From an uncultured bacterium (GTDB lineage Bacteria > Krumholzibacteriota > Krumholzibacteriia > JACNKJ01): a stretch of DNA of 64,000 nucleotides. The notes below the pieces were generated by a model, which ran no database searches, had not been told where the DNA came from, and saw nothing but the letters and a program-made list of their open reading frames with translations. Each line of letters starts with the position of its first letter. Positions within the stretch are counted from its first letter, which is position 1. A program made the position numbers and the translations under genes. Shown one piece after another: positions 1 through 64,000 of this stretch. Location: NCBI GenBank assembly GCA_964627205.1, contig CAZVHI010000009.1, positions 33,735 through 97,734 of the forward strand, in the 5' to 3' direction.

Positions 1-708
1 CTGCTCGACGTGGGCGGCGAGTCGACGCGGCCGGGCGCGGCACCCGTGTCCGCGGAGGAAGAATCGCGGCGGGTGCTGCCGGTGATCCGCGAGCTCGTGC
101 GGCAGGCGGGCGTGCCCGTGTCGGTGGACACGCGCAAGGCAGAGGTGGCCGCCGAAGCGCTGGCGGCGGGCGCGGCGATCGTCAACGACGTCTCCGCCCT
201 CGGCGACCCGGCCATGGCGCCCCTGCTGGCCGGCGGCGACGCCGCGCTCGTGCTGATGCACATGCGGGGCGAGCCGGAGACCATGCAGGACGATCCGCGC
301 TACGCGGATCCCGTTGACGAGATCTACCGCTGGCTCGAGGCGCGGCTCGCGGCGGCGGAAGAAGCGGGAATCGCGCGGGAACGACTGGTGGTCGACCCGG
401 GCATCGGCTTCGGCAAGCGCCCGGAGGACAACAGCGCGCTGATCCGGCGCCTGGCCGAGTTCCACTCCCTCGGCGCGCCGCTGCTCCTGGGCGCGAGCCG
501 GAAGTCCTTCCTGGGGCTGCTCACCGGCGAGGAGGATCCGGAGCGGCGGCTGGAGGGCAGCCTCGCGGCCGCGGCGCGCGCGGCGGACGCGGGCGCGCAG
601 ATCCTGCGAGTGCACGACGTGGCGGCGACGCGGCGCTTCCTCGCCGCCTACCTGCCCCTGGCGAGGGAAGAGTCGCGGGAGGATTCCCGCAGGGCCGGCG
701 CCGACTAG
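1..708 (+). CDS. folP: Dihydropteroate synthase, C-terminal portion (5' end lies outside the window)
   Basis: Translation matches DHPS pterin-binding domain (VDPGIGFGK, LLGASRKSF). Reading frame is open from position 1. TAG stop at 706-708. Confidence 0.85.
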   Translation: MLDVGGESTRPGAAPVSAEEESRRVLPVIRELVRQAGVPVSVDTRKAEVAAEALAAGAAIVNDVSALGDPAMAPLLAGGDAALVLMHMRGEPETMQDDPRYADPVDEIYRWLEARLAAAEEAGIARERLVVDPGIGFGKRPEDNSALIRRLAEFHSLGAPLLLGASRKSFLGLLTGEEDPERRLEGSLAAAARAADAGAQILRVHDVAATRRFLAAYLPLAREESREDSRRAGAD

Positions 709-735
709 GGCGAGCGGCGAGAAGGACGGCAAGAC

Positions 736-1494
736 GTGAACCAGGTGCTCTTCTACATTCTCAACATCCTGGACATCGTGGTCGTCGCGCTCGTCTTCTA
801 CCGCCTCTACGTCCTCGTGCGCGGCACCCGCGCCGCGCTCATGCTCAACGGCTTCCTCGTGATCCTCGTAGCCGGCGTGCTCGCCCAGTGGATCGGCCTG
901 GCCACGATCAACTGGATCATCAGCAACCTGCGCACCGTCTGGCTGATCGCCTTCATCATCCTGTTCCAGCACGAGCTGCGCTCCGCGCTGGCACAGCTCG
1001 GCCGCAACCGCGTCGTCGGGCTCTTCCTCAAGGTCGAGAAGGACGTGGGCTACATCCAGGAGATCGGCCGCGCAGTCGAGGGTCTCGCGCGCTCGGGCCT
1101 CGGCGCGCTGATCGTGATCGAGCGCGAGATGGGCCTGCGCAACTACATGGAGAACGGCGTGATGGTCAACGCGCGCGTCACCGCCGACCTGCTCGAGACC
1201 ATCTTCACGCCGCCCTCGCCGCTGCACGACGGCGCGGTGATCATCAGCGAGGACACGCTCCTGGCGGCTCGCGTCGTGCTGCCGCTCTCCCAGGACCCCA
1301 CGCTCAGCCGCGTGCTCGGCACGCGGCACCGCGCGGCCATCGGCATCGCCGAGGAATCGGACGCGCTCGTGGTAGTGGTCAGCGAGGAGACGCGGACCAT
1401 CAGCCTCTGCGAGGCCGGCATGATCGAGCGCGACCTGGACGTGGCCGCCCTGCGCAAGAAGCTCATCGAGCGCCTCAGCCCCGAGCGAAGCTGA
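736..1494 (+). CDS. cdaA: Diadenylate cyclase (c-di-AMP synthase), membrane-anchored CdaA/DacA type
   Basis: GTG start. N-terminal TM helices followed by a DisA_N (DAC) domain (LHDGAVII, GTRHRAA, VVVSEETR). The folP-cdaA arrangement is a common conserved neighbourhood. Confidence 0.85.
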   Translation: MNQVLFYILNILDIVVVALVFYRLYVLVRGTRAALMLNGFLVILVAGVLAQWIGLATINWIISNLRTVWLIAFIILFQHELRSALAQLGRNRVVGLFLKVEKDVGYIQEIGRAVEGLARSGLGALIVIEREMGLRNYMENGVMVNARVTADLLETIFTPPSPLHDGAVIISEDTLLAARVVLPLSQDPTLSRVLGTRHRAAIGIAEESDALVVVVSEETRTISLCEAGMIERDLDVAALRKKLIERLSPERS

Positions 1495-1563
1495 TCCGCG
1501 GCGGCTTGCAACACGGAAACCCAGATGGAAGGGTGGGAACGCTAAATGTAGAACTCGACTCAA

Positions 1564-2883
1564 GTGGAGGGACTTCTCATGTCCAAGAAACTCTCCAGTA
1601 CCTTGATTCGGATCACGATCCTCGTCGTCATCGTTGCGTTTCTTGCCGCGCCGAACCAGTCTGCAGCGCAATCATCGTGCGACCAGCGCGCCTCCACCAC
1701 TGCCTGTCCGCCGCTTCCTCCACCTACCGGTACGGTCGTCCAGGTCGACAACGAATCCGAATTACGAAACCTCGCCGAGAACGCAGCAGAGAACACGACG
1801 ATTCTCGTATCCGCGAACACGTATGCCATGCAAGATTACGTCCGTGTGGTCAGCGACGGCATCGCCATCCGCGGCGCCACTGGGAATCGCGACGATGTGA
1901 TCCTCGATTTCGGCGGCATGGTGGGGGGACATTTCGGCATTCTCGTCGAAGGCGATGATGCGACCATAGCCGATCTGACGATTCGCAACGCCAGCGATCA
2001 TGGTGTTTCCATCCAGGGCCGTGACCGGCCCATCCTCTACAACCTGCACATCCAGGACATCGGCGATCAGCTCGTCAAGGTCAACCCTTGGGGCGATGGC
2101 AGCTAGAACGGTCTGCTGGCCTGCTCCTGCCTGGAGTACAGCGACAGCGCGCCCGATGCATACACCAACGGCATCAGCGCCCACGATGCGCACGACTGGG
2201 TGGTCCGCGACAACGTGTGGCGGCGCATCCGCAGCGCGATGGGGGATCCCGTGCCGGCGATCCTGTTCTGGTCGGCGTCGTCCGGGACCATCGTCGAACG
2301 CAACTTGCTGGTGGATTGCTCCGGCGGCATCGCCTTCGGCAATTCGGGCCAGGGGCCCGGCAGCCACAGCGGGGGCATCGTGCGCAACAACATCTTCTAT
2401 GCCGAGCTCGAGCACGATATGGCCATCCAGATGGTCCATGCCGCAGGCTGGCTAATGGCTCACAATACCGTCATCGGGCTCATGCCGATGTCCGCCTGGT
2501 GCATGGAAGCGCGGTTTGCGGATACGTCGGGGACCTTTGCTTACAACCTCAGCAACTTGGACATCTTCCACGATCGTGACGGGGCCCAGGGCATCGTGCA
2601 GGGAAATGTCACCCATGCGACAACGGACTGGTTTGTCGACGCCGATGACGCGGACCTCCATCTTCTGGCCACGACAACCGACGCCATCGACCAGGCGGCC
2701 GAACTGGCCGATGTGACCGACGATTTCGACGGCGACCCGCGGCCCATGGGCACGGCCCCCGACGTGGGCGCCGACGAGTACGACGGGTCGCAGCCCGTCA
2801 ATGCGACCTCGTCCTGGAGCGCGTTGAAGGCGCTCTTTCGCGAGGCGGGCGAACGCCAGGCTCCGCGCGCCGGATCGCAGTGA
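1564..2883 (+). pseudogene. Secreted right-handed beta-helix (pectate-lyase fold) protein interrupted by an in-frame TAG at 2104-2106; C-terminal SWSALKALF motif
   Basis: Signal peptide (MSKKLSSTLIRITILVVIVAFLAAP). Beta-helix repeats continue in the same frame across the TAG (...NPWGDGS*NGLLACSCLEYSDSAPDAYTNGISAHDAHDWVVRDNVW...). TAG is used as a normal stop elsewhere in the window. Could instead be two genes or a sequencing error. Confidence 0.55.
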
Positions 2884-3783
2884 CACGATACGCAGCCGAG
2901 TGCCCGTCCCTGAAGTAGATGGCGCCCCCCGCCACCCCCAATCAGCTCCGGCCTTCCGTGTAGATGATTACACTAAATATCGCATGAGCAATTCCAGAAT
3001 CCGGGGCCGGCGGGGTGCGACCGTGCCGGCGCGGCGGATCCACGAGGAGGCGCCGCCCATCCTCCGGATCCCCGCTCTCGCGGCAGCGCTCCGCAGCCCG
3101 AGACCCGCCCGCGCGGCGGCCGGAGAAACTCCGGATCCCCTCTACCGCAGCGTTTGCGTCCCGGCCGCCCGCCCGCGATGGCTTGAAGCGCCGGCCGTGC
3201 CGACATCGATCCCACGCCTGCAGGACGACTCCTCCCAAATCCCCCTGCACGAAGGCCCTCGCCCGCCGGCCCCGAAAATAAAGGCAGCCGCTCACGGCGT
3301 CGAGGCGTCGCGGCCGGATCTTCGCGTGCTCCGGACCAAGTTGCCTCTCCGGCCTGGCACCGCCCGCAGACGGTCCCGCCTGTCGCCTCGCTACCGCGGA
3401 CGGGGTCGCCGGCCGCCGCCTGCGCCAAGGGTTGCCTGATTCGTTCCGGCGCCCGACGCGACGTCCGTCCTCGCGGCTGCGCTCGGGACATTGCAGAGGG
3501 CGAGCCAGTCGCGACGGCCGGGCAAGGCGCTGACCGGGGCGCAGTTGCGGGGGCGGCCCGCGCCGGCGCCGCGCGAAGCTGTCAACGGCGGTCGACTGCC
3601 GGCGAGGCGCCTGTCCACGCGCGCCCTTGCGTCCCGACCGCGGAATGGCTCGAGACCCGCGCGCGCCGCAGCAACAATTTCGATGGCACAAGGCAAGGGT
3701 CTTGAGTCGACGCGTCCGAGGCGTTAGGCTCTGGCCCCTGTCCCCGATCCGGAACCCCCTCGACCGTCCTTCAAGGAGACGGC

Positions 3784-5415
3784 ATGTCCCGTCGGCACAT
3801 CCACGCCTGGGCTCTGCTCGGACTGGCCCTGCTCTTCGGCTCCTGTACCGAGAAGCTCGAGCTGCTGGGCCCGCAGATCGTCGCGCCCGACAGCCTGCGC
3901 GGCACCATCGGCGACACGCTGCTGTTCACCAGCATCTACCTGGGCGATGGCAGCGACGTGGCGCGGCATTCCTGGGACTTCAACTCCGACGGCATCATCG
4001 ACTTCGTGTGGACGAACTTCGGCGACAGCGACACGCTGGTCGTCGACGGCGACACACTGGTCTTCGACGGCAACATGCAGATCATCGGGCACGCCTACTC
4101 GAGCACGGGCGAGTACACGGCCACCCTGCAGATCACGACCGTCGGCAACCGCCTCTTCCGCTCGCACACGCCCGTGCGCATCACGGACGGGCGGCCACAG
4201 CTCGCGGCCACGGTGAGCGATTCGGTCGGCTGCGGCGAGACAATCCTGCTCAGCGGCACGGCCTCCGACGACGCGGGCCTGCGCGCCTTCTGGGACCTCG
4301 ACGGCGACGGCATCCCCGACCTCAGCGCGGACTTCGTCGACTCGGTGACCCTGGAGGCCGAGGTCGCCTTCGACGAGCCGGGCGTCTACCCCTTCCGCTT
4401 CTCGGCCAGCGACAACGACGGCCACCTCGAGGCACTCGACTTCGCGGTCACGGTCGGCGTGGCACCCGAGTGGACGGATGGAGCGGCCATGAGCCAGCCG
4501 CGAGCCGACCACGCGGCGGCGGTCTTCGGCGGCGAGATCTACGTCTTCGGCGGCCGCCACGGCCGCGGGGCGACGGGCCGCGTCGAGATCTACGATCCCG
4601 TCGGTGACAACTGGCGCGACGGCGCGGACATGCCCACGCCGCGCTGGGGGCTCCAGGCCGTCGCGATCGGCGACTCCATCTTTGTCGCCGGCGGCGTCAC
4701 CATGGCCGACACGATCTTCCCCTACATGGAGATCTACGATCCGGTCGGCGATGCCTGGGAGACCTTCCCCGCGGACACGATCCACGCCATGCCCCTGCCG
4801 CGGCGCGGCTTCGCGATGCTGGAGGTGGGCGAGAAGTACGCGGGCGGCGACTCGCTGCTGCTCGTCGGCGGCACGACCGGCGGCGAGATGATCGAGTCGA
4901 ACCTGATCTACAACACGCACACGCGCAGCTGGTCGATCGACACCAACCCCAACAGCCCCCTCAGTCCCGGCCGCGCCTGGCTGGACGCGGTGACCGTGTG
5001 GAACGACGAGGCCGAGATCGGCGGCCGCATGTTCGCGCTCGGCGGCACGGGCGACGGCATCACCCCCAGCGGGATCTTCGAGCGCTACATCCCCTTCAAC
5101 GACTTCTGGACTGGCGAGCCCCCGCTGCCGACGCCGCGCATCGCGCCGGCGCTGGCCCAGCACGGCGGCAAGCTCTACGTGTTCGGCGGCTCGCTCGGTA
5201 TCGTCGGGGCCACGGACGTCGTGGAGGTCTTCAGCCTGACGACCGAGCTCTGGGACGCGGTGACGCCCATGCCCCTGGCGCGCAGCGGTGCCGTGGCGGT
5301 GACCCTGGAGGGCCGTATCTACGTGATCGGCGGCGCCACGGAGTTCACCTCGCCCTATCATGTCGAGGGCAGCGTGGAACTGCAGGTCCTCGTTCCCTGG
5401 CGCTGCGCTCCCTGA
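3784..5415 (+). CDS. Lipoprotein with N-terminal PKD-like domains and a C-terminal Kelch-repeat beta-propeller
   Basis: AAGGAG RBS 6 nt upstream. Lipobox LFGSC. Repeated Kelch signatures (IYVFGG, IFVAGG, LLLVGG, LYVFGG, IYVIGG). Confidence 0.75.
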   Translation: MSRRHIHAWALLGLALLFGSCTEKLELLGPQIVAPDSLRGTIGDTLLFTSIYLGDGSDVARHSWDFNSDGIIDFVWTNFGDSDTLVVDGDTLVFDGNMQIIGHAYSSTGEYTATLQITTVGNRLFRSHTPVRITDGRPQLAATVSDSVGCGETILLSGTASDDAGLRAFWDLDGDGIPDLSADFVDSVTLEAEVAFDEPGVYPFRFSASDNDGHLEALDFAVTVGVAPEWTDGAAMSQPRADHAAAVFGGEIYVFGGRHGRGATGRVEIYDPVGDNWRDGADMPTPRWGLQAVAIGDSIFVAGGVTMADTIFPYMEIYDPVGDAWETFPADTIHAMPLPRRGFAMLEVGEKYAGGDSLLLVGGTTGGEMIESNLIYNTHTRSWSIDTNPNSPLSPGRAWLDAVTVWNDEAEIGGRMFALGGTGDGITPSGIFERYIPFNDFWTGEPPLPTPRIAPALAQHGGKLYVFGGSLGIVGATDVVEVFSLTTELWDAVTPMPLARSGAVAVTLEGRIYVIGGATEFTSPYHVEGSVELQVLVPWRCAP

Positions 5416-5673
5416 GCTTTCCGATCATCCCGATGGGCACCGTGCCGCTCCGCATACTTTCCCGGCTCGTCTTACTGCGTTAGCTTTTCGATTTCGGTAA
5501 GCGATCGCTTTCCCCTGTAGAATCGGGGTTGAGGAGCCGATTTATATCATTTGTGGGGCTTTACGAAGGAATCGCCGGGATCGGACCTGACAAGTTCCGC
5601 TCCGAACCGCGGCGACTTCTGCCGACTCCGGTATTCATGCTAGACTGGCAGTAGAACGAGGACCGGATACTCC

Positions 5674-6711
5674 ATGAACCCGAAGACACCGCCAGACGGG
5701 CTGCGCATCGAGATGATCGCCCGCGGGCACCCCGCGCTGGGCGCGTTCCTTCATGCGCTGCCCGTGGACTCCGGCTGGCCGGTGGATACGGTCCTCTCCC
5801 TCACCGACCGTGAGCCCACCGAGTTCGAGCGGGCAGAGAACTACGTGGCGGCCTTCGAGGACGAGCAGATCGTCGGCGCGATCAGCCTGCACCCCGCTGC
5901 GCCCGGCAACTACCACCGCATGCACAACCTGCACTTCCACATCGACATCCTCGCCCCCTGGCAGGGCAAGGGCATCGGCACGGCCCTGATGTCGCGGCTG
6001 ATCGAGCACGCGCGCGAGCAGGGCTACTGGCGCATCTACCTGGGCACCCTCTCCTGGAACACCCGCGCGCTCGGCCTCTTCGGGCGCTTCGGCTTCCGCG
6101 TGGAGGGCGTGAGCCGGGCCGCCTACCGTGTCAAGACGGAGGGCGGGAAGGAGTACTTCCTCGACGGCATCGGCATGGCCCTCTGGATCGGACCGCAGCT
6201 GGTCATGGAGGCAGGGGATTGGAAGCTGCACGTGGGCGAACGCCCCGCGCCGGTGGACGACGGGATCCTCTTCAACGCGGACGACTCCGCGGGCATCGAG
6301 GAGCTCGTGTCTCTTTACGCGTCCGTGAACGACCACCGGCACCGTTACTCCGACATGCTCAAGGGCGCCTGGCAGTACAGCGACCTCAGCGTCACCGCCC
6401 GCAAGAGCGGCGAGCTCGTGGGACTGGCCCGCGGCATCACCGATCGCCACACGACACTCTTCGTCTGCGATTGCCTCGTCCGCCCCGAGTTTCAGCGTCG
6501 GGGCATCGGCGGCGAGCTCATGCGGCGCTTGATCGCCCCCTACCGCGGCATCTACCAGGTGGTCCTGCTCACGGACCCCGAGACCCTGTCCTTCTATCGC
6601 AAGCTGGGTTACATGCACTGGGAGAGCGCCTGCCTGAAGATGCACGCACCGGGCGATGCGGACGACGCGCCGGAGGGCGATCCCGCCCCCGACGAGACTA
6701 ACGAGAAATAG
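5674..6711 (+). CDS. Tandem-GNAT N-acetyltransferase (two GNAT domains)
   Basis: Two acetyl-CoA binding motifs (WQGKGIGTALM and QRRGIGGELM) roughly 170 aa apart. Lower-GC promoter region lies upstream. Confidence 0.75.
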   Translation: MNPKTPPDGLRIEMIARGHPALGAFLHALPVDSGWPVDTVLSLTDREPTEFERAENYVAAFEDEQIVGAISLHPAAPGNYHRMHNLHFHIDILAPWQGKGIGTALMSRLIEHAREQGYWRIYLGTLSWNTRALGLFGRFGFRVEGVSRAAYRVKTEGGKEYFLDGIGMALWIGPQLVMEAGDWKLHVGERPAPVDDGILFNADDSAGIEELVSLYASVNDHRHRYSDMLKGAWQYSDLSVTARKSGELVGLARGITDRHTTLFVCDCLVRPEFQRRGIGGELMRRLIAPYRGIYQVVLLTDPETLSFYRKLGYMHWESACLKMHAPGDADDAPEGDPAPDETNEK

Positions 6712-6743
6712 GAAGCGCCATTCGGCCTGCGCCTGGCCGCCTG

Positions 6744-7919
6744 CTAGAGGCCGGCGCCGGCTGCGACCGGCTCGCCCCGCTTCTCGCTCGGCTCGGGCAG
6801 CCCCAGGACCTCATGGTAGATCCGGTCCAGTCTGCGCGCGATCTCGCTCCAGCTCAGATCCCGGGCCTTTTCGCGGCCGCGCTCGCCGTAGAGCGTGCGC
6901 TCGGCGGGGTGAGCGAGCATGTAGTCGAGGGCTTGGGCGAGGGCGACCGTGTTGCCCGCCTCGACCAGCAGGCCGTCTTTGCCGTGGGCCACCACGTCGC
7001 GGTAGCCCTCGATGTCGTAGCCGATCACCGGCAGGCCCGCCGCCATGGCCTCGAGCAGGACCATGCCGAAGCTCTCGCGCCCGAGGCTGGGCGCACAGAA
7101 GAGGTCGGCGGCGGCGTAGTACTCGGCCAGCTTGGGCCGGTGGACCACGGAGCCGAGGAAGTGGACCCGCTCGCGGATGCCCGCGGGCAGGCGCCGCTGG
7201 ATCTGCGCGCGCATGGGGCCGTCACCCACGACGAGCAGCTCGACATCGTCCCTGCGCTCGCAGATGCGCTCGAAGGCGCACAGCAGCTCGGGCAGGCCCT
7301 TGCGCTTGACCATGGCCCCCACGAAGAGGATGCGAAGCCGGTCGGGATCCAATCCGGGCAGATGCCCCCGGTCGCCCGCCGCGGCGGAGAAGAGCTCGTA
7401 GTCGACGCCGTTGGGCACGATGCGGTAGTCGCCCGGGAACAGGACCTCCACGGCCTGCCGCGCCGCGGGGCTGACGGCGATGCGCGTGTCGACCTTCGCC
7501 AGCAGACGCGACAGCGGGCCCTGGAACAGCTCCGAGAGGACGTCGCGGGGGTAGTAGCTGTGAAATGTGGCGACGACCGGGCAGCGCGCCCTCTTCATCG
7601 CCAGCAGCGTGAGGGTGGGCTGCAGGGGGCTGTGCAGGTGGAGCAGGTCGAAGTCCTCCGACGCGAGCAACTCCTCGAGCCGTTGCCCGAGACGCCAGCC
7701 CACGCTGAAGCGGGAGAGGCTGTTGTTGTAGCGCACGGGCACGCTACGCCCCACGCGGACGACCCGCGGGCCGAGGTCGATCTGCTCGCCCGGCATGTGC
7801 CCGGTTACGATGACCACCTCGTGCCCCATCCGGCGCAGCTCGCCCGCGACGGCGCGGATGTGCTCGCTCACCCCGCCCCAGAGGGGATAGTAGAACTCGC
7901 TCACTACTCCGATCTTCAT
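6744..7919 (-). CDS. Glycosyltransferase family 4 (PimA/MgtA-like GT-B)
   Basis: GT4 motifs (GGVSEHI, FVGAMVKRKG, EsFGmvllEAMAAGlPVI). ATGA start/stop overlap with the upstream acyltransferase gene implies translational coupling. Confidence 0.8.
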   Translation of the reverse strand: MKIGVVSEFYYPLWGGVSEHIRAVAGELRRMGHEVVIVTGHMPGEQIDLGPRVVRVGRSVPVRYNNSLSRFSVGWRLGQRLEELLASEDFDLLHLHSPLQPTLTLLAMKRARCPVVATFHSYYPRDVLSELFQGPLSRLLAKVDTRIAVSPAARQAVEVLFPGDYRIVPNGVDYELFSAAAGDRGHLPGLDPDRLRILFVGAMVKRKGLPELLCAFERICERRDDVELLVVGDGPMRAQIQRRLPAGIRERVHFLGSVVHRPKLAEYYAAADLFCAPSLGRESFGMVLLEAMAAGLPVIGYDIEGYRDVVAHGKDGLLVEAGNTVALAQALDYMLAHPAERTLYGERGREKARDLSWSEIARRLDRIYHEVLGLPEPSEKRGEPVAAGAGL

Positions 7920-8794
7920 GGACCGGCCGCTCCTTTGGCCCATCCCCGGCCTGCCTCCTCCTCCCCCGCGTCGTGCACGGGATAGAGCAGGCAGAACTGC
8001 TCGGGATGGGTCCGGACCTCCTCCTCCAGTGCGCGAGCATACCCGATCACCGGATCCTCGTCCCCGGAAAAAGGCGGATGAATCTTGATAACATAGTCGC
8101 CCTGCTCGCGCAGCAGAAAGATGGGCAGCAGCGCCGCCCCGGCCTGCCGCGCCAGGTCCATCCCCGCCGACGGGAAGCGTCGCCGGCCTCCCAGGAAGGG
8201 CGCCGCGCGCTGCCCCCCGCCCCCTTCCGAACCCGCGCCGAAGACCCGGTCGGCCATCAGTCCGATGGGGCGCCCCGCCCGCAGGAGACGGAAGAAGCGC
8301 AGGCCCTTACCGTCCGCGGGCAGGACCGCGCAGCCGACGCTCTCGCGCATCGCCACGAAGAGTCGGAACAGCGCCCGCGGGCGCAGCTCCTCGGCCGCCA
8401 CGGTGAAACCGGGCAGCCCGCGAGCCAGCCAGCCGGCCAGGAGATCCCAGTTGCCGAGGTGCCCCGAGAGCACGCAGACGGGCCCCCGCGACTTCGCCTC
8501 CATCAGGTGTCTCCCTCCCTCGACGCGCAGGCGCCGGCGCAGGAGCCTCTCCGGCCGTGCAGCAACGGCAAGCAGCTCTCCCCAGTAGCGACCGTAGCTC
8601 GCGAAGACTGCAGCGGGCCGTGCGCTCGGCGCGCCGGCGCGATTCATCAGCGTCAGGTTGGCCACGACGATCCTTCGCCGCGTCGAGAAGGGCGCGGCGA
8701 GGGCGAAGAGCCCCGCGCAGAGCGCGGCGATCAGCCGCTCCGGCAGGTAGCGGGCGAGGAAGAGCCCCGCGCGGAGAACGAGGTAGAGGACCAA
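7916..8794 (-). CDS. Lysophospholipid/lipid A-type lauroyl acyltransferase family (LpxL/HtrB/PatA-like)
   Basis: HX4D acyltransferase motif (SGHLGNWD). Length and topology fit the LPLAT family. The operon with a GT4 resembles the mycobacterial patA-pimA arrangement. Confidence 0.7.
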   Translation of the reverse strand: MVLYLVLRAGLFLARYLPERLIAALCAGLFALAAPFSTRRRIVVANLTLMNRAGAPSARPAAVFASYGRYWGELLAVAARPERLLRRRLRVEGGRHLMEAKSRGPVCVLSGHLGNWDLLAGWLARGLPGFTVAAEELRPRALFRLFVAMRESVGCAVLPADGKGLRFFRLLRAGRPIGLMADRVFGAGSEGGGGQRAAPFLGGRRRFPSAGMDLARQAGAALLPIFLLREQGDYVIKIHPPFSGDEDPVIGYARALEEEVRTHPEQFCLLYPVHDAGEEEAGRGWAKGAAGP

Positions 8795-8871
8795 GGCGCT
8801 CCCGCAGGAAGAGCCCCCCGAGACGGGGGGCTCGCAGGTGATTCTCTCGCTTCCGAAGACTAGCGTGTTTC

Positions 8872-11316
8872 CTACTGGACGACGAGCAGCTTCTTCGTGC
8901 CCTTCTCGTTGTGGCCGGTGAGCGGGTTGCTCGCCCAGACGCCGGCGATGTAGGCGCCGCTGGGAACCTGGACGCCCGCGTCGCTCAGGCCGTCCCAGCC
9001 GAGCAGGTGGTAGCCGCCACCCATGGGCTCGCCGTCCTTGAGGACGCGCACCAGGCGGCCGCTGACGTCGAAGATCTTCACGGTGACGTCGGCGTCCGCC
9101 GCGGTCGCGAAGGCGATGTTCGTGAACGGGTTGAAGGGGTTCGGGTAGCTCTGCACTGCGCCGAGCAGGCGGTCGCCCGAGGGCACCCAGTCGCCGACGG
9201 CGGTCAGCTCGCCAAGCGGCTCGCTGCCGCCGGACTCGTGATAGCGCGCCGCGAACTCCTGCAGGTACATGTTGGCCACGCTCTGGTCATGGATGATCAG
9301 CGTGTTCTCGTCGTTGGAACTGTCGGCGCTGAAGCTCCAGTTGTGACTGCCGGTGACCACGAGGGGATCGTCGTCCACCCAGTTCACGTCGACGATCATG
9401 TACTTGTGGTGGAGCAGGCGGTTGCCGGGCAGGGGCGTGTCGATCCAGACGTCGGCGGGGATGTCCCAGGCGTAGGGCGAGCAGGGATCGCCGGCCATCT
9501 GATAGTAGACGCTGCCGTTGTAGCAGTCGCCCAGGCCCTCGTCGAAGACGCCGCGGATCTCCAGGTCGCCGCCGAGGGCGGCGCGGTGGTCGTACATGGC
9601 GTCGGAGAGGTTGTAGTTCGTGAAGGCCAGGATAGCGAAGTAGACCGAGTGGTCGGCGGTCTCCATGGCCTCGGTGATCTTCCCGTGGGTGCCGTCGCTC
9701 GGGCTCATGTACTGCTGGACGCGCAGGCCGTTGATCAGGAACTCGTGCGGCGTGTCGTCCACCTTGTTGCGGCCCATGCGCGCGTAGGTGGAGTTGGGGG
9801 TCTGCGTGTCGCTGCCCCACATCTCGTTGAACTCGAGCGTGTAGGCCTGCGCGAGGCCCGCGTCCTGGATCTTGACCGCGTTGTTCACGTCGTCGTTGCC
9901 GGAGATGCTCATGTTGGCGCTGCCGGTCCAGACCCAGTCGTTGTAGGGATCCGCGTCGCGCGCGTCGATGGTCACGAACTTGTTGTGCATGATGCCGTCG
10001 CTGCCGTCACCGCCGTGGTTGCCCCCGTAGGCGCTGGTGATGTAGGGGATGCCGTGGCTGGCGCAGTAGTCCGCGGCGGCCGACGAGTTGTTCTCGTCGA
10101 TGATGATGCGCACCAGGCAGCCGCGGTTGTGGGCGTTGACCAGGGCGTCGCGCACGTTGTTCAGGCTGAAGCTGTAGAGGCAGGCGTCCACCGAGTAATC
10201 GGCCTGGTTGATCTGAACGGTCAGGAGCGAGGAGAGCCCCATCATCACCGGGACCTCGTTGCCCTCGTCCGCGTAGTCGTGATCCGCGGTGAAGCTCATG
10301 TAGACGTGCAACTCACCGGGCTGGTCGTTGGCGGTGGCCAGCAGCTGGTCGGGGCCGTAGCGCGTGCCCTCGCCGTCGCTGCTCTTGGCACGGAAGTGGT
10401 AGACGCTGTTCGGGTCGAGGCCGGTGATCTCCACCGTGTGCTCGGTCTCCTCGGCGAGGGGATCGCCGGCGGTGTTGCCGTAGCTGTCGTCGACGCCCCA
10501 CTCGATCTCGCTCGAGCCGGGGGAGGACGTCTCGAAGTAGATCGTCGCGCTGTTCTCTGTGATCGCGATCACCTCGGGCAGGCCCACGATGGGCGGGCCG
10601 GACTCGTGCGTGAGGACGTCGCTGGCGAAGCGCGGGACGATCTCGTAACCGTCCGTGTAGGGCGAGCTGCTATCGAACTGCTTCAGGATGCCGATGACGT
10701 CGAAGACCGCGCCGGGGTCCGGGCTGCCGTTGGCCGTGGTGTCCTTGTCGATGAAGAGCAGGGCGGTGTCGGTACCGTCGCTGATGTCGATGAAGGAGTT
10801 GCTGCTCTGGGGCGTGATGGGCCAGGGATCGCCACCGACGATGCTGACGTCATTGATACGGATCAGGCGGCCCTCGTCGGGCTCGCTGTAGTCGCCCAGG
10901 AAGGTGGCGTTCAGCTCGGCGCAGGTGATGATCAGGGGATCGGGCAGGCCGGAGCCGGGACCGTGGTTGGTGATCGTCGTCTCGCCGGTGCTGGTACCCA
11001 GCTCGGTGAGGCCGTTGTACTGGTCCACGCGGGCGGTCACCGTGATGCTGTCGCCGAGTTCGGCCACGTAGCTGGCGGCGCCGCCGCTCACCCAGACGTT
11101 CACGCCGGCCGTGGCGTCCTGGAGGTAGATCTCCAGGTTGTAGAGGCTGTAGGTGAAGTTGGGGCTGGTCACGACCCCGCGGACCGTCACCACCTCGTCC
11201 ATCATCGTGGGCACGCCGGTGGCGTCGTTCTGGTGTACGTCGATGATGTCGATGGCCAAGGCCGGCAGGGCGATGCCCAGAACCGCCAGCGCGACGAGCA
11301 GGCTGTGCAGACGCAT
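8872..11316 (-). CDS. Secreted phospholipase-D-superfamily protein (two HKD motifs; nuclease or phospholipase) with FN3-like region and FlgD-Ig-like / T9SS type-A C-terminal domain
   Basis: Signal peptide MRLHSLLVALAVLGIALPALA. HKD motifs IMHNKFVTID...GSANMS and LHHKYMIVD...GSHNWS. C-terminus SYPNPFNPFTNIAF...VKIFDVSGRLVRVL...WDGLSDAGVQVPSGAYIAGV matches the Por_Secre_tail family. Confidence 0.8.
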   Translation of the reverse strand: MRLHSLLVALAVLGIALPALAIDIIDVHQNDATGVPTMMDEVVTVRGVVTSPNFTYSLYNLEIYLQDATAGVNVWVSGGAASYVAELGDSITVTARVDQYNGLTELGTSTGETTITNHGPGSGLPDPLIITCAELNATFLGDYSEPDEGRLIRINDVSIVGGDPWPITPQSSNSFIDISDGTDTALLFIDKDTTANGSPDPGAVFDVIGILKQFDSSSPYTDGYEIVPRFASDVLTHESGPPIVGLPEVIAITENSATIYFETSSPGSSEIEWGVDDSYGNTAGDPLAEETEHTVEITGLDPNSVYHFRAKSSDGEGTRYGPDQLLATANDQPGELHVYMSFTADHDYADEGNEVPVMMGLSSLLTVQINQADYSVDACLYSFSLNNVRDALVNAHNRGCLVRIIIDENNSSAAADYCASHGIPYITSAYGGNHGGDGSDGIMHNKFVTIDARDADPYNDWVWTGSANMSISGNDDVNNAVKIQDAGLAQAYTLEFNEMWGSDTQTPNSTYARMGRNKVDDTPHEFLINGLRVQQYMSPSDGTHGKITEAMETADHSVYFAILAFTNYNLSDAMYDHRAALGGDLEIRGVFDEGLGDCYNGSVYYQMAGDPCSPYAWDIPADVWIDTPLPGNRLLHHKYMIVDVNWVDDDPLVVTGSHNWSFSADSSNDENTLIIHDQSVANMYLQEFAARYHESGGSEPLGELTAVGDWVPSGDRLLGAVQSYPNPFNPFTNIAFATAADADVTVKIFDVSGRLVRVLKDGEPMGGGYHLLGWDGLSDAGVQVPSGAYIAGVWASNPLTGHNEKGTKKLLVVQ

Positions 11317-11475
11317 GATATCGACTCCTCTTGAGAACATGGAATGGAGGCTCAAAGGCCCAAGGGCCCCATCTGGGGTCCTGTGGGACCCTTAAGTATA
11401 ACAAACAAATGGGGCTGCGCGAAAGGGCGTTGGCGCGCGGATCCTCTTCAGCCGGGGAGTGCCCCGATGCCTGGT

Positions 11476-12633
11476 TCAGGGATCGGGTTCCATCCCGGGG
11501 AGATACGGTGCCGGCTCATCGAAGGGATCTCCCACCGGCTTTGGCTTCTCGATCTTCAAGCAGATCGCCTTGAGCTTGTCCGAAGCGACATAGTACCGGC
11601 CGCGCTTCTCTCCCTGCGGAGACAGGAGTTCTCTGTCGACCAGGAGCTTGAGATCTCGACTCGCCAGATTGTTCGAGATATCCGCCACCTTTCGATAGGT
11701 GGAATTCCTGACACGATAACCAGTAGCCGCATCTGCGAGAGCCAGTATCGTACGATCGGGCATACCGTCCTTCTCGATCGCGATCTCCAACGCATTCCAG
11801 GTTTCCTGCATCTGCCGGATTCGCTGAGCAATCGTGGATGCCTGTCGGAAATGCGCAGTGAGACAGAATCGGATCCATGGCCTTGCGTCCCGACGCGGAT
11901 TCCAGCTCCCGCCTCCGACCTCGGCCAGGACGTCATAGTACTCGGGGGTGTTCCTCCCCAGGTATTCCTCGATGCTTGAAAACGTAGGCGCGAGCGTGCC
12001 GCCACGCGCCAGGACCAGAGTCTGGAGACAGCGCGCCATGCGACCATTCCCGTCCTTGAACGGATGGATCATGGTGAGATTGAGATGAGCCATGGCAGCT
12101 TGAATCATCCACGGAAGATTAATGTCATCGGCATTCAGCGCATCCACGAGTTCCCGCATCAGAGCAGGGACATCACCCGCCTCGGCCCCTTCGTAGACGA
12201 TCTCTCCGGATTCTTCGTTGCGGATGGCGATGTACCCCGGCCGCCACTGACCCGGGTTCTTCGACAGATCGTGCTCGAGCATCATGTAATGCAGGCTGCG
12301 GAGAAGATCCGGGGAGTAGGCGAAGTGAGGATCCGACGCAAGTCGCAGCACATAGGTCATGGCTCTGCGATAGCCCGTGACCGCAGACCAAGACGATGCC
12401 TCTGCCTCCACGGGTTCGAGTTCCTCCTCCGCCGCGATGGCATCCTCGATCGTGACGTTGTATCCCTCAATCGCATTGGAGCCACGAATCGCCCGTGCCT
12501 GAGTGCTTCTTCGGAGAAGCCCGTACCAGCGCGGTGGCGCGGTCAGGGGGTATCTTAGTTTTCCCTTGATCTCACTGATTCTCTCGATCACCCGAGTTTC
12601 TTCTGGGTTGAGAACAGGAGCTTGGAAGATCAT
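11476..12633 (-). CDS. fic: Fic-family AMPylase (class II; intramolecular inhibitory helix) with C-terminal winged-helix domain
   Basis: Fic motif HPFKDGNGRMAR. Upstream inhibitory motif SNAIEG = (S/T)xxxE(G/N). C-terminal wHTH. ATG at 12633 preceded by AGGAG. Lies in a ~55% GC patch of a ~70% GC genome. Confidence 0.85.
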   Translation of the reverse strand: MIFQAPVLNPEETRVIERISEIKGKLRYPLTAPPRWYGLLRRSTQARAIRGSNAIEGYNVTIEDAIAAEEELEPVEAEASSWSAVTGYRRAMTYVLRLASDPHFAYSPDLLRSLHYMMLEHDLSKNPGQWRPGYIAIRNEESGEIVYEGAEAGDVPALMRELVDALNADDINLPWMIQAAMAHLNLTMIHPFKDGNGRMARCLQTLVLARGGTLAPTFSSIEEYLGRNTPEYYDVLAEVGGGSWNPRRDARPWIRFCLTAHFRQASTIAQRIRQMQETWNALEIAIEKDGMPDRTILALADAATGYRVRNSTYRKVADISNNLASRDLKLLVDRELLSPQGEKRGRYYVASDKLKAICLKIEKPKPVGDPFDEPAPYLPGMEPDP

Positions 12634-12662
12634 GTTAACACTCCTAACTGACCATGGATCAG

Positions 12663-12691
12663 ATATTAACTGACTATACATCAATTGTCAA
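12663..12691 (-). promoter_or_regulatory. Sigma70-like promoter for fic (-35 TTGACA, 17-bp spacer, -10 TAATAT), interleaved with three direct repeats TGGTCAGTTA
   Basis: Minus-strand TTGACA at 12686-12691 and TAATAT at 12663-12668. Plus-strand repeat copies TAACTGAC[CT]A at 12645-12654, 12667-12676 and 12697-12706. The last copy abuts the RBS. Confidence 0.5.
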
Positions 12692-12712
12692 GTGGATAAC
12701 TGACCAGGACCC

Positions 12713-14434
12713 TTAGGAGCTGATCCGCGCGCCCAGGCGCCAGTTCAGGCGGAGCTCGGCTTGCCAGCCGGAGCCCTCCCAGGCGCCGGAGCGCGCGACG
12801 TGGGCCAGGCTCAGGCGCCAGTCCAGGGTGCCGGGCAGCGGCCCGCGCCAGCCGTGGCGCTCCCAGCTCAGCGCCAGCCAGCGCTCGGTGGCCACCTCGC
12901 CCACGAGCCACTCCTTGTCCTTCTTCTTCAGGTCGAAGAAGCCCAGCTCGGCGCCGCGCAGTCCGTCCACGAGCCCCCAGCGGGCCTGCTCGAACTCCAG
13001 CTCGAGACGCCCCCAATCACGTAAAGGCGGGAGGCGCAGGGCGGCGTAGAGGCCGTCGGCGTTGGGGCCCAGCCAGTGGCCGACGAGCCTGCCCTCGCCG
13101 AGCCTGTCGTCGGTGACGAGCGCGCGCCGGATGTCGTGGTCGTGGTGGAAGTAGACCTGCGGATCGAGGTGAGCGTACTCCAGATCGAGGTCGGCCCCGG
13201 CCAGGCCGAAGGGGTTCGCCCAGCGCAGTCCGACCAGCTCCGCGAAGCTGGAGATGCCCGCCTCCTCGCCGTCGTCGGCCGAGTCCAGGACCACGAGGCG
13301 GTCTAGCAGGAACTCGCCGTAGAGGGTCAGCGGCGGCAGGTCCAGGCGCAGGTCAGCCCCCACGACCTTCTTGTCGTCGGTGCCGGAGCGGTCGACGATG
13401 TCCTGGGTCATGGCCACCAGGAAGCCCACGGGGTTGGCGTAGGCGAGGTCGATCCCGCGCCCGCCGTAGGCCACCGCCTCGACCAGGCCCAGGGTCGCCG
13501 GGCCCGGAAGGCGGAACTCGAAGCGGTGCGCGGCCAGGTAGGCGTCGCCTGGCACGTCCTGGACCTCGCCCTCCGGCGGCCAGGCCTCGCCCGGCATGTA
13601 GCTGGGCGGGTTGGGTCCCCGCTGACTCTGCGCGAAGAGGCTGGTCCCCGACACGTGCTTCGTATGGAAGTGAAAGCTGAGGCCGTCGAGAGGGAAGGGG
13701 TTCTCGCTGAGCAGGAGGCTACCCCGCCGGCCCGGTCCCAGGCGGCGGTCCTCGCGCCCAAGGCGCAGCTCCCACCAGTTGCGGCCGTAGGCGACGACCG
13801 CGCGGTCGAGGCGGGCGCTGGGGTCGGTGAAGACGCCGCGCCCGTCGGGGGGCAGGTTGTCCGTCCAGTCGCCAGCCGGCAGGGGCGTCAGCCGGCTGTA
13901 GTCCTCGTAGAAGCGGAGCTGGGCGCCCAGGCGGCCCGCGATCTCGGCGTCGAGGGCGAGGAAGAAGAGGCCGTCCCGCCGGGGACGCCGGTCAAGGTCG
14001 GCCAGTGAGTCCAAGGGCGAGGGTCCGCCAAAGAACTGGAGGCCGAGGCCGGGCTCCCAGATCGCTGGCGGCTCGGCGATCCCTGCGGACGCGGCCTCCC
14101 GGGCGATGGCATCGCCCAGCCAGGCACCCGGCGGGCCGGGGAGCTTCTCCTCGCAGTAGCGGAGCAGGCGACGGAGCCGCCGGAAGTCGGCGCCGGAGAG
14201 CTCGCCGCTCCGCTCGGCGATCTCGTGGGCGGCGCGGCAGAGCTCAACCCGGCTCAGGGGCCGAGCCTCCAGGCTTCCCCGCCAGTAGCCCAGGGCCCGG
14301 AAGTGCTCCAGGTCGTCGTAGAGGGGGCTGCCCGAGGGAAGACGCAGGGTCGACGCCTCCGACGCCCTTGGGGTGACGCAAATCGCAACGATCAGGAGGG
14401 TCGAGATTGCAAAGAGAGCGATGGGAACGCGCAC
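12713..14434 (-). CDS. Secreted protein of unknown function (signal peptide; possibly an outer-membrane protein)
   Basis: 573-aa ORF with an N-terminal signal sequence (MRVPIALFAISTLLIVAICV). Coding-like composition. No motif recognised with confidence. Confidence 0.55.
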   Translation of the reverse strand: MRVPIALFAISTLLIVAICVTPRASEASTLRLPSGSPLYDDLEHFRALGYWRGSLEARPLSRVELCRAAHEIAERSGELSGADFRRLRRLLRYCEEKLPGPPGAWLGDAIAREAASAGIAEPPAIWEPGLGLQFFGGPSPLDSLADLDRRPRRDGLFFLALDAEIAGRLGAQLRFYEDYSRLTPLPAGDWTDNLPPDGRGVFTDPSARLDRAVVAYGRNWWELRLGREDRRLGPGRRGSLLLSENPFPLDGLSFHFHTKHVSGTSLFAQSQRGPNPPSYMPGEAWPPEGEVQDVPGDAYLAAHRFEFRLPGPATLGLVEAVAYGGRGIDLAYANPVGFLVAMTQDIVDRSGTDDKKVVGADLRLDLPPLTLYGEFLLDRLVVLDSADDGEEAGISSFAELVGLRWANPFGLAGADLDLEYAHLDPQVYFHHDHDIRRALVTDDRLGEGRLVGHWLGPNADGLYAALRLPPLRDWGRLELEFEQARWGLVDGLRGAELGFFDLKKKDKEWLVGEVATERWLALSWERHGWRGPLPGTLDWRLSLAHVARSGAWEGSGWQAELRLNWRLGARISS

Positions 14435-14527
14435 GAAAGCCTCCGGCAGGGTGAGGACATCGCGGGGATTTCCGGAAAGGGGAGCCGGACGCGCCGGATT
14501 CTAGGCAAGGACCGTCCGGGGGACAAC

Positions 14528-14555
14528 AAAAAGCCGCCCCGGCAAGCGGGGCGGC
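14528..14555 (-). terminator. Rho-independent terminator downstream of the HTH gene
   Basis: GCCGCCCCG-gcaag-CGGGGCGGC stem-loop, followed on the minus strand by TTTTT (plus-strand A-run immediately 5' of the stem). A 14-bp palindrome GCCTATGCATAGGC sits alongside. Confidence 0.6.
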
Positions 14556-14631
14556 CTATGCATAGGCTTATGCCTAAAAACGTTTCGGCGAAAGGACCGC
14601 CTCCCTGCGGGCCCCTCGCCGAACCGAAACT

Positions 14632-14868
14632 CTAGGAACTCACTTCCATCGCGAGCCAGCGGTCCAGCACACTCTTGAGGAACCGCCACTCACTGCCGAC
14701 CTTCTTCGCCGGGATCTTGCCTTCCTTGGCGAGGCGACAGACGGTCTTCACGTGCATCTTCAAATACTCAGCGGCCTCCACGGAGGTCAAAACCGGAGAA
14801 ACCTGCTCCTCCGTTCCCACATAGATGTTGGAGTATTCGCTTTCCTTCCAGTCGGACATCGGTTTCAT
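14632..14868 (-). CDS. Excisionase/MerR-type helix-turn-helix DNA-binding protein (small)
   Basis: LTSVEAAEYLKMHVKTVCRLAKEGKIPAKKVGSEWRF matches the excisionase-family HTH (TIGR01764-like). Local GC is ~52%. Confidence 0.7.
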   Translation of the reverse strand: MKPMSDWKESEYSNIYVGTEEQVSPVLTSVEAAEYLKMHVKTVCRLAKEGKIPAKKVGSEWRFLKSVLDRWLAMEVSS

Positions 14869-15300
14869 CCTTCGTTTGCAGGTTCCATCGATGCAGGAAA
14901 AGCACGTCTTCCCACTAAAGCTTCAACGAGAGTCCAAGACCACCCTTGCTCGCTGACTCACTCCTGGGGTTCGCCCGTGGAGTGTTCCCCGTCGAACCCC
15001 GATGAGCAAGGCCCATGCCACAGGGGCCATCGCCCGCAATCGACGGAAAATCATGGGATTGCGCGAGAGATGCCCAGGATTCCCTGGCAAGACCTGCTCC
15101 GGGTTGGCATTTCTCGTCGTTCCTCGTGCCTCCCCGAGGGCGCTCATCGTTCCCCATGTTTCCCCATGCTGCCGCAGAGGAAGTTTCGCAATCCGCACGC
15201 TCCCCGTTGCGGGATGGATGCCCCCCGGAATCCTGCCGGCGGTGCGCTGTCCCGTCGGTGGCATAGGCCTTGCAGCCTGCGCGATCCGCAGGAGGGGAGT

Positions 15301-15951
15301 ATGGATCTGGACGCGAACTACATCGAGATCGAGGGTGGCCAGGGCAAGCGGAAGCGACCGCGATTCGCCTTTGTCATCGAGGCGCTGCTGCGCAGCCGGC
15401 GGGACGCGGGGCTGGAGACGGGCATCCACCGGCCCGACGAGGACGTCAACATGTACCTCGGCGCCCTGCTCTGCCGCTACGCCGACTCCCCCACCGGCGG
15501 CGTGGAGGAATCAAGCCTGATTCCTTACGAGGGGGATCTCTACGAGAGCATTCGCGAGGTCGGCCAGACGCGCGCGAAGTACCACATCTACCGCTGGAAC
15601 GCCGACCACCTCCTGATGACCCTCGGCATCTTCGGCAACGCCTGGTGGCGCAACCCCAAGCAGTCGGCCTTCCACTGGACGCCCACGCGGCTCGAGTCCA
15701 TCGCCCGCGGCAAGCTCTACTATGGCAAGGCCGCGACCTACGTGTCGCGTCTCGAGGAGGGACGCAAGGGCTTGGAGGAGCTGCTCGCGAAGCTCGAGGT
15801 GGGATTCGAGGAGTACCTGAGAATCCTGGAGACGCTGCGCGTGGACTACTTCCACATGCTCCGGGGTTTCGGGCCGGGCGAGTGGTATCACCTCTGCAAA
15901 GATCTCGGCGTCAGTCCCGACGCTTCCCCGCCTTCTGCGTCTTCTGGATGA
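15301..15951 (+). CDS. Hypothetical protein (217 aa), unknown function
   Basis: Strong RBS (AGGAGGGGAGT-ATG). No recognised domain. 3' end overlaps the convergent hydrolase gene by 41 bp, so the end is uncertain. Confidence 0.5.
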   Translation: MDLDANYIEIEGGQGKRKRPRFAFVIEALLRSRRDAGLETGIHRPDEDVNMYLGALLCRYADSPTGGVEESSLIPYEGDLYESIREVGQTRAKYHIYRWNADHLLMTLGIFGNAWWRNPKQSAFHWTPTRLESIARGKLYYGKAATYVSRLEEGRKGLEELLAKLEVGFEEYLRILETLRVDYFHMLRGFGPGEWYHLCKDLGVSPDASPPSASSG

Positions 15952-16804
15952 AGTCCAGGACCTTCTGCTGAACTTGATGGCCCTCCTCGCCGGCGAGGAG
16001 CAGATGGCCGCCGCGCTCCATGAGCAGCGTCTCGGTGTCCCGCTCCCCCCGCGCTCTCCGGATCACCTTGAGGCCGCCCGGCGGCAGCTCGCTGTTGTCG
16101 CTGGCGTGGATGGCCAGCAGCGGATTCTGCAAGGAGCCCAGGCGCCCCCGGGCCCTGCGCACGGCACCGTAGCGGTCGGCCATCCAGCGGTGCGGGCTGG
16201 CCGCGATCATCCGCTCGAAGAAGCGCGGGAAGAGCCGGCTCCAGGCGAGGGCGAAGCGTTCGCCCAGGCCCAGGTGCGGCTTCAGGGGCGGCGAGAGCAG
16301 AGTGAGGCTGCGGACCGCGTGCTGGTCGGCCAGCATGATCGCGAGGATGCTGCCGAAGCTCGAACCCACCACGTGCACGGGCACGCCGAGCATTGCCAAG
16401 AGCTCGTAGCGCATCTCCAGCTCGGAAAGCGACAGCTGCCAGGGCACGCCCCCGCGCTGCGCCCCCACGGCCGCCTCGTTGGGAAGCAGCGAGCTGTAGA
16501 CCGTCATCCCCGAGCGATACAGGTGCTGTCCCAGGTGGAAGTACTGGGCGGGGGTGCTGTGGCCGCCGGGCACCAGGAGCACGGCCGCCGTCGGCTCTTC
16601 CTGCAGGTAGAGGAAGGAGCGGTCCCGCTCGGGAATGTCCAGCTCCTCCTCCTTGAGGCGCTGCAACTCGTACTGGGTCCGCAGCAGGTTCACCCGCTCG
16701 GTGAGCGGGAGCTGCCCCGCCGTGTTCAGCTTCTCCAGGGTCCAGACCGTGTTGGCCATGTTCTGGAGCTGCTCTTCCTTGCTCTTCGGTACGATGCTAT
16801 TCAT
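15911..16804 (-). CDS. Alpha/beta hydrolase (esterase/lipase type) with N-terminal coiled-coil
   Basis: GxSxG nucleophile elbow (VGSSFGS). Hydrolase-like core (LLVPGGHSTP...). Confidence 0.7.
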   Translation of the reverse strand: MNSIVPKSKEEQLQNMANTVWTLEKLNTAGQLPLTERVNLLRTQYELQRLKEEELDIPERDRSFLYLQEEPTAAVLLVPGGHSTPAQYFHLGQHLYRSGMTVYSSLLPNEAAVGAQRGGVPWQLSLSELEMRYELLAMLGVPVHVVGSSFGSILAIMLADQHAVRSLTLLSPPLKPHLGLGERFALAWSRLFPRFFERMIAASPHRWMADRYGAVRRARGRLGSLQNPLLAIHASDNSELPPGGLKVIRRARGERDTETLLMERGGHLLLAGEEGHQVQQKVLDFIQKTQKAGKRRD

Positions 16805-16827
16805 GTCCGCCCTACTTCCACGTGGAG

Positions 16828-17886
16828 CTAGTCATCCCAATCGGCCACGAAGACGTTCGTCTCGCGGGGTTTGGCGTTCAGGCGGTTCGAGGCGAAGATC
16901 AGCTGGCTGCCGTCGGCGTTCCACATGGGGAAACCCTCGAAGCTCGGCCCGTAGGTGACGCGCTCGTTGTTCTTGCCGTCGATGCCGATGATCCACAGGT
17001 CGAAGTTGCGGCCCCTCGGGTCCCCCTGGTTGCTGCAGTAGATGATGCGCTTGCCGTCGGGGAAGAAGTAGGGGCCGATGTTGGCGGCGCCGTTGTCGGT
17101 CACCTGGCGCTTGTTCGAGCCGTCGGCGTCCATCACCCAGACCTGGAGGGCCATGGGGCTGATCGCGTGGTCGGCCATGAGCTGCTCGTAGTGGGCGATC
17201 TCGTCTTCGGTCTCGGGATAGAAGGCGCGCCAGACGATCATGCTCCCGTCGGCGCTCCACCAGGGCCCGCCGTCGTAGCCCAGGCGGTCGGTGAGTTGCA
17301 CCTTGTTCCCGCCGTCGGCGTCCATCACCCAGATGTCCAGGTCGCCCCCGCGCTGGGAGGTGTAGACGATGCGCCCGTCCGGTCCGACGATGGCCTCGGC
17401 GTCGTAGCCCCAGTCGTCGGTGAGCTGCTCGAGGTCGCTGCCGTCGGTCTTGGCGGTGAAGACGTCGAACTCGGGGTGCAGCGGCCAGACGTAGCCCTTG
17501 CGGAAGTCGGGGGGCGGCGGGCAGTCGTCCATGTGGTGATGGGTCGAGGCGTAGAGGATGCGCTCGTCCCCCTGCATGAAGTAGCTGCAGGTGGTCTTGC
17601 CCTTGCCCGTCGAGACCATGTTCTGCTCGCTGCCGTCGGGCTTCATGGTGAAGATCTGGTCACATTCGCGGGGCGGGCGCGTGGCCTGGAAGATGATCCG
17701 GTCGTTCGCCCAGGACCAGTAGGCCTCGGCGTTCTCGCCGCCGAAGGTGAGCTGGCGGAGATTGGACAGGTGGGCCTCTCCCGCGTATTGCAGGGAGTCG
17801 CCGCCCCCGCCGCCGCTCTGGGCGGGCGCCCGGTCCACGGACCCGGCGAGTAGGGCCAGGGCCGCCATTGCGGCCGCTGCCGACAT
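16828..17886 (-). CDS. TolB-like / PD40 (WD40-like) beta-propeller periplasmic protein
   Basis: Signal peptide MSAAAAMAALALLAGS. Repeated PD40 signatures (PDG..I.Y.S.R.G..D.W). GAGGAAG RBS. Confidence 0.75.
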   Translation of the reverse strand: MSAAAAMAALALLAGSVDRAPAQSGGGGGDSLQYAGEAHLSNLRQLTFGGENAEAYWSWANDRIIFQATRPPRECDQIFTMKPDGSEQNMVSTGKGKTTCSYFMQGDERILYASTHHHMDDCPPPPDFRKGYVWPLHPEFDVFTAKTDGSDLEQLTDDWGYDAEAIVGPDGRIVYTSQRGGDLDIWVMDADGGNKVQLTDRLGYDGGPWWSADGSMIVWRAFYPETEDEIAHYEQLMADHAISPMALQVWVMDADGSNKRQVTDNGAANIGPYFFPDGKRIIYCSNQGDPRGRNFDLWIIGIDGKNNERVTYGPSFEGFPMWNADGSQLIFASNRLNAKPRETNVFVADWDD

Positions 17887-18186
17887 GATGCTTCCTCTTA
17901 CGATCTCGACACCTCCTGCTGGCTTCCGAGCGGGGCCCTCGGGGGACCGCCCGGCAAGACGTGAATCGCCGCGGGCCGGCGGCTCGGGCCGGAGACGGCC
18001 TTTGCGAGGGCCTGCGAGCGCATGAAGCAACTATACTATGGAACCGCGCCGCGCAAGGGATTAAAGTCAGGGGCGACAGGGAGACTCCGGGGCCGGCGTG
18101 TCGGGTGGACCCTCAGGACCTTCGCAGACCCCCTCATCGGGGCGCTCCCCAAAGATTTCGACAAACAGTCAACGAGGAGTGCAAAG

Positions 18187-19185
18187 ATGGTAGGCAAGAT
18201 CGGACTCGTCGGCGGCGGCCAGATCGGTGGCGTGCTGCTGTCGGAAATCGTATCCCGGGGACTGGCTCGCAACGTCGGTCTGGTGGACATCAAGCCACCC
18301 GCGCTCGCGGAGGGCAAGTGTCTCGACATCGCCGAGGGATCGCCGGTGCTGGGCAGCGACGTGGGCTACACGGCATCGAAGGACTTCAGCGCCCTGAAGG
18401 GCTCGGAGTACGTCATCAACACCGCCGGCGTGCCGCGCACGGTACGGCCGGACGGCACCTTTCCCAGCCGCGAGGAGCTGCTGGCCACCAACCTGAAGAT
18501 CACTGACGCAGTCGCCGCGGGCATCAAGAAGTACTGCCCGAAGGCGCTGATCATCTCCGTCGCAAACCCGCTGGACGCGATCGTCTACCGGCTGAAGCAG
18601 AAGCTGAAGCTGCCGCGCAACCGGCTCTTCGGCATGGCCGGCGTGCTCGACTCGGCGCGCTACCGCTACTTCCTGGCCAAGGAGGCCGGCGTCTCGGTGG
18701 AGAACGTCGAGGCGATGGTCCTCGGTGGGCACGGCGACACGATGGTGCCGATCCGCAGCGCCTGCCGCATCGCCGGCATGCCCATCGAGCAGTTCATCGG
18801 CAAGGCCAAGCTGGAGAAGATCGAGACCCGCACGCGCAAGGCGGGCGGCGAGGTGGTCGGGCTGCTCGGCTCGGGCTCGGCCTTCGTCAGCCCGGCCTGG
18901 TCCGCGCTCGAGATGCTCGAGGCGGTGATCTTCGACAAGAAGAAGATCATGGCCGCCTGCGCGCTGCTCGAGGGCGAGTACGGCGTGAGGGGCTACTACG
19001 TCGGCGTGCCGGTCGTGCTCGGCAAGGGCGGCGTGGAGAAGATCATCCAGGTCAAGCTCACGGCCGAGGAGAAGAAGGCCTTCCACCACTCGGTCAGCGC
19101 GGTCAAGAAAACCTGCGCCGAGGTGGACCGCCTTTCCAAGCCGAAGCCGGCTCGCAAGAAGGCCGCCAAGGCGACGAAGAAGTAA
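18187..19185 (+). CDS. mdh: Malate dehydrogenase (LDH-like MDH family)
   Basis: GLVGGGQIGG Rossmann motif, NPLDA, GVLDSARYRYF, GGHGDTMVP. GGAG RBS. Confidence 0.9.
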   Translation: MVGKIGLVGGGQIGGVLLSEIVSRGLARNVGLVDIKPPALAEGKCLDIAEGSPVLGSDVGYTASKDFSALKGSEYVINTAGVPRTVRPDGTFPSREELLATNLKITDAVAAGIKKYCPKALIISVANPLDAIVYRLKQKLKLPRNRLFGMAGVLDSARYRYFLAKEAGVSVENVEAMVLGGHGDTMVPIRSACRIAGMPIEQFIGKAKLEKIETRTRKAGGEVVGLLGSGSAFVSPAWSALEMLEAVIFDKKKIMAACALLEGEYGVRGYYVGVPVVLGKGGVEKIIQVKLTAEEKKAFHHSVSAVKKTCAEVDRLSKPKPARKKAAKATKK

Positions 19186-19203
19186 ACGGCGTCCCGATCC
19201 GGC

Positions 19204-19235
19204 AGAAGACCCCGGCTCTCCGGCCGGGGTCTTCT
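19204..19235. terminator. Bidirectional Rho-independent terminator between convergent mdh and the membrane glycosyltransferase gene
   Basis: Perfect 12-bp inverted repeat AGAAGACCCCGG...CCGGGGTCTTCT, followed by TCTGTGTG. Confidence 0.65.
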
Positions 19236-19248
19236 GTGTGGATACCCC

Positions 19249-20742
19249 CTATTCGACTTCCTTGACGTACATCTTCGTGAAGCTTCCGACACGATGATAC
19301 ATGACGTGGAGACACGGAGCCTGCGCCAGCGCTTCCCCCGCGTTTTCCACATTGAGAATCCGCAGGCGGGGTCGCTCGAGTCTGACTCCCGCCTCGAGGT
19401 AGTGGAAGGCAATGGGCGGCCTCTGCACTGCAATGACGGAGTGGCCCCCGTAGTTGTCGGACAGGTCGACGAGAGCGTTGATCGCTTTCCGGTATCTCTC
19501 CGTGAGGCGATCGTACTTCTGCTCGAGCATCCGATTCCGCAGGGTATAGCCGGTGCACATGAGCAGCAGCAGCCCCATGGCGATTGCGGTTCGGCTCTTC
19601 GAGCGCGCCCGCCACAGCATGGACAGCAGCAGCGCGATGACGAGCACCGTGCCGACCGAGGAGAGGTAGTAGTACCGGCTCTGAGTGAACGATTCGGTCG
19701 AGAAGAAGCGATACCGGAAGAGGGACATGGGGAGCAGACCGGCCAGTCCCCAGGCGAGGGCGAGCAGCATCACCCTCATCCTGTTCGACCGATATACAGC
19801 GAGCAGGAGAACGATCAGAACCGCGACGGCCAGGATCTCGGGGAAGAAGGGGTGCTCGGACTCCGGGATGTAGTTGCCCCGCGGCCAGAAGAGCCGGAAG
19901 ACGTACCACGGGTGGAGCTGGTAGAGAAACCCGCCGCCGACGTTGCGCAGCATGTGCCAGCCCGGACCCCAGTGCTCCTGGACGAATCCGCCGATGACCA
20001 TCCTGCGCAGGATGAAGTAGCCGGCCGTGACGACGGTGAAGGCGAGGATCGCCGGCTTGCCGAAGGAGTGCTCCTTCCGCCCGCCGCGCAGGAAGAGATA
20101 CACGATCAACACGAGCGGCAGGCCGATGACGGCCGTCTCCTTTGCCGCGAGCGCAAGGACGTAGGCGAGCACGGCGAGTGGAGCAGTGAGGCTCCGCCGC
20201 GAGGAGCCCGCGAGTAGGACCATGGCGGCCATGAGCAGCACGCTCGAGAGCAGAGTCGTCCGGGCGCTCATCCACAGGACAGCCCCGGCATGGACGCTCG
20301 TGAGGGCGAAGAGGAGTGCGGCCACGGCGGCGATGTCCCAGCGGTCGAGGATCCGCAGGAACAGATGCAGGACGAGCAGCGCGGTGAGAATGTGGAGCAG
20401 CAGGTTGACCTGGTAGTGGAGGGGGAGCCTGCCGGGCAGGAAATGTTCCTGGAGGAAGAAGGACAGGTTCACGAGGGGGCGGAAGAAGCCCACGACACGG
20501 TAGGAGAGCAGGTTGCCGGGGGTCATCTCGTAGCGCGCTGCGCGCAGCCACTGGAAGTCGTCGTTCAGGAGGAAGTTGTCCACCGTTTGAGAGTAGGACA
20601 GAAGACAGGCGAGGATGATCAACGCGTATAGCGCGACGAGCAGGCGCCCCGTCAGCGGCTGCTCGGTCCAGTGGCTACTCGGTTCCCTTGGCGGCTCGGC
20701 CTTGCGCCGGTCGTTCAATAGGCTCTCCCCGTTCTCGCTCAC
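19249..20742 (-). CDS. Polytopic membrane protein, TMTC/DUF1736-like GT-C glycosyltransferase family (protein O-glycosyltransferase-like)
   Basis: Multiple TM segments. First-loop motif SYRVVGFFRPLVNLSFFL...HYQVNLLLHILTALLVLHLF resembles the DUF1736/PMT-like signature. Paralogue of 50163-51467. Confidence 0.6.
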   Translation of the reverse strand: MSENGESLLNDRRKAEPPREPSSHWTEQPLTGRLLVALYALIILACLLSYSQTVDNFLLNDDFQWLRAARYEMTPGNLLSYRVVGFFRPLVNLSFFLQEHFLPGRLPLHYQVNLLLHILTALLVLHLFLRILDRWDIAAVAALLFALTSVHAGAVLWMSARTTLLSSVLLMAAMVLLAGSSRRSLTAPLAVLAYVLALAAKETAVIGLPLVLIVYLFLRGGRKEHSFGKPAILAFTVVTAGYFILRRMVIGGFVQEHWGPGWHMLRNVGGGFLYQLHPWYVFRLFWPRGNYIPESEHPFFPEILAVAVLIVLLLAVYRSNRMRVMLLALAWGLAGLLPMSLFRYRFFSTESFTQSRYYYLSSVGTVLVIALLLSMLWRARSKSRTAIAMGLLLLMCTGYTLRNRMLEQKYDRLTERYRKAINALVDLSDNYGGHSVIAVQRPPIAFHYLEAGVRLERPRLRILNVENAGEALAQAPCLHVMYHRVGSFTKMYVKEVE

Positions 20743-20827
20743 GCCGAACGATGATACCCAAAACCGGCGCCGGCTCTAAGGAGATTCCGAGAGCTTCGAC
20801 CTCTCGAGGAGTGCCTCCCTCCGAACG

Positions 20828-20858
20828 AAAAAGGACCCCGGGGATCTCCCGGGGTCCT
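20828..20858 (-). terminator. Rho-independent terminator after the SGNH lipoprotein gene
   Basis: GGACCCCGGGG-atct-CCCCGGGGTCC (11-bp stem). A-run on the plus strand gives a T-run on the minus strand. Confidence 0.55.
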
Positions 20859-20952
20859 TCTCTCTCTCGTTGGCATCTCGGCAATTCAAAGGGTTTCGAT
20901 GGTGGTCGGCTCTCTACGCGCCGGCGCCGGATCCGGTTCCCGGAATATTCCG

Positions 20953-21978
20953 CTACCAACCGAAGTGCTCCCGCACGGTTGCCCAGACCGAGTCCTCGAT
21001 CTGCTCCCGCTCCTCCTGTGGCACCGCACTGTCCATGTCGTAGCCTGCCTCGCCCGGGTGGCCCTGCAGCAGCGTGGCGTAGAGGACGCAGAGGTAGAGA
21101 TAGGTGCCGGCCTCGGTGGGGTGCACGTGGTCACGGAAGAGCTCGATGTCGGGGTGAGTCGCCAGGCAGTCGTACCAGGCCTGGCTGGCGGGGACGATCC
21201 GCGCCCCCGTGTCCTCGGCCGCGGCCGCGCAGGTCGCCTGCAGGTATTCGATGTACTCGTCCTCGCCCTGGTAGGACTGCGGCACCAGCAGGGCCGTCCT
21301 GCCGCCAGCCGACTCGATCGCCGCCGCGAAGTAGCCCGCGTAGCGCTCGTAATCACCGGGGTTGTTCACCATTCCCGAGGGACTGCCCTGCAGCACCACC
21401 CAATCGTAATCCCCCGTCGCTATGGCCTCGCGCGATGCCGAGGGCTCGTTGTCCCAGTGCGCGGCCAGGGAGTATCCGCCATAGGCGATCTGGTCGGCGC
21501 TGGTTTCCAGAAAGGGCCAGGCGCCGACGGCCATGGGCGCGAAGTGCGCGGCCAGGCCGCCGTTGGCGCCGGTGAGGCTGTTGCCGATGAAGAGCACACT
21601 GCGGGGGAACTCGGGATAGACGTCCTGCCAGTCGACGAAGTCCACCGGCAGTGTCGTGCTGTCGCCTTCCCGCACCGTGACGGATTTCTCGCCGGCCGCG
21701 TAAGCGGGGATGTCGGCGTGCACCAAGACGCGTAGCTCGTAGTCCCCCGCATACAGGCCGGCCAGCGTGCCGCTGGCCTGGCTGCTATCGATGCTCAGCT
21801 CGATGCTCACGTGATCCGGATAGCCCCTCGCCTCGGCAAGCACCCGGTCAGGCACGATGCCCGCGTCGATGGCAGGCTGCAGGTCGAGCGTGAGGACGAG
21901 ATCCCCCGTCGGCGAGACCGGCGTCTTGGCGCAGGCGGCCAGTGAGAGAAGCAGCAGGGGAAGGATTCGCGCGCGCAC
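20953..21978 (-). CDS. SGNH/GDSL-family hydrolase lipoprotein
   Basis: Lipobox LSLAAC. SGNH block I (VLFIGNSLT) and block V (DHVHPT). GTG start chosen at 21978; the longer ORF reaching 22158 is possible. Confidence 0.6.
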   Translation of the reverse strand: MRARILPLLLLSLAACAKTPVSPTGDLVLTLDLQPAIDAGIVPDRVLAEARGYPDHVSIELSIDSSQASGTLAGLYAGDYELRVLVHADIPAYAAGEKSVTVREGDSTTLPVDFVDWQDVYPEFPRSVLFIGNSLTGANGGLAAHFAPMAVGAWPFLETSADQIAYGGYSLAAHWDNEPSASREAIATGDYDWVVLQGSPSGMVNNPGDYERYAGYFAAAIESAGGRTALLVPQSYQGEDEYIEYLQATCAAAAEDTGARIVPASQAWYDCLATHPDIELFRDHVHPTEAGTYLYLCVLYATLLQGHPGEAGYDMDSAVPQEEREQIEDSVWATVREHFGW

Positions 21979-22280
21979 GGGGTACCGCCTTTCCAGCAAC
22001 GCGAGAATAGATAGCAGCTCGCCCCTCGACTTCAAAGCGAAAGGGCCGGCATCCGCCGGCCCTTTCGCGGGAATTAGCCGGGGTGGAACCCGGCCACAGG
22101 TCAGCGCAGCAGGATGAGCAGGTCCCGGCCGGCGCGAACGCCTCGGCGAGCTACTCACCGACCCCTCCGGGGCGGCCGCCGGCGGCGAGCGGGACCGAGC
22201 CCAAGTGCTCGCGCACTACGCCTGGGACCGCGTCGCTGACCGCACCCTCGAGGTCTACCGCGAGCTGCGCCCTGATCCCC

Positions 22281-23846
22281 CTATTTGAGCAGCGTCAGCT
22301 TTCGCGTCCGCGAGTGACCACTTGCGTCCAGGCGGCAGATGTAGACGCCGGACGCGAGCGGCCCACCCTCCGCGTCGCGGGCGTCCCAGGCGACTGCGTG
22401 CCGGCCGGGTCCGCGTAGAGCACTGTCGAGCAAAACGGCCACGCGCCGCCCGGCGAGGTCGTGGATAGCCAGGGTCACCCGCGCGGGAGCCAGCAGGGTG
22501 AAGGCGATCTCGGTCTTTGGGTTGAACGGATTGGGGTGGTTCTGGGCGAGTGTGAAGCCGATGGGCGCCGGAGCATCCACGGCAGTCGGATCGCAGCCCA
22601 TGGCATAGGCCCCCATGAGGTGGCCGCAGTCGTTGTTCTCCGGCAGGCAGGGCGAGTCCTCGGCTAAGTGAAAGTCCCCGGCCGACGGCGCGCAGAAACG
22701 GGGATCGGCCGAGATGTTGCTGTAGATGCCGGTTTGGTCCTGTAGGCTTCCAAGATAGTCGCCACCCACGTTCCCGTAGACGTCGCAGCACCAGACCATC
22801 GCGTCACTGAAAACGTCAAAGAGGTAGATGCCGCCGCCCTCGGATGAGAAAGCGACGATAGTCTGCATCAGCACGAGCCAGGCTCCGTCCCGGCCATGGA
22901 GTGCGCCGCCCCGGCTGCCGGTTTCTAGTGCCACCTCGGCGCGGTTGCCGTGGAATGTGCACTTGTTGAACTCCGGCGCGGCGTTCACCACACAGGCTGC
23001 CCCGCCCTCGCCTGACGTGGGAAAGTTGACGTCGTCATCCACGAGACTTGCCTCAGCCTTGTTCCCATCGAAGAGGCAGTACTCGAACAGCGCGTCGGCG
23101 TACCAGCCACAATAGACGGCCCCGCCATAGCCGGCCGAGTGGTTGATCTCGTCCGTCCATACGTCGACTGCGCGATTGCGCAGGAAACGAGCGTTGTAGA
23201 ACTCGGGCGTACAATCTGACAAATACACGGCGCCGCCCCGCCGTCCCTCGTTCCCCTCGAAGATCACGTTCGTGAAGATGGGGCTGCCTGCCTCCGAACA
23301 GAACACGGCCGGTCCGTAGGCCGCGCTATTGTTCCGGAATATACAATCCTCGACGACGGGTGAGGCGTCGCCGTGGATGGAGAGCGCAGCACCCTCCTTG
23401 TAATGGCCGCCGAGCGGGCCGTAGCAGTTTTCGAACACGAGGTTCTGCAGGGTCGGGGAGGCGCCGTCGATCCTGACAGCCGCATCGTACCAGTAGTACG
23501 CATAGGCGCCGCGGAACGTGATCCCGCGGAGCACTGTGCCCGGCCCCTCGCCGTTGCGGATATAGAAGATGCTTCGGGGGTCCGCGTTCTCGAGGATGGG
23601 GAACTCGGCGCCCTTCAGGCCGGTCACGGTGATCGCCTTGCCTGTGAAGTCGATCTCGACAAAGCCCTCACCGCTGTAGGTGCCAGGCTCGACGAGGATG
23701 CTGTCGCCGTCGGTTAGAACGGAAATCGCTTCCTGGATCGTCGCTACCTGCGTCGGCACTACGACTGTGTTGGCGCCGGCGTTGGCGGCAAGGATCAGCA
23801 GCAGGAAAAAACCGGAGCGCCCTATGATGCGAGCATCCATCGCCAC
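22281..23846 (-). CDS. Secreted right-handed beta-helix protein with FlgD-Ig-like / T9SS type-A C-terminal domain
   Basis: Signal peptide. Beta-helix repeats (NNSAAYGPAVFC, GNEGRRGGAVYL, NRAVDVW...). C-terminus LAQNHPNPFNPKTEIAFTL...LAIHDLAGRRVAVL...WDARDAEGGPLASGVYICRL. Confidence 0.8.
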   Translation of the reverse strand: MAMDARIIGRSGFFLLLILAANAGANTVVVPTQVATIQEAISVLTDGDSILVEPGTYSGEGFVEIDFTGKAITVTGLKGAEFPILENADPRSIFYIRNGEGPGTVLRGITFRGAYAYYWYDAAVRIDGASPTLQNLVFENCYGPLGGHYKEGAALSIHGDASPVVEDCIFRNNSAAYGPAVFCSEAGSPIFTNVIFEGNEGRRGGAVYLSDCTPEFYNARFLRNRAVDVWTDEINHSAGYGGAVYCGWYADALFEYCLFDGNKAEASLVDDDVNFPTSGEGGAACVVNAAPEFNKCTFHGNRAEVALETGSRGGALHGRDGAWLVLMQTIVAFSSEGGGIYLFDVFSDAMVWCCDVYGNVGGDYLGSLQDQTGIYSNISADPRFCAPSAGDFHLAEDSPCLPENNDCGHLMGAYAMGCDPTAVDAPAPIGFTLAQNHPNPFNPKTEIAFTLLAPARVTLAIHDLAGRRVAVLLDSALRGPGRHAVAWDARDAEGGPLASGVYICRLDASGHSRTRKLTLLK

Positions 23847-24009
23847 ACCTTTCGTCGAGCAGGATCATTTTCATGATTATAGCGCACATTGAGGCCGAGG
23901 ATCGGAGAATCGAGCTGCGGATTCGCGTGGGCGCCGGCGGCGCAACCCAAAGCAGGCCGTGGCCCAAGCAATGGCTGGAAGATGCTTCGCGTGGCGAAAA
24001 GACGGGAGC

Positions 24010-24142
24010 AAGTTTGCAGCGTCAGGTCGCGTACGTAGGTCACGCCGTCATAGCCGATCACGCCCACCTGCCCTTCGAAGGAGCAGGAGACGATAGCTAG
24101 ATAGCCGTGCTCGTTCGGCGGGCCGACGGTGATGTCTATCAT
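24010..24142 (-). pseudogene. Remnant (~45 codons) of an FG-GAP/T9SS-protein paralogue
   Basis: Translation PNEHGYLAIVSCSFEGQVGVIGYDGVTYVRDL is ~70% identical to an internal segment (PDNEHGFPTVVACSFEGQVDVIGYDGITYAREL) of the intact FG-GAP gene at 25360-27069. No start, no signal peptide, no CTD. Confidence 0.6.
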
Positions 24143-24302
24143 ATTGAAGCGGATCGATGCTTGGGCCGGCAGAGCAGGCTGCTAAGATCCATCCGCAGCC
24201 GTGTCGAAGGCCGCGGGAGGATCAGCAGGAGCAACGAGAATCCAGACTTGTGCCCTGGGAAGGGCGGGCCCGGCCACGAGGGCATGGCGCCCATCGGGCT
24301 CG

Positions 24303-24662
24303 TCAAGACAGCAGCTTCGCCACGGCATCGCGAAAATGGCGGATCTGCTCCAGAAAGTCCGCGTCGTCCATGCCCACATAATCGTAGACCGACAGATTCC
24401 GCGCGTTCAGGAACCGGTTCCATGTCTCGAGATCACGGATCAGCCGCAGTTGGGCCGCGGCCTTGAGCGCGTCGCGCGGACTGTAGACCTCGAGGCCGGC
24501 ACGATCGGCTTCTCGCTTGAAGCGCTTCCAGGCGTATTCGAAGGTGGTCTCGAAAGCTTTTGCCAGTGCGGCGAAGCGGAGTGGATTTGCAGGCTCGGCC
24601 TCCTGCTCGCGCAATGCGGCGTCCAGAAGAGCGCAGGCCTGACCGAGCTTTTCGTCATTCAT
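24303..24662 (-). CDS. hepT: HepT-like HEPN-domain protein (HI0074 family; nucleotidyltransferase substrate-binding protein), toxin component
   Basis: Matches HI0074/HepT family (FETTFEYAWKRFK, PRDALKAAAQLRLI). The Rx4-6H region reads RNLSVYDY (Tyr where the catalytic His is expected). Overlaps the upstream MNT gene by 8 bp. Confidence 0.75.
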   Translation of the reverse strand: MNDEKLGQACALLDAALREQEAEPANPLRFAALAKAFETTFEYAWKRFKREADRAGLEVYSPRDALKAAAQLRLIRDLETWNRFLNARNLSVYDYVGMDDADFLEQIRHFRDAVAKLLS

Positions 24663-25245
24663 GGAGCTTCATCCCCGCCTTTCGCAGCAGCTCGCACCAG
24701 ATCCCATGCGAGCCAGCCAAGAATACAAGATCCTCCGCCAGACCGCGAAGGAAGGATGCCTCCGCTCGGCTGAGGTCGACGAGCTGAGCTGTCAGCAAGG
24801 ACTCCTGATTCCATTCACTGACGCGATCGAGCAGTCGCGAGAACCTGGCGAAATCGAGAACGTCCGGACTGAACACGGCGATGTCGTAGTCGGAGTAAGG
24901 TTTCGCTGTCCCGCGAGCACGGGATCCGAAGAGCGCGAATACGGCCTCTGGAACGATCGTGTGCAGTTGATCGACGAGACTCGACACGCCCAAGCCCGGC
25001 ACCAGCCTGCGCCGCAGGCGCAGATTCAGGATCTCCGCCGGTGAGAGTTCGAGCGTCGCGAGCATCCTGGCCAGAGCGCTCGGCAGGCTTGCCTTGCCCG
25101 CCAGGTATTTGCTGACGGTATTGCGGTGCAAGCCCAGGGCATGCGCGAAATCCGTGGCGGAGGAGAATCCGTGCTCGTGCATGGCCTGCTGCAGGCGCGT
25201 GGCATCGAGGGTGATCTCTGCGTGTTCAGCTGTCATAGCCTGCAT
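24655..25245 (-). CDS. mntA: Minimal nucleotidyltransferase (MntA-like antitoxin) fused to an N-terminal XRE-type HTH domain
   Basis: N-terminal HTH (FSSATDFAHALGLHRNTVSKYLAGK). C-terminal NTase motif GSRARGTAKPYSDYDIAVF (GS...DxD). Palindrome ACTGTGC-attc-GCACAGT at 25252-25269 lies just upstream. Confidence 0.8.
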   Translation of the reverse strand: MQAMTAEHAEITLDATRLQQAMHEHGFSSATDFAHALGLHRNTVSKYLAGKASLPSALARMLATLELSPAEILNLRLRRRLVPGLGVSSLVDQLHTIVPEAVFALFGSRARGTAKPYSDYDIAVFSPDVLDFARFSRLLDRVSEWNQESLLTAQLVDLSRAEASFLRGLAEDLVFLAGSHGIWCELLRKAGMKLHE

Positions 25246-25359
25246 AGTTTAACTGTGCATTCGCACAGTGTCAATGTGCCATCCCATTCACGGAGACGAT
25301 GTCCCCGGGCTCGACCGTCCCATCCTTGTAAGTTATTGCCATGTTGAGAGTTCTTCAGC

Positions 25360-27069
25360 TCAGCGCAGGAGGACGATCCGGCGGGAGAGGGTCTCGCTGC
25401 CAGCCCGGAGCTGCAGCAGATAGACGCCGCTGGCCTGGGGCTCTCCGTCCGCGCCCTGCCCGTTCCAGAGGGCCGCGGCCATTGCGCCGGGCGAGGCTCC
25501 CTCGGCGAGGATGCGCAGCAAGCGCCCACGCACGTCGTAGACGCGCAGCGAAACCGGCGCCATGCCCGCCGGCGCCGCGAAGCGGATCTCACCGCCCGGC
25601 CGGAAGGGGTTCGGCGCCGCGAGTCGCAGGGCGTTCGCGGCCCCCGGCTCCCAGTCCGCGGCCGTCAGGTCCAGCTCCTCGAACATCGAGACCAGGTCGC
25701 TGCCACTGCGCGCGAGGACGAGATCGCGCCGCGGATCAGTGCCGTCGACAAAAGCAAAGTCCGCGCTGCGCAGGGGATCGCCCACGCTTAGCGGCGGCGC
25801 CAGCTCGCGCGCGTAGGTTATGCCGTCGTAGCCGATCACGTCCACCTGGCCCTCGAAGGAGCAGGCGACGACCGTCGGAAAGCCGTGCTCGTTATCCGGG
25901 CCGATCGCGAGGTCCATCACGTTGCCGGGGATCGCAAAGGGGCTCGTCCACACGGGCGTGAAGGTGTCGTCCGCGTAGGACTCGTAGATGTAGATCACCT
26001 CGTTGCTGCCGAGGACCAGCTCGTTCTCCTCGTCGCCGTCCAGGTCGGCGATGGCGCCGCTGATCGGCAGCCCCGTCGTCGTCGCCTCGAAGAGCTTGTG
26101 TTCCCAGGTTCCCGAGCTGGGATTGTGTTCGAGGCGGCGGATGTAGGTGGGGTAGCCCGGCCAGCCGCCTACCTCGAGCAGGACCTCGCCCTTGCCGTCG
26201 TTGTCGGCGTCGCCGGGCTTGCAGCCGAAGAGGTAGCTCACCGTGTCGTAGTCGTGCGCGAGCGTATAGACGTTGTCACCGATCGCCCCGCTGTGCTCGA
26301 AGAGCTTCAGCGAGCCGCCGTCGGTGGACGAACTGCCCGCGGCGATGATCTCGACAGCTCCGTCGCCGTCCGTATCGGCCGTCTGGATCTCGCGCACCTG
26401 CCAGTCGACCTGGAAGCCCAGCGTCCGCGCCTCGAAGGTGTCGTCGCCCGTGTTCTCCCACAGGTAGAGGCGGCCGAGCGTGCCCGCCTCGCCAGCGATG
26501 ACCTCGCGCAGCATGTCGCCGTCGGTCTCGCCGGTGTCCAGCGCAACGATCGATGGCGTGCTCTGCTGCGGGCTCGCCCAGACCTGGGCGAAGTGATCGT
26601 CCGCGCCGTTTTCGAAGACGCGCACGAGCGTGCCCGGGTAGTAGTAGGCCTGGCCGACGATCTCGCGCGCGCCATCGCTGTCCAGGTCGTCGACCTCGCT
26701 GTCCCAGACGTTCTGCAGCGCGCCGCCCGTGTTCCACTTCTCCGTGAAGCCGAGGATCTCGCGCCCAGACGGGCCCGCCAGCTCGCGGCCCGCGAACAGC
26801 AGCGTGTCGCCGGCCAGCAGGTCGGGCAGGCCGTCGCCGTCGACGTCGGCGAAGCGCAGAGCACCATCATCCCAGACTGCGCGCGATGCGGCGGGAAGAC
26901 GCGTGATCACGTCGCCCGTCTCGCTCCGCAGCACGAGATCGCCACCCTCCCGGGCGGCGTCGATCCGCTCCAGTGTTCCGTCCTGCTCGAGATCCGTGAC
27001 GAGCGTGACTCCGCCCGCGGAGGCGGCGACAAGCAGGGCACTGAAAGTAACAAGGATTCGGGCAGACAT
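25360..27069 (-). CDS. Secreted FG-GAP/VCBS-repeat (integrin-alpha-like) protein with FlgD-Ig-like / T9SS type-A C-terminal domain
   Basis: Signal peptide MSARILVTFSALLVAASAGG. FG-GAP repeats (DVDGDGLPDL, DLDSDGAREI, DTDGDGAVEI, DADNDGKGEV, DLDGDEENEL). CTD LAAPNPFRPGGEIRF...LRVYDVRGRLLRIL...WNGQGADGEPQASGVYLLQL. Start lies 2 nt after the stop of the upstream gene. Confidence 0.8.
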   Translation of the reverse strand: MSARILVTFSALLVAASAGGVTLVTDLEQDGTLERIDAAREGGDLVLRSETGDVITRLPAASRAVWDDGALRFADVDGDGLPDLLAGDTLLFAGRELAGPSGREILGFTEKWNTGGALQNVWDSEVDDLDSDGAREIVGQAYYYPGTLVRVFENGADDHFAQVWASPQQSTPSIVALDTGETDGDMLREVIAGEAGTLGRLYLWENTGDDTFEARTLGFQVDWQVREIQTADTDGDGAVEIIAAGSSSTDGGSLKLFEHSGAIGDNVYTLAHDYDTVSYLFGCKPGDADNDGKGEVLLEVGGWPGYPTYIRRLEHNPSSGTWEHKLFEATTTGLPISGAIADLDGDEENELVLGSNEVIYIYESYADDTFTPVWTSPFAIPGNVMDLAIGPDNEHGFPTVVACSFEGQVDVIGYDGITYARELAPPLSVGDPLRSADFAFVDGTDPRRDLVLARSGSDLVSMFEELDLTAADWEPGAANALRLAAPNPFRPGGEIRFAAPAGMAPVSLRVYDVRGRLLRILAEGASPGAMAAALWNGQGADGEPQASGVYLLQLRAGSETLSRRIVLLR

Positions 27070-27071
27070 GG

Positions 27072-28094
27072 CTAGTAGAGGGCCTTCACGGCGCTCCAGC
27101 TGAGCTCGGCGGTGGCGGTCGCCTGGCAGCCCACCGGCAGGGCGCCGACGAGCCCGCAGTCGTTGGCGGCCGGCGCGCAGGGCGAGTCGCTTTGAAGATA
27201 CAGGTTGCCACTGCCGAGGACGCCGCAGAACTGGGGATCCACGGAGAAGTTGCCCCGCAGGTAGCGCTGCTCGGCGACGGCGCCCGTCCAGTCGCCGCCC
27301 GCGTTGCCGAAGAGGTTGCAGCAGCCCAGCGTGATCGTGCCCTGACCGTCCTTCCAGATCGCCGCGCCCTCTTCGCTGTAGCTGACGATGCAGCAGTCCA
27401 GCTCCTGCTGCGATGTGGACTCGCAATGGATGACGGCGCCCGACGCGGCGTCGTTCTCGCTGAACGTGCAGCGGACCAGGGTGAAGTCGCCCTTCGGGCC
27501 GGAGTAGATCGCGCCGCCGTCGCTGTCCGCATGGTTGCGATAGAAGACGCAGTCGGTGGCGAGCAGGTCGGTCTCGATGAGCTTGACGCCGCCGCCGCGC
27601 CAGGCCCGGTTGTTCCGGATGACGCAGCCGGTGAGCTCGAAGCTGGACCAGCTCAGGTTCAGCCCGCCCTTCGAGTCCTCGATGATGCAGTTCCGGATCA
27701 GCAGCTGCGTGAAGACGGCGCCGATCGCCCAGCCGCCGGTGTTGCGGATGCCGATCCCGTCGATCACCGCCATCTCGGGCCAGGAAGGTATGTCGGGTCC
27801 GTCGTGGAAGTCGAGGCCGCGGCTCTCGCCCTGGCAATCGATCACGCAACGGCTCGGGTCGCCGCTCTCCGAGAGCAGATGGAGCACCTTCCGCCGGATG
27901 AGGATGTCGTGGTTGCCGGCGCCCTTGTAGACGCCGTCGGCGAGGAGAATCGTGTCGCCGCTCGCGCAGGCGTCCACGGCGGCCTGGATACTGGGAAAGA
28001 CGCCGCTTCCATTGGGCTCGAGATGATAGACAGTGGCGCCCACGACCGCGGGAACGGCCAGGATGAGGAACATCGCCAGGAGGGAAGGGCGCAT
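27072..28094 (-). CDS. Secreted right-handed beta-helix protein ending in the C-terminal motif SWSAVKALY
   Basis: Signal peptide MRPSLLAMFLILAVPAVVGA. GGAGGA RBS. Beta-helix repeats (NNRAWRGGGVKL, NHADSDGGAIYS, NDAASGAVIHC, SEEGAAIW, GNAGGDW). Ends ...ELSWSAVKALY immediately before TAG. Confidence 0.8.
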   Translation of the reverse strand: MRPSLLAMFLILAVPAVVGATVYHLEPNGSGVFPSIQAAVDACASGDTILLADGVYKGAGNHDILIRRKVLHLLSESGDPSRCVIDCQGESRGLDFHDGPDIPSWPEMAVIDGIGIRNTGGWAIGAVFTQLLIRNCIIEDSKGGLNLSWSSFELTGCVIRNNRAWRGGGVKLIETDLLATDCVFYRNHADSDGGAIYSGPKGDFTLVRCTFSENDAASGAVIHCESTSQQELDCCIVSYSEEGAAIWKDGQGTITLGCCNLFGNAGGDWTGAVAEQRYLRGNFSVDPQFCGVLGSGNLYLQSDSPCAPAANDCGLVGALPVGCQATATAELSWSAVKALY

Positions 28095-28298
28095 CTTCGT
28101 CTCCTCCACCACACGACCAAGACGAGCATAGCAGATGCGCCTTCGCTGTTCACTCTTTTCCGCGCCGGCCTCGATCGGCGAGCCAAGTCCATGTCCCACA
28201 CCGGCAAGGACGCGCCGTGACCGGTCGCCACCCTACACGACCGGGCCCTCCCCGTAGCGTCGCGGAGCCGACGGATGGATGTAAACGGCATGTAAACT

Positions 28299-28326
28299 CT
28301 CAAGCCCTTCCATGGAAGGGCTTGAG
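28299..28326. promoter_or_regulatory. Perfect 28-bp palindrome CTCAAGCCCTTCCATGGAAGGGCTTGAG in the divergent promoter region; TGTAAAC direct repeats alongside
   Basis: Read directly from the sequence. Lies ~60 bp upstream of the AKR gene start and ~200 bp upstream of the divergent beta-helix gene. TGTAAACggcaTGTAAAC at 28280-28297. Confidence 0.5.
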
Positions 28327-28386
28327 CCGCGCGCGGCGGCACCGCTAAGCTCGATCCGCCCCCAGGCGACAAGGAGCGTGGACATA

Positions 28387-29733
28387 ATGAACCCCGACGA
28401 TTTAAATCTCTCCCGCAGGAGCTTCCTCAAGACCGGCGGCGCCGCGATCGCGGGCAGTGCTCTCATCTATCCCCCGGGCTTCCGCCGAAAGAAGGAGGAG
28501 CCGAACCTCGTTCAGCGCCACCGCCTGCTTGGCAGGACGGGCTTTGAAGTCTCCGACATCAGCATGGGCGCCGCGCCCGTGAGCGACGGCAACGTCATCC
28601 GTCTCTCCTACGACCGCGGCGTAAACTACTTCGACACCGCGGAGGGCTACGGCAACGGCGCCTCCGAGCGCGCCATCGGCGAGGCCATGCCGCACATGGA
28701 TCGGGCGAAGATCTTCATCACGACCAAGCTGCTTCTCGAGCCCGAGGAAGGTGAGGACTCGATCCGCGAGCGCTTCGCGGTCTGTCTGGAGCGCATGAAG
28801 ACCGATTACGCGGACGCCCTCTTCGTCCACGACGCACAGGACATCTCCCTTGTCGCCCACGCGGGCTACCATGCGGCCGTGAAGAGCCTGAAGGCCGAAG
28901 GGCGGCTGAAGTACGCCGGCATCTCCTCCCACGGCCCGCGGGGCAGGGGCAACAGCAGCATGGACGCCGTGCTGCTCGCGGCGGCCGAGGATGGGCGCTT
29001 CGACCTGATGCTCTTCTCCTGCAACTTCCTCAACACGGAGGAGTCGGATCGAGTCGTCGAGGCGTGCAAGGAGCACTCGATCGGCACCACCGCGATGAAG
29101 ACTGTCCCCGGTTACCTCGACGTCCAGCCCTGGGACGAGGAGAATCCCTTCCAGCCCTACCTGGACTACATCGAGCGCGTGGGCGAGCAGGGCGTAGCGC
29201 GGGAGGTGGCGATCGAGCGGATCAAGTTCTGGATCGCCTCGCAGCAGGGGATCCAGAAAAGGATGACTCCCTTCGCGGAGAAGCACGGCATCGACAGCCA
29301 GGAGCGACTGCACGACGCGAGTATCCAGTGGGTGCTGAACAATCCCGACATGCACACGATCTGCGTTTCGATGCCCGACTTCGACAGCGTCCAGCGCTTC
29401 ATCGGCCTGTCGGGCACGGAGCTCAGCCTCGGCGACGCGAGCTTCTTGGAGGAGATGCGCTACGCCATCGGCGACCGCTACTGCCGCCACGGCTGCCGCG
29501 AATGCCTGGCTGCCTGCCCCGGCGAGGTGCCCGTGAGCACGATCATGCGCTACTCCTACTACTTTGCGTGGCAGAGGCGCGAGAAGTACGCCATGGGCAA
29601 GTATGCCGGGCTCGGCGACCGCAATGTCACGCGCTGCGCCGCCTGCGACGCGCCCTGCCTTGCGGCCTGCCCCCACGGCGTGCAGGTGCCGGCGAACCTG
29701 CTCCAGGCGCATGCGCTGCTGAGTCTGGCGTGA
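28387..29733 (+). CDS. Aldo/keto reductase fused to a C-terminal 4Fe-4S ferredoxin-like domain, Tat-exported
   Basis: Twin-arginine signal (SRRSFLKTGGAAIAGSAL). AKR motifs (LGRTGFEVS, NYFDTAEGYG). C-terminal Cys clusters (CRHGCRECLAACP, CAACDAPCLAACP). AAGGAG RBS. Confidence 0.8.
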   Translation: MNPDDLNLSRRSFLKTGGAAIAGSALIYPPGFRRKKEEPNLVQRHRLLGRTGFEVSDISMGAAPVSDGNVIRLSYDRGVNYFDTAEGYGNGASERAIGEAMPHMDRAKIFITTKLLLEPEEGEDSIRERFAVCLERMKTDYADALFVHDAQDISLVAHAGYHAAVKSLKAEGRLKYAGISSHGPRGRGNSSMDAVLLAAAEDGRFDLMLFSCNFLNTEESDRVVEACKEHSIGTTAMKTVPGYLDVQPWDEENPFQPYLDYIERVGEQGVAREVAIERIKFWIASQQGIQKRMTPFAEKHGIDSQERLHDASIQWVLNNPDMHTICVSMPDFDSVQRFIGLSGTELSLGDASFLEEMRYAIGDRYCRHGCRECLAACPGEVPVSTIMRYSYYFAWQRREKYAMGKYAGLGDRNVTRCAACDAPCLAACPHGVQVPANLLQAHALLSLA

Positions 29734-30590
29734 AGAGGCTCCCGGCCGCCTTCGGTCTGGCGGCCTGCCTGCTCGCCGCCATCGCGGCGTCGGCCCCCGT
29801 CGCGGCAGAGACGCCCGCCACGGCGGTCGCGTCCGAGTTTCCCGTCTTCGAGGGCTGGTCGCCTCTCGGCGAGGTCGAGGTCTTCATCCCCGACACCCTC
29901 TGGAAGCTCATCAACGGCGCCGCGGACCAGTATCTCGCCTACGGCTTCGAACGGCTGCTCTACCGCGAGCTGATCGCGGGCGAGCGGGAACTCGCAGTGG
30001 AGATCTACAACATGGGCACGCGCCTGAACGCCTACGGCATCTACCGTGCCGAATGTGGCGACGGCGCCGCGCGGCTGCCTGTCGGCGTCGAGGCCGCGCT
30101 GGCGCTCCCCCACCAGGCGCTGATGCTGGCGGGCGCGAGCTTCGTGCGACTCACCCCCCTCGCGGGCGAGCTCGACGAAGCCGCCGCGCACGCGCTTCTC
30201 GGAGAGGTAGCCAGCTTCCTCCCTGGCGATGACTCCTGGCCCGAAGAGCTGGGCTGGCTGCCGGAGCGCGGGCGTGTCGCGGGCACGGAGGGCTACACGC
30301 GCCGCGCCTACCTGGGCCTCCGCGAACTCGGTCCCTGCGTTCACGCCGACTACCGCAACGGGCACGGGCTCTTCCTCGTCCTGCCGGGCTCGCAGTACAG
30401 CGCCGAGGATCTCTGGCAGGCGTTGGCGGAAAGCTGGGAGAGTCGCCGGCACAGAGGCAGCAAGTTCCTGCTTCGCGAGATCCCCTACCGCGGCTGGGTC
30501 GGCGTCGTCGAGACGGAGCGCGGTCTGCTCGGCACTGTCGACGAAGTCGAGAAGCGCCTGCTCGCGCGCCTGCGGGATCTGTCCCGCTGA
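29730..30590 (+). CDS. Putative lipoprotein of unknown function
   Basis: GTG start overlapping the AKR stop (GTGA). Signal/lipobox VKRLPAAFGLAAC. No recognised domain. The ORF-track extension upstream of 29730 overlaps the AKR gene in another frame and was discarded. Confidence 0.55.
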   Translation: MKRLPAAFGLAACLLAAIAASAPVAAETPATAVASEFPVFEGWSPLGEVEVFIPDTLWKLINGAADQYLAYGFERLLYRELIAGERELAVEIYNMGTRLNAYGIYRAECGDGAARLPVGVEAALALPHQALMLAGASFVRLTPLAGELDEAAAHALLGEVASFLPGDDSWPEELGWLPERGRVAGTEGYTRRAYLGLRELGPCVHADYRNGHGLFLVLPGSQYSAEDLWQALAESWESRRHRGSKFLLREIPYRGWVGVVETERGLLGTVDEVEKRLLARLRDLSR

Positions 30591-30631
30591 GGGTTAATGC
30601 CATTCACCTCATTGCCGTGGAGAATACGTGG

Positions 30632-30649
30632 CGTCATCTCGAGATGACG
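30632..30649. promoter_or_regulatory. Perfect 18-bp palindrome CGTCATCTCGAGATGACG upstream of the hybrid histidine kinase gene
   Basis: Read directly from the sequence. Lies ~95 bp upstream of ATG 30744. Confidence 0.45.
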
Positions 30650-30743
30650 GATTCTCCTTGTTGATTCCGCAGCCCAGGCGTAGCTTCGGCTGAAAGTCGA
30701 GCGGCTCCATCTTCGCGATCTCCGACAGCCAGAGGTGATCCGC

Positions 30744-32414
30744 ATGACCAACCCGTTGCTGCTCATCGAGCGCAAAGACAAGATCGTCCTGATCTCGCTC
30801 CTCGCCCTGATGACCCTGATTGCGAGCATACCCTTCGGATTCAGCGCGCTCAACATCATCAGCCACTTGCTTGCCCGCAGCATCGCCACGATCTCGTTCC
30901 TGCCCTTCGGCGTGGCTCTCCTGTACATCAGCATGAAGATGCGTCACCTGCGCCTGCTGCGCCGGCTCATGTTCGCGGGCATGATCATCATGCCTATTGC
31001 GAGGATCCTGCAGGCGCTCCTGATGTGGCGCGTACCCCATCCGGGCACGACGGGGGACATCTTGCCCGCCATCGCCTTCAGCGGCCTCGAGATGGCGACG
31101 ATGACCGGGATATCGATCCTGTTCTTTGCCGTCTTCACCGCTCTGCTCATTGCCGACCGCAGCCAGGACAAGCTCGAGAAGGAGGTCGCCGAGCGCCGCG
31201 AAGCGGAGCGGAAGGTCCGCGAGCAGTCCGCGGCGCTGGCGGACGCCGTCGCCAGAACCAAGGCGGCGAGCCAGGCCAAGAGCGAGTTCGTGGCCCATAT
31301 GAGCCACGAGATCCGCACGCCCTTCTGCGGTGTGCTCGGCATGACCGAGCTCGCCTACGATCTCGCCGAGAACGAAGAGCAGCGGGAGTACTTAAGCACG
31401 GCCCGCCAATCGGCCGAGTCCCTGCTGATGCTGATCGAACACGTGCTCGACCTCTCCAAGATCGAATCCGGCAAGCTCGCGCTGGAGGAGAGGGAGTTCG
31501 ACCTCCTCCCCATCCTGGAGGAGACCCTGAGCATCCTTCGCCCCCAGGCCGCCGGCAAGGGCCTCAATCTCCGCTTCGAATCCGAGGGCGATCTGCCGGA
31601 GCGAATCATGAGCGATCCCTTGCGTCTCCGCCAGGTGCTCCTCAACCTCCTCGGCAACGCCGTCAAGTTCACCGCGGAAGGCGAAGTGGTCCTGCACGTG
31701 TCCGTCGGACCGCGCCTTGGTGAAGAGGTTCCCCTCTCGATCAAGGTCCGGGACACGGGTATTGGACTGGCGCCGGAGCAGCTGACGCGGATCTTCGAGC
31801 CCTTCTACCGAGCGGAAGACTCGAGCCCGGGGAAGACGGGCGGCACGGGCCTCGGCCTGGCGATCAGCGCGAAGATCGTCGAGCTGCTCGGGGGGAGCCT
31901 CGAGGCGGAGAGCCACGAGGGAGAGGGCAGCGTCTTTCGCTTCACCTTCACGACCCGGATCGCGGATCCGGCGCCATTCGCCACCGAGGGTGAAGACGAT
32001 CGCTCGGTCCTATCGTTGCCGCGTCCACTGCATGTGCTCCTGATCGAGGATAATCCCGTCAACCAGAAGGTGGTAGCGAAGCTGCTCGAGAAGGAAAACC
32101 ACGAGGTCTTGATCGCGAGCGACGGCCGGGAGGGCCTGGCGCGTGTCAACGATGAGATCGATCTCGTGTTGATGGACATCCAGATGCCCGAGCTGGATGG
32201 CATCGCGGCCACGCGTGCCATCCGGGAGCGCGAAAAGGGTACGGGTCGGCATGTGCCGATCCTCGCCCTCACAGCGGGCGTCCTCACCGACGAGCGCGAA
32301 CGCTGCTTCGAGGCGGGCATGGACGCCTTCCTCTCCAAGCCCGTCACCCGCCGCAACCTGCTCGCCGGCATCAAGAGCGCCCTGGACTCCTTGTCCGAGA
32401 CGGCGTCGAACTGA
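30744..32414 (+). CDS. Hybrid sensor histidine kinase / response regulator (membrane sensor, HisKA-HATPase-REC)
   Basis: N-terminal TM region. H-box SEFVAHMSHEIRTP. G-box GTGLGLAISAKIVE. C-terminal receiver (VLLIEDNPVNQKV...VLMDIQMPELDG). Confidence 0.85.
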   Translation: MTNPLLLIERKDKIVLISLLALMTLIASIPFGFSALNIISHLLARSIATISFLPFGVALLYISMKMRHLRLLRRLMFAGMIIMPIARILQALLMWRVPHPGTTGDILPAIAFSGLEMATMTGISILFFAVFTALLIADRSQDKLEKEVAERREAERKVREQSAALADAVARTKAASQAKSEFVAHMSHEIRTPFCGVLGMTELAYDLAENEEQREYLSTARQSAESLLMLIEHVLDLSKIESGKLALEEREFDLLPILEETLSILRPQAAGKGLNLRFESEGDLPERIMSDPLRLRQVLLNLLGNAVKFTAEGEVVLHVSVGPRLGEEVPLSIKVRDTGIGLAPEQLTRIFEPFYRAEDSSPGKTGGTGLGLAISAKIVELLGGSLEAESHEGEGSVFRFTFTTRIADPAPFATEGEDDRSVLSLPRPLHVLLIEDNPVNQKVVAKLLEKENHEVLIASDGREGLARVNDEIDLVLMDIQMPELDGIAATRAIREREKGTGRHVPILALTAGVLTDERERCFEAGMDAFLSKPVTRRNLLAGIKSALDSLSETASN

Positions 32415-32469
32415 AGTGAGAGGCCGCTCCAGTCGTTGAGCTTATCTGTTTGCCCCCAATCGATCCTAG

Positions 32470-34023
32470 CTAGCGCTGCCCCAGCTCGTCTGCGGAAGCC
32501 GCGACGATCCGGAACTTGCGCGAGCGCTCGACCCGGCAGCGCTCCGGTATGATGGCCCAGAGGCGGCAGGATTCGTCGGTCACGGTCACCGAGAGCTTGT
32601 AGTCCCCCGGCACGAGCTGCGACGTGTCGATCACGAGGCTGCTGGCGGCCGTGTTCCCCTCGGACCTCCCGTAGAAGATAGAGCTCATCCCCCGCTTCCC
32701 CTGGCCCTCGCCCTCGATGGAATAGCGCAGCATGTACTCCGCTCGGCCGCGGCGGCCCGTCCTCAGGCCGTAGACCTCGTAGTAGAACGCCAGCTTCATC
32801 CCCCTCCGATAGCTGGCCACGGGATGGGGGAAGCCAAGCAGTTGCTCCCACGGGTCGACCGGATCGGGATAACCGTCCGCCCGGAAGAGGGAGATGTCGC
32901 TGAGGGCCAGCGAATCGGGGCGGAAGCGCGGCGCCACGACCTTGCGCGAGACGATCTGCTCGCCCTCGCCCCAGGCATCCCGCAGGTGAAAGGTGAGATC
33001 GTAGGAACCGGGCGCCACGGTCTGCTCGATCAGGCCCGAGAGCAACGCGAGCTGCCCCTCGTCCCGAGCGCTCGCCTTGACGGCCTGCTCCTCCCTGCGG
33101 ACGACACGCTCGCGCGTCACCGGGTCCACGAGGGCGAGCGCCTGCTGCAGCTTCCGCACTTCGCCGCCGGCGGAATCCGCGCGCGCGGCGAGCTCGTCTC
33201 CCCGGAGCTGGTAGTAGACGCGCAGGAGCGAAGCGCCCTCCACCTCGCCGGGATCCGCGCGGAAGAAGTCCAGCGACACGGCAACCCAGAGCGGCGCGCC
33301 CTCGAGTTCATGCACGTAGCGCTCCGCGCCGGCCTCGTCCGCGATCTCGTAGTTCTCGAGCATGACGAGCGCTTCTTTGACGCTGCCCGCGAGCGCGTAG
33401 AAAAGCGACTCCCTCGCCCGCGGCATGCCGGCGGGCATGAAGACACCGCTGTTGGCGAAGCTCTGGAAGCCGAGGATCATGTCGTCGACACGCCAGACCT
33501 CGACGGGCGGCTCGTAGCTGTTGCCCGTGACCTCGGCCTCCGCGGCGAGCACTCTCTCCGGCTGTCCGAAGCGGATCAGCGCGCGGCCCCGCGCGTCGTA
33601 GTGGGGCGGCCTGGGGCTCGCGTAGAGGCTCCGCGCCAGAACCAGGCGCTCGCGATGGTCCTCCTCGCGCTCGTTGCGCTCCGTGGTCGGCAGCGGGTCC
33701 CGCCGCCGCCAGAACTCGTTCCGCCAGGCCGCGAGTCCGACGAGGTCAGCCACCTCTTGCAGTGCCGCCAGCTCCGCGGGCTTCATCAGCGCTTCCAGAT
33801 CGTTCCAGGCAAGCTGGAGGCCGGCGGTCAGCGAGTCGGAGCGAGTCGAGTCGGCGGGAAAGCAGGGGTGCTCGTAACGCGGCACGTAGGGACGTCCCTC
33901 CCGCAGCGCCCGGTTGAGCTCGTGGATCTCGGGTCCGCAGGCTCCGGCGAACAGGAGAAGCGGAACGATGGCCGCTTCGATCGTAGCGCGTGGCCGATTC
34001 CTACCGATAGCACGGCAGCTCAT
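32470..34023 (-). CDS. GWxTD-domain lipoprotein
   Basis: Lipobox LLLFAGAC. Region ...HYDARGRALIRFGQPE resembles the GWxTD signature. Only the C-terminal 517 aa of the 1016-aa ORF-track entry is real; the rest is a shadow ORF. Confidence 0.65.
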   Translation of the reverse strand: MSCRAIGRNRPRATIEAAIVPLLLFAGACGPEIHELNRALREGRPYVPRYEHPCFPADSTRSDSLTAGLQLAWNDLEALMKPAELAALQEVADLVGLAAWRNEFWRRRDPLPTTERNEREEDHRERLVLARSLYASPRPPHYDARGRALIRFGQPERVLAAEAEVTGNSYEPPVEVWRVDDMILGFQSFANSGVFMPAGMPRARESLFYALAGSVKEALVMLENYEIADEAGAERYVHELEGAPLWVAVSLDFFRADPGEVEGASLLRVYYQLRGDELAARADSAGGEVRKLQQALALVDPVTRERVVRREEQAVKASARDEGQLALLSGLIEQTVAPGSYDLTFHLRDAWGEGEQIVSRKVVAPRFRPDSLALSDISLFRADGYPDPVDPWEQLLGFPHPVASYRRGMKLAFYYEVYGLRTGRRGRAEYMLRYSIEGEGQGKRGMSSIFYGRSEGNTAASSLVIDTSQLVPGDYKLSVTVTDESCRLWAIIPERCRVERSRKFRIVAASADELGQR

Positions 34024-34271
34024 GGGCGGAGTCCCTCCTCGATCAGCGAACTCTTCTTCGTATCCGAGGGGGAAGTCAGCGGAGGAAAGGTAGCGACCCG
34101 GCGCCGCATGAGACAAACGCAGCCAGAGGAAGCGGGCGGAGGCTTGACCGCTTGGGCGAAGCGGCGATTCCCATGCCGATTTCGTCACGTGAGAAAACAC
34201 GGCCGGGTTTCCACGTGGAAACCCGGCCGTTCGTGCGCCTGCCGTCGCGATCGAGCGCGCCTGCGCCCGCG

Positions 34272-35822
34272 CTAGAAAGCCGCGAGCTCGCCCACCTCCG
34301 ACTCCACCGCGTCGAGGATCTCGCAGGCCTTTACCGCGGCGAGCATCTCGTTGTGGTCCTTGTAGAGCGGCCGGTCGATGTCCAGGAACTCCACGCGCTC
34401 GCGCACCGCCGCCTTCGCGGCCAGGGTGCCGCGGCCCGGCGTGTAGTCCCGGAAGTCCAGCGCCTGGGCTGCAGCCATCAGCTCGATACCCAGCACGCCG
34501 TAGGCCGTGTCCATGATCTGCCGCGTCTTCAGCGAGGAGTTCATGCCCATGGACACGAAGTCCTCCTGGTCGGCGGCGGCGGGAATCGACTGGTGGTAGG
34601 CCGGCGTGGAGAGGATCTTCTGCTCGACCACCTGCATGTCGGCCGTGTACTGGCTCAGCATCAGCCCGCTGAACATGCCCGCGCCCTTCGTCAGGAAGGC
34701 GGGCAGGCCCACGCTGAGCGCGGGATTGGTGAGCCGGTTCAGGCGCCGCTCGCTCAGCGCGCAGATCGTGGTGATCGCTCCGCCCATGTGATCGATGGGC
34801 ATGCTCACGGGTGTGCCCTGGAAGTTGGCGCCGGTGAGCACTACCCCGTCCTCGGGCAGGAAGATGGGGTTGTCGCCCACGCCGTTGGCCTCGATCTCCA
34901 GCTGCTCGCGGGTCCAGCGGAGCTGATCGCGCACGGCGCCGTGCACCTGCGGAGTCGAGCGCATGGAGTAGGCATCCTGCACCTTGACCTCCTCCTTGCC
35001 CGTCAGCAGGTCGGAGCCGTCGATGACCCGGCGGATGTTGGCCGCGCTGGTCACCGCGCCTCGGAAGCCGCGCAGACTGTGCAAGCGCTCGTCGTAGGGC
35101 TTCATGTTGGCCTTGAGCGCCTCGAGGGTCATGGCGGCGGCGATGTCCGCCTGCCTCAGCCAGCGCTCGGCGTCGTGCAGGGTGAGGATACCGATGGCGT
35201 TGAGCAGGTTGGAGCCGTTGATGGTGGCCAGCCCGTCGCGGGCCTCCAGGCCCGGCACCGGGATACCCGCGATCTCGAAGGCGCGCGCGGTGGGCATGCG
35301 CTCGCCATCGACGAAGCACTCGCCCTCGCCCATCATGCAGAGGGCGATCTGGCTCATGGGCGAGAGGTCGCCGCAGGCCCCCACCGAACCCTTCGTGCAG
35401 ACCACCGGCGTGACCTGCCGGTTCAGCATCTCGATCAGCGTGCCGGTGATCTCCGGACGGCAACCCGAGTGGCCGTTGGCGTGGACGTTCGTGCGCAGCA
35501 GCATGCCCGCCCGCACCCACTCCTTCTGCATGGGCTCGCCGATGCCGGCAGCATGGTTGTAGATGAGATAGCGCTGGAAATCGCGGACCTGATCGTCGTC
35601 GAGCACCACCGAGGCCAGCTCGCCGATCCCGGTGTTCACGCCGTACATGATCTCCCGCGCCTCGATGCGCTCCTCGATGAACGCGCGGCAGACCTTGATT
35701 CGCTCGATGGCTTCGGGGTGGAGCTGGACTTCCTCGCCGTGGCGGGCGACGGCCACGATGGACTCGACCTTCAGGTCGCTGCCTGTGATGGTGATGGGCA
35801 CCTCTGACCTCCGGGCAGACAT
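34272..35822 (-). CDS. hutH: MIO-dependent aromatic amino-acid ammonia-lyase (histidine ammonia-lyase family; HAL/TAL/PAL), with Ala-Cys-Gly in place of Ala-Ser-Gly
   Basis: Aligns with HAL around the MIO motif (KGSVGACGDLSP vs canonical GSVGASGDLAP). ~516 aa. No hutU/hutI neighbour, so substrate is uncertain. Confidence 0.75.
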   Translation of the reverse strand: MSARRSEVPITITGSDLKVESIVAVARHGEEVQLHPEAIERIKVCRAFIEERIEAREIMYGVNTGIGELASVVLDDDQVRDFQRYLIYNHAAGIGEPMQKEWVRAGMLLRTNVHANGHSGCRPEITGTLIEMLNRQVTPVVCTKGSVGACGDLSPMSQIALCMMGEGECFVDGERMPTARAFEIAGIPVPGLEARDGLATINGSNLLNAIGILTLHDAERWLRQADIAAAMTLEALKANMKPYDERLHSLRGFRGAVTSAANIRRVIDGSDLLTGKEEVKVQDAYSMRSTPQVHGAVRDQLRWTREQLEIEANGVGDNPIFLPEDGVVLTGANFQGTPVSMPIDHMGGAITTICALSERRLNRLTNPALSVGLPAFLTKGAGMFSGLMLSQYTADMQVVEQKILSTPAYHQSIPAAADQEDFVSMGMNSSLKTRQIMDTAYGVLGIELMAAAQALDFRDYTPGRGTLAAKAAVRERVEFLDIDRPLYKDHNEMLAAVKACEILDAVESEVGELAAF

Positions 35823-36047
35823 CTCGCTGCCCGAAGGGGCGGCGAGACGCACAAAGGGATTGGGTTCATCACTCCCGCCCTCCCCGCTGCAACCGGAGGC
35901 CCGGTCCGCGTGCCCCCAATTATGCCTCTGGAAGGGTGGAGCGCAATGCCCGGAGCCCTTCGACTTGCCGGCATTCTTCCGGGTGCGCGGTGGCAGCACC
36001 GTGGGCGGCGTGCGATGTCCAGCGGCGTGGGATGTCTAGCGGGGGGA

Positions 36048-36332
36048 TCAGAGCTCGTTGATGAACTTCGAGGTGGGGAGGTTCCGCTCGATGCAGTAGT
36101 TGGCCAGGGCGGTCTTGGCGGTCGCCATGGCCAGGGCGCCGAGGTGACGCGTGAGCGCGATGCCGATCCGGCGGTAGAGGCGCTGCTCGTTGCGGTCGTT
36201 GGCTTTGCCGAGGCTTCCGTCATCGTCGATATCGAAACCGTGCAGACGAAGGGCCGGGACCACGCGGTCAGTTCCGAACACCTCGATCTGGCGCCTCACC
36301 ATGACCTCGGCGAGCTCGCGGTAGATGCCCAA
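36048..36332 (-). CDS. Small hypothetical protein (94 aa)
   Basis: ORF with coding-like composition, divergent from the FAD-oxidase operon. No confident family assignment. Confidence 0.4.
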   Translation of the reverse strand: MGIYRELAEVMVRRQIEVFGTDRVVPALRLHGFDIDDDGSLGKANDRNEQRLYRRIGIALTRHLGALAMATAKTALANYCIERNLPTSKFINEL

Positions 36333-36471
36333 CGGCCTCTCCTGTTCTCGTGGGGCGGCGGGAGGGCCGATCCCTCCTTTGCTGTGCTGCTGTCTGAAGA
36401 GAGTATCGACCGCAGGACAATATTCCTTAATCGGAGTTCACCTTTTTCTTACCCCACGAAGTCATCCTTCT

Positions 36472-36485
36472 GTTGCAATTGCAAC
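36472..36485. promoter_or_regulatory. Perfect 14-bp palindrome GTTGCAATTGCAAC in a low-GC divergent promoter region
   Basis: Read directly from the sequence. Adjacent hairpin CTCGA-ttt-TCGAG. Region 36333-36669 is ~45% GC. Confidence 0.45.
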
Positions 36486-36669
36486 AAGTTTCTCGATTTC
36501 GAGATCTGGCAATCATCCGATTCCACAAAGCCCTTGCAGTTTTACTTCACGGCAGCCTAGTGTGCGCCGATAAGTCGGTGGGAGGGTCCCCGTTCCGGGA
36601 TCGGTTCTCCTATATCGGATTCTTTCCGTAATCAAGCGACAAGACGCAGCTCCCCGCAGCAGGATTTCG

Positions 36670-38586
36670 ATGACGCGACAGGAACTCACCCGCAGCCTCC
36701 GCGAGATCGTGGGCGAGTCCGTGCGCCTTCAGGAGGATCTGCCCAGCCGCCGCCTCTACTCGCGCGACCTGGCGGACGTCCCGAAGCCCTTCCGCCGCCT
36801 CTTCCGCTCGGTCCCCGACCTGGTCGTCCAGCCCCGCGGGCTGGAGGATCTCAGCGCCATCGCCCGCCTGGCCCAGAAGGCCAGGATCCCCGTGCTACCA
36901 CGCGGGATCGGTAGTTGGGGTTACGGCGGCGCCATCCCCACTCAGGCCGGGCTCGTCATCGACCTGGCCCGGATGAAGAGGATCAGCGAGCCCGTGGGGC
37001 ACGAGATCCTGGTCGAGGCGGGCGCGCGCTGGGGCGAGCTGGATTTCTTCCTGGAAGGCCGCGGGCTGCGCTTCCCGGTCCATCCCTCCAACCGCTACGG
37101 CACGGTCGGTGGGTGGTTCGCCACCGGCGGCTATGGCCTGAACGGCCTCCGCCATGGGCACGCGAGTCGCCATGTCTCGTCGCTCGTGGTCGTGCTCCCC
37201 GACGGCACCCTGCGCGAGATCAGCGCGGAAGACCCCGAGTTCTCTCTTTGGTTCGGCAGCGAGGGACAGCTGGGAACCCTGGCCGCCGTCCGGCTCAAGC
37301 TGATGCCACAGGCTGCCGCGGACCGTCCGCTGCTCCTCTATTTCCAGAGCTTCGAGAAGGCCTGCGAGTGGATGCTCCGCCTGCGCGACCTGCCCACGCC
37401 GCCCGCAACCGCCAAGGCCCTGGATGCGGCGCACATGCGCGCGATCATCGCCAGCCATCATCGACGCCGCCCCGGCGGCCCCGACATCCTGGAGCCCAGG
37501 GACGCTCTGCTCCTCCACTTCGATGACAAACAGGCTTTCGAGCGCTTCGTCCGCGAGTTCGGCGGCGTGGAGGGCCGCTTCGAGAGCGGCGACGCCCGCC
37601 GCGCCCCCGACTGGGTGGCCAGCTATCTCTGGGGCGATCGCTATCACCCCCTGAAGGTGCAGCTCCTGGGGCCCGGCCTCCTGGCCTCCGAACATCTCTT
37701 CGACCCGGATCGTTACGGGCGCTTCGTCCTCAGGGCGCGGCGCGCCGCGGCGCGCTTCGGACGCGAGCTGATACTGGAGGCCATGCTCGTCCGCAGCGGC
37801 GAGGAGACGCAGATCCTGAGCCTGGCCACTTGGATCACGGACAAGCGCGCCGATGCGGCCCATCTGCTGCACCTCGCGCTGGCCCCGCTGCTCACCCGCC
37901 TCGGCGTCCGTGTGGGCGGACGCCCCTACGGGCTGGGCATCTGGAACGGCCCCTTCTTCCGGCACCGCTTCCTGGGCCGCAAGGGGCAGAAGATCATGGC
38001 CCTGAAGAGGCGCATCGATCCCGGCGGCGTGCAGAATCCCGGCAAGTTCCATCGCGTCCGCACCCGGGGCCCCCTCTCCACCCTCTTCTTCCACCCGGCC
38101 ATCTTCGAGGGGCTCCTGGACCTCGGCCTGCTCTTCTCACCGCTCCTGGGCGCCTTCGCCCGCGGCGCCAGCCGGGGCGCGGCCAGGGCCGACGCGGCAG
38201 AGAGCCTGCTCGCCCGAGCCGTGGAGGACTGCACCAACTGCGGCAACTGCGTGACCGTCTGTCCGGCCTGGACGCTCACTGGCCACGAGCAGACCACGGG
38301 CCGCGGCAAGCTCTTCCTGGCCAGCAAGCTGCTCGCGGGGGAGACGATCGAGAAGGGCGAGAGCGACTGGGCCCAGCACTGCACGGTCTGCGCGGCCTGC
38401 GCGGACGTCTGCCAGACGGAGATCCCGCTCGTGGAGGCCTACGCCGAGCTGGAGAGGGAGCTGGCGTCGCGGCACGGGCGCCCCGAGGAACAGATCCGGG
38501 CTTTCGTGGAGAGCCTGGGCGGCGAGGACGACTACCTGCGCCTGATCGGCAGCGAGCCCTATGGAGAGCGGCATGTCGTCGGGTAA
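36670..38586 (+). CDS. FAD-linked oxidase (GlcD/D-lactate dehydrogenase-like FAD_binding_4) fused to a C-terminal cysteine-rich Fe-S (CCG/ferredoxin-like) domain
   Basis: FAD-binding segment (IPVLPRGIGSWGYGGA, GGWFATGGYG). C-terminal CTNCGNCVTVCPAW and CTVCAACADVCQTEIP clusters. Confidence 0.75.
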   Translation: MTRQELTRSLREIVGESVRLQEDLPSRRLYSRDLADVPKPFRRLFRSVPDLVVQPRGLEDLSAIARLAQKARIPVLPRGIGSWGYGGAIPTQAGLVIDLARMKRISEPVGHEILVEAGARWGELDFFLEGRGLRFPVHPSNRYGTVGGWFATGGYGLNGLRHGHASRHVSSLVVVLPDGTLREISAEDPEFSLWFGSEGQLGTLAAVRLKLMPQAAADRPLLLYFQSFEKACEWMLRLRDLPTPPATAKALDAAHMRAIIASHHRRRPGGPDILEPRDALLLHFDDKQAFERFVREFGGVEGRFESGDARRAPDWVASYLWGDRYHPLKVQLLGPGLLASEHLFDPDRYGRFVLRARRAAARFGRELILEAMLVRSGEETQILSLATWITDKRADAAHLLHLALAPLLTRLGVRVGGRPYGLGIWNGPFFRHRFLGRKGQKIMALKRRIDPGGVQNPGKFHRVRTRGPLSTLFFHPAIFEGLLDLGLLFSPLLGAFARGASRGAARADAAESLLARAVEDCTNCGNCVTVCPAWTLTGHEQTTGRGKLFLASKLLAGETIEKGESDWAQHCTVCAACADVCQTEIPLVEAYAELERELASRHGRPEEQIRAFVESLGGEDDYLRLIGSEPYGERHVVG

Positions 38587-41500
38587 ATTCCACATCGAGA
38601 ACCGCATCGCCGAGCCCCGCTTCACGCCCAAGGGGCGCTTCTCGATCGCGCGGAATCTGGACGAGTGCATCAACTGCGGCAAGTGCGCGGCCCTCTGCGT
38701 CTACGGCGTGCACGGCCGCGAGGAGCTCGACTATCGCAAGATGGCCGAGCCCATCGACTACCTCTGCCGCGACTGCTTCATGTGCACGCAGGGCTGCCCC
38801 GAGCAGGCGCTGACGATCGGCATCAATCCCGACTTCATGGCCCGGGGCGACGGCCTCTTCAAGCCGGAGATCGTCGCGAGCCTGATGGAGCAGTCCAACC
38901 GCGGCAGCCTGCCGGTCTTCGGCGCGGGCTACCGCGGCCGCTTCTCCGGCCCGGGCTTCGACGCCATGTGGACCGACATGAGCGAGATCGTGCGACCCAC
39001 GCGCGACGGCATCCACGGCCGCGAGTACATCAGCACCGCCGTGGACCTCGGGCGGAAGCCCATGGATCTGTGCGGACTGGAGTTCGACGAGAAGGGCGAC
39101 CCGCTCTTCAACATCCCGCCGACGGTCGAGATCAAGCTGCCGATCCTCTTCGGCCGCCTGCGCTTCTCGCCTGCGGACGAGGCCATCCTGAGCGCCCTGG
39201 CCGCGGCGGCCGTCGAGCTGGGCACCTTCCTCGTGCTGGACGCCGAACGGATCGACGAAACCCTGCAGGCGAGCCGTCACCACCTGATCCCCAGCCTGGA
39301 CCCGTCCCTCTACAGCTGGTCGAAGATGGCCGAGATCGCCCGGGACGAGTGGTTCATCGAGCTGCGCAACGACCGCGACCTGGCCGGCCTCGTGCGGGGA
39401 CTGAAGGAGCTGAAGCCCGACCTGATCATCATGGCCGAGCTGGCACTGGACGGGAAGGCGGCCGAGAGCGAGGCGCGGGCCGCCGAGCTCGTGGAGAGCG
39501 GCGTGGACATCCTCCACCTGAGCCTCGACCCCTACGCGCCGGGCAACGTGGCCGGCGAGCCTCCCGGTCCCGGCACCGTGGCCGACGCGCTCCCCCTCGT
39601 CCACCAGGGCCTCGTGCGCAGGGGCATCCGCGACGAGGTGAGTATCGTGGTCAGCGGCGACATCGCCATGGCCGAGCACGTGCCCAAGTCCATCATCCTC
39701 GGCGCCGATGCCGTGGCCGTCGACACGCCCCTGCTCATCGCCCTCGAGTGCACGGTCTGCGGCGACTGCAAGGTAGACAAGCCCTGCCCCATGGAGCTCG
39801 AGAAGATCGGCTTGCGTTGGGGCCAGGCGCGCGTCGTCAACCTCATGGCCAGCTGGCAGAACCAGCTCCTCGAGATCCTGGGCGCCATGGGCCTGCGCGA
39901 GGTGAGCCGCCTGCGCGGGGAGATGGGGCGCGCGATCTTCAAGGAGGATCTGGACGACGAGCTCCTCTCCGGCCTGAAGCGGGCCGGTCCCGCCGAGCTG
40001 GCGTCCGAGCTTGCGAGCGTGGGCATGTCCAAGCCCACGGCGCCACGCAGGGTCACGAGCGCGGACGAACCCGTACCCGGGCTCCTGCCCGTACCGCGAC
40101 GGGAGATGATGGAGCGCCACTGGCACCGCAGCATGGTCCAGTCGGTGGAGACGGAACAGCAGGGCGGCAGGCCCACGATCCCGCCGGACACGCGCGAGCT
40201 GATGACATTCCCCCTCGCGCTCTGGCGCGTCACCCGCGGCGACGACTGCATCGCCTGCGGGACCTGCGAGCGCGCCTGCCCGACGGGCGTGCACCTCCGC
40301 AAGCCCGGCCACAACCGGATGGAGCCCGCGCGCGCGCAGCTCTGCATGGGATCCGACTGCGCGGAGAAGGAGCCGAGCTGCGTCTTCCAGTGCCCGACCG
40401 AATCCCTGACCGTCGAGCCCAATCCCGAGATGGAGGCGCTGGGAGACGCGCGCTGGCCGCCGCGGATGATCGAGTCCAGCTTCCGCGTCGCCGAGGGGCG
40501 GCAGGAGATCCTGGCGGACTTCGAGACGGGCGCGAGCGGCGGCGGCTTCGACCGTATCGTCTTCGACCGTGCGATCCCGACACCGGCGAGCGGCGCGCCG
40601 GAACCCGAGATCGACCTGTCCCTGCCGCTCAACCGCCGCGGCGAGGGGCCCGAGCGCACGCTGTCGCTCCCCATCTACGGCGGGGGCATGTCCTACGGCT
40701 CGATCGGGCCGGAGGTCATGCTCGCGCGGGCCATGGCGGCGCGCGAGCTCGACATCCTCACCTGCACCGGCGAGGGCGGCTACCCCGAGTTCCTCGAGCC
40801 CTACGCGGATTGGGTCATCACGCAGGTCGCCACGGGGCTCTTCGGCGTCAGCGAGGATTCGCTCCGCCGCTCGCCCATGGTGGAGTTCAAGTATGCGCAG
40901 GGCGCCAAGCCGGGACTCGGCGGCCACCTGCTCGGCGAGAAGGTCACGCCCGACGTGGCGCGCATGCGCCAGAGCGTGGAGGAGCGGAGCTTGTTTTCGC
41001 CCTTCCCCTTCCACAGCGTCTACTCCGTGGAGGATCACAAGAAGCACATCGACTGGATCCTCGCCACGAACCCCGACGCGCTGATCAGCGTGAAGGTCTC
41101 CACGCCCAACGATGTGGACATGGTGGCCGTGGGCAGCTACTACGCTGGCGCGCACGTGCTGCACATCGACGGGGCCTACGGCGGCACGGGAGCCGCGCCG
41201 GAAATCGCCAAGAAGAACATCGCCATGCCCATCGAGTACGCCATCCCCAAGACCCACCGCTTCCTGGCGAACGAGGGCATCCGCAACGAGATCACGCTCA
41301 TCGCCTCGGGTGGCATCCGCACGGCGAGCGACATGGCCAAGGCGATCGCCCTGGGCGCCGACGGCATCGTGATCGGCACGTCCGAGCTGATCGCGCTCGA
41401 GTGCGTGCGCTGCGGCAACTGCGAGAGCTTCCGCGGCTGCCCGCGCGGCATCGCGACCACGGATCCCTACCTGGTGCGCTTCATGGACGCGAACTGGGGC

Positions 41501-41698
41501 AAGGAGCGCATCCTCAACATCTACCGGGCCTATGCGCGCGGGCTGCGGCACATCCTCTCGCAGCTCGGGCTGAAGCGGATCGCCGACCTGCGCGGCCAAA
41601 CCGAGTACCTGCGCCTCACGGATCAGGACCCGGCCCTGCAGCCTGATGCCGTCGCGGAGGCGAGCCGGAGCGCGGAGGAGGGGCAGCATGTCGAGTAG
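38573..41698 (+). CDS. Glutamate synthase-related large protein: N-terminal 2x[4Fe-4S] ferredoxin, a degenerate TIM-barrel copy, inserted ferredoxin domains, and a canonical GltS FMN-binding domain
   Basis: Ferredoxin clusters (CINCGKCAALC, CRDCFMCTQGCP, CTVCGDCKVDKPCP, CIACGTCERACP). GltS FMN-domain motifs (GGMSYGSIGPE, KYAQGAKPGLGGHLLGEKV, GGTGAAPEI, ASGGIRTASDMAKAIALGADG). Overlaps the upstream gene by ~14-26 bp. Confidence 0.75.
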   Translation: MSSGKFHIENRIAEPRFTPKGRFSIARNLDECINCGKCAALCVYGVHGREELDYRKMAEPIDYLCRDCFMCTQGCPEQALTIGINPDFMARGDGLFKPEIVASLMEQSNRGSLPVFGAGYRGRFSGPGFDAMWTDMSEIVRPTRDGIHGREYISTAVDLGRKPMDLCGLEFDEKGDPLFNIPPTVEIKLPILFGRLRFSPADEAILSALAAAAVELGTFLVLDAERIDETLQASRHHLIPSLDPSLYSWSKMAEIARDEWFIELRNDRDLAGLVRGLKELKPDLIIMAELALDGKAAESEARAAELVESGVDILHLSLDPYAPGNVAGEPPGPGTVADALPLVHQGLVRRGIRDEVSIVVSGDIAMAEHVPKSIILGADAVAVDTPLLIALECTVCGDCKVDKPCPMELEKIGLRWGQARVVNLMASWQNQLLEILGAMGLREVSRLRGEMGRAIFKEDLDDELLSGLKRAGPAELASELASVGMSKPTAPRRVTSADEPVPGLLPVPRREMMERHWHRSMVQSVETEQQGGRPTIPPDTRELMTFPLALWRVTRGDDCIACGTCERACPTGVHLRKPGHNRMEPARAQLCMGSDCAEKEPSCVFQCPTESLTVEPNPEMEALGDARWPPRMIESSFRVAEGRQEILADFETGASGGGFDRIVFDRAIPTPASGAPEPEIDLSLPLNRRGEGPERTLSLPIYGGGMSYGSIGPEVMLARAMAARELDILTCTGEGGYPEFLEPYADWVITQVATGLFGVSEDSLRRSPMVEFKYAQGAKPGLGGHLLGEKVTPDVARMRQSVEERSLFSPFPFHSVYSVEDHKKHIDWILATNPDALISVKVSTPNDVDMVAVGSYYAGAHVLHIDGAYGGTGAAPEIAKKNIAMPIEYAIPKTHRFLANEGIRNEITLIASGGIRTASDMAKAIALGADGIVIGTSELIALECVRCGNCESFRGCPRGIATTDPYLVRFMDANWGKERILNIYRAYARGLRHILSQLGLKRIADLRGQTEYLRLTDQDPALQPDAVAEASRSAEEGQHVE

Positions 41699-44225
41699 AC
41701 GCCTCGGTCTTCCGATTCACCGACGCACGAGCGAAGAGGGCGGCTGCGGAGTCATCGGCTGTGTCTCCTCGGAGCCCATCGCCGGGCGCCACCTCATCAG
41801 GCCCCTGGCCCAGATGCACAACCGCGGCAACGGCAAGGGCGGCGGCCTCGCCGTGGCCGGCTGCTTCGAGGAGCACAAGGAGCGCTTCGCGCTGCAGGTG
41901 GGCTACCTCGACCGGGCGGTGCAGGGCGAGCTCGAGGAGGCCTTCGTCCGGCCCCTCTTCGACGTGACCCACGAGGAGGACCAGCCCGAGCTGAGAGACC
42001 ACCGCGAGGTGCCCGGGCTGAAGATCCGCCCGCCGGGCGTGCGGCGCTACTTCGTGCGCGTTCGCGAGGATCGCCTGCGCGAGTTCATGCTGGACCGCGG
42101 GATCAAGAACGCGCTCGAGGCCGAGCAGCTCATGATCTACGAGAACAGCGTGGCGCTGAACCGGCGCTTCTACGTGGACGACCCGCGCGCCTTCGTGCTC
42201 AGCCACGGCCGGAATCTCATGGTGCTCAAGGGCGTGGCCTATGCCGAACAGGTGGCTCTCTTCTACCGCCTCGACGACTTCGAGGCGAACATCTGGATCG
42301 GCCACCAGCGCTATCCCACCCGCGGACGCGTCTGGCACCCGGGCGGTGCCCATCCCTTCGTCGGGCTCAACGAGGCCCTGGTCCACAACGGCGACTTCGC
42401 CAATTATCACTCCGTGCGGGAGTACCTGCTGCAGCGGGGCATGGAGCCGCTCTTCCTCACCGACACCGAGGTGGCCGTCCTCCTCTTCGACTACTACACG
42501 CGTGTACTCGGCTACGACTTCGAGCAGACGGTCGAAGCCCTGGCGCCCACGAGCGAGCGCGACTTCACGCTGCTGCCCAAGCAGAGGCAGCGCCTCTACC
42601 AGGCCCTGCGCAGCGCCCACATCCACGGCAGCCCCGACGGCCCCTGGTTCTTCATCATCGCGCGCAGCTTCGCCGCGAGCGACGAACTCGAGCTGATCGG
42701 GATCACCGACACGAGCATGCTGCGCCCCCACGTCTTCAGCCTGAGCGGCGGTTCTTTCCCCATCGGCTGCGTGGCCAGCGAGCGCCAGGCCATCGACGCG
42801 CTACTCGAGGGCCTGGCCGCCGAGGATCCGCGCGTGTCGCCCGTGCCCGAGGACCGCTGGTCCTGCCGCGGCGGCAGCCACGTGGACGGCGGCACCTACC
42901 GCTTCACCCTCGGCGCGCCCGAGCGGCCGGGCTTCCGTCCCATCGTCTGCCGGGACAAGTTCGGCGACGAACGGCGGCTCCTCGGGGACCGCGAGGACTG
43001 GGCGCGGCCCGTCAGCATCGACACGGCTCCCACGGCCGGCGGCGCGAACGGCGAGGTCGCCGAGCTGCGCGACCGCTTCGGCGCCGAGGGCACGCCGGGT
43101 CTGCTCCGCGGCGTCCGCGAGTTTCTACCGCAGGCCGGCTACGATGGCTTGCGCAAGCTGGTGGGCACGTTCCTCGAGCTGGGTCGGAGCGACTGCAAGG
43201 CCGCTCTCGAGGCGCTCACCGCGCTCCGGGACCGTCCCACGGACATCGGCCGCATGAAACGCAGCTGGGTGGAGGCGACGATCCGACAGGGGATCTTCAC
43301 CCTCCTCGACGGCGTGGACAGCGGCCTGGGCGGCAACGGGGAGAGCGAAGGTTTCCTGCGCCGCGGCTGGGAGAGCCGCCAGGACATCCCCGCCGCCGCG
43401 AACGGCAGCTGCCTCGTCCTCGACGCGCGCGGCTTCCCCCCCGAGGGCGAGGGAAACCTCTCGCGCCTGGTGGCGGACGCCGCTGGCAGGGGCTGGCGGC
43501 GCTTCGTCCTCTACCGCCTGCGCGGGGACCGCTTCCTGGGCTGCGGGCTCGGCCGCGGCTCGGCGGGAGTGCGCATCGACACCTACGGCTCGGCCGGCGA
43601 CTACCTCGGCAGCGGCCTCGACGGCGCGGAGATCTACGTGCACGGCGACGCGCAGGACCAGGTGGGCCAGATCTTCGGCTCGGGCAGGCTCGTCGTCTAC
43701 GGCAATGTGGGGCAGGCCTTCCTCTACGGCGCGAAGGGCGGCGAGGCCTACGTCCACGGCAACACGGCGGGCCGCCCGCTGATCAACAGCGTCGGCGACA
43801 TCCGCTGCGTGGTCAACGGCACCTGCCTCGACTACGCCGCCGAGAGCTTCATGGCCGGCGAGGAGACCGGCGGTGGATTTCTCCTCATCAACGGCCTGCG
43901 CGTGAACGTCCACGGCGAGATCATGGGACTGGAAGAGCGCTACCCGGGCGGGAACTTCTTCAGCCTGGCCTCCGGCGGCGCTGGCTACGTGAACGATCCC
44001 TACCGCACGCTGAGCGAGGATCAGCTCAACGGCGCCAAGTTCGTCGACTTCACGCAGGAAGACTGGAGCTGCATCCTGCCCTACCTCGAGACCAACGAGG
44101 AACTCTTCGGCGTGTCGGTCGAGGCGGACCTGCTCACTGTCGACCGCACCCGGCGCTGGCCCGACGAGGTCTTCCGCAAGGTCGTGGCCCGGCCGATCGC
44201 GGTCCAGGGCGTCAGCCACGGCTGA
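41688..44225 (+). CDS. Glutamate synthase-related protein: class-II (Ntn) glutamine amidotransferase domain fused to GltS GXGXG (alpha-subunit C-terminal) domain
   Basis: N-terminal CGVIGCVS (Cys nucleophile after Met). HNRGNGKGGGLA. C-terminal GXGXG repeats (GSGLDGAEIYVHGDAQDQVGQIFGSGRLVVYGNVGQAF). Start overlaps the upstream stop by 11 nt. Confidence 0.75.
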   Translation: MSSRRLGLPIHRRTSEEGGCGVIGCVSSEPIAGRHLIRPLAQMHNRGNGKGGGLAVAGCFEEHKERFALQVGYLDRAVQGELEEAFVRPLFDVTHEEDQPELRDHREVPGLKIRPPGVRRYFVRVREDRLREFMLDRGIKNALEAEQLMIYENSVALNRRFYVDDPRAFVLSHGRNLMVLKGVAYAEQVALFYRLDDFEANIWIGHQRYPTRGRVWHPGGAHPFVGLNEALVHNGDFANYHSVREYLLQRGMEPLFLTDTEVAVLLFDYYTRVLGYDFEQTVEALAPTSERDFTLLPKQRQRLYQALRSAHIHGSPDGPWFFIIARSFAASDELELIGITDTSMLRPHVFSLSGGSFPIGCVASERQAIDALLEGLAAEDPRVSPVPEDRWSCRGGSHVDGGTYRFTLGAPERPGFRPIVCRDKFGDERRLLGDREDWARPVSIDTAPTAGGANGEVAELRDRFGAEGTPGLLRGVREFLPQAGYDGLRKLVGTFLELGRSDCKAALEALTALRDRPTDIGRMKRSWVEATIRQGIFTLLDGVDSGLGGNGESEGFLRRGWESRQDIPAAANGSCLVLDARGFPPEGEGNLSRLVADAAGRGWRRFVLYRLRGDRFLGCGLGRGSAGVRIDTYGSAGDYLGSGLDGAEIYVHGDAQDQVGQIFGSGRLVVYGNVGQAFLYGAKGGEAYVHGNTAGRPLINSVGDIRCVVNGTCLDYAAESFMAGEETGGGFLLINGLRVNVHGEIMGLEERYPGGNFFSLASGGAGYVNDPYRTLSEDQLNGAKFVDFTQEDWSCILPYLETNEELFGVSVEADLLTVDRTRRWPDEVFRKVVARPIAVQGVSHG

Positions 44226-44525
44226 TCCCGGCCTGGGCGCTTTAATTGACCAATCGGGGTCGCGTCCTCATGCTTCCCCATGATTTCCCATAGGTCCTCA
44301 TCATTTCTCATGCTTCCCCCCAGCCCAATACCAGCTTTTCTGGTCCGGTTGTATCATTTTCGAAAAATTAACTGGACCCATCCAAGTGCGGTATAATTGG
44401 CCTCGTACTGACATATCCCAGGTTCTTGGGTTCGGCCCATGAGCCGGTCGAGAACTACATCATGGGCTGCACCAACGGACCGAACTCAGGAAGAACACCA
44501 CCCCCATGTCTCCTGGGAGGGCATC

Positions 44526-45056
44526 ATGAAGAGAATACTGGTTCTGCTGACCCTGCTGGCTGCCGTCGCAGCGCCGGCCTTGGCCGATCGGGACATGACG
44601 GGCAGCTGGGCGGAGATCCAGGCCCCCGCCATCGCCAATCCCGGCGACACCGTCGTCTTCAAGCTCTTTGTTTTCAACGGTAGTCCGGACCTCGAGTGGA
44701 CCCGGGAAGTGATCATCTACTTCCCCGAGAACTTCGACGTGCTGGACGGCTGGTACGACGACCTCGGCCAGGACTGGGCCTTCGACTTCAGCATCGACGG
44801 CTTCCACGGCAACATCGCCGTCTTCACCGACGCCGATGGCGGTTTCGGCGAGATCTACGACGGCACCGGCGGCGAATTCTACGCGCAGGTCTACCTGCAC
44901 GAGAACGTTGACTGCGGGCCCATCCACATCGACTGGAAGCAGTGGGGCGACGGCTACGGCAGCGACCCCCACTGGATCCGGGGCGAGCTGCCCTACGTGC
45001 TCTGCGTGATTCCGACCCAAGAGAGCAGCTGGTCGACGGTCAAGAGCCTGTACTAG
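44526..45056 (+). CDS. Small secreted protein (paralogue 1 of 2) ending in C-terminal SWSTVKSLY
   Basis: gGAGGGcatcATG start context identical to paralogue 2. Signal peptide MKRILVLLTLLAAVAAPALA. Conserved blocks shared with paralogue 2 (EW..E.II.FP, DADGG.GEIY.G.GG.F, PH...GE). Ends ...SSWSTVKSLY*. Confidence 0.75.
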   Translation: MKRILVLLTLLAAVAAPALADRDMTGSWAEIQAPAIANPGDTVVFKLFVFNGSPDLEWTREVIIYFPENFDVLDGWYDDLGQDWAFDFSIDGFHGNIAVFTDADGGFGEIYDGTGGEFYAQVYLHENVDCGPIHIDWKQWGDGYGSDPHWIRGELPYVLCVIPTQESSWSTVKSLY

Positions 45057-45113
45057 AAGCGACCCGGGCCGACTGGATCCGGCCCCGGGCTCGGCTCGAA
45101 TAGCACCCAGGAA

Positions 45114-45137
45114 ACCCGCGCACGCACGCGGGTTTTC
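45114..45137 (+). terminator. Rho-independent terminator after paralogue 1
   Basis: CCCGCG-cacgca-CGCGGG stem followed by TTTTCG. Confidence 0.55.
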
Positions 45138-45345
45138 GCATGTTTCGGGTGGTTTATCTTGAAATTTTAGAGATTCGCATCTCTTGAACCCTTCCCCGCA
45201 TTCCTGCCATAGTTTGAGACGCTGGGAGCGTTAATGCGCATAACAGGAGTTCGCGAACCCGCTCTCGGCGAGGCCACTGGAAGAGCCCCCATGGAAGGCT
45301 CGTATACCGGATTCCGGGTACAACATTGCAGCAATGGAGGGCATC

Positions 45346-45885
45346 ATGAAGAAACTGTTTCTGACAGTCGCGGTGCTGGCTCTATTCGCAACACCAGCAC
45401 TGGCCGACCGCAGTATAGAGGGTAGTTACGTAGAACTTATCGAACCGCAGGGATTGCTCTGCGCGTGCTCGACCTATGAGTTCGTCTTCTACGTCTGGAA
45501 CAACTCCATGGATGTGGAGTGGATCGCCGAAATCATCATCACCTTCCCCGACTGCTGGGAGATCGTGGCCGGTTCCGACTGGTACACGCCGGATCCCGGC
45601 GCCGCGGGTCCCTTCAACTTCATGTTCATCGGTGGCGGTAACGTGGCCCACTGGGCGGACGCCGATGGAGGCTGGGGCGAGATCTACGGCGGCGAGGGTG
45701 GACACTTCGGCGTGACCGTTCACATCTGCCCCGACATGGTGGGCGATGTGCCGATCTACTGGGGCCTGCAGGGCGACATCTACGGCAACGAGCCGCACTA
45801 TGTCGACGGCGAAATCTGGGTCATTGTCTCCGACACCACACCAGTCGAGGACAGCACCTGGAGCAAGGTCAAGGGCCTCTACTAG
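45346..45885 (+). CDS. Small secreted protein (paralogue 2 of 2) ending in C-terminal TWSKVKGLY
   Basis: Signal peptide MKKLFLTVAVLALFATPALA. ~40% identity to paralogue 1 across the mature region. Ends ...DSTWSKVKGLY*. Confidence 0.75.
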   Translation: MKKLFLTVAVLALFATPALADRSIEGSYVELIEPQGLLCACSTYEFVFYVWNNSMDVEWIAEIIITFPDCWEIVAGSDWYTPDPGAAGPFNFMFIGGGNVAHWADADGGWGEIYGGEGGHFGVTVHICPDMVGDVPIYWGLQGDIYGNEPHYVDGEIWVIVSDTTPVEDSTWSKVKGLY

Positions 45886-45922
45886 TCCAATCGGATTTGC
45901 CCTGGATCTGCATCTGAAGTCA

Positions 45923-45955
45923 AGCCGCTCCGGTTCTTCCGGAGCGGCTCTTTTT
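45923..45955. terminator. Rho-independent terminator (11-bp perfect stem, TTTTT tail) after paralogue 2, shared with the convergent giant gene
   Basis: AGCCGCTCCGG-ttctt-CCGGAGCGGCT followed by CTTTTTG. Confidence 0.7.
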
Positions 45956-46029
45956 GCGGCCTTCCATGCAACGGGATCGCGAGCGGCGCGTGAGGAACGG
46001 AAGCTATTCGGCCCGCGCAGCCGTGCTCG

Positions 46030-49000
46030 CTAGTCGAGTGAGATGCGATAGAGCGCGCCGCCGTTGCAGCCGGCCCAGAGCGTGCGTCCGTCCTCGCCAA
46101 GACGCAGGTGCCAGACGGAGCCGTTGCCCGGGCGCATCCCAAACGGCGACCAGCTCGCGCCCGCGTCGCGGCTGACGAAGACGCCCCAGTGGTTCAGGCC
46201 GACATAGATCGTGCCCGCCTCGCTACCCGCAGCGATGGAGCGAGCGTGCGGACTTGGGATTCCCGCGTTCACCTCTTCCCAGCTCTCCCCGCCGTCGCGG
46301 CTGCGCAGCACACCGCCGCGCGAGACCGCCGCGTAGACGAGGGACGCGTCCTCCGCGTCGACCGCGAAGCCCTTGACGCCCGTGCGCGGGCGATTCCAGA
46401 CCTCGCGCCAGCTCTCCCCGCCGTCGTCGCTTATCAGAATTCCCTTCCCGTATGTGCCCAACAGCGCCTTGCCTTCGGCGCCCGGCAGGGCGATCACCGC
46501 GTAGGCGTCGACACGACCCGGTCCGGACTCGGGCCGCCGCCACTCGGCGCCCCGCTCCAGCCCGAGGTAGACACCGCCGCCGGGCCCCGAGGCGGCGGCG
46601 AGGAGGTCGCCATTCGGGAAGACGGCCAGCATGTTCGCGCGCAGCGTACCGAGCGCGTCGGTGGCTAGGATCCAGCTTTCGCCGCCGTTGTCCGAGCGAT
46701 ACACCCCATCCGCGCAGGCGGCGAAGAGGCGATGTGTCTCCTCGTCGAAGGCGAGGCTCCAGGCAAAGCTCTTCTCCGGCTCGGGCCCCGCGAAGATCCA
46801 TGCGTCCGTACTACTCCCGTGAGCGCGGGAAAACACGCCGCTCGACGTGGCCGCATAGAGGCGCGGCTCGCCCTGCCAACTCAGCTCCTCGAGCCACCAC
46901 ACCGACGCGGCGCCGAGGCCCGCGCTGCTCGGCGTCCAGCTCGCACCGGAGTTTACGCTTCGGGCTGCGCCGCTTCCCGTGGCGGCCAGCAGCGTGCCGT
47001 CCTCTCCACGCCACGCGAGTGCGCGCACAATAGGATCGGCGAGGCCCTCGCCTTGCAGATGCCAGGGCTCCGAGCCCTCGAGCCACGCGACGCCCTTCCC
47101 GTTGCAGGCAGCGGCGATCCTGCCCGCGCCGGGCTCGCGGTATAGGCGGTAGATGCCCACGCGCTCCAGACCGGGCGCGGCCTCGCGCCAGCTCAGCCCG
47201 CCGTCCGTGCTCTGGAAGACGCCGCTGGAGCTGCCGACGAGGATGCGCGCACCGCCGTCGGCGGCGAGGAGGTCCCAGACGGGGGTCTTGCCGAGGCCCT
47301 CGCCGTGGAGCTCCCAGCTTGCGCCGCGGTCGCGCGAGAGGTGGAAGTCGCCGCGCCCGCCGGCGAGGACGCGATCGCCCTCCTCGTCCAGCGGCAGGAG
47401 GCAGAGCACGCGCTCGCCGCTCGCGGAGCCGGAGGCCGGCTCCCAGTGCGCGCCGCGGTCGGCGCTGCGAAAGATCCCCTGCTCCGTGGCCGCGAGGACT
47501 TCATCACTCGCGGGCAGGACGAGCAGATCCCAGCAGCGCGGCGCGTCCCCGGGGTAGGCGCCGCGCTCCCAGTTCGCGCCGCCGTCCGCGCTGCGGAAGA
47601 CGCCACTCGAGCTGCCGACGTAGAGCAGGCCACTCGCGTCGCGGGCGAGGCAGGAGACCCAGTAGTTCTCCAGCGCAGCGCCGCGGGGCGCCCAGCTCTC
47701 GCCGAAGTCCGTGGACCGGAAGATGCCCGCCCCGTGCACGGCGGCGAGTACGGTATCGCCGCCGGCGAAGGCGAGCAAGTCGTGCAGCGCGCCGCCCGGC
47801 GGGGCCAGGACACGCTCCCAGGCCGGCGCCGCTACGACGGGGCGGGGTGTCGGGGAGGCGGCGGCGCGGGGGACGGGCGCGTCCGCAGCGCGAGGCGACG
47901 CGGCGGCGGTCCCCCGCCCGCGCAGCACGGCGATGTCGTCGCTGTGGTAGTTCGACACCACGACGTCGTCGAAACCGTCGCGGTCGAAGTCGCCCACGAC
48001 GAGCGACATGGGCGTGTTGTTCACGCCGTAGGCAGCGTCCAGGACGAAGGTGCCGTCACCTCTGCCCAGGAGTAGAAGCACGTTGTCGCCGTGGAAGTCG
48101 GCCACCGCGAGGTCGCTGTTGCCGTCGCGATCGAAGTCGCCGGGAGCGAGGTGGCGGGGGCGCACGCCACGGCTGCAGTCCGTGCCCGTGATGCGGCAGG
48201 ACGAGCCACCCGCCCAGCCGACGTCCGGCAGGTCCGACTCCGCGAAGGTGCCTTTGCCGTCCCCCGTCAGAATGATCACCTGCCCACCGAAGAAGTCGGC
48301 GACGGCCAGGTCGAGGTGCCTGTCGGCGTTCCAGTCGCCGGCGACGGCCGCGCGCGGGCCGAGGCCCACCGGCAGGCTCTCGCCGAGGCGGAAGGCGCCG
48401 CCTTCCTTCCCGAAGAGCAAGGTCAGCGTGGCGTCGTCGCGGCTGAGCACGGCCACGTCCTCGCGCCCGTCCTCGTCGAAGTCGCCCGCGACGAGGTAGC
48501 ACGCGGCCTTGCCGATCTCGCCGCCGAGCGGCTCGCCGAAGCTGCCGTCGCCGCGGCCGAGCAGCAGGGTGGCCGTGCCGCTCCAGTGGTTCGCCGCCAT
48601 GATGTCGAGCGCGCGGTCGCCATCGGCGTCGAGGGCGAGGAGGCCCCAGGGGCCGTCGCCCATCGGGATCGCCTCCGCTTCGGCGAGGGAGCCGTCCCCC
48701 GCGCCGCGGAGGAGCGTGAGGGTGTTGCGCTGGTGGTTCGCCGAGATCACGTCGCTCTTGCCGTCGGCGTCGAAGTCCGCCGCGCAGACGTACCAGGATT
48801 GTGCGCCGATCGGGAAGGAGCTCGCGAGTTCGAACGAGGCGCCAGTCCCCCCGAGGAGCAGGGACACCGATTGCCCGAAGAGGTTGCCCACGGCGAGGTC
48901 GGGCAGGTCGTCCCCGTCGAAGTGGGCGAGGGCGAGGGAGGTCGGGCCGTCGCCGGCGGGAAAAAGGGGCGCGACCGCGAAGCTGCCGTCGCCGATGCCG

Positions 49001-50166
49001 AAGGCCAGCGAGAGATTGTCGCTGTAGAGGTTCGCCACGAGGAGGTCTGCGTGCGTGTCGCCGTCCATGTCCGCGGCCGCGAGGACTACGGGCTGTTCCC
49101 CGACCACGACGCGCCCGGCCGGCGCGAAGCTGCCGTCGCCCCTGCCGAGGAAGCAGGCGACGGCGTGCTCCTTGCGAAGGGCGCAGGCGAAGTCCAGGCG
49201 CGTGTCGCCGTCGAGGTCTGCGAGCGCGATGGCTTCCGGCTCCTTGCCCACCGCGATCTCGCTCGCCCGCTCGAAGCCGCCGCCGGGCAGGCCCCGCAGC
49301 AACGTGACGGCGCCTTCCCTCTTGCCGAGGACAAGAAGGTCGAACAGAGCGTCTTCGTCGACGAGGCCGCTCGCCAGCGCGGAGATAGACATGCCGACGT
49401 CCAGCGCGAACATCTCCTCGAATCCGCCGTCGGCTCGGCCGCGGAGTATGCTGACGTGTTCCTTGATGGCGGAGCCGATCGCGAGATCGATAAGCCCGTC
49501 GCGGTCCCAGTCGCCCGCGAGCAGCACGCTCGCCAGCCAGCGATTGCCGAGGGAACGGATTTCCGTCCACGTCTCGCCGCGACCTGTCCCGGCCCGGGCG
49601 TCATCGGTCTCCGCCCCTGCGCTGGCGCCGTCTTCCCCGGGCCTTGCGCGATAGACAGCGACACCGCTCTCCTCCCGATCCAGGAGGACGAGCTCGAGCC
49701 ATCCGTCGCCGTCCAGGTCGACGGGACAGCAGAGGCCTGCCGGCGGAAGCCCTGTCATCGCCGAGGGCACCTCGAAGCCGCCCTCGGCGCCGACGCGGAG
49801 CAGCATCATGCCCTCTTCGGTCGCGAGGATCAGCTCGGGAAGGCCGTCGCCCTCGAGATCGAGGAGCCAGGCCTGGCGGGGGACGAAGTCCAGCTCGAGG
49901 CGCTCGCCGCGCGCGAGGAGGCCGCCCGTCTGTCCCTGGAAGAAGCGCAGCCCCTCGCGCTCCAGCACGACGACGTCGGGGCTGCCGTCGCGGTCCATGT
50001 CGGCGACGGCCAGCCAGCGGGGATCCTTGTCGGTCGGGTAGTCGATGCGGGCTTCGAGGAGGCCAGGGCGGGAGGCGGCGTCCCCTCCGCTCAGCGCGAG
50101 GAGACAGACGATCAGCAAGACTGAGGACAAGGCGATGCAGGGTCCGCGCGCGAGGGGCCCGGTCAA
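46030..50166 (-). CDS. Giant secreted protein (1378 aa): N-terminal FG-GAP/VCBS repeat region plus C-terminal BNR/Asp-box (sortilin/Ycf48-like) beta-propeller repeats
   Basis: Signal peptide (LSSVLLIVCLLALSGG). FG-GAP repeats (DFDADGKSDV, DFDEDGREDV, DFDRDGNSDL, DFDRDGFDDV). More than 8 BNR motifs (SxDGGESW, SRDAGASW, SDNGGESW). TTG start overlaps the TGA of the upstream membrane GT gene (TTGA). Confidence 0.75.
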   Translation of the reverse strand: MTGPLARGPCIALSSVLLIVCLLALSGGDAASRPGLLEARIDYPTDKDPRWLAVADMDRDGSPDVVVLEREGLRFFQGQTGGLLARGERLELDFVPRQAWLLDLEGDGLPELILATEEGMMLLRVGAEGGFEVPSAMTGLPPAGLCCPVDLDGDGWLELVLLDREESGVAVYRARPGEDGASAGAETDDARAGTGRGETWTEIRSLGNRWLASVLLAGDWDRDGLIDLAIGSAIKEHVSILRGRADGGFEEMFALDVGMSISALASGLVDEDALFDLLVLGKREGAVTLLRGLPGGGFERASEIAVGKEPEAIALADLDGDTRLDFACALRKEHAVACFLGRGDGSFAPAGRVVVGEQPVVLAAADMDGDTHADLLVANLYSDNLSLAFGIGDGSFAVAPLFPAGDGPTSLALAHFDGDDLPDLAVGNLFGQSVSLLLGGTGASFELASSFPIGAQSWYVCAADFDADGKSDVISANHQRNTLTLLRGAGDGSLAEAEAIPMGDGPWGLLALDADGDRALDIMAANHWSGTATLLLGRGDGSFGEPLGGEIGKAACYLVAGDFDEDGREDVAVLSRDDATLTLLFGKEGGAFRLGESLPVGLGPRAAVAGDWNADRHLDLAVADFFGGQVIILTGDGKGTFAESDLPDVGWAGGSSCRITGTDCSRGVRPRHLAPGDFDRDGNSDLAVADFHGDNVLLLLGRGDGTFVLDAAYGVNNTPMSLVVGDFDRDGFDDVVVSNYHSDDIAVLRGRGTAAASPRAADAPVPRAAASPTPRPVVAAPAWERVLAPPGGALHDLLAFAGGDTVLAAVHGAGIFRSTDFGESWAPRGAALENYWVSCLARDASGLLYVGSSSGVFRSADGGANWERGAYPGDAPRCWDLLVLPASDEVLAATEQGIFRSADRGAHWEPASGSASGERVLCLLPLDEEGDRVLAGGRGDFHLSRDRGASWELHGEGLGKTPVWDLLAADGGARILVGSSSGVFQSTDGGLSWREAAPGLERVGIYRLYREPGAGRIAAACNGKGVAWLEGSEPWHLQGEGLADPIVRALAWRGEDGTLLAATGSGAARSVNSGASWTPSSAGLGAASVWWLEELSWQGEPRLYAATSSGVFSRAHGSSTDAWIFAGPEPEKSFAWSLAFDEETHRLFAACADGVYRSDNGGESWILATDALGTLRANMLAVFPNGDLLAAASGPGGGVYLGLERGAEWRRPESGPGRVDAYAVIALPGAEGKALLGTYGKGILISDDGGESWREVWNRPRTGVKGFAVDAEDASLVYAAVSRGGVLRSRDGGESWEEVNAGIPSPHARSIAAGSEAGTIYVGLNHWGVFVSRDAGASWSPFGMRPGNGSVWHLRLGEDGRTLWAGCNGGALYRISLD

Positions 50167-51467
50167 CGCTGCACGTCCTCGTTCCGCTCCACGTCCTCAC
50201 TCCGCTCCACATCCCCGTTCAGCTCGAGGCTGCGGCGCTTGAGCTCCAGGAATCGCGCCTTCTTGGCCTGGGTCTCGGGCAGACGCGCCCTCTCCTCGTA
50301 GGCCTTGTCCAGGGTCGAGACGACGAAGACCGACGAGATGATGAAATAGGCGGGAACCAGCAGTGGCACTAGCCTGCGCGCGCCCCTCCCGACCAGCACG
50401 CGGAACATCTTCATGGTTCCCGTGGCGAGGATCAGGCAGAAGCCCGCCGAGGCCAGGTAGAGGTACTTCGTGTTCAGCCAGAAGCCTGGCGTGTAGAAGA
50501 AACAGAAGGGTAAAATGGTCACGAAGGCCCAGGCGATGAAGAAGCGCAGGGTCGTGTTGCCGAAGACGAAGCCGTAGGCGGCGTAGCTGAAGATCACGGT
50601 GCCCAGGATCGGCCGGATCCAGCTGCTCCAGTTGAAGAGGAAGGTGAGAAAGCCGCTGCCCTCCACGACGTCGGAATAGTGCAGCGGGTAGACCATGTGG
50701 ATCAGGTAGCCGGGAATGTTACTGAGGAAGTTGCCCAGGAAGAAACCGATCCCCCAGCCCTCGGGATAGGACGAGCTGACCGCCTTGAACGCGGCCCACT
50801 GGAAGCCGGTCAGGACGCCGCCGAACACGAGCAGGATCAGGATCGGCCCGGCGAGGACCGGACGCTGCCGCTCTTTCTTGAAGAATACGTTGTATGCGAG
50901 GAGCACGCCGATGCCGCTCAGGAAGGCGAACTTGTTGATGATCGAGAGGGCGAAGAAGAAGAGCGTGCCCGCGAACCAGACGGAGAGGATACGCCCCTTG
51001 CCCTGGGTCTCGTTCATCACGTAGAACATGACGGTCAGAAGGAAGACCGTGTGCATGAGGATGCCGCTCACACCCGCGGCGTACATCACCTCCTTACCGT
51101 AGTTGCCCACGGTGAACGCGAAGAGGATGGCGCTCAGGAAGGCCACGCCGAAGTCCCGCAGCGTCTGGTGGACGAGGAGGAAGAGGAGGAAGGCGTTGAT
51201 GGCGTGGATGAAGATGTTCAGCAGGTAGTAGCCCGCCGGCCTGTCGCCGAAGAGCGCGTACTCCAGGCGGTGGAAGCTGTTCACCAGCGGGTGGGCCTCG
51301 GAGGTGGCCTGGACGTAGTCCTCCTCCGGTTGCACGTCGAGACTCTTGGCCAGGTACTCGAACTCCGCGTCGGTCCAGAACTCGTTGTCGAGGATCTGGG
51401 CGAACAGCAGCACGCTGATCCCGAACAGGATCAGGAAGAGCAACGCATTGTTGTCTTTGAGCGACAT
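50163..51467 (-). CDS. Polytopic membrane protein, TMTC/DUF1736-like GT-C glycosyltransferase family (paralogue of 19249-20742)
   Basis: Multiple TM helices. Loop motif VNSFHRLEYALFGDRPAGYYLLNIFIHAINAFLLFLLV. ATG at 51467; the long N-terminal Arg-rich extension in the ORF track was rejected. Translationally coupled to the giant gene. Confidence 0.65.
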   Translation of the reverse strand: MSLKDNNALLFLILFGISVLLFAQILDNEFWTDAEFEYLAKSLDVQPEEDYVQATSEAHPLVNSFHRLEYALFGDRPAGYYLLNIFIHAINAFLLFLLVHQTLRDFGVAFLSAILFAFTVGNYGKEVMYAAGVSGILMHTVFLLTVMFYVMNETQGKGRILSVWFAGTLFFFALSIINKFAFLSGIGVLLAYNVFFKKERQRPVLAGPILILLVFGGVLTGFQWAAFKAVSSSYPEGWGIGFFLGNFLSNIPGYLIHMVYPLHYSDVVEGSGFLTFLFNWSSWIRPILGTVIFSYAAYGFVFGNTTLRFFIAWAFVTILPFCFFYTPGFWLNTKYLYLASAGFCLILATGTMKMFRVLVGRGARRLVPLLVPAYFIISSVFVVSTLDKAYEERARLPETQAKKARFLELKRRSLELNGDVERSEDVERNEDVQR

Positions 51468-51529
51468 CCCGGGCAGCCTCGCAGGGTTGGAGCCGCTCCA
51501 GTGTAAGTGGATCCAGGAAGGCGGGCAAC

Positions 51530-52765
51530 GTGTTTCGTGACCGCAACCTCCTCCTCCTCGCCGGAGGCCAGTTCGCCAGCCGCCTGGGGGACTCGAGCTT
51601 TCACATCGCACTGATCTGGCTGGCCAAGGAGCTGACCGGCTCGAAGCAGGCCATGGGCTTCGTGGCGATGATGGAGTACCTTCCCATCCTGCTCTTCGGC
51701 ATGTTGGCGGGTGTGGTCGTGGACCGCAGCGACCGGCGGCGGTTGATGCTGGCCGCCAGCCTCTTCCGCACCCTGCTGATGCTCGCAGTGCCGGTCGCCT
51801 TCCTGCTCGGTTACCGCGGCATCGCCGTGGGCACCGCCGCCGCATTCGGGCTGGCGTTGGCTACCAGCCTCTTCACCCCCGCCCGCGACGCCCTGGTGCC
51901 CGTCATCGTGGGCCGCGGCGACCGCATCTCCGCCAACGCGCTCGTGCAGGTCTCCGATCAGTTCGCCTGGCTGCTGGGGCCGCTCGTCTACCCTCTGCTC
52001 GTGCCCCTGCTCGGGCTGACGCCCGCCTTCGCCGGCCCCGCGTTGATCTTCTTCGTGAGTTGGCTCGCGCTGCTCGCGATGCGCAGCCCCGAGAGCGTGC
52101 CGAGGCGCGAGAGCCCCGAGGCCCTGCTGCGCGGCGCCGAGGCCGGCAGCGTGCCGGCCGGACAGGTCGCCTGGCGAGAGCTGCGGGCCGGGCTATCCCT
52201 CGCCTGGGGCCGGCGCGAGCTCCGCTGGCTGCTCATCCTCACGGCCGTGAACAACTTCTTCATCATGGGACCCGCCCTGGTGGCCATGCCCGCCTATATC
52301 GGCTTCGACCTCGGGCTGCCCGCCCTCTACCTGGGCATCATCGAGTCGGTGCTGGCCGCGGGGATGATCGTGTCGTCTGTCGCGATCATCCGCTGGCGTC
52401 CGCGCATCGGGCTGGGGACCATGTGGCTGCTCGGCATGACGCTCGACGGCCTCACCTACGTCCCCATGCTCCTCGCCCCGAGCTTCGCCTGGCTCGTGCC
52501 GCTGATCTTCTTCCACGCGCTCTTCATCCCCTGGATCACGGTCTTCCGCATCAGCATCGTGCAGGAGGTGGTGGCGCCCGAGCTGCAGGGGCGCGCCTTC
52601 GCCTTCGTCGGCATGGCAGTGGTCGGGATGACGGCCCTGGCAAGCGGCGTGACCGGGCTACTTCTGGGCCTCATCCCCACGCACATCCTCTTCGGCGCCT
52701 GGGGTTTTGCCGGCATGTGCTGCGGCCTGGTCGGCTGGCTCGTGCCCAGCCTCCGTCGCCTATGA
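51530..52765 (+). CDS. MFS transporter
   Basis: 12-TM-like hydrophobic profile. MFS signature region (GVVVDRSDRRRLM). GTG start. Confidence 0.75.
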   Translation: MFRDRNLLLLAGGQFASRLGDSSFHIALIWLAKELTGSKQAMGFVAMMEYLPILLFGMLAGVVVDRSDRRRLMLAASLFRTLLMLAVPVAFLLGYRGIAVGTAAAFGLALATSLFTPARDALVPVIVGRGDRISANALVQVSDQFAWLLGPLVYPLLVPLLGLTPAFAGPALIFFVSWLALLAMRSPESVPRRESPEALLRGAEAGSVPAGQVAWRELRAGLSLAWGRRELRWLLILTAVNNFFIMGPALVAMPAYIGFDLGLPALYLGIIESVLAAGMIVSSVAIIRWRPRIGLGTMWLLGMTLDGLTYVPMLLAPSFAWLVPLIFFHALFIPWITVFRISIVQEVVAPELQGRAFAFVGMAVVGMTALASGVTGLLLGLIPTHILFGAWGFAGMCCGLVGWLVPSLRRL

Positions 52766-52782
52766 CGTGAGCTGATCCAGAT

Positions 52783-54726
52783 TCAGGGGTGTCGGTGCTG
52801 AAGGCCACCCGCGGGCAGATCCGGAGCGCGACCGGACCCTCCCTCCGCGAGGAAGAGATCGCACCATATCTTCAGTGTCAGAGCCCGCATGATCAGAGAG
52901 GAGCTGCCCACCCACTTGTAACTCAGCGTCCGCTTGCGCAGGAAGGGCCGGGCCAGGTTGTAGAGCGTGTAGTTACTGAGGATGCTTTGGCTCAGGAGGT
53001 CACGCGGGCTGAAGGCCTTGAGCTTGGCCAAGCCCCCCATTCCCTGGAAGGCTTTGGCATTGGCATAGCTCGATTCCTCAGCCCGGATCGCCTTGGAGCG
53101 GAACTCGCCCAGGAAACGCTTCAGCTTCGTACCGTCGAAGAGCGAGTCGAAGATCGGGTGGGAAGACGCGAGGAGGATCCGATCGATGAAGTCGCGGACG
53201 CGGGGGGAGTCGCGATACACCTGCTCCCAGTCGGGCAGGTTTCCCGCCCGGGAGAGATTCATGGCGAAGACCCGGGGGTAGCCCGCCACAACCGTTTCAC
53301 GGAACAGGCTGCGGTACATCCTGTGCCGGTAGGGCAGCCTGGCCATGAACTCCAGGATCTCCTTGTCCAGCAGCGGGACCCGCACGTCGATGACCAGCGA
53401 CTTCAGGTAGTTCATCCGACCCCAGAAGTTGGGAACGCCCTGCTGGAAGACGAACCAGTCCTTGCGGTCCACAAGCCTACGGTTCGGGCAGGCGCTGCTG
53501 AGCTTTCCGAGGCCCTGCACCGTCTCGTCATGCAAGCGCGGGAAGGCGTCATCGGTCAGCATGTCGCGGTAGAGCTGCGGTAAGACGATCAGGTTGAAAC
53601 AGGCGAGGGCATCCTGCTCGTGGAAGACGCCGCCCTTCCAACCGAAGAGCTCATCTCCACGCAGGATGACGTCGGCCTTCTCTGCGGTGCGTTGGTAGAC
53701 CGCCAGGCCCTCCGGATAATTCCCCAGCTGATCGATCAGGCCGTCGCTGATGAAGACCATCTGCTCGAGGTGCTCGTTCAGGCGGTCCGTTAGCAGGGGG
53801 ATGGACTCGTGCTCCAGGCCGAGACTGGCGCTGAGCTCCTCGGCGATGACTTGGTCGGAGAAGGGCCGAGGTTGGCCAGCACTCTGCGTCACGGTGGTGA
53901 TCTTCGCTCCCGCCTCGAGACAGGCGCCTAGAATACAGCGGGAATCGTAGCCCCCGCTGAGAGCGACGGCGATCCGTTTCGTGTTGCGATCACGGATCCG
54001 ACGCCTGACCGCCCTGTCAATCAGATCCAGCAGCTCCTCGCGGTAGTGACGCGCGCTGCGCCTGGCCGCCTTCTCGTCGAACCGGAAGCGCCAGTATTGT
54101 GATTCCCGATGCGAACCGGAGGATAGATCCACGGTCAGCAGGGTAGCGGGAGGGAGCTGCCGGATCTTCTCGAAGAAGGTCTCCTCGAACAGCGTCAGGC
54201 CGGTGGCCAGGAAGCTGGCGATGGCGGCCTCGTTGTATGGCTGCGCCTGGCCGGAGACCAGCAGCAGGGCCTTGACTTCGGGGGCGAAGTAGAGCACGCC
54301 GTCATGCTCGGTCACAAAAAGGGGATGGGAGGAGGTGATGTCGTTGGCGAGCAGGAGGCCTGCCCGTTTCGGGTCGTGCAGGGCGAGGGCGAAGGAGCCG
54401 TCCAGCGAGGCGAGGGCGGCGGGCGCGTCCTCTGCGAGCGCGTGAGCCAGCTCCAACCCCACCGGATCGCCGAGAACGTCCCGGTTCCCGAGGCGATAGA
54501 ACTCGCCCGCGAGGAAGAGGGAGCACGGCCTCTCGGGCTCGTGGCAGGGAAAGGACTCCCCGTCTCCGCGATGGATCCTCGCTATTGCGAACTGTTCGCT
54601 GCAGTACCTGTCGCTCTGGAGGGATTGACCATAGTCGAGAAGGGAGCACATCCGAGCCAGGGTCGAGTCGAGCTTCTCACGGCCCAGCCTACTCTGCGGA
54701 TCGACAATGCCCAGCAGCCCTGGCAT
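52783..54726 (-). CDS. Asparagine synthetase (AsnB) family amidotransferase lacking the N-terminal catalytic Cys (MPGLLGIV instead of MCGIAGI)
   Basis: PP-loop SGGYDSR. AsnB-like N-domain (LGIVDP..., FAIARIHRGDGES). Cys to Pro at the nucleophile position. Start could instead be 54828. Confidence 0.65.
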   Translation of the reverse strand: MPGLLGIVDPQSRLGREKLDSTLARMCSLLDYGQSLQSDRYCSEQFAIARIHRGDGESFPCHEPERPCSLFLAGEFYRLGNRDVLGDPVGLELAHALAEDAPAALASLDGSFALALHDPKRAGLLLANDITSSHPLFVTEHDGVLYFAPEVKALLLVSGQAQPYNEAAIASFLATGLTLFEETFFEKIRQLPPATLLTVDLSSGSHRESQYWRFRFDEKAARRSARHYREELLDLIDRAVRRRIRDRNTKRIAVALSGGYDSRCILGACLEAGAKITTVTQSAGQPRPFSDQVIAEELSASLGLEHESIPLLTDRLNEHLEQMVFISDGLIDQLGNYPEGLAVYQRTAEKADVILRGDELFGWKGGVFHEQDALACFNLIVLPQLYRDMLTDDAFPRLHDETVQGLGKLSSACPNRRLVDRKDWFVFQQGVPNFWGRMNYLKSLVIDVRVPLLDKEILEFMARLPYRHRMYRSLFRETVVAGYPRVFAMNLSRAGNLPDWEQVYRDSPRVRDFIDRILLASSHPIFDSLFDGTKLKRFLGEFRSKAIRAEESSYANAKAFQGMGGLAKLKAFSPRDLLSQSILSNYTLYNLARPFLRKRTLSYKWVGSSSLIMRALTLKIWCDLFLAEGGSGRAPDLPAGGLQHRHP

Positions 54727-54963
54727 CCCTTTACCCGTATCGATCAGAAACCCTTCACCCTGACGGACCGCCCTCTGGATTCCACTTAACGACGGGCGTC
54801 GCCGCACTGGTTTCTCATTCATCAGCATAGGGATCGGCGCCCCGACTTGGCAAGCTCTATGTATTCAATTCGATACAGCTGGATAACACGGCTCACGCAT
54901 CCTCATGGCGACGGCCTAGCCGAACGCTTGTGCCCGGCCCACGCGCGTGCTAGTTCTTGCGCC

Positions 54964-56433
54964 ATGGACAAGATCACGGACCTGCGCGACTTCATCGCCC
55001 TGCTCGAGCAACGCGGCGAGCTGATCCGCATCACCGAGCCGGTCAGCCGCGACCTCGAGATCACGGAGATCGTGGACCGCACCGTCAAGGCGGGCGGCCC
55101 CGCACTGCTGTTCACGAACGTGACGGGTTACCGCACACCGCTGGCCATCAACCTCCTCGGCACGGAGAGGCGCATGGCCTGGGCGCTTGGCGCCGAGAGC
55201 CTGGAGGAGGTGGCCGACCGCGTCGAGGCGCTGATCCGGACGGCACCACCGGCCGACTGGAAGGAGAAGCTCCGCCTGCTGCCGAAGCTCGCTGGGCTGA
55301 CGAAGGCCCTGCCGAAGACCGTGAGCCGAGCCCCCTGCCAGGAGGTCGTGCTCGCGGGAGACGACATCAACCTGGACGTCATGCCCGCCCAGCTCTGCTG
55401 GCCCGGAGACGGCGGCCGCTACATCACGCAGACGCAGGTCTTCACCCGCGATCCGGCGACGGGCGAGCGCAACGTGGGCATGTACCGCGTCCAGATCTTC
55501 GATCGCGACACCTGCGGCATGCACTGGCAGACGCACAAGGTGGGCGCGCAGCATCACAGGAGCGCCGAGGAACGCGGCGCGCGCATCGAGGCGGCGATCG
55601 CGCTGGGCGGCCACCCCGCCATGATCTATTCCGCGAGCGCGCCCCTGCCCGAGGGGTTGGACGAGTGCCTTCTTGCCGGCTTCCTCGCCGGGCGTCCCAT
55701 CGAGCTTGTGCAGGCGAAGACCGTGGACCTGCTCGTACCCGCCGAGGCCGAGTACGTGATCGAGGGCTACCTGGACCCAGGCGAGCGCCGCCTGGAGGGG
55801 CCCTTCGGCGACCACACCGGCTACTACTCGCTGGCCGAGGACTACCCCGTCCTCCACGTGACGGCGATCACGCATCGCCGCGATCCCGTCTACCCGAGCA
55901 TCGTCGTGGGTCCGCCGCTGCAGGAGGACGGCCCCATGGGCAAGGCCACCGAGCGCATCTTCCTGCCACTGATCCGCGCGCAGTTCCCGGAGATCGTGGA
56001 CATGCACCTACCCGTGGAGGGCGTGTTCCACAACCTCGCGCTGGTCGCCATCAAGAAGCGCTACCCGGGACACGCGCGGAAGATCATGCAGGCGATCTGG
56101 GGCACGGGGCAGCTGATGTTCAGCAAGGTCGTCATCGTGGTCGACGACGACGTGGACGTGCAGAACCTCGCCGAGGTGGTCTGGCGCGTGACGGCGAACA
56201 TCGATCCCAAGCGCGACGCGGTCTTCGCGGACGGCATCACCGACGTGCTCGACCACGCCAGCGACCGCATCGGCCTGAGCGGCAAGATGGGCATCGACGC
56301 CACGCGCAAGTGGCCGGAGGAGGGCTTCCCCCGCGAGTGGCCGGAGGTGCTGCGCATGGACGAGAGCGTCCGCAGCCAAGTCGACGAGATGTGGCCGCGT
56401 CTCGGGATACACCTGCCGGGCCGCGAGGACTGA
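54964..56433 (+). CDS. ubiD: UbiD-family prenyl-FMN-dependent decarboxylase (futalosine-pathway MqnL/MqnM-type or UbiD)
   Basis: N-terminus MDKITDLRDFIALLEQRGELIRI is a canonical UbiD start. ~490 aa. Confidence 0.85.
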   Translation: MDKITDLRDFIALLEQRGELIRITEPVSRDLEITEIVDRTVKAGGPALLFTNVTGYRTPLAINLLGTERRMAWALGAESLEEVADRVEALIRTAPPADWKEKLRLLPKLAGLTKALPKTVSRAPCQEVVLAGDDINLDVMPAQLCWPGDGGRYITQTQVFTRDPATGERNVGMYRVQIFDRDTCGMHWQTHKVGAQHHRSAEERGARIEAAIALGGHPAMIYSASAPLPEGLDECLLAGFLAGRPIELVQAKTVDLLVPAEAEYVIEGYLDPGERRLEGPFGDHTGYYSLAEDYPVLHVTAITHRRDPVYPSIVVGPPLQEDGPMGKATERIFLPLIRAQFPEIVDMHLPVEGVFHNLALVAIKKRYPGHARKIMQAIWGTGQLMFSKVVIVVDDDVDVQNLAEVVWRVTANIDPKRDAVFADGITDVLDHASDRIGLSGKMGIDATRKWPEEGFPREWPEVLRMDESVRSQVDEMWPRLGIHLPGRED

Positions 56434-56435
56434 GC

Positions 56436-57224
56436 GTGTCCGCCGCCGATCCCCGCGCGCGCCCCGCGCGCGTCGAGCCCGCACCCGCCGGCGACGCGGG
56501 CGAATCCGGCGGCGCATCGGGCAGCGCGTCGGAGAAGCGCGAGGCCGTTCGCCGCATGTTCGCGGCCATCACCCCGAGCTACGACCGGCTCAACCATCTG
56601 CTCAGCTTCAGCCGCGACCGGCGCTGGCGGCGCCGCGCCGTGGCGATGTTCTCGCCGGGGGTGAGGCGAGTGCTCGACGTGGCCGCGGGCACCGGCGACC
56701 TGGCGGCGGCCTGGCTGCGGGACAGGCCAGGCACCGAGGTCCTGGCCACGGACTTCGTCGCCGAGATGTGCGCGGCGGGCGCGGCCAAGCTGGGCGGCGA
56801 GGTCGGCCACCTGGGCTGCGCCCGGGCCGACGCGCTGGCCCTGCCCTTCGCAGACACCAGCTTCGACGGCGCCATGGCCGCCTTCGGCGTGCGCAACTTC
56901 GTAGGTTTGGAGACGGGGATCGCCGAGATGGCCCGCGTGCTGCGCCCCGCCGGCGAGATCCTGGTCCTGGAATTCTTCCCCTCGCGCAGCGCGATCCTCG
57001 ACCGCCTCTTCCGCTTCTACTTCCACCGAGTCCTGCCGCGTGTGGGCGCCTGGATCTCGCGGGACCGGAAAGCATATTCCTATCTGCCCCGCAGCGTGGA
57101 GGGTTTCGTCACGCGCGAGGAGTTCACGGCCCTGCTCGAGAGGCTCGGCTTCCGCGAGATCCGCCAGCGGGACTTCGACGGCGGCATCGCCACCGCCTTC
57201 CACGCCGTGCGCAGCGCGGGCTGA
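56436..57224 (+). CDS. ubiE: Demethylmenaquinone/ubiquinone C-methyltransferase
   Basis: MFAAITPSYDRLNHLLSFSRDRRWRR plus the SAM-binding motif VLDVAAGTGD. GTG start 3 nt after the ubiD stop. Confidence 0.8.
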   Translation: MSAADPRARPARVEPAPAGDAGESGGASGSASEKREAVRRMFAAITPSYDRLNHLLSFSRDRRWRRRAVAMFSPGVRRVLDVAAGTGDLAAAWLRDRPGTEVLATDFVAEMCAAGAAKLGGEVGHLGCARADALALPFADTSFDGAMAAFGVRNFVGLETGIAEMARVLRPAGEILVLEFFPSRSAILDRLFRFYFHRVLPRVGAWISRDRKAYSYLPRSVEGFVTREEFTALLERLGFREIRQRDFDGGIATAFHAVRSAG

Positions 57225-57229
57225 GTCGC

Positions 57230-58162
57230 ATGCCCGAGCTACCTGAAGTGGAGAACGTCGCACGAGTCCTACGCGCGACGCTATTGGGTCGTCGCCTGGA
57301 CGGCATCCGCGTGCGCTTCGCGGGCGCGCTGAAGCCTTCGCCCCGGGTGGTGCGGCGGGCCCTGCAGGGCTCGCGCCTCGTCGGCGTGCGCCGCCACGGC
57401 AAGTATCTCCTCCTCGACTTCGCGCGGGAGCTCGACGCCGGCGAAGCGCTCGCCGGGGGCTCTGCCGCTGTCGTCGCGGAGCCGGCGGCGGCCTACGGCC
57501 CCGGTCCCCCGCCCGGCGCAGAGAACGTGCTCCTCTTGCACCTGCGCATGACCGGCCAGGTCTTCGTCGATCCAGGTTACCGCCCCGACAAGCACCTGCG
57601 CCTTGTCTTCGACTTCGAGGGCCTCCCGGTCCACTACCGCGATCTGCGCAAGTTCGGCGGCTTCACGCTCCTCGCTCCGGGCGAGGAGGCAAGCGCCCTG
57701 GCACGGGTCGGCCCCGACATGCTCGCGATCTCCTTCGCGGAATGGGAAAGGCGTCTGGCAGGCCGACGCGCGCCGCTCAAGTCGCTGCTGCTCGACCAGC
57801 GCATCGCGGCCGGGCTCGGAAACATCTACGCGGACGAGGCCCTCCACCGCGCGGGTGTGAACCCCCTTGCCGCGCCGCGGGATCTGGAGGGCGACACCCT
57901 ACGACGCGTGTGGCGCGAGGCGAGGCGTGTCCTCCGCCTGGGCATCCGCCACGGCGGTACGACCTTCCTCGACTTCGTGGATTTCACGGGAAAGCCCGGG
58001 AGGTTCCGGCGCAAGCTGAGGGTCTACGGCCGCGGGGGCGAGCCCTGCGCGACCTGCGGCACGGCGATCGAGAAGCGCAAGGTCGGGGGGCGCGGCACGC
58101 ACTATTGCCCGCGCTGTCAGCCCCCACCAAGGTGGGCCAGGTTCTCCCGGGCGCGCTCGTAG
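57230..58162 (+). CDS. fpg: Formamidopyrimidine-DNA glycosylase (MutM)
   Basis: Canonical N-terminus MPELPEVE. C-terminal zinc finger CATCGTAIEKRKVGGRGTHYCPRCQ. Confidence 0.85.
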   Translation: MPELPEVENVARVLRATLLGRRLDGIRVRFAGALKPSPRVVRRALQGSRLVGVRRHGKYLLLDFARELDAGEALAGGSAAVVAEPAAAYGPGPPPGAENVLLLHLRMTGQVFVDPGYRPDKHLRLVFDFEGLPVHYRDLRKFGGFTLLAPGEEASALARVGPDMLAISFAEWERRLAGRRAPLKSLLLDQRIAAGLGNIYADEALHRAGVNPLAAPRDLEGDTLRRVWREARRVLRLGIRHGGTTFLDFVDFTGKPGRFRRKLRVYGRGGEPCATCGTAIEKRKVGGRGTHYCPRCQPPPRWARFSRARS

Positions 58163-58246
58163 CCGGGATCCAGCTCCAGCGGCGCACCTCCGGACCAGAT
58201 CAGAGTGAAGCGAACGCCCCGGAGTATAGCGGCGGGGTTGAAACGC

Positions 58247-59095
58247 TCACAAGCCCGCGGGTTCGGGCAGAGGCTCAGCCGGGAAGCCAGCGGCGCTCAG
58301 GAAGCGGTCCAGTCCGGCAACATAGTCCGCGCGCGAGACGAGCCAGCCGTCGTCATGCCCGCCATGGATCGCGAGGAAGCGCTTCGGCTCCGCCGCCGCA
58401 TTGTGCAGCCTGCGGCCCATCGCGAAGGGCACGACCTCATCCTCGTGCGCGTGAACGAAGAGCTTGGGCACACCGATCTCCCCGACGCGGGACAGCGAGT
58501 CGAAGCGGTGGCGCAGCAGCGGACGGACCGGTAGCCACGGGTAGACCCGCCGGCCGAGATCGGCAGCTGAGGTGAAGGCGGACTCGATCACGAGCGCGCC
58601 GGGGCGCACACGGCTCGCCAGCTCGATCGCCACAGCGGCGCCGAGGGAGCGGCCGTGGATCGCGATCCGCTCCGGCGCCAGCCCTCGCTCGCCGGTCAGG
58701 TGGCGCCAGGCCGCCGCGGCGTCGGCGTAGAGGCCCGCCTCGCTCGGCTCGCCCCCACTGCGCCCGTAGCCCCGGTACTCGAGGGCCAGGACGCTGAAGC
58801 CGAGCTCGTGGAGGAAGCGTAGAAACTCTACGCGGTGAGATAGGTTGCCCGCGTTGCCGTGGCAGAAGAGCAGCGTGCCGCGCGCTTCTTCCGTGGGAAG
58901 GAACCAGGCGTGGACACGGTGGCCGTCCGCCGTCTCCAGGAACACGTCTTCGTATGCAAGACCCGAGGCGGCCGGCGTGGCGAAGAGCCGGCGCTCGGGA
59001 AAGAAGATGAGGCGGCCCTGCTGCAGCCAGACCAGCAGGCAGACAAGCAGGTAGGCTGCGAGGAGAACGGCAAGGCCGATCACCAGCGGGCGCAT
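58247..59095 (-). CDS. Alpha/beta hydrolase (Bem46/YqiA-like), membrane-anchored
   Basis: N-terminal TM helix. GxSxG (HGRSLGA). HGNAGN oxyanion region. Confidence 0.7.
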   Translation of the reverse strand: MRPLVIGLAVLLAAYLLVCLLVWLQQGRLIFFPERRLFATPAASGLAYEDVFLETADGHRVHAWFLPTEEARGTLLFCHGNAGNLSHRVEFLRFLHELGFSVLALEYRGYGRSGGEPSEAGLYADAAAAWRHLTGERGLAPERIAIHGRSLGAAVAIELASRVRPGALVIESAFTSAADLGRRVYPWLPVRPLLRHRFDSLSRVGEIGVPKLFVHAHEDEVVPFAMGRRLHNAAAEPKRFLAIHGGHDDGWLVSRADYVAGLDRFLSAAGFPAEPLPEPAGL

Positions 59096-59219
59096 GGCTC
59101 TCCTTCCCCGCGTTCGCCCGGATCCCGGGCAGCAACGCGGGTCCGATTCTACACGAAGAAACGCCCATCGCAAGCGGTCAGCGATCCTGCTATCTTCTGC
59201 GGAGCCCGGGAGGTTTTCC

Positions 59220-59873
59220 TTGTCCGCACCCGCAGCGAACACGCCCGACGGACTCCGCGCCATCGTCGCTCTCACCGGCGCCAGCGCGACCCCCTACGCC
59301 TTCCGCCTGCTGGCCCTCATGGTAGGCCACGGCGTTGGCGCCGAGCTCATGGCCAGCGAGAATGTCGACGAGCTCTGCCGCGTCGAGCTGGGCCGCGGTC
59401 TGGACGATGAGCTCGCAAGCATCTACGGCCGCACGATCGCCCCCGGCGAGAGCTTCGGGAAGGCGCGTGGCGGCGGCCCGCTCGTTCGCCGCCACGGCCT
59501 GCGCGACTTCGCCGCAGCGGCAGCCAGCGGCAGCGGCCGCGCCCTGCCCATGGTCGTCGTCCCCTGCTCCACGGGCACCCTGGGCCGCATCGCCGCCGGG
59601 GTGAGCGACAACCTCATCACCCGCTCGGCCGACGTCTGTCTCAAGGAAAGGCGGCGCCTGGTCCTCGTGCCCCGGGAGACCCCCCTCGGCGCGATCCACC
59701 TGGAGAACATGCTGCGCCTGACCCGCGCCGGCGCCGTGGTCCTGCCCGCGAGCCCCGGCTTCTACCAGGGAGGCGAGACCGTCGACCAATTGCTGGACTT
59801 CATCGTGAGGCGCATCACCCAGCAGCTCGGCCTCGCGATCGACACCGGTCCCGGCTGGGGGGAGGACGCGTGA
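59220..59873 (+). CDS. ubiX: UbiX-family flavin prenyltransferase (prFMN synthase)
   Basis: HFCD flavoprotein motifs (IVALTGASATPYAFRLL, VVVPCSTGTLGRIAAG). Putative TTG start with GGGAGG RBS. Stop overlaps the ubiA GTG (GTGA). Confidence 0.75.
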   Translation: MSAPAANTPDGLRAIVALTGASATPYAFRLLALMVGHGVGAELMASENVDELCRVELGRGLDDELASIYGRTIAPGESFGKARGGGPLVRRHGLRDFAAAAASGSGRALPMVVVPCSTGTLGRIAAGVSDNLITRSADVCLKERRRLVLVPRETPLGAIHLENMLRLTRAGAVVLPASPGFYQGGETVDQLLDFIVRRITQQLGLAIDTGPGWGEDA

Positions 59874-60811
59874 ACACGGGCCGTGTCGGACGGGACACGG
59901 GAGCCGAGGCTGCCGCAGCGGACCCCCGGCCTCAGGGTTTCTTCGCCCGCCTGGCGACCGTGCTGGACATGATCCAGTTCGCCCACACGCTCTTCGCCCT
60001 GCCCTTCGCTCTGCTGGGCGCTGCCCTCGCCGCCCGCTGGGCGCCAGTCCCCGGCTTTCCGGGCTGGAGACCCCTACTGTGGATCCTGGCCTGCATGGTC
60101 ACGGCCCGCAGCGCGGCCATGGCCTACAATCGCCTCGCGGACCGGGACGTGGACGCCGAGAATCCCCGCACCGCCGCCCGCGCCATCCCGGCGGGACGCC
60201 TCGGCCCGCGCTGGGTGGCCGTCTTCGTAACTATCAATGCTATCTTGTTTGTTTACTTTGCTTTTCAGCTGAATCCCCTGGCTGGCCGGCTGAGCCCCTT
60301 CGCCCTGGCCTGGATCCTCGCTTACTCGCACACGAAGCGCTTCTTCTCGGGCTCCCACTTCTGGCTCGGCGCCTCCCTGGCCCTGGCGCCCCTGGGGGCC
60401 TGGATCGCGGTCCGGGGAGAGCTGACCGGCGCCCCTTGGCTGGCGGCCCTGGCGGTCCTCCTCTGGGTCGCGGGTTTCGACATCATCTACGCTTGTCAGG
60501 ATCTCGACTTCGACCGTCGGCGGGGCCTCCGCTCCCTCGGCGCCCGGCTCGGGGCCCCGGCGGCCCTGCGCCTGGCCGCCCTCTGCCATCTGCTGGCCTC
60601 GGCCGCCCTCCTGGGCTTCGGCCTCCGCCGCGGCTTCGGCCTTCCCTATCACTCCGGCTGGGTCTTGGCCTCGCTCTTGCTGGTCTGGGAGCATAAGGTG
60701 GTGCGCGGCGGGGATTTGTCTCGGATCGACCTGGCCTTCTTCCGGATCAACAGCTGGGTAGGGGTCATCGTCTTCCTGGCCGCCCTTCTCGACATCGTGT
60801 TGGCGCGCTGA
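59870..60811 (+). CDS. ubiA: UbiA-family aromatic prenyltransferase (MqnP/UbiA)
   Basis: NRLADRDVDAEN (NDxxDxxxD-type) and a second Asp-rich motif DIIYACQDLDFD. Multi-TM. Confidence 0.8.
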   Translation: MNTGRVGRDTGAEAAAADPRPQGFFARLATVLDMIQFAHTLFALPFALLGAALAARWAPVPGFPGWRPLLWILACMVTARSAAMAYNRLADRDVDAENPRTAARAIPAGRLGPRWVAVFVTINAILFVYFAFQLNPLAGRLSPFALAWILAYSHTKRFFSGSHFWLGASLALAPLGAWIAVRGELTGAPWLAALAVLLWVAGFDIIYACQDLDFDRRRGLRSLGARLGAPAALRLAALCHLLASAALLGFGLRRGFGLPYHSGWVLASLLLVWEHKVVRGGDLSRIDLAFFRINSWVGVIVFLAALLDIVLAR

Positions 60812-60945
60812 ATCTTGCGGCCGGAGGGCCGCTACCGGCGAGCCAAATGCCTGCTTGCGAGATACCCGGGCTTGCCATAGCATGTCCGCGCCCGCGCCCC
60901 GCCGGGCCGGAGCGTATTGCCGGGTGAGAGAAAAAGGAGACGAGC

Positions 60946-61809
60946 ATGGGTCCGCTCCGCATCGGAGTCATTTCCTTCGTCAACACGCTTCCCCTGATCC
61001 GCGGCCTCGAGAGAGGCATCCCGGGGGACTACGAGCTCGTCTATTCGAATCCCAGCACGCTGGCCGATCGACTGCGCTACGGCGAGCTGGACGTGGCCCT
61101 GATCCCCTCGGTGGAGTTCTTCCGCGGCGTGGGACACGGCGTCGTGCCCGGCCCCTGCATCGCCAGCCACGGTCCCGTCGAGAGCATCCGCCTCCTGGCC
61201 AACGAACCTCTCGACCAGCTGAGCAGCGTCCTGGTGGACCAGAGCAGCCGCTCGAGCGTGGCGATGCTGCGCCTGCTGCTGGACCGCGTCCATCGCTGCA
61301 ATCCCGACCTCCACACATTCCGCCCCGACCCCGAGCAGCCGCTGCTGGGCCCGGACGGCGAGCGGTCCCCGGCGGCCCTCATCATCGGTGACACCGCCAT
61401 GGAGGCCGACCCGGCTCAGGCCGAGCGGGTGATCGACATGGGCGAGTGGTGGCAGAACACCTTCCACCGCCCCTTCGTCTACGCGCTCTGGGTCTACCGC
61501 GAGTCGGCCGACGGAATGCCGGCCGACGAGCTGACTGAGCTGCTCCGGGAGAGCTTCCGCGTGGGGATCCGCGAGCTGCCTCTGATCTGTGAGGAGGTGG
61601 CCGAGGCCAAGGGCTGGCGCGAGGCTTACGTGCACGAGTACCTGACGCGCAAGATCCACTTCAAGCTGGACACCCGCGCCCTGGACGGACTGCGCTTCTT
61701 CCGCCGCCTCTGCATCGAGAGCTACCTGGCCCCCGAGCGCCACGGCGTGGCGGAAACCCTGGAAACTCTCGCTGCCGAGTCGCAGAGCTTCACGGGGACG
61801 CTGTCCTAA
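60946..61809 (+). CDS. mqnA: MqnA/MqnD-family menaquinone (futalosine pathway) biosynthesis protein
   Basis: IGVISFVNTLPL...GELDVALIPSVE is typical of the VitK2_biosynth (MqnA/MqnD) fold. AAGGAG RBS. Confidence 0.75.
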   Translation: MGPLRIGVISFVNTLPLIRGLERGIPGDYELVYSNPSTLADRLRYGELDVALIPSVEFFRGVGHGVVPGPCIASHGPVESIRLLANEPLDQLSSVLVDQSSRSSVAMLRLLLDRVHRCNPDLHTFRPDPEQPLLGPDGERSPAALIIGDTAMEADPAQAERVIDMGEWWQNTFHRPFVYALWVYRESADGMPADELTELLRESFRVGIRELPLICEEVAEAKGWREAYVHEYLTRKIHFKLDTRALDGLRFFRRLCIESYLAPERHGVAETLETLAAESQSFTGTLS

Positions 61810-61816
61810 GGGGCCC

Positions 61817-63307
61817 ATGCGGAGCCCCCACCAGCTCTACGACTCCTGCCGCCTGCCCGGCTTCCTGCCGGAGAGCCCGACCACGCCCGACACTCCCGCC
61901 GCGTCTGGCCCTTCCGAGCACTCCCGGGACGAACCCGCGCCCGCCGCGGACGCGCCGCGGCTCTACCGCGCGGGGCTCCTGCTCCCGCTGGCCTCGCCCC
62001 CCATCGCCGACGGCGCCGTGCTCGTGGCAGACGGCCGCGTGCGGGCCCTCGGCCCGGCCCGCGAGCTGATCCGCGAGCATGGAGACGCCGCCGTCGCCTG
62101 TGAGATGCCGGGCGCCGTGCTCCTGCCCGGACTGGTCAACGCGCACTGCCATCTCTCGCTCAGCATCGCCGAGGGCCTGCTCCCTCCCCGCGAGGACTTC
62201 GTCGACTGGATACTGGGGCTGGTCGCGGCCCGCCGCAGCTGGACCGAGCGCGAGTTCGAGCTGTCGATCCGGGCCGGCCTGCGCGAGACGCTGCGCGGCG
62301 GCTGCGCCTGCCTGGGCGACATCGTGACGGACTGGGACTTCGACGCCTGGGGCTTCCTGGGCGCGGAACACGCGCCGCTGCGCATCCGGGGTTTCCGCGA
62401 GTGGCTGGGCTGGCCGGAGGGCGAGCGCCGCGCGGCTGCGGCCAGCGCGGCGGCCTGGCTGGCCGCAGAGGGTTTCGTGACCGGCGCCGCCGAGTCTGGC
62501 ACGGGTCGCGGCGAGGACGGGTGCCCCGCGCGCGCGGGCGGCCTCTTCCCCGGCCTGAGCCCCCACGCCCCCTACAGCACCCACCCCCAGCTCTACGAGG
62601 AGCTGATCACGCTCGCCGAGGGCGCGGGCCTGCCGCTCTCCACCCACGCGGCCGAGACGGCGGCCGAGGTCGAGTTCCTGCGCGCGGGGACGGGACCCTT
62701 CGCGGACCTGCACCGGCGCGTGGGCTGGAAAGGCGACGGCGCCGCGGCCTGGGGGAAGCGCAGCTTTGCCCGCTGGCTCGCCGAGCGCGCGCCGGGCGTG
62801 CCCCTGCAGCTCGTGCACGGCACGCAGCTGGGCGACGAGGAGATCGCCTTGCTCGCAGGCCTCGACGCGACGGTCGTCTACTGCCCTGGCTCGGTGGCTT
62901 GGTTTTGCGGCGACGAAGACCCCCACCCTGTCACACGCCTCCTGGCGGCGGGGGTGACCGTGGCTCTGGGCACGGACTCGCTGGCCAGCAGCCCCAGCCT
63001 GAACCTGCCACTCACTTGCACCCTGGCCCATCGCGCTCATCCGGAGCTGGAGCCGGAGGTCATCCTCGAGATGGTCACGCGCGCCGGGGCGCGCAGCCTG
63101 GGCTTCCCGGACGCCGGGGCTCTCGCGCCGGGCGGGCCGGCGGACTTCCTGCTCTTTGACCTGGCGGGGGTGGGCGATGCGTCGCGACTGAGCGCGGCGG
63201 AGGCGGTCGAGGGCGCGCTGCTCTCGGGCTACCGTGTGCCGAGCCTGCACGTCTTCGCCGGCGAGCCTTACGCCTTCGCGGGGCTGCCGCCTTTCCCCCG
63301 ATCCTAG
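61817..63307 (+). CDS. Amidohydrolase-superfamily protein (candidate aminodeoxyfutalosine deaminase)
   Basis: Metal-binding motif LPGLVNAHCHL. Amidohydrolase core (HAAET..., GTDS). Adjacent to mqnA. Start position uncertain (N-terminal ~50 aa look low-complexity). Confidence 0.65.
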   Translation: MRSPHQLYDSCRLPGFLPESPTTPDTPAASGPSEHSRDEPAPAADAPRLYRAGLLLPLASPPIADGAVLVADGRVRALGPARELIREHGDAAVACEMPGAVLLPGLVNAHCHLSLSIAEGLLPPREDFVDWILGLVAARRSWTEREFELSIRAGLRETLRGGCACLGDIVTDWDFDAWGFLGAEHAPLRIRGFREWLGWPEGERRAAAASAAAWLAAEGFVTGAAESGTGRGEDGCPARAGGLFPGLSPHAPYSTHPQLYEELITLAEGAGLPLSTHAAETAAEVEFLRAGTGPFADLHRRVGWKGDGAAAWGKRSFARWLAERAPGVPLQLVHGTQLGDEEIALLAGLDATVVYCPGSVAWFCGDEDPHPVTRLLAAGVTVALGTDSLASSPSLNLPLTCTLAHRAHPELEPEVILEMVTRAGARSLGFPDAGALAPGGPADFLLFDLAGVGDASRLSAAEAVEGALLSGYRVPSLHVFAGEPYAFAGLPPFPRS

Positions 63308-64000
63308 GAGATCGTCCTACCCTGCTCGCAGAGCTCGTCGACGAGGGCGAGCTCCCTCTCCACGCGCTCGTCCCAGGAGTCGAAGTGCTCCTCGGCGAAG
63401 TGGCGCGCGCCCTCGCCCAGGCGGGCGCGGAGTTCGTCTTCGCATGCGAGGCGGCGGAGCGCGGCGAGCAGGGCGTCGTCATCGCCGTGGGGCACGAGCA
63501 GGCCGGTCTCCTCGTGGATCACGGTCTCGGCCGTGCCCGCTACGTCGCTGGCGAGCACGGGCACGCCGCAGACCATGGCCTCGCTGGTCGGGATGGAGCC
63601 GTTGGAATAGGTGTTGATCGTGAGGAAGAGGTCCGCGGCGGCGAACAGGCGCGGCACCTCGTCGTGGGGTACGGCGCCGAGGAAGCGCACGCGCTCGGGT
63701 TCGGCGAGGCGGGCGGCGTCGGCGCGCAGGCCGTCCTCGTCGGGGCCCGAGCCGGCGATGAGCAGGCGAAGGGAGCGCCCCGTCTCCGAGAAGAGCTGCG
63801 GCAGCACACGCGCCAGCTGGGCCGTCCCCTTGAAGTGGTCCAGCCTCGCCAAGAAAAGCACGGCGATCTCGTCTTCTTTCACCCCGAGCCGCGAGCGCTC
63901 GGCCGCGTGGTCGTGCACGAGCGCGGCCCACTCGGTATGGATGCCGTTGCGCAGGTAGACCACGCGCTCGGCGGGGAAGCCCGCATGGATGGCGGTCTCG
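63304..64000 (-). CDS. Glycosyltransferase family 4, C-terminal part (5' end lies beyond the window)
   Basis: GT4 C-terminal motifs (LFLARLDHFKG, EAMVCGVPVLASDVAGTAE). Reading frame is open to position 64000. Confidence 0.7.
   Translation of the reverse strand, partial: ETAIHAGFPAERVVYLRNGIHTEWAALVHDHAAERSRLGVKEDEIAVLFLARLDHFKGTAQLARVLPQLFSETGRSLRLLIAGSGPDEDGLRADAARLAEPERVRFLGAVPHDEVPRLFAAADLFLTINTYSNGSIPTSEAMVCGVPVLASDVAGTAETVIHEETGLLVPHGDDDALLAALRRLACEDELRARLGEGARHFAEEHFDSWDERVERELALVDELCEQGRTIS

Follow-up and report, generated by a model that had tools for sequence, protein, structure and literature searches.

A predicted protein-binding direct-repeat array in a conserved divergent sigma-54 control region of Krumholzibacteriota, with a species-specific copy at a sigma-70 promoter

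Genes and repeat arrays in the window

The stretch of DNA analysed here (64 kb, hereafter the window) contains two non-coding regions that carry arrays of the same short repeat. Locus A lies between two divergent genes. On its left, 14632–14859 of the minus strand encodes a 75-aa helix-turn-helix protein of the excisionase family (Pfam HTH_17, E = 2.6e-14; hereafter the HTH_17 protein), which passes the generic excisionase-domain model TIGR01764 at 48.5 bits against a cut-off of 28.8, and which is our candidate binder of the arrays. The genes that follow it downstream, on its own strand, encode Wzi, a Fic-domain protein, a phospholipase D-like (PLD-like) protein, a lipid A acyltransferase and a glycosyltransferase; no integrase gene lies near locus A. 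On the right, 15301–15951 of the plus strand encodes a conserved hypothetical protein of 216 aa that matches no Pfam or NCBIfam family, and whose helical predicted model has no fold match. About 27 orthologues of the 216-aa protein were found, with 54–70% identity, and those that carry a name belong to Candidatus Krumholzibacteriia. The HTH_17 protein is 93–99% identical among orthologues, against 55–70% for its 216-aa neighbour, and it is still 72–82% identical in more than 100 clusters among the matches listed, including Latescibacterota. This Xis/BldC-like protein is chromosomal and almost invariant, and occurs widely in Krumholzibacteriota, Latescibacterota and uncultured lineages related to them.

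Locus B lies upstream of the gene for a small secreted protein of 176 aa (paralogue 1, 44526–45056, plus strand), which is followed on the same strand by its paralogue 2 (45346–45885). Neither small paralogue could be assigned to a Pfam or NCBIfam family, and the window has no match to an Rfam family.

Both arrays are runs of 10-bp-phased units of the form CATGnTTCCC, 60–70 bp each. Array A (15105–15174, plus strand) has seven units with the consensus CRTSnTTCCC, the strongest of them at 15145–15168; in 10-nt register, it reads TGGCATTTCT CGTCGTTCCT CGTGCCTCCC CGAGGGCGCT CATCGTTCCC CATGTTTCCC CATGCTGCCG. Array B (44259–44318, plus strand) has six units of the same kind, and reads GTCGCGTCCT CATGCTTCCC CATGATTTCC CATAGGTCCT CATCATTTCT CATGCTTCCC. 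The units of array A are unidirectional direct repeats with a period of 10 bp and without dyad symmetry. As this period is exactly one helical turn, every unit is expected on a single face of the DNA. The earlier note had already recognised a direct-repeat element with a one-turn period in non-coding regulatory DNA, in the same orientation at A and B and upstream of plus-strand genes, and all of this holds. What it took for two half-sites about 10 bp apart, on the other hand, is a longer structure of 5–7 units spanning 60–70 bp. Its range of 130–240 bp for the distance to the downstream gene is roughly right, except that array B stands 258 bp from its gene.

The arrays stand out from the statistical background of the window. 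An array score was computed from five TTCCCC hexamers at 10-bp spacing (maximum 30), with 20 Markov shuffles of the window as the null. Array A scores 24 and array B 25, as compared with shuffle maxima of 18–21, and no other position of the 64-kb window scores 22 or more. The exact word TTCCCCATG occurs four times in the window where 0.39 copies are expected (P = 7e-4); three copies are on the plus strand in A and B, and the fourth is on the minus strand, inside a gene, at 16924. Tandem Repeats Finder detects only the best-preserved cores of the two arrays, with period 10 in both. The local GC content is lower than that of the window (0.676), as had been noted: 0.63 in array A, 0.52 in array B and 0.54 in the proposed third copy, region C. 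CATG, considered as a possible methylation site, is neither clustered nor avoided in the window (282 observed versus 240 expected).

The sequence of the window is also found in a 103-kb marine metagenome contig from JGI (Ga0118727_1000410), and has been assembled from other samples too. Array B is unchanged in nine population contigs from different samples, with no variation in length or copy number; phase variation by copy number was rejected on the basis of this constant length.

The divergent control region at locus A

The comparison of locus A covers seven intergenic regions, that of the window and those of six orthologous loci (L022–L027). The gene order Wzi, HTH_17 gene (minus strand), 216-aa gene (plus strand) and hydrolase is kept in L022–L027, with no Wzi called in L023, and the pair of the HTH_17 and 216-aa genes is syntenic in all six relatives. 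The region between the two genes measures 410–445 bp in L022–L027.

Each of the divergent genes has a predicted sigma-54 promoter. That of the 216-aa gene has the -24/-12 sequence TGGCATAGGCCTTGCA (15259–15274, plus strand) and is found in all seven regions, with the full consensus in six and one mismatch short of it in L026. By alignment and consensus scan it takes the form TGGCATrnGsyTTGCA, about 27–60 nt 5' of the gene. The promoter directed towards the HTH_17 gene is TGGCATGGGCCTTGCT (15005–15020, minus strand; 5'UTR of about 136 nt). Its consensus is TGGCATGGrCCTTGCT, the block CAGCAAGGTCCATGCCAC is conserved in 7/7 orthologues, and the promoter is also seen in the L077/L080 lineage. Full matches to TGGCAY-N5-TTGCW in 185 kb are confined to these two sites of the locus A intergenic region.

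Between the promoters lie several conserved boxes. An inverted pair, CGCAATC-N15-GATTGCG, occupies 15035–15063, and its right half GGATTGC (15056–15062) is kept in orthologues. It is followed on the plus strand by a conserved GGCAAG/T anchor box (15086–15091), at a constant 63–65 bp from the minus-strand promoter. On the far side of array A, between it and the plus-strand promoter, stands a second conserved box, GCAATCCGC (15188–15196, plus strand), which repeats the GGATTGC box in inverted orientation. From left to right, the order is sigma-54 promoter of the HTH_17 gene, GATTGC, GGCAAG, array, GCAATC, sigma-54 promoter of the 216-aa gene. Array A is centred midway between both promoters. Counted from either predicted transcription start, which the -12 elements place at about 14994 and 15285, it spans -111 to -180.

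The phase of the array is conserved across species. Counted from the GGCAAG anchor, TTCCCC-like hexamers occur in nearly every one of the orthologous regions at offsets 34, 44, 54, 64, 74 and 84. Over the seven regions, 20 of the 29 hexamer hits are in one phase (P about 4e-13, with shared ancestry not corrected for), and L027 has 6/6 in phase, while the remainder of the spacer between the promoters is poorly alignable. This conservation at fixed phase fits a predicted protein-binding array. Since the units in relatives read cTTCCCCGTnn, and not CATGnTTCCC, the part that is conserved is TTCCCC(R)T; CATG is a feature of the species of the window only. GGCAAG and GCAATCCGC stand 102 bp apart in four species, and 93, 103 or 112 bp apart in the others; the interval varies by about one unit, so that the flanks stay in helical phase. 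These differences of +/-10 bp could, however, reflect slippage of whole units instead of selection for phase.

The earlier note proposed a search for further copies. Within 257 kb of DNA from Krumholzibacteriia and Latescibacterota, arrays scoring at least 22 occur only at the orthologous A sites and at site B of the window. In the lineages that lack the 216-aa gene (L077/L080), there is only weak TCC phasing upstream of the HTH_17 gene, and in Latescibacterota L076 no array lies upstream of that gene. Judged by this distribution, the array follows the 216-aa gene, that is, its promoter, more closely than the HTH_17 gene, as the HTH_17 protein's recognition helix is invariant even in lineages without a clear array.

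Promoters at locus B and region C

Array B begins 34 bp past the stop codon of a GXGXG/GATase gene, and is followed by a sigma-70-type promoter of paralogue 1, TTAACT-18-TATAAT (44368–44397, plus strand). It spans -86 to -145 from this promoter, whose predicted transcription start is at about 44404, with its proximal end 50 bp 5' of the -35 hexamer, and the DNA between array and -35 is AT-rich and predicted to be strongly curved. Neither a consensus scan nor inspection by eye found a sigma-54 promoter (GG-N10-GC) downstream of B or C.

The earlier note placed the element in three regions, upstream of both small paralogues. Its letters are present as quoted in A and B, which score as arrays. 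Those of region C (45193–45220) are present too, but their array score is at background level, and they coincide with the 18-nt spacer and -10 element of a sigma-70-type promoter of paralogue 2, TTGAAC-18-CATAGT (45184–45213, plus strand; TTGAAC at 45184–45189, CATAGT at 45208–45213). Promoters of the paralogue homologues in relatives, TTGACC-17-TATCAT and TTGAAC-17-TAGAAT, are homologous in position to it. As region C belongs to a promoter, the number of sites is two instead of three, and the element lies upstream of paralogue 1 only.

Homologues of the small paralogues are few (46–53% identity), and their sigma-70 promoters occupy the corresponding position. Upstream of these genes in the relatives L028, L029 and L077 the array is absent, and for this reason array B is, on the comparison made here, species-specific. 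Not being conserved, array B could also be non-functional.

Candidate binders and the place of the arrays among known systems

Most probably, the element is a conserved, predicted protein-binding array of direct repeats that is central to a divergent sigma-54 region, plus a species-specific copy at a sigma-70 promoter. We consider it quite probable that the array functions as a binding site for a protein. If it is, the HTH_17 protein is our tentative first choice as binder; a sigma-54 enhancer-binding protein (bEBP), or else some protein of another kind, is possible though unlikely, and an OmpR/PhoB-type or other winged-helix regulator is improbable. The whole statement, that A and B form a cis-regulatory protein-binding array with the HTH_17 protein only as the leading candidate binder, has in our estimate a probability of roughly 0.4. 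On this statement, the element is a series of 5–7 direct repeats, imperfect copies of TTCCCC(R)T, 10 bp apart and all on one DNA face, along which several protomers of one DNA-binding protein, preferably the divergently encoded Xis/BldC-like HTH_17 protein, would align head-to-tail. The bound protomers would determine the activity of the flanking promoters, probably because they shape or occupy the enhancer region, and array B would be a second site, particular to this species, through which the same protein would also control the promoter of paralogue 1. The position of B upstream of a sigma-70 promoter implies that the binder would not be limited to sigma-54 promoters.

The HTH_17 protein is preferred because proteins of the Xis/BldC fold form head-to-tail filaments on direct repeats of 9–11 bp, with a variable number of units. 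Its best PDB matches are the BldC-DNA structures 6AMK and 6AMA (E of 0.02–0.03 with phmmer and 0.2–0.3 with a profile), the rest being at chance level. The residues with which the recognition helix of BldC contacts bases, K26 and R30, correspond to the invariant K38 and R42; His46 of the BldC wing aligns with Glu57. The HTH_17 protein scores 18.3 bits with the NCBIfam model of the BldC subfamily (NF033787), below its cut-off of 77, and its AF2 model is poor and unreliable, with no fold match from that model. BldC itself binds 9-bp direct repeats head-to-tail and cooperatively, with two to four protomers and tolerance for degenerate units, one such repeat being GATTTCCCC (PMC5859096); related Xis-type proteins bind cooperatively to GC-rich direct repeats (PMC12266134).

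Comparison with known arrays of this class points both ways. The BldC operators of Streptomyces (whiI, smeA-ssfA) and the Xis/RDF arrays (lambda X1-X1.5-X2, mycobacteriophage Xis X1-X4 and the D29 Gp36 repeats) resemble locus A in that a small single-domain excisionase-family winged helix-turn-helix protein is encoded beside the array. They also share direct repeats with a period close to one helical turn, a number of units that varies (5–7 here) and tolerance for degenerate ones. BldC is a small (~70 aa) protein with a single winged helix-turn-helix and neither coiled-coil nor effector domain; the protein of the window has 75 aa and one HTH_17 domain. The BldC operator is a head-to-tail series of AATTnnnn(C) at ~9–10 bp, and the array matches it in period, direction and variable number, but its units are GC-rich with TT only, and lack the AATT quartet. 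In their likeness to published BldC sites, the conserved GATTGC/GCAATC boxes are no worse than the array. The settings differ too: BldC acts at a sigma-70 developmental promoter and Xis at an attachment site, whereas here there is a sigma-54 pair in a chromosomal neighbourhood of envelope genes.

The alternative that takes most from the sigma-54 context is that the array is the upstream activating sequence of a bEBP, a hexamer of which would loop from the array to both divergent promoters. Sigma-54 promoters require an enhancer-binding protein somewhere in the region of locus A, both flanking promoters are canonical and conserved, and the array, the most prominent repeated element between them, lies at the classical enhancer distance from both (-111 to -180). 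It is present in all seven lineages with the 216-aa gene, and degenerate where that gene is missing. The zraP-zraSR pair of E. coli is a divergent sigma-54 pair with a shared enhancer region; like pairs of this type, locus A has back-to-back promoters about 240–290 bp apart with conserved elements between them, at -60 to -200 from both. The shared enhancers known are, however, dyad-symmetric activator sites, in keeping with the Fis-type HTH of bEBPs, which normally binds such sites as a dimer, whereas locus A has a one-directional array without a dyad, flanked by inverted GATTGC boxes. These dyad-like GCAATC/GATTGC boxes would be better candidates for a bEBP. A sigma-54 enhancer, moreover, should have a canonical -24 GG/-12 GC promoter ~80–200 bp downstream, which is true on both sides of A (TGGCAT-N5-TTGCA/T) but not of B, and in Latescibacterota L076 two further sigma-54 promoters lack an array of this kind. 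A scan for the GAFTGA motif found no bEBP gene in the window or in L022–L027; a GAFTGA-type activator is encoded in the relative L028, near the paralogue cluster. We regard the bEBP reading as unlikely. That the array consists of OmpR/PhoB-type response-regulator boxes, as the earlier note suggested, with winged-helix receiver proteins head-to-tail on tandem 10-bp half-sites, we hold to be quite improbable. The geometry speaks for such boxes: OmpR-, TorR-, PhoB- and PhoP-type repeats can stand six or more in a row and are bound head-to-tail, and the OmpR F1-F3/C1-C3 sites, TorR decamers and PhoB/PhoP units are, like the 5–7 units here, tandem 10–11 bp direct repeats on one face. Array B, upstream of a sigma-70 promoter with curved AT-rich DNA up to its -35, would suit them, and a hybrid histidine kinase is encoded at 30735–32414. 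The context at A does not agree, as OmpR-type activators do not serve sigma-54 promoters. OmpR/PhoB-type sites typically abut or overlap a sigma-70 -35 and have a cognate receiver-wHTH gene, neither of which is seen at locus A, and both A and B (-86 or beyond) are farther upstream than typical class I/II sites. The search for a regulator gene in the window gave only the hybrid histidine kinase and an HTH_26-nucleotidyltransferase pair, no OmpR-type gene (receiver plus Trans_reg_C) is among the about 40 window ORFs scanned with Pfam, and the conserved neighbour is the HTH_17 protein. In form, the minus strand of the array, (T/C)GGGGAAnnn with a 10-bp period, is also similar to the TGGGN-N5 repeats of MraZ boxes, which upstream of mraZ comprise three or four G-rich pentamers spaced 10 bp apart; locus A is, however, not a dcw cluster, and there is no mraZ gene in the window.

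We give little probability to the view that the arrays have no sequence-specific function, being a decaying 10-bp minisatellite made by slippage, or the remnant of a small dispersed repeat whose unit A and B share through ectopic copying. Short 10-bp arrays of the very same unit do occur, isolated, in many unrelated bacteria and eukaryotes. A scan with CATSNTTCCCCATGNTTYCCCAT found 11 loci in a genome collection and 45 in a metagenome collection (the source organism is in neither), all of them unrelated short minisatellites of other taxa, including eukaryote-like contigs. These matches are a matter of ascertainment, as the query itself comprises 2.3 tandem units. Spacer lengths that differ by about one unit (93, 102, 103 and 112 bp) are as expected from slippage, and B is missing in relatives. 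The hexamer offsets are, nevertheless, kept at locus A even though the neighbouring protein is only 55–70% identical and the spacer has diverged beyond alignment, and the copy number of B is constant in the nine population contigs. Beyond the periodic unit, A and B show no similarity (38/70 identity in register, and again 38/70 after a shift by one unit), which speaks against a shared order of variant units as would be left by a 60-bp duplication. A MITE end or small repeat, raised earlier as an alternative, is unlikely in view of the absence of flanking homology and of further copies in the 257 kb of related DNA; there are no terminal inverted repeats either, and repeat finding listed no dispersed-repeat family of the array type in the window. 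Very improbable, finally, is a purely structural element, in which phased C/G tracts would aid enhancer-promoter looping through curvature, a G-quadruplex or an i-motif. The exact helical phasing of the C-tracts is conserved, and at sigma-54 promoters an intrinsic bend can take the place of IHF. However, the predicted bends of A and B are at the 58th and 82nd percentile of the 60-bp bends of the window (approximate values from a wedge model), the truly curved DNA adjoins the arrays and is not inside them, and the canonical four-run C/G-tract pattern is present in only three of eight arrays and in neither of the two in the window.

Returning to the HTH_17 protein as leading candidate, a bolder version of its role is that this Xis/BldC-like protein polymerises on the phased C-tract array as the architectural core of the sigma-54 enhancer, controlling its own promoter, the divergent gene and newly recruited sigma-70 targets. 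We consider this version distinctly doubtful; the architectural core of a sigma-54 enhancer is normally IHF or the activator's own sites.

To our knowledge, Krumholzibacteriota are known from metagenomes only, and nothing is known of their gene regulation. Arrays of this sort are an ordinary kind of element; what is new is the setting, in which the phylum is uncultured, the promoters are of the sigma-54 class and the neighbour is a hyper-conserved protein of the excisionase family. Locus A provides a concrete regulatory module, with two invariant sigma-54 promoters, a positionally conserved phased array and a conserved 75-aa DNA-binding protein, beside genes of the cell envelope (Wzi, the phospholipase D-like protein, the lipid A acyltransferase and the glycosyltransferase). 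If the HTH_17 protein does not bind the array, the result is a good annotation of a promoter region and nothing more. If it does, a distant lineage and sigma-54 promoters would be added to the range of the head-to-tail mode of BldC and Xis. Should the polymerising protein also prove to be the core of the enhancer, this would be the first link of excisionase-type filament formers to sigma-54 enhancer architecture.

Promoters of the secreted paralogues

The two most curved 60-bp stretches of the window, at 44312–44376 and 45110–45190, lie directly 5′ of the -35 hexamers in the promoters of paralogues 1 and 2 (44526–45056 and 45346–45885), which encode small secreted proteins. In the dinucleotide wedge model, whose values are approximate, their curvature is 65–69 degrees, against a window median of 16. 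These modelled peaks suggest that the paralogue promoters have strong UP-like or curved DNA upstream.

In a relative (L028, GCA_016933175.1; 4518–5915 and 8550–10549) the small secreted paralogues are present as three tandem copies, and every copy is preceded by GGAGGACATCATGAAGA. A sigma-70 promoter is present in both of the upstream regions that were read. Approximately 2.6 kb upstream of the copies is a gene for a PAS-sigma-54 activator, adjoining an aromatic lyase gene that neighbours the paralogues in the window too.

In the Latescibacterota locus L076, a CAATTGG(GG) box is found close to promoters at 4385 (minus strand), 5735 (plus strand) and approximately 9875–9890, being near two additional sigma-54 promoters and also in the region upstream of the gene for HTH_17, a 75-aa excisionase-family protein. 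A similar box, CCAATCGGGG, is located at 44250–44259 of the window, directly 5′ of the 10-bp-phased array B. This may be a box that recurs and is akin to the locus A boxes with the sequence GCAATC.

Repeats and neighbouring genes

Arrays of 10-bp repeats were also found in several unrelated contigs from soil and Bacillota, five of them Acidobacteriaceae-like (L021, L048, L055, L058 and L066) and two from Bacillota (L015 and L016). These arrays begin on a common lead-in, either tcccgtctGTCCCCATGTTTCCCC... or agaaccGTCCCCATGCTTCCCC..., which suggests that such minisatellite-like repeats form lineage-specific families. One array, in L015, adjoins an IS200/RAYT-like transposase gene.

Within the window, two 141-nt segments (24016–24156 and 25794–25934) are 78% identical, or 82% identical across a 220-column alignment, and are probably a C-terminal domain common to two minus-strand surface-protein genes, not a non-coding repeat. 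An HTH_26-nucleotidyltransferase protein and the adjacent NTase_sub_bind protein (24303–25245, minus strand) resemble an MNT/HEPN-type toxin–antitoxin pair. The Fic/DOC-domain gene (11476–12684, minus strand), placed between the PLD-like gene and Wzi, is missing from this position in all six orthologous loci and is probably a recent insertion.

Conservation of HTH_17 and its leader

The HTH_17 mRNA has a long 5′UTR (approximately 136 nt; 14860–14996, minus strand) with a stem-loop near its 5′ end. Comparison of this region in the six orthologous loci of locus A (L022–L027) shows some compensatory changes, with two-sided substitutions that retain pairing at 6 of the 21 predicted pairs; the 5′UTR has no match in Rfam. 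HTH_17 itself (14632–14859, minus strand) is 93–99% identical among Krumholzibacteriia, where the neighbouring genes are 55–70% identical, and its identity is 72–82% in over 100 listed clusters, Latescibacterota among them. Its helix-turn-helix is unvarying across the 38 sequences sampled. Nucleoid-associated proteins typically show this level of sequence conservation more than local regulators do.

Follow-up and report, generated by a model that had tools for sequence, protein, structure and literature searches.

In HEPN/MNT toxin–antitoxin (TA) systems, RX4HXY in the HEPN toxin and GSX10DXD in the minimal nucleotidyltransferase (MNT) antitoxin are the signature motifs, and the motif tyrosine is the AMP acceptor (PMC7641770; PMC11586414). 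The antitoxins have been described as lacking a DNA-binding domain (PMC7641770). In Legionella, the HEPN active site has been assigned to Q44/E47-Mg2+, with the R98A and H103A mutants remaining toxic and RNase-active (PMC11586414). The published picture is that of an antitoxin that acts only enzymatically, and the transcriptional control of these very abundant operons has been left open.

Here, we analyzed a 64,000-nucleotide stretch of DNA, referred to in full as the window. Positions 24303–25281 probably represent a self-contained, horizontally mobile HEPN/MNT (type VII) TA cassette of ~980 bp, whose antitoxin would be both repressor and enzyme and whose toxin would recently have been attenuated or inactivated. 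The cassette consists of two overlapping minus-strand genes, HTH-MNT and HEPN (ORFs 24655–25245 and 24303–24662), which are adjacent and co-oriented as in an MNT + HEPN operon. The features of the first gene and of the overlap are as follows:

24655–25236, minus strand: antitoxin/repressor gene, 193 aa (Pfam, NCBIfam, 64 homologue clusters, AlphaFold, fold matches)
25030–25203, minus strand: XRE-type HTH, approximately residues 12–69, the N-terminal domain of the antitoxin, followed by a linker
24679–24996, minus strand: minimal nucleotidyltransferase, approximately residues 81–186, the C-terminal domain of the antitoxin
24883–24927, minus strand: GS-x10-DxD, residues 104–118, the nucleotidyltransferase motif
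24655–24662, minus strand: 8-bp gene overlap, ATGAATGA, where the MNT stop codon is overlapped by the HEPN start codon

The initial annotation had recognized an MNT-HEPN module with an 8-bp overlap in a region of low GC content. The module belongs to the HI0073/HI0074 branch, and the gene pair and overlap stand as described, with the antitoxin start corrected to 25236. Six other loci (L171–L176), with unrelated neighbours, also have the 8-bp overlap, which implies translational coupling of the two genes. The GC content of the cassette is 0.61, compared with a window mean of 0.676 (3.7th percentile among segments of equal size), and its GC3 is 0.73–0.74, compared with 0.81–0.89 for the neighbouring genes. 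By both measures the cassette is a compositional oddity, in keeping with a foreign origin. Neither Rfam nor tRNA scanning of the full window returned a match, and no conserved sequence, common terminator or attachment site was seen 3′ of the HEPN stop codon. With PADLOC, the HEPN protein had no match and the MNT protein matched PDC-S09 NTase models weakly.

The second ATG, at 25236, is the true antitoxin start; the first ATG directly follows the −10 box and belongs to a conserved operator half-site, and the starts at other loci give proteins of 191–194 aa. Pfam searches assigned the 193-aa product to NTP_transf_2 (1e-09), Polbeta (8.5e-09) and HTH_26 (1.7e-07), and both HTH models scored above their cut-offs (HTH_26, 31.8 vs 22; HTH_31, 27.1 vs 27), identifying an XRE/Cro-type domain. 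The NCBIfam equivalog for the MntA antitoxin, NF047752, reached 39.3 bits, below its cut-off of 60, and the NTase core (residues 102–173) alone matches. The AlphaFold model (pLDDT 86) contains a five-helix HTH domain with fold matches to C.BclI (2b5a), HipB (3dnv/2wiu) and TP901-1 CI (6tri), and an NTase domain that matches MntA (7bxo, the top match) and HI0073. The motif residues G104, S105, D116 and D118 are in the GS-x10-DxD arrangement, which 116 of 123 family representatives retain. Ala120 of the window protein replaces a glycine found in all 55 relatives compared, and HI0073 likewise has Ala. In the clade alignment, the recognition-helix residues H37, R38, N39, T40, Y44 and L45 are invariant. 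The initial annotation had presented the extra N-terminal HTH as a peculiarity of this antitoxin; the domain is present, but it is the norm in a sizeable family. We found 64 clusters of close HTH-MNT homologues, and a search of a 50%-identity representative library yielded 219 matches at E ≤ 1e-10, mostly full-length HTH+MNT proteins. The HTH fusion, with over 100 cluster representatives, is a trait of the family. No description of an HTH-fused MntA was found in the literature searched, although such an absence is not proof of nonexistence.

Upstream of the antitoxin gene, we identified a promoter covered by two palindromes:

25246–25274, minus strand: predicted sigma-70-type promoter, −35 box TTGACA at 25274–25269, 17-nt spacer, −10 box TAAACT at 25251–25246
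25263–25279, minus strand: candidate operator O1, GCACA-N7-TGTGC, a 17-bp palindrome centred on the −35 box, conserved in 13 loci
25242–25258, minus strand: candidate operator O2, GCACA-N7-TATGC, a 17-bp palindrome centred on the −10 box, conserved in the alignment
25252–25269, minus strand: 7-bp-stem palindrome ACTGTGC gaat GCACAGT, formed by the right half-site of O1 and the left half-site of O2

The promoter matches the consensus at 10 of 12 positions and is the sole promoter-like site in 23700–25500; both hexamers are conserved across loci. Alignment of 13 loci gave the consensus TGCACATTGACAnTATGCAnATGCATAnTTATAnTATGCA, in which conservation begins abruptly at O1 (consensus GCAyATTGAcAnTrTGC). 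The general pattern, GCAyA-N7-TrTGC, is present in two copies that overlap the −35 and −10 boxes, with the centres of O1 and O2 21 bp apart. The double pattern occurs once in perfect form in the 64-kb window, where 0.00 chance occurrences are expected, and among 179 fetched loci the pattern is restricted to the region upstream of clade HTH-MNT genes. Operators and promoter are conserved across proteins that are 42–67% identical. The 7-bp-stem palindrome had been proposed as an autoregulatory site. It is present, but merely as the junction of two larger conserved operators; autoregulation itself is likely, and the double operator over the promoter in 13 loci strengthens the proposal. In every locus, 6–9 nt separate the −10 box from the start codon (9 nt in the window cassette), and the mRNA is accordingly predicted to be leaderless.

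These features suggest a mechanism in which the N-terminal XRE-type HTH would bind the two 17-bp operators over the −35/−10 boxes of its own promoter, and the C-terminal MNT domain (GS-x10-DxD) would neutralize HEPN by AMPylating Tyr95 in the R-x4-H-x-Y loop. We infer the latter step from HepT/MntA and Legionella HEPN/MNT, for which AMPylation has been shown. A single polypeptide would then combine the operon repression typical of type II systems with the chemical neutralization of the toxin seen in type VII systems, with a predicted leaderless transcript and probable translational coupling of the two genes.

We then examined the HEPN protein:

24303–24662, minus strand: HEPN gene, 119 aa, HI0074/NTase_sub_bind branch, putative RNase toxin (PF08780, 102 homologue clusters, AlphaFold)
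24378–24401, minus strand: R-x4-H-x-Y loop, here R88 N L S V Y93 D Y95 (alignments)

The protein scored 60.8 bits against PF08780 NTase_sub_bind (1.7e-16; cut-off 31.8), narrowly missed the HI0074 family TIGR01987 by which JGI names its relatives (51.1 bits; cut-off 55.8), and fell below the cut-off of PF01934, HepT-like (DUF86) (15.3 bits vs 23.5). Its AlphaFold model (pLDDT 91.5) has a TM-score of 0.86 to the Legionella HEPN toxin (8xeh/8xdj), within a range of 0.78–0.86 over 1wty and 8xdj. Codon 93 is TAC (24384–24386) where the clade has His, and Tyr95, the expected AMP acceptor, is retained. The initial annotation had placed Tyr at the usual His position, and the motif register agrees: five solved relatives align RN-T-HTY to RNLSVYDY, as does the clade profile. 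The full R-x4-H-x-Y motif, including His, is present in 91 of 96 clade relatives (~95%) and lacking in the window protein. Across ~100 relatives, 45–75% identical, the loop reads RNLSVHDY almost invariably. R88, N89, S91 and D94 never vary, and Glu38, the equivalent of Legionella E47, is invariant, as is Lys35 at the position of Legionella Q44. Of the 42 columns with at least 90% conservation, the window protein deviates at one, the His position.

The substitution is a one-base change, CAC → TAC, and is private to this lineage, in a clade that otherwise reads RNLSVHDY. By these alignments, Tyr93 is an ordinary private point mutation of the window lineage and neither a family trait nor a feature of the system. 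The change is not confined to one assembly: an identical Tyr protein is encoded on 23 contigs from at least ten independently assembled samples, 99.8–100% identical, as in a near-clonal natural population, a similarity that leaves a test for selection on the Tyr allele in the ten independent assemblies without power. A sequencing or assembly error, suggested by nothing more than the rarity of Tyr in the family, is thus refuted for practical purposes, the allele being fixed in that population. His has been lost at least four times independently in the clade, in some cases from proteins 90–98% identical to His-bearing sisters. No other motif residue is replaced as often; the substitutes for His are Y, R and Q, and the natural motif alleles comprise His-to-Tyr, His-to-Arg and His-to-Gln as well as Tyr-to-Asp.

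Scanning of the GTDB species representatives with the HTH-MNT profile yielded one true clade member, in a Gemmatimonadaceae MAG (L011), with generic MNT matches swamping the rest, and a metagenome scan yielded approximately five clade members among generic MNT matches. No clade HEPN was found in IMG/VR viral contigs; in PLSDB plasmids, HEPN had one match, 28% identical and none at clade level, and the HTH-MNT protein had none. Neither flanking repeats at the cassette nor a mobility vehicle, including viral or plasmid copies, was found.

What the Tyr does to the toxin is the point on which interpretations divide. In the window HEPN, CAC → TAC puts Tyr in place of the motif His and leaves the other conserved positions, the acceptor Tyr and the antitoxin intact, and the most likely reading of the sequences is a toxin recently attenuated or inactivated within an otherwise functional, still-regulated cassette. 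The earlier suggestion of a catalytically altered or inactive toxin is plausible on this basis but unproven, since in Legionella HEPN, the closest characterized relative, R98A and H103A are still RNase-active and toxic (PMC11586414), and Tyr may therefore leave the toxin active. The same mutants lend weight to a reading that we regard as possible although somewhat unlikely, namely that the motif His is not catalytic in the HI0074-type branch, that the Tyr93 RNase is still toxic and that the cassette is fully functional. Legionella HEPN is the best fold match (TM 0.86), its H103 hydrogen-bonds to and stacks on the AMP of Y105 (PMC11586414), a stacking contact that aromatic Tyr93 could preserve with AMP on Tyr95, the E47 equivalent Glu38 is invariant in the clade, and the window HEPN is otherwise perfectly conserved. 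Against this, the Q44 metal ligand is an invariant Lys in the clade, so the Legionella site is not reproduced, and neither published mechanism maps cleanly onto the clade (Glu38 kept, Q44 replaced by Lys35). The invariance of R88, N89, S91 and D94, together with 95% conservation of His, fits a functional core; R-x4-H is treated as the RNase site in canonical HepT-type toxins (PMC7641770; PDB R102A, H107A HEPN mutants); and replacement of His by the unrelated residues Y, R and Q, on backgrounds close to His-bearing sisters, looks like a series of knock-outs and not like tuning. A further reading, which we consider improbable, starts from the repeated, precise loss of the motif His (or of the acceptor Tyr) while the rest is conserved. 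HEPN would then be kept for a non-toxic role, as co-repressor or AMP-accepting sensor, and the HTH-MNT/HEPN family would be a previously undescribed type II/type VII hybrid, a host-independent cassette with a consensus promoter, a double operator and a leaderless mRNA that serves as an ATP-responsive transcriptional switch and not as a decaying toxin. Less probable still is the original HI0073/HI0074 view that the genes are not a TA pair but a two-subunit nucleotidyltransferase, with HEPN as the substrate-binding subunit, an enzyme that modifies a small molecule or nucleic acid, and an HTH that regulates the operon. Pfam and NCBI do call the HEPN family 'nucleotidyltransferase substrate binding', and Makarova et al. 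2009 left the possibility open (PMC2701414). However, in three HEPN/MNT pairs studied later, including the HI0074-type Legionella pair, a toxic HEPN RNase is neutralized by AMPylation (PMC11586414; PMC7641770), and a selfish cassette is in keeping with the patchy distribution, the variable neighbourhoods and the low GC.

The arrival of the cassette at its present site raises a separate question, which concerns two neighbouring features:

24016–24208, minus strand: decayed FG-GAP gene fragment, with a core at 24016–24156 and weaker protein-level homology to ~24208 through an in-frame stop
25360–27069, minus strand: intact FG-GAP/T9SS-tail gene, 569 aa, upstream neighbour of the cassette and closest relative of the fragment

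A called 106-aa ORF (23822–24142) covers part of the fragment. The resemblance of the fragment to the nearby intact gene, noted in the initial annotation, is real homology: the core and 25794–25934 share 78% identity across 141 nt (blastn E = 7e-28). The further proposal that the TA pair had landed in a paralogue could not be demonstrated, as the fragment lacks both ends of the gene and matches the adjacent intact gene better than any other FG-GAP homologue. The fragment may derive from a full-length paralogue that the inserting cassette disrupted, although this is doubtful. It lies ~95–150 nt beyond the HEPN stop, its decayed homology with the in-frame stop runs towards the cassette, and the cassette is compositionally foreign. 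Yet at 24016, on the side away from the cassette, the homology likewise breaks off abruptly and ~146 C-terminal codons are missing, so a single insertion cannot account for the fragment. The adjacent gene is the best match over all other homologues, and an ectopic partial duplication fits equally well. An old tandem duplication of a beta-helix + FG-GAP unit was rejected: the two flanking beta-helix proteins are merely 25% identical, leaving no simple duplicated unit. No TA-free syntenic relative was found; the best FG-GAP homologues (55–58% identity), one of them from the same sample, lie in unrelated neighbourhoods. In 23700–24400, no decayed FG-GAP sequence in other reading frames was detected beyond the one fragment.

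The HTH-MNT family supplies in cis the piece missing from the published HEPN/MNT picture, a repressor domain fused to the enzyme, together with a sharply defined, conserved operator and promoter. A 40-bp DNA site and two small proteins would suffice for direct tests of autoregulation, of any co-repression by the toxin and of leaderless expression. In addition, the His-to-Tyr/Arg/Gln and Tyr-to-Asp alleles form a ready-made mutant series that bears on the disagreement in the literature over assigning the RNase site of HI0074-type HEPN toxins to R-x4-H.

Among known systems, the best match in fold (TM 0.86) comes from the Legionella pneumophila HEPN-MNT pair (8xdj, 8xeh, 8yuf), a member of the same HI0074-type branch that shares with the window cassette the RX4HXY loop with its acceptor Tyr, a GS-x10-DxD partner and a two-gene operon (PMC11586414). 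It differs in its bare MNT of ~100 aa without an HTH, in its proposed Mg2+ site (Q44/E47, compared with invariant Lys35/Glu38 in the clade) and in the motif His that is Tyr in the window copy; sequence identity is ~23%. The founding type VII system, HepT/MntA of Shewanella oneidensis (SO_3166/SO_3165), has the same gene order, MNT then HEPN, and the same GSX10DXD and RX4HXY motifs (PMC7641770). Among the fold matches, its NTase domain (7bxo) ranks first, and AMPylation of the motif Tyr neutralizes the toxin there. In contrast, its HepT belongs to PF01934 (DUF86) and the window HEPN to PF08780, and its MntA is stated explicitly to lack a DNA-binding domain (PMC7641770), whereas the window antitoxin carries an HTH. 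An Xre-type HTH and an MNT also meet in the Streptococcus suis Xre-MNT TA system, whose promoter is autoregulated; there they are separate proteins, with MNT as toxin, Xre as antitoxin and no HEPN, unlike the single HTH-MNT polypeptide paired with HEPN in the window (PMC8406773). The closest solved sequence relatives of both proteins are Haemophilus influenzae HI0073/HI0074 and Thermus TTHA0048 (1no5, 1jog, 1wty), structural-genomics proteins with no functional data, which share the RN-T-HTY register but have the His present and an MNT without HTH. At its N terminus, the antitoxin has an HTH fold like those of the type II antitoxins HipB and HigA and of C-proteins (C.BclI, 2b5a; HipB, 3dnv/2wiu; also CI, 6tri). 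The HTH proteins of these systems neutralize by binding or solely regulate, whereas the window HTH is fused to an enzyme expected to modify its toxin covalently. C-protein genes of restriction-modification systems have paired operators and often leaderless transcripts. The adjacent paired palindromic operators over the promoter of a mobile operon are a further likeness of the window cassette to type II antitoxin and C-protein systems.

The cassette consists of two overlapping minus-strand genes, preceded by a promoter and a pair of palindromic operators, at the following window positions.

24655-25245, minus strand: HTH-MNT antitoxin open reading frame as called; start revised to 25236
24303-24662, minus strand: HEPN open reading frame as called
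25279-25263, minus strand: operator O1, GCACA-N7-TGTGC, from the 13-locus alignment
25258-25242, minus strand: operator O2, GCACA-N7-TATGC, from the 13-locus alignment; centres of O1 and O2 21 bp apart
25274-25269, minus strand: -35 box TTGACA, under O1
25251-25246, minus strand: -10 box TAAACT, under O2; 17-nt spacer from the -35 box

The two reading frames share 8 bp (ATGAATGA). Pfam searches matched the HTH-MNT protein to NTP_transf_2 (1e-09), Polbeta (8.5e-09) and the Cro/C1-type families HTH_26 and HTH_31, and the HEPN protein to PF08780 NTase_sub_bind (1.7e-16, 60.8 bits); PF01934 HepT-like matched the latter weakly, under the cut-off. The NCBIfam models for MntA (39 bits, cut-off 60) and HI0074 (51.1 bits, cut-off 55.8) likewise scored below threshold against the antitoxin and HEPN proteins, respectively. 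Among solved structures, sequence matches linked the HEPN protein to TTHA0048, a Legionella HEPN toxin (8xdj, 8yuf), TTHA0636 and HI0074, the antitoxin NTase domain to HI0073 and MntA, and its N-terminus to HigA. AlphaFold confidently modelled the antitoxin (pLDDT 86.3) as a five-helix HTH domain joined through a low-confidence linker to an alpha/beta NTase domain, and the HEPN protein (pLDDT 91.5) as a five-helix bundle. Foldseek placed the HEPN model nearest to the Legionella toxin (TM 0.86), the predicted NTase domain nearest to Shewanella MntA and HI0073, and the predicted HTH nearest to C.BclI, HipB and TP901-1 CI. Antitoxin residue 120 (24877-24879; 193-aa numbering), immediately after DxD, is Ala, where 55 of 55 aligned relatives have Gly; this change is probably tolerated, since HI0073 carries Ala at the matching position.

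Fusion of the HTH to the nucleotidyltransferase is the rule for the family. Close homologues form 64 clusters of ~193 aa. A library of 50%-identity representatives yielded 219 matches at E ≤ 1e-10, most of the best 150 of which spanned both domains, and GS-x10-DxD was kept in 116 of 123 representatives. The recognition-helix residues H37, R38, N39, T40, Y44 and L45 are invariant, in keeping with the conserved operator half-sites.

Alignment of upstream DNA from 13 HTH-MNT loci in metagenomes and genomes, encoding proteins 42–67% identical, revealed a sharply bounded conserved element with the consensus TGCACATTGACAnTATGCAnATGCATAnTTATAnTATGCA. The double-operator pattern has one perfect match in 64 kb (0.00 expected), and across 179 fetched loci the O1 pattern occurred only upstream of clade genes and at none of roughly 150 unrelated MNT loci. 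A promoter scan found TTGACA/TAAACT to be the sole sigma-70-like site in the region (10 of 12 positions matched). The palindrome that the initial annotation placed at the antitoxin start (25252-25269) is present, but it is only the junction of the inner half-sites of the larger O1/O2 pair. The first in-frame ATG (25243-25245) abuts the -10 box and belongs to the conserved half-site TATGC of O2; this places the true start at 25236 and explains public gene calls of 196 aa or longer for the homologues P0180, P0110 and P0114. In every locus, the start codon lies 6–9 nt downstream of the -10 box, and full-length proteins counted from these starts measure 191–194 aa. A ribosome-binding site would not fit into this distance, and the HTH-MNT mRNA is accordingly predicted to be leaderless.

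Cassette neighbours differ in every lineage examined (sulfatases, TauD, a HipBA pair, a recombinase), and sequence conservation ends immediately upstream of O1 and immediately past the HEPN stop. As initially noted, local GC is depressed: 0.61 in the cassette versus 0.676 in the window (3.7th percentile), with GC3 of 0.73–0.74 versus 0.81–0.89 in neighbouring genes. No cassette was found on IMG/VR viral contigs; PLSDB plasmids gave no HTH-MNT match and one distant HEPN relative only (28% identity). In the window, no repeats were seen flanking the cassette, and positions 1-64000 held no tRNA genes or Rfam families at the gathering threshold. On a contig named Krumholzibacteria_JACNKJ01 (L171:1001-3608), a homologous cassette (64% identity) lies immediately upstream of genes for a HipB-like HTH protein and a HipA kinase, forming a small toxin-antitoxin cluster. 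Another (L174:4001-7668) adjoins an 811-aa PF07508 (serine) recombinase gene, a possible hint as to how the cassette moves.

Next to the cassette, 24016-24156 shares 78% identity with 25794-25934, which lies within the intact 569-aa FG-GAP gene, and weaker protein homology extends to about 24208 across an in-frame stop. The homology breaks off abruptly at both ends, and the adjacent gene is the best match, ahead of every other FG-GAP homologue; the two flanking beta-helix genes reach only 25% identity. The similarity is genuine, as first proposed, but its reading as a scar of insertion into a paralogue stands on a par with ectopic partial duplication: the synteny comparison suggested as a check turned up no syntenic relative without the cassette. 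Public annotations place a 106-aa gene at 23822-24142, running into the start of the following gene. Neither Pfam nor NCBIfam matches it, and apart from the FG-GAP fragment nothing in it is recognisable; this is probably no real gene but a pseudogene remnant. Internal direct repeats of the FG-GAP gene (26000-26860; 159-nt period; repeat families D2, D3 and D10) are its FG-GAP/VCBS-like repeat units. A scaffold (L177 and L178) from sample SAMN10231914, also the source of locus L002, encodes a 594-aa FG-GAP protein, 58% identical to that of the window, with entirely different genes around it; this protein is a paralogue if both belong to one genome, or else the orthologue from a co-occurring relative.

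The Tyr reported at the expected HEPN histidine position withstood alignment to known relatives: R-N-x-T-x-H-T-Y of all five solved relatives aligns with R-N-L-S-V-Y-D-Y, and a profile of the clade keeps this register. Among 5.8 billion protein clusters searched, 102 HEPN relatives (45–75% identity) were recovered, with an almost invariant RNLSVHDY. Codon 93 is TAC (24384-24386). Tyr93 is a private single-base change and no clade trait, because relatives encode His and the window protein deviates at His93 alone among 42 columns conserved at ≥90% in 96 full-length members. Sequencing or assembly error is ruled out, as the identical protein recurs on 23 contigs from at least 10 samples, with 10–16 kb around the gene 99.8–100% identical to the window. 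Within the motif, five of the 96 deviate at H, two at Y and one each at L and V, and none at R, N, S or D. Elsewhere in the clade, at least four independent lineages have exchanged His for Arg, Gln or Tyr; two of them are 91–98% identical to His-bearing sisters and partly within the same 90% cluster. The homologues P0091 and P0095 read RNLSVHDD, keeping His and replacing the acceptor Tyr by Asp, a second kind of natural change in this loop; the Asp possibly mimics the charge of the modified state. The motif loop is a recurrent, recent mutational target in an otherwise conserved protein.

In the canonical view, R-x4-H forms an RNase site that needs no metal, and the Tyr after it takes AMP from MntA (PMC7641770). 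We consider it more likely that Tyr93 attenuates or inactivates the toxin, because the strongly conserved His has been swapped for residues of unrelated chemistry in otherwise near-identical proteins. That the toxin is fully active is nonetheless a serious rival reading: the Legionella HEPN, the best structural match, retained RNase activity and toxicity as R98A and H103A; its active site was placed at a Mg2+ centre of Q44/E47, and H103 touches the AMP on Y105 (PMC11586414). Neither published mechanism transfers cleanly to the clade, since Glu38 (Legionella E47) is invariant but the Q44 position is an invariant Lys35. Tyr93 is an ordinary private mutation, and its functional consequences are uncertain.

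Of greater interest than Tyr93 is the family-level result. Comparative analysis points to a portable HEPN/MNT cassette whose antitoxin would be both repressor and enzyme; in this cassette a conserved pair of operators overlies a consensus promoter, and the transcript is predicted to lack a leader. The initial observation was borne out with minor coordinate corrections, and its interpretation is supported in part. Type VII MNT antitoxins are described as minimal enzymes that lack a DNA-binding domain (PMC7641770), an early survey speculated on a DNA-binding component in trans (PMC2701414), and the literature searched yielded no description of an HTH-fused MntA. The nearest related system is Streptococcus suis Xre-MNT (PMC8406773), which comprises two proteins and follows a different logic.

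Follow-up and report, generated by a model that had tools for sequence, protein, structure and literature searches.

Tagged genes in the window

The window, by which we mean the whole 64-kb stretch of DNA analysed, contains four genes whose products share the 9-residue motif [ST]WSx[VL]KxL[YF] at or near the C-terminus, and translation reproduces all four of the tails that a sequence-only reading had reported on signal-peptide-bearing proteins, three of them adjacent to the stop codon. A signal peptide is indeed present on each of the four products. On the minus strand, tagged cargo 1 (27072-28094) is a 340-aa right-handed beta-helix protein (Pfam Beta_helix and Chlam_PMP) with a type-I signal peptide, which ends in SWSAVKALY (27075-27101; stop 27072-27074) as the last part of the 15-residue tag TATAEL-SWSAVKALY (27075-27119), a linker followed by a two-turn helix. 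Cargo 2 (44526-45056, plus strand) is a 176-aa secreted protein with a predicted cohesin- or Ig-like beta-sandwich fold (AlphaFold model; Foldseek matches at TM ~0.5), and ends in SWSTVKSLY (45027-45053; stop 45054-45056) within the tag IPTQES-SWSTVKSLY (45009-45053). Its 179-aa paralogue, cargo 3 (45346-45885, plus strand; 41% identical by alignment), stands in tandem with it and ends in TWSKVKGLY (45856-45882; stop 45883-45885) within the tag TPVEDS-TWSKVKGLY (45838-45882). In cargo 4 (1564-2883, plus strand), SWSALKALF (2812-2838) closes the tag-like segment PVNATS-SWSALKALF (2794-2838) and is followed by a 14-residue extension (2839-2880; stop 2881-2883). The motif and the 14-residue tail of this beta-helix gene are present as claimed, but its frame is interrupted by an in-frame TAG (2104-2106), and the gene is therefore probably a pseudogene, or else an assembly error. 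The product of 2200-2883 has a sub-threshold match to NF041518 (choice-of-anchor Q; 22.9 bits, cut-off 25, E 7.4e-5) just upstream of its tail, a match that the NCBIfam scan did not report for the product of 27072-28094.

A six-frame regular-expression search of the whole window returned exactly these four matches and no others, and 200 shuffles of the window gave a mean of 0.04 matches per window, none of them terminal. The motif codons vary synonymously among the window copies (AGC/TCG/TCC, GTG/GTC/TTG, CTC/CTG), which argues for selection on the peptide and not on a DNA repeat. A DNA repeat or RNA element was rejected on the strength of these differences and the lack of a shared fold; the only RNA structures found were ordinary terminator-like hairpins downstream of two tagged window genes.

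Three further proteins in the window carry a T9SS type-A C-terminal domain, all encoded on the minus strand: a beta-helix paralogue of cargo 1 (22281-23846; domain 22284-22535; TIGR04183 22.5 bits, cut-off 23; FlgD_ig 28.2 bits, cut-off 27), an FG-GAP protein (25360-27069; domain 25363-25614, from Pfam/NCBIfam scans) and a PLD-nuclease-like protein (8872-11316; domain 8875-9147, from the same scans). One genome therefore encodes T9SS cargo alongside tagged cargo. The FG-GAP gene starts 2 nt past the stop of cargo 1, an adjacency that had been offered as meaningful; the pairing did not generalise to any other lineage, and we reject this T9SS-domain gene as a partner of the window beta-helix gene.

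Anatomy, position and carriers of the tail

The 9-residue unit originally described is real, but conservation reaches ~6 residues further upstream, to give a conserved unit of ~15 residues with the consensus [TV][AP][TAV][EAR][ED][ST] - [ST]W[SG]x[VIL]Kx[LM][YF](R). Its first part is a TATE-like flexible linker, acidic and Thr/Ala-rich, which comes after the last folded element of the cargo, often a Cys; its second part forms a helix of two turns, which has Ser/Thr as N-cap, hydrophobic residues at the helix-like spacing i, i+3, i+6/7, and near-invariant Trp, Lys, Leu and Tyr/Phe, although for part of the sample the search pattern itself had fixed four of these positions. In homologues of 37–53% identity, no segment is better conserved than the tail. 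In the AlphaFold model of cargo 1 (69-sequence alignment) the pLDDT is 93.6 and the tail forms a helix at residues 333-339 (pLDDT ~77) that lies outside the beta-helix body; in that of cargo 2 the tail (residues 163-176; pLDDT <50) lies outside the beta-sandwich. An HMM of the tail with 15–20 positions scores 24–38 bits on most known tags.

In homologues, including one with the label Eisenbacteria, there is also a sister form, TWGxIKxLYR, in which 1–10 residues, often charged and usually a single Arg, follow the motif. Placement at the extreme C-terminus, as first proposed, holds for the WS form, which nearly always terminates at Tyr and which ends exactly at the aromatic residue in 21 of 25 beta-helix homologues and nearly all locus copies, but not for the WG form, which tolerates up to 10 extra residues. 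The two forms may be read differently.

Loci beyond the window were collected with a codon-restricted DNA pattern, which favoured Val, AAG, CTN and TAC in the sample; how far the positions fixed by the pattern vary was therefore judged only from unselected flanking copies and from protein homologues. Across the window and 64 loci of tag-bearing Krumholzibacteriota-like MAGs (~1.05 million six-frame codons), 91 of 92 motif copies lie within 3 residues of a stop, the sole exception being the window's own 14-residue-extended copy, and flanking copies that the search pattern had not selected (TWGEVKTLY, SWSRLKSLY and TWTKVRSLY, each followed by a stop) are also terminal. In 279 fetched proteins (162,880 residues), 115 copies fall within 10 residues of the protein end and none is internal. 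The enrichment at C-termini that the sequence-only reading foresaw is borne out on this scale, and its own ground for refutation, that the motif might prove to be the first segment of a longer domain, fell away. At least 25 tag copies were recovered from the Krumholzibacteriota MAG JAFGBK01 with the codon-restricted pattern alone. The anticipated pairing with export is also observed: a crude heuristic finds a signal peptide in 78 of 93 tagged ORFs, most of the others running off the end of their locus. These signal peptides are nearly all type-I, and none of 82 tagged proteins is a lipoprotein. The tag occurs in certain lineages only, among them some that carry the labels Krumholzibacteriota, Eisenbacteria and Latescibacterota. 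A stop-codon bias, suggested by TAG after three of three terminal window copies, was rejected: TAG follows 62% of tags and closes 53% of all long ORFs in the same loci, and is merely a frequent stop codon in these genomes.

Without their tails, 88 tagged proteins fall into 31 BLAST clusters, a minimum of 31 mutually unrelated families, in agreement with the earlier inference that simple paralogy does not account for the shared tail. Pfam assigned a beta-helix to 18 of 73 tagged proteins and CBM96, PPC and a MAM-like domain to single cases each, most of the remainder being without any Pfam family match. Cargo 2 and its domain likewise have no Pfam or NCBIfam match; a profile search with this 176-aa domain gave 517 hits, and five of five homologues of cargo 2 end in the tag. 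Because the cargo consists mostly of domains of unknown function, the inference of an extracellular destination rests solely on homologues and on fold types.

Gene neighbourhoods were less informative. All-against-all ORF clustering of ~60 tagged loci revealed no untagged neighbour family recurring across lineages, and this neighbour clustering identified no partner, receptor or processing enzyme for the tail; an apparent neighbour at one locus (L011) was an aldehyde dehydrogenase, and two WG/WS genes on large contigs have mutually unrelated gene contexts. All sampled tag-bearing lineages also encode FlgD-Ig/T9SS type-A C-terminal domains, often a few kb from tagged genes. In one Latescibacterota-labelled clade, two tagged genes lie directly upstream of a PorU-like gene with a Peptidase_C25 domain (NF033707, E 4e-44; 150.6 bits, cut-off 420), whose product ends in a T9SS-type C-terminus of its own. 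We rejected this linkage after a metagenome scan with the tagA/tagB family, in which it was found only within one close clade (PorU 72–84% identical) and was absent from divergent tagA/tagB family members at loci L083 and L095-L097.

Exchange of the tail with known sorting signals

In three unrelated families, the position of the tag is occupied in homologues by a T9SS type-A C-terminal domain, by IPTL-CTERM, or by nothing. Among beta-helix homologues, the sequence after ...GALPVGC is the tag in 92 of 120, a T9SS C-terminal domain in ~11 and nothing in ~13, and in none of the T9SS-domain-carrying homologues does the motif stand upstream of that domain. The homologues from Zixibacteria stop immediately behind ...GC. 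The window holds such a pair, with the tag on cargo 1 and the T9SS domain on its paralogue 22281-23846 at the same position: BLASTP homology between the two runs from the signal peptide through ...GC(Q/D)(A/P)TA(T/V), after which they diverge. Behind the 176-aa domain of cargo 2 stands either the tag or IPTL-CTERM (TIGR04174; 25 and 29 bits, cut-off 20.5), and larger proteins with this domain have a T9SS type-A domain further downstream (TIGR04183, 28.8–42.6 bits against a cut-off of 23). Paralogues of the GYVHTLG family at one locus end in the tag or in what we judge from sequence to be a T9SS-type C-terminus. Tag and T9SS domain never occur together in one protein. A remnant at locus L017, considered as a case of anchor swapping, was rejected as such; it shows only local rearrangement because the gene upstream is not a beta-helix gene.

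A candidate sorting signal and its relation to known systems

In related proteins, known signals for sorting to the cell surface occupy the place of the tail, and for that reason it is probably an undescribed sorting tag. On balance, we favour the reading that it represents a new type of C-terminal signal for sorting or retention, short, linear and without a transmembrane segment, although our confidence in this is limited: there is no experimental or proteomic evidence on the function of the tag, and all lineages that carry it are uncultured.

The contrary position, that the tail is no signal at all and reflects simple paralogy, a structural cap, a translated DNA or RNA element, or chance, could draw on the relatedness among the four window proteins, of which two are mutual paralogues and two share the beta-helix fold. 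Yet it is effectively refuted, and we give it next to no weight, since it would have to accommodate four matches where 0.04 were expected, 31 unrelated clusters of carriers, synonymous codon differences between copies, the lack of any shared RNA structure over the motif, a tail outside the fold in both AlphaFold models, and a share of TAG stops after the tag close to that of long ORFs in general. A more serious possibility, albeit an unlikely one, is that the tail acts through T9SS in a minimal or indirect way: a T9SS component might recognise it, or the tagged protein might leave the cell bound to a T9SS-domain partner and then be retained at the surface. The presence of FlgD-Ig/T9SS domains in every sampled tag-bearing lineage, often nearby, the substitution of tag and T9SS domain for each other in paralogues, the FG-GAP gene 2 nt beyond the window beta-helix gene and the PorU-like gene downstream of two tagged genes are all compatible with such a role; however, TIGR04183 and PF18962 show no detectable similarity to the tail, which is too short for an Ig-like sandwich, the PorU adjacency is confined to one close clade, and the FG-GAP pairing recurs in no other lineage.

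Two further readings would dispense with dedicated sorting machinery or with sorting itself. The C-terminal helices of PBP5 and MinD anchor to membranes, and the tail could similarly be a self-sufficient amphipathic helix that attaches peripherally to a membrane leaflet or to LPS, an idea that we regard as quite doubtful. AlphaFold does predict a short helix, one face of which holds Trp, Val/Ile and Leu-Tyr with Lys or Arg at the edge, and the hydrophobic moment of the WG form is 0.52, but the window WS forms reach only 0.27–0.34 with low mean hydrophobicity, and nine residues would make a very short lipid anchor. Moreover, generic lipid-binding helices conserve a pattern and not residue identity, whereas across 31 families the tail keeps Trp, Lys, Leu, Tyr and its small flanking residues near-invariant, as is typical of protein recognition. 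Improbable, too, in our estimation, is that the tail serves as the ligand of a periplasmic PDZ protease or C-terminal processing peptidase (Prc/Ctp/DegP type) and governs maturation or turnover, not sorting. Classical PDZ and Tsp ligands have apolar or aromatic C-termini, and the WS form, in the beta-helix homologues and locus copies counted above, offers just such an aromatic end with a free carboxylate; against this, the WG form continues for 1–10, often charged, residues past the motif, so that a free Tyr carboxylate is not required family-wide, conservation over 15 residues goes beyond the short terminal stretch usually recognised by PDZ domains, and a shared degron would leave unexplained the T9SS or IPTL-CTERM signals that homologues have in its place.

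Under the favoured reading of a sorting or retention signal, the precursor would leave the cytoplasm through Sec and be processed by signal peptidase I, after which the exposed tail would be read by a conserved, as yet unidentified envelope protein of FCB-group candidate phyla, its recognition deciding the final location of the protein. The likeliest outcome would be a non-covalent hand-over to, or docking on, a component of the cell surface or outer membrane, by a route that may be an alternative to the T9SS C-terminal domain of paralogues in the same genome. The data establish where the motif lies, that it goes with signal peptides, that it occurs on many unrelated families and in certain lineages only, that the tail is predicted to lie outside the fold and that it is exchanged with known sorting signals. 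The sorting role itself, a reader that is a protein and not a lipid, the destination, and whether or not the tail is cleaved are all inferences that remain to be demonstrated. More speculative still, and in our view possible without being probable, is the full proposition of an unrecognised sorting pathway in diderm FCB candidate phyla (including lineages labelled Krumholzibacteriota, Eisenbacteria and Latescibacterota), in which a 15-residue, transmembrane-free peptide would direct dozens of unrelated surface proteins per genome after Sec export, through dedicated but unidentified machinery, parallel to and interchangeable with T9SS/exosortase-type sorting.

Predictions of which proteins a bacterium displays on its surface rest mainly on C-terminal sorting signals. 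To our knowledge, every short signal described so far depends on a transmembrane helix together with a sortase-like enzyme embedded in the membrane, and the only known alternative in this superphylum that we are aware of is the 80-residue T9SS domain. If our reading is correct, a 15-residue transmembrane-free tail on dozens of proteins per genome implies an undescribed recognition mechanism, and many ‘hypothetical proteins’ of several uncultured phyla would belong to one functional class. The tail also provides a simple sequence handle for partner profiling, for annotation and for use as a portable experimental tag.

No paper that we found describes the tail in the literature on the motif, on T9SS in Krumholzibacteriota and Latescibacteria, on choice-of-anchor families or on IPTL-CTERM. 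Fifteen tail peptides scanned at E up to 10 had no NCBIfam match, no Pfam or NCBIfam family reported in full-length scans of tagged proteins covers a tail, and TIGR04183, PF18962 and PF13860 match neither tails nor full-length tagged proteins, all of which sustains the original view that the tail is distinct from the T9SS domain. Small C-terminal sorting signals have been characterised by eight attributes, namely (1) location near the C-terminus, (2) multiple copies per genome, (3) at least three near-invariant signature residues, (4) a hydrophobic segment of transmembrane-helix length, (5) a terminal cluster of 2–5 basic residues, (6) signal peptides, (7) otherwise unrelated carriers and (8) homologues without the signal or with a different one (Haft, 10.1101/2023.06.07.544157). 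The tail meets six of the eight (1, 2, 3, 6, 7 and 8). Attribute 4 fails directly from the sequence, with 0–10 mostly charged residues and no hydrophobic stretch after the motif, and so does attribute 5, the WS form ending at Tyr and the WG form usually in a single Arg; the absence of a transmembrane segment and of a basic tail had been correctly anticipated.

Among longer-known C-terminal elements, the helices of PBP5/DacA and MinD resemble the tag as short C-terminal helices after a flexible linker, but they conserve pattern and not residue identity, and the weak hydrophobic moment of the tag (0.27–0.34 in the window) sets it apart from amphipathic targeting helices in general. MinD, furthermore, acts in the cytoplasm. 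With the OMP beta-signal, which is read by BAM or by the PDZ domain of DegS, and with the C-termini of chaperone-usher pilins, the tag has in common that an exported protein bears Tyr/Phe as its last or second-last residue. It does not meet the criterion for an OMP beta-signal despite that residue: tagged cargo is a soluble beta-helix or beta-sandwich and not a beta-barrel, and the hydrophobic residues are spaced as in a helix, which AlphaFold predicts, and do not alternate as in a strand.

IPTL-CTERM (TIGR04174), represented by a 27-residue HMM of IPTLSEWG, a transmembrane helix and RRR, gave no match to the 15 tails at E up to 10. By eye, the IPTQESSWS of cargo 2 loosely resembles the IPTL-CTERM start [IV]PT[LM]SEWG with a one-residue offset, which we record as a lead only; derivation of the tail from IPTL-CTERM was rejected, as the resemblance is visual and without HMM support. 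Together with PEP-CTERM, LPXTG, GlyGly-CTERM and MYXO-CTERM, IPTL-CTERM belongs to the tripartite short signals, and unlike these the tag lacks both a transmembrane helix and an Arg cluster, having at most one Arg. Known mechanisms are for this reason not transferable to the tail, and intramembrane sortase-like processing, as understood, cannot apply to it. Like the tripartite signals, however, the tag is short, lies near the C-terminus with three or more near-invariant residues, is present in multiple copies per genome on unrelated proteins with signal peptides, and has homologues of its carriers with other anchors or none.

The T9SS type-A domain differs from the tag in architecture, being a folded Ig-like sandwich of ~70–100 residues defined by an HMM match, whereas the tag is a coil and two-turn helix of ~15 residues with no sequence similarity to it. 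The context of T9SS cargo is nevertheless met, with Sec signal peptides, three T9SS-domain proteins in the window and a PorU-like gene in related loci. Like that domain, the tag is C-terminal on Sec-exported, non-lipoprotein cargo, occurs many times per genome on unrelated families in the same genomes, and takes the identical place after the last cargo domain in paralogues.

A conserved peptide at the C-terminus of exported proteins

Translation of the four intervals in which the sequence-only reading had seen a shared 9-residue motif, [ST]WSx[VL]KxL[YF], reproduced all four tails: SWSAVKALY before the stop of a beta-helix protein (27072-28094, minus strand; motif at 27075-27101), SWSTVKSLY before that of a 176-aa protein (44526-45056, plus strand; 45027-45053), TWSKVKGLY before that of its 179-aa paralogue (45346-45885, plus strand; 45856-45882), and SWSALKALF (2812-2838, plus strand), followed by REAGERQAPRAGSQ and a stop, on a second beta-helix protein (1564-2883, plus strand). 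A six-frame search of the 64-kb window with [STAG]W[SGA]x[VLIM][KR]x[LIVM][YFW] returned exactly these four matches and no others, against a chance expectation of 0.04 (mean of 200 shuffles). For Ser, Val/Leu and Leu the choice of synonymous codon varies among the four copies, and no RNA fold common to the copies and covering the motif was found, from which the peptide is inferred to be the level at which selection works. The fourth carrier stood only in part: the motif and its 14-aa tail are present, but the gene is not intact, being broken by an in-frame TAG at 2104-2106 with a reading frame that also runs 14 codons beyond the motif, and is probably either a pseudogene in decay or the product of misassembly, not a working variant.

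Six-frame translation of the window and 64 loci of the tag-bearing lineages, 1.05 million codons in all, gave 91 copies within three residues of a stop and a single one farther away, the window's own extended copy. Flanking copies that the pattern could not have selected (TWGEVKTLY, SWSEIKTLYR, SWSRLKSLY, SWSQVKALF and TWTKVRSLY) are terminal too, so the test of terminal position is unbiased; in a set of 279 proteins retrieved for unrelated purposes the motif is never internal, all 115 copies being within ten residues of the C-terminus. A crude heuristic detected signal peptides in 78 of 93 tagged ORFs; most of the remainder are truncated by the end of the locus, and some have visible signal peptides that it missed. 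Tagged cargo has a median length of 216 aa, with no lipoproteins among 82 tagged proteins. The C-terminal enrichment and the pairing with signal peptides, both proposed from the window alone, thus hold across these samples.

Genes of the window also occur on SUTE22-1 metagenome scaffolds (ENA ERZ23498639) and a 103-kb JGI contig, and their closest named homologues are labelled Candidatus Krumholzibacteriota. A pattern restricted to certain codons of [ST]W[ST]xVKxLY plus stop (TGG also allowed), run against GTDB with each species represented by a single genome, matched 81 loci, concentrated in a few MAGs: the Krumholzibacteriota JAFGBK01, JAWKQQ01 and JAJDAC01; CAYNQX01, CAYPGS01, CAYFNT01 and others; and a Latescibacterota-labelled MAG with its relatives. 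About 20 other matches, scattered over unrelated taxa, were all treated as chance; some had no true stop (TGG) or a motif that did not close a long ORF. Because the scan pattern fixed several codons, the tags counted per MAG (at least 25 in JAFGBK01, 15 in CAYPGS01, 12 in CAYNQX01 and 10 in CAYFNT01) are lower bounds. The motif finding is real and widely general.

TGA is normally the dominant stop codon in GC-rich bacteria, and similar usage of TAG and TGA is unusual. The 37 confident genes of the window (67.6% GC) end in TAG (16), TGA (17) or TAA (4), and TAG is the commonest stop in the 64 related loci (53%).

Carriers of the tag and alternation of anchors

With the tail removed, 88 tagged proteins fell into 31 BLAST clusters, the biggest being the beta-helix proteins (n = 22), a ~200-aa family with a GYVHTLG motif (n = 12) and the window's 176-aa family (n = 10). 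Of 73 tagged proteins, 18 matched Beta_helix or Chlam_PMP in Pfam; CBM96, PPC, a MAM-like domain and a 3-keto-disaccharide-hydrolase-like domain were each seen once, and most of the others had no family match. In a sequence logo, conservation begins ~6 residues upstream of the 9-mer, with the consensus [TV][AP][TAV][EAR][ED][ST], running into [ST]W[S]x[V]K[AS]LY. The pattern used for the search dictated W, V, K, L and Y in this sample, and homologues not selected by pattern reveal real variability there (I/L, rare R, M, F). The tag is present on 92 of 120 homologues of the window's beta-helix protein. Tyr is the last residue in 21 of 25 of these with the WS form, and in the WG form (n = 65, e.g. 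TWGAIKALYR; one homologue labelled Eisenbacteria) R, RE or RSE mostly comes after the motif, and now and then up to 10 residues do, so that the 14-residue extension of the window's fourth copy is not far outside the family range, despite the damaged appearance of its gene.

The same cargo can end differently. Beta-helix proteins share a conserved end, ...DSPC..CG.IGA.PVGC, followed by the tag, by a FlgD-Ig/T9SS C-terminal domain (~80 aa, ending ..VLR; ~11 homologues, including P0011, P0033, P0036 and P0045) or directly by a stop (~13, some labelled Zixibacteria). Within the window, the paralogues 27072-28094 and 22281-23846 share homology that starts at the signal peptide and reaches GC(Q/D)(A/P)TA(T/V), past which the former continues into the tag and the latter into a T9SS domain. 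The 176-aa family (517 matches when a profile was run against 1.84 billion representative proteins) is closed by the tag in ~40 stand-alone members, by IPTL-CTERM (TIGR04174, cut-off 20.5 bits) in P0253 (25 bits) and P0261 (29 bits), and in still others by differing tails that combine a transmembrane helix with basic residues; where its domain is part of a larger protein, often a multidomain one, a T9SS type-A domain lies downstream (TIGR04183 above cut-off in P0187, P0198 and P0245). At one locus (L095), some paralogues of the GYVHTLG family close with a tag-like tail and others with a T9SS-type C-terminus, as judged from sequence. This alternation of anchors is the key evidence for reading the tail as a sorting signal.

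A 30-codon orphan ORF at another locus (L017 4429-4455, plus strand) ends in GQGHATTAARAATWSAVKALY, a near-match to a beta-helix tail in the same MAG (L041 7007-7033, minus strand), and lies ~60 nt downstream of an unrelated gene closed by a T9SS C-terminal domain; the orphan has the look of a 3' end left behind when secreted-protein genes were rearranged.

Structure, neighbouring genes and the putative reader

The AlphaFold model of the 176-aa protein is a beta-sandwich, with pLDDT ~90 over residues 20-160 and <50 in the tail, 163-176; Foldseek returned only generic cohesin-, Ig- or pilin-like sandwiches (TM ~0.5). The ~140-residue domain of the two small tagged proteins (44526-45885; homologues P0156-P0274), cohesin- or Ig-like in fold, also occurs inside very large multidomain proteins of up to 4457 aa, and no Pfam or NCBIfam model matches the two window proteins. 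The beta-helix model (69-sequence alignment, pLDDT 93.6) has a coil after the last Cys and then a two-turn helix, 333-339 (WSAVKAL), at pLDDT ~77. Hydrophobic moments of 0.27-0.34 for the window tails and 0.52 for TWGAIKALYR are those of an only weakly amphipathic helix.

No recurrent neighbour genes of tagged loci were found across lineages. One cassette (L036 491-7947; also L048, L090, L093 and L094) comprises, in order, MltG, a 223-aa dockerin-repeat protein, two tagged genes of ~200 aa each, a 1399-aa PorU-like C25 peptidase and SpoIID/LytB. The PorU-like protein has a Peptidase_C25 domain, matches NF033707 (E = 4e-44) under the curated cut-off, and is closed by its own T9SS-type C-terminus. 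When metagenomes were scanned with the cassette's tagged family, only close relatives (PorU 72-84% identical) showed the cassette; members at greater distance form tandem arrays that lack PorU, and a general tag-PorU linkage was rejected. In the window, the tagged beta-helix gene (27072-28094) and the T9SS-domain FG-GAP gene (25360-27069) meet at the 2-nt junction noted in the sequence-only reading, which was not seen elsewhere. The machinery thus remains unidentified.

Other genes of the window include a 1378-aa protein with about ten FG-GAP repeats and BNR/sortilin-like propeller repeats (46030-50166, minus strand), followed by a 434-aa protein without a family match (50163-51467, minus strand), of which a 68%-identical copy at L073 is convergent to a tagged gene of the 176-aa family. 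Amid secreted-protein genes, a nucleotidyltransferase gene (PF01909) and an NTase substrate-binding protein gene (PF08780) overlap by a few bases (24303-25245, minus strand), a pair resembling MNT/HEPN toxin-antitoxin systems. The secreted product of 8872-11316 (minus strand), with DUF5689, two PLD-like nuclease domains and a T9SS C-terminal domain, is likely a surface-displayed or secreted nuclease.

The comparative pattern is as expected of a sorting signal and hard to explain otherwise, and that the tail is no signal at all seems scarcely credible. Direct anchoring in the membrane or LPS is quite improbable: residues near-invariant across unrelated cargo, an N-cap Ser/Thr, weak amphipathicity and a flexible linker point to a putative specific protein, not lipid, as the reader of the tail. 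A role as protease ligand appears very improbable, since the WG motif can be followed by further residues, which speaks against any strict need for a free C-terminal carboxylate, and hence against a pure PDZ or Tsp mechanism. A link to T9SS gains support from the cassette with its two tagged genes beside a PorU-like gene, but this adjacency is confined to one clade and the FG-GAP junction to the window, leaving such a link unlikely. We favour, with moderate confidence, a new sorting or retention signal that has no transmembrane segment, whereby a reader that is periplasmic or located at the outer membrane would recognise the tail of an exported protein. The original interpretation, a novel tag distinct from the T9SS C-terminal domain, survives its own refutation tests, the motif being neither internal nor lacking C-terminal enrichment. 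All that is said here of the tag's function rests on inference from the comparative genomics of uncultured organisms, which is the main weakness of this account.

Comparison with known sorting signals

Fifteen tail peptides had no match in NCBIfam release 20 at E values up to 10, and full-length Pfam and NCBIfam scans reported no family covering a tail, the only hit nearby being to choice-of-anchor Q, under threshold and immediately before one of the tails. We found no description of the tail in the literature, and source names of the tagged proteins (hypothetical, beta-helix or outer-membrane repeat) mention no sorting signal, in line with the earlier impression that the tail resembles none that could be named. 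By the Haft criteria for small C-terminal sorting signals it meets attributes 1, 2, 3, 6, 7 and 8, the last being homologues that lack or swap the signal, and fails attributes 4 (transmembrane helix) and 5 (Arg cluster) (10.1101/2023.06.07.544157), in keeping with the earlier claim that it has neither a transmembrane segment nor a basic tail. Without a transmembrane segment, sortase-, exosortase- and rhombosortase-type processing, as currently understood, is excluded. The linker and start of the tag, [IVT]P[TV]E..[ST][ST]W[SG], as in IPTQESSWSTVKSLY (45009-45053), resemble, with a one-residue shift, the [IV]PT[LM]SEWG start of IPTL-CTERM in P0253 and P0261, which hints, with no HMM support found, that the tag may derive from an IPTL-CTERM-like signal that lost its transmembrane helix. 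A categorically new pathway behind the tag is a fair possibility, though less likely than not; the tail is best classed with the C-terminal sorting signals, as a new type.
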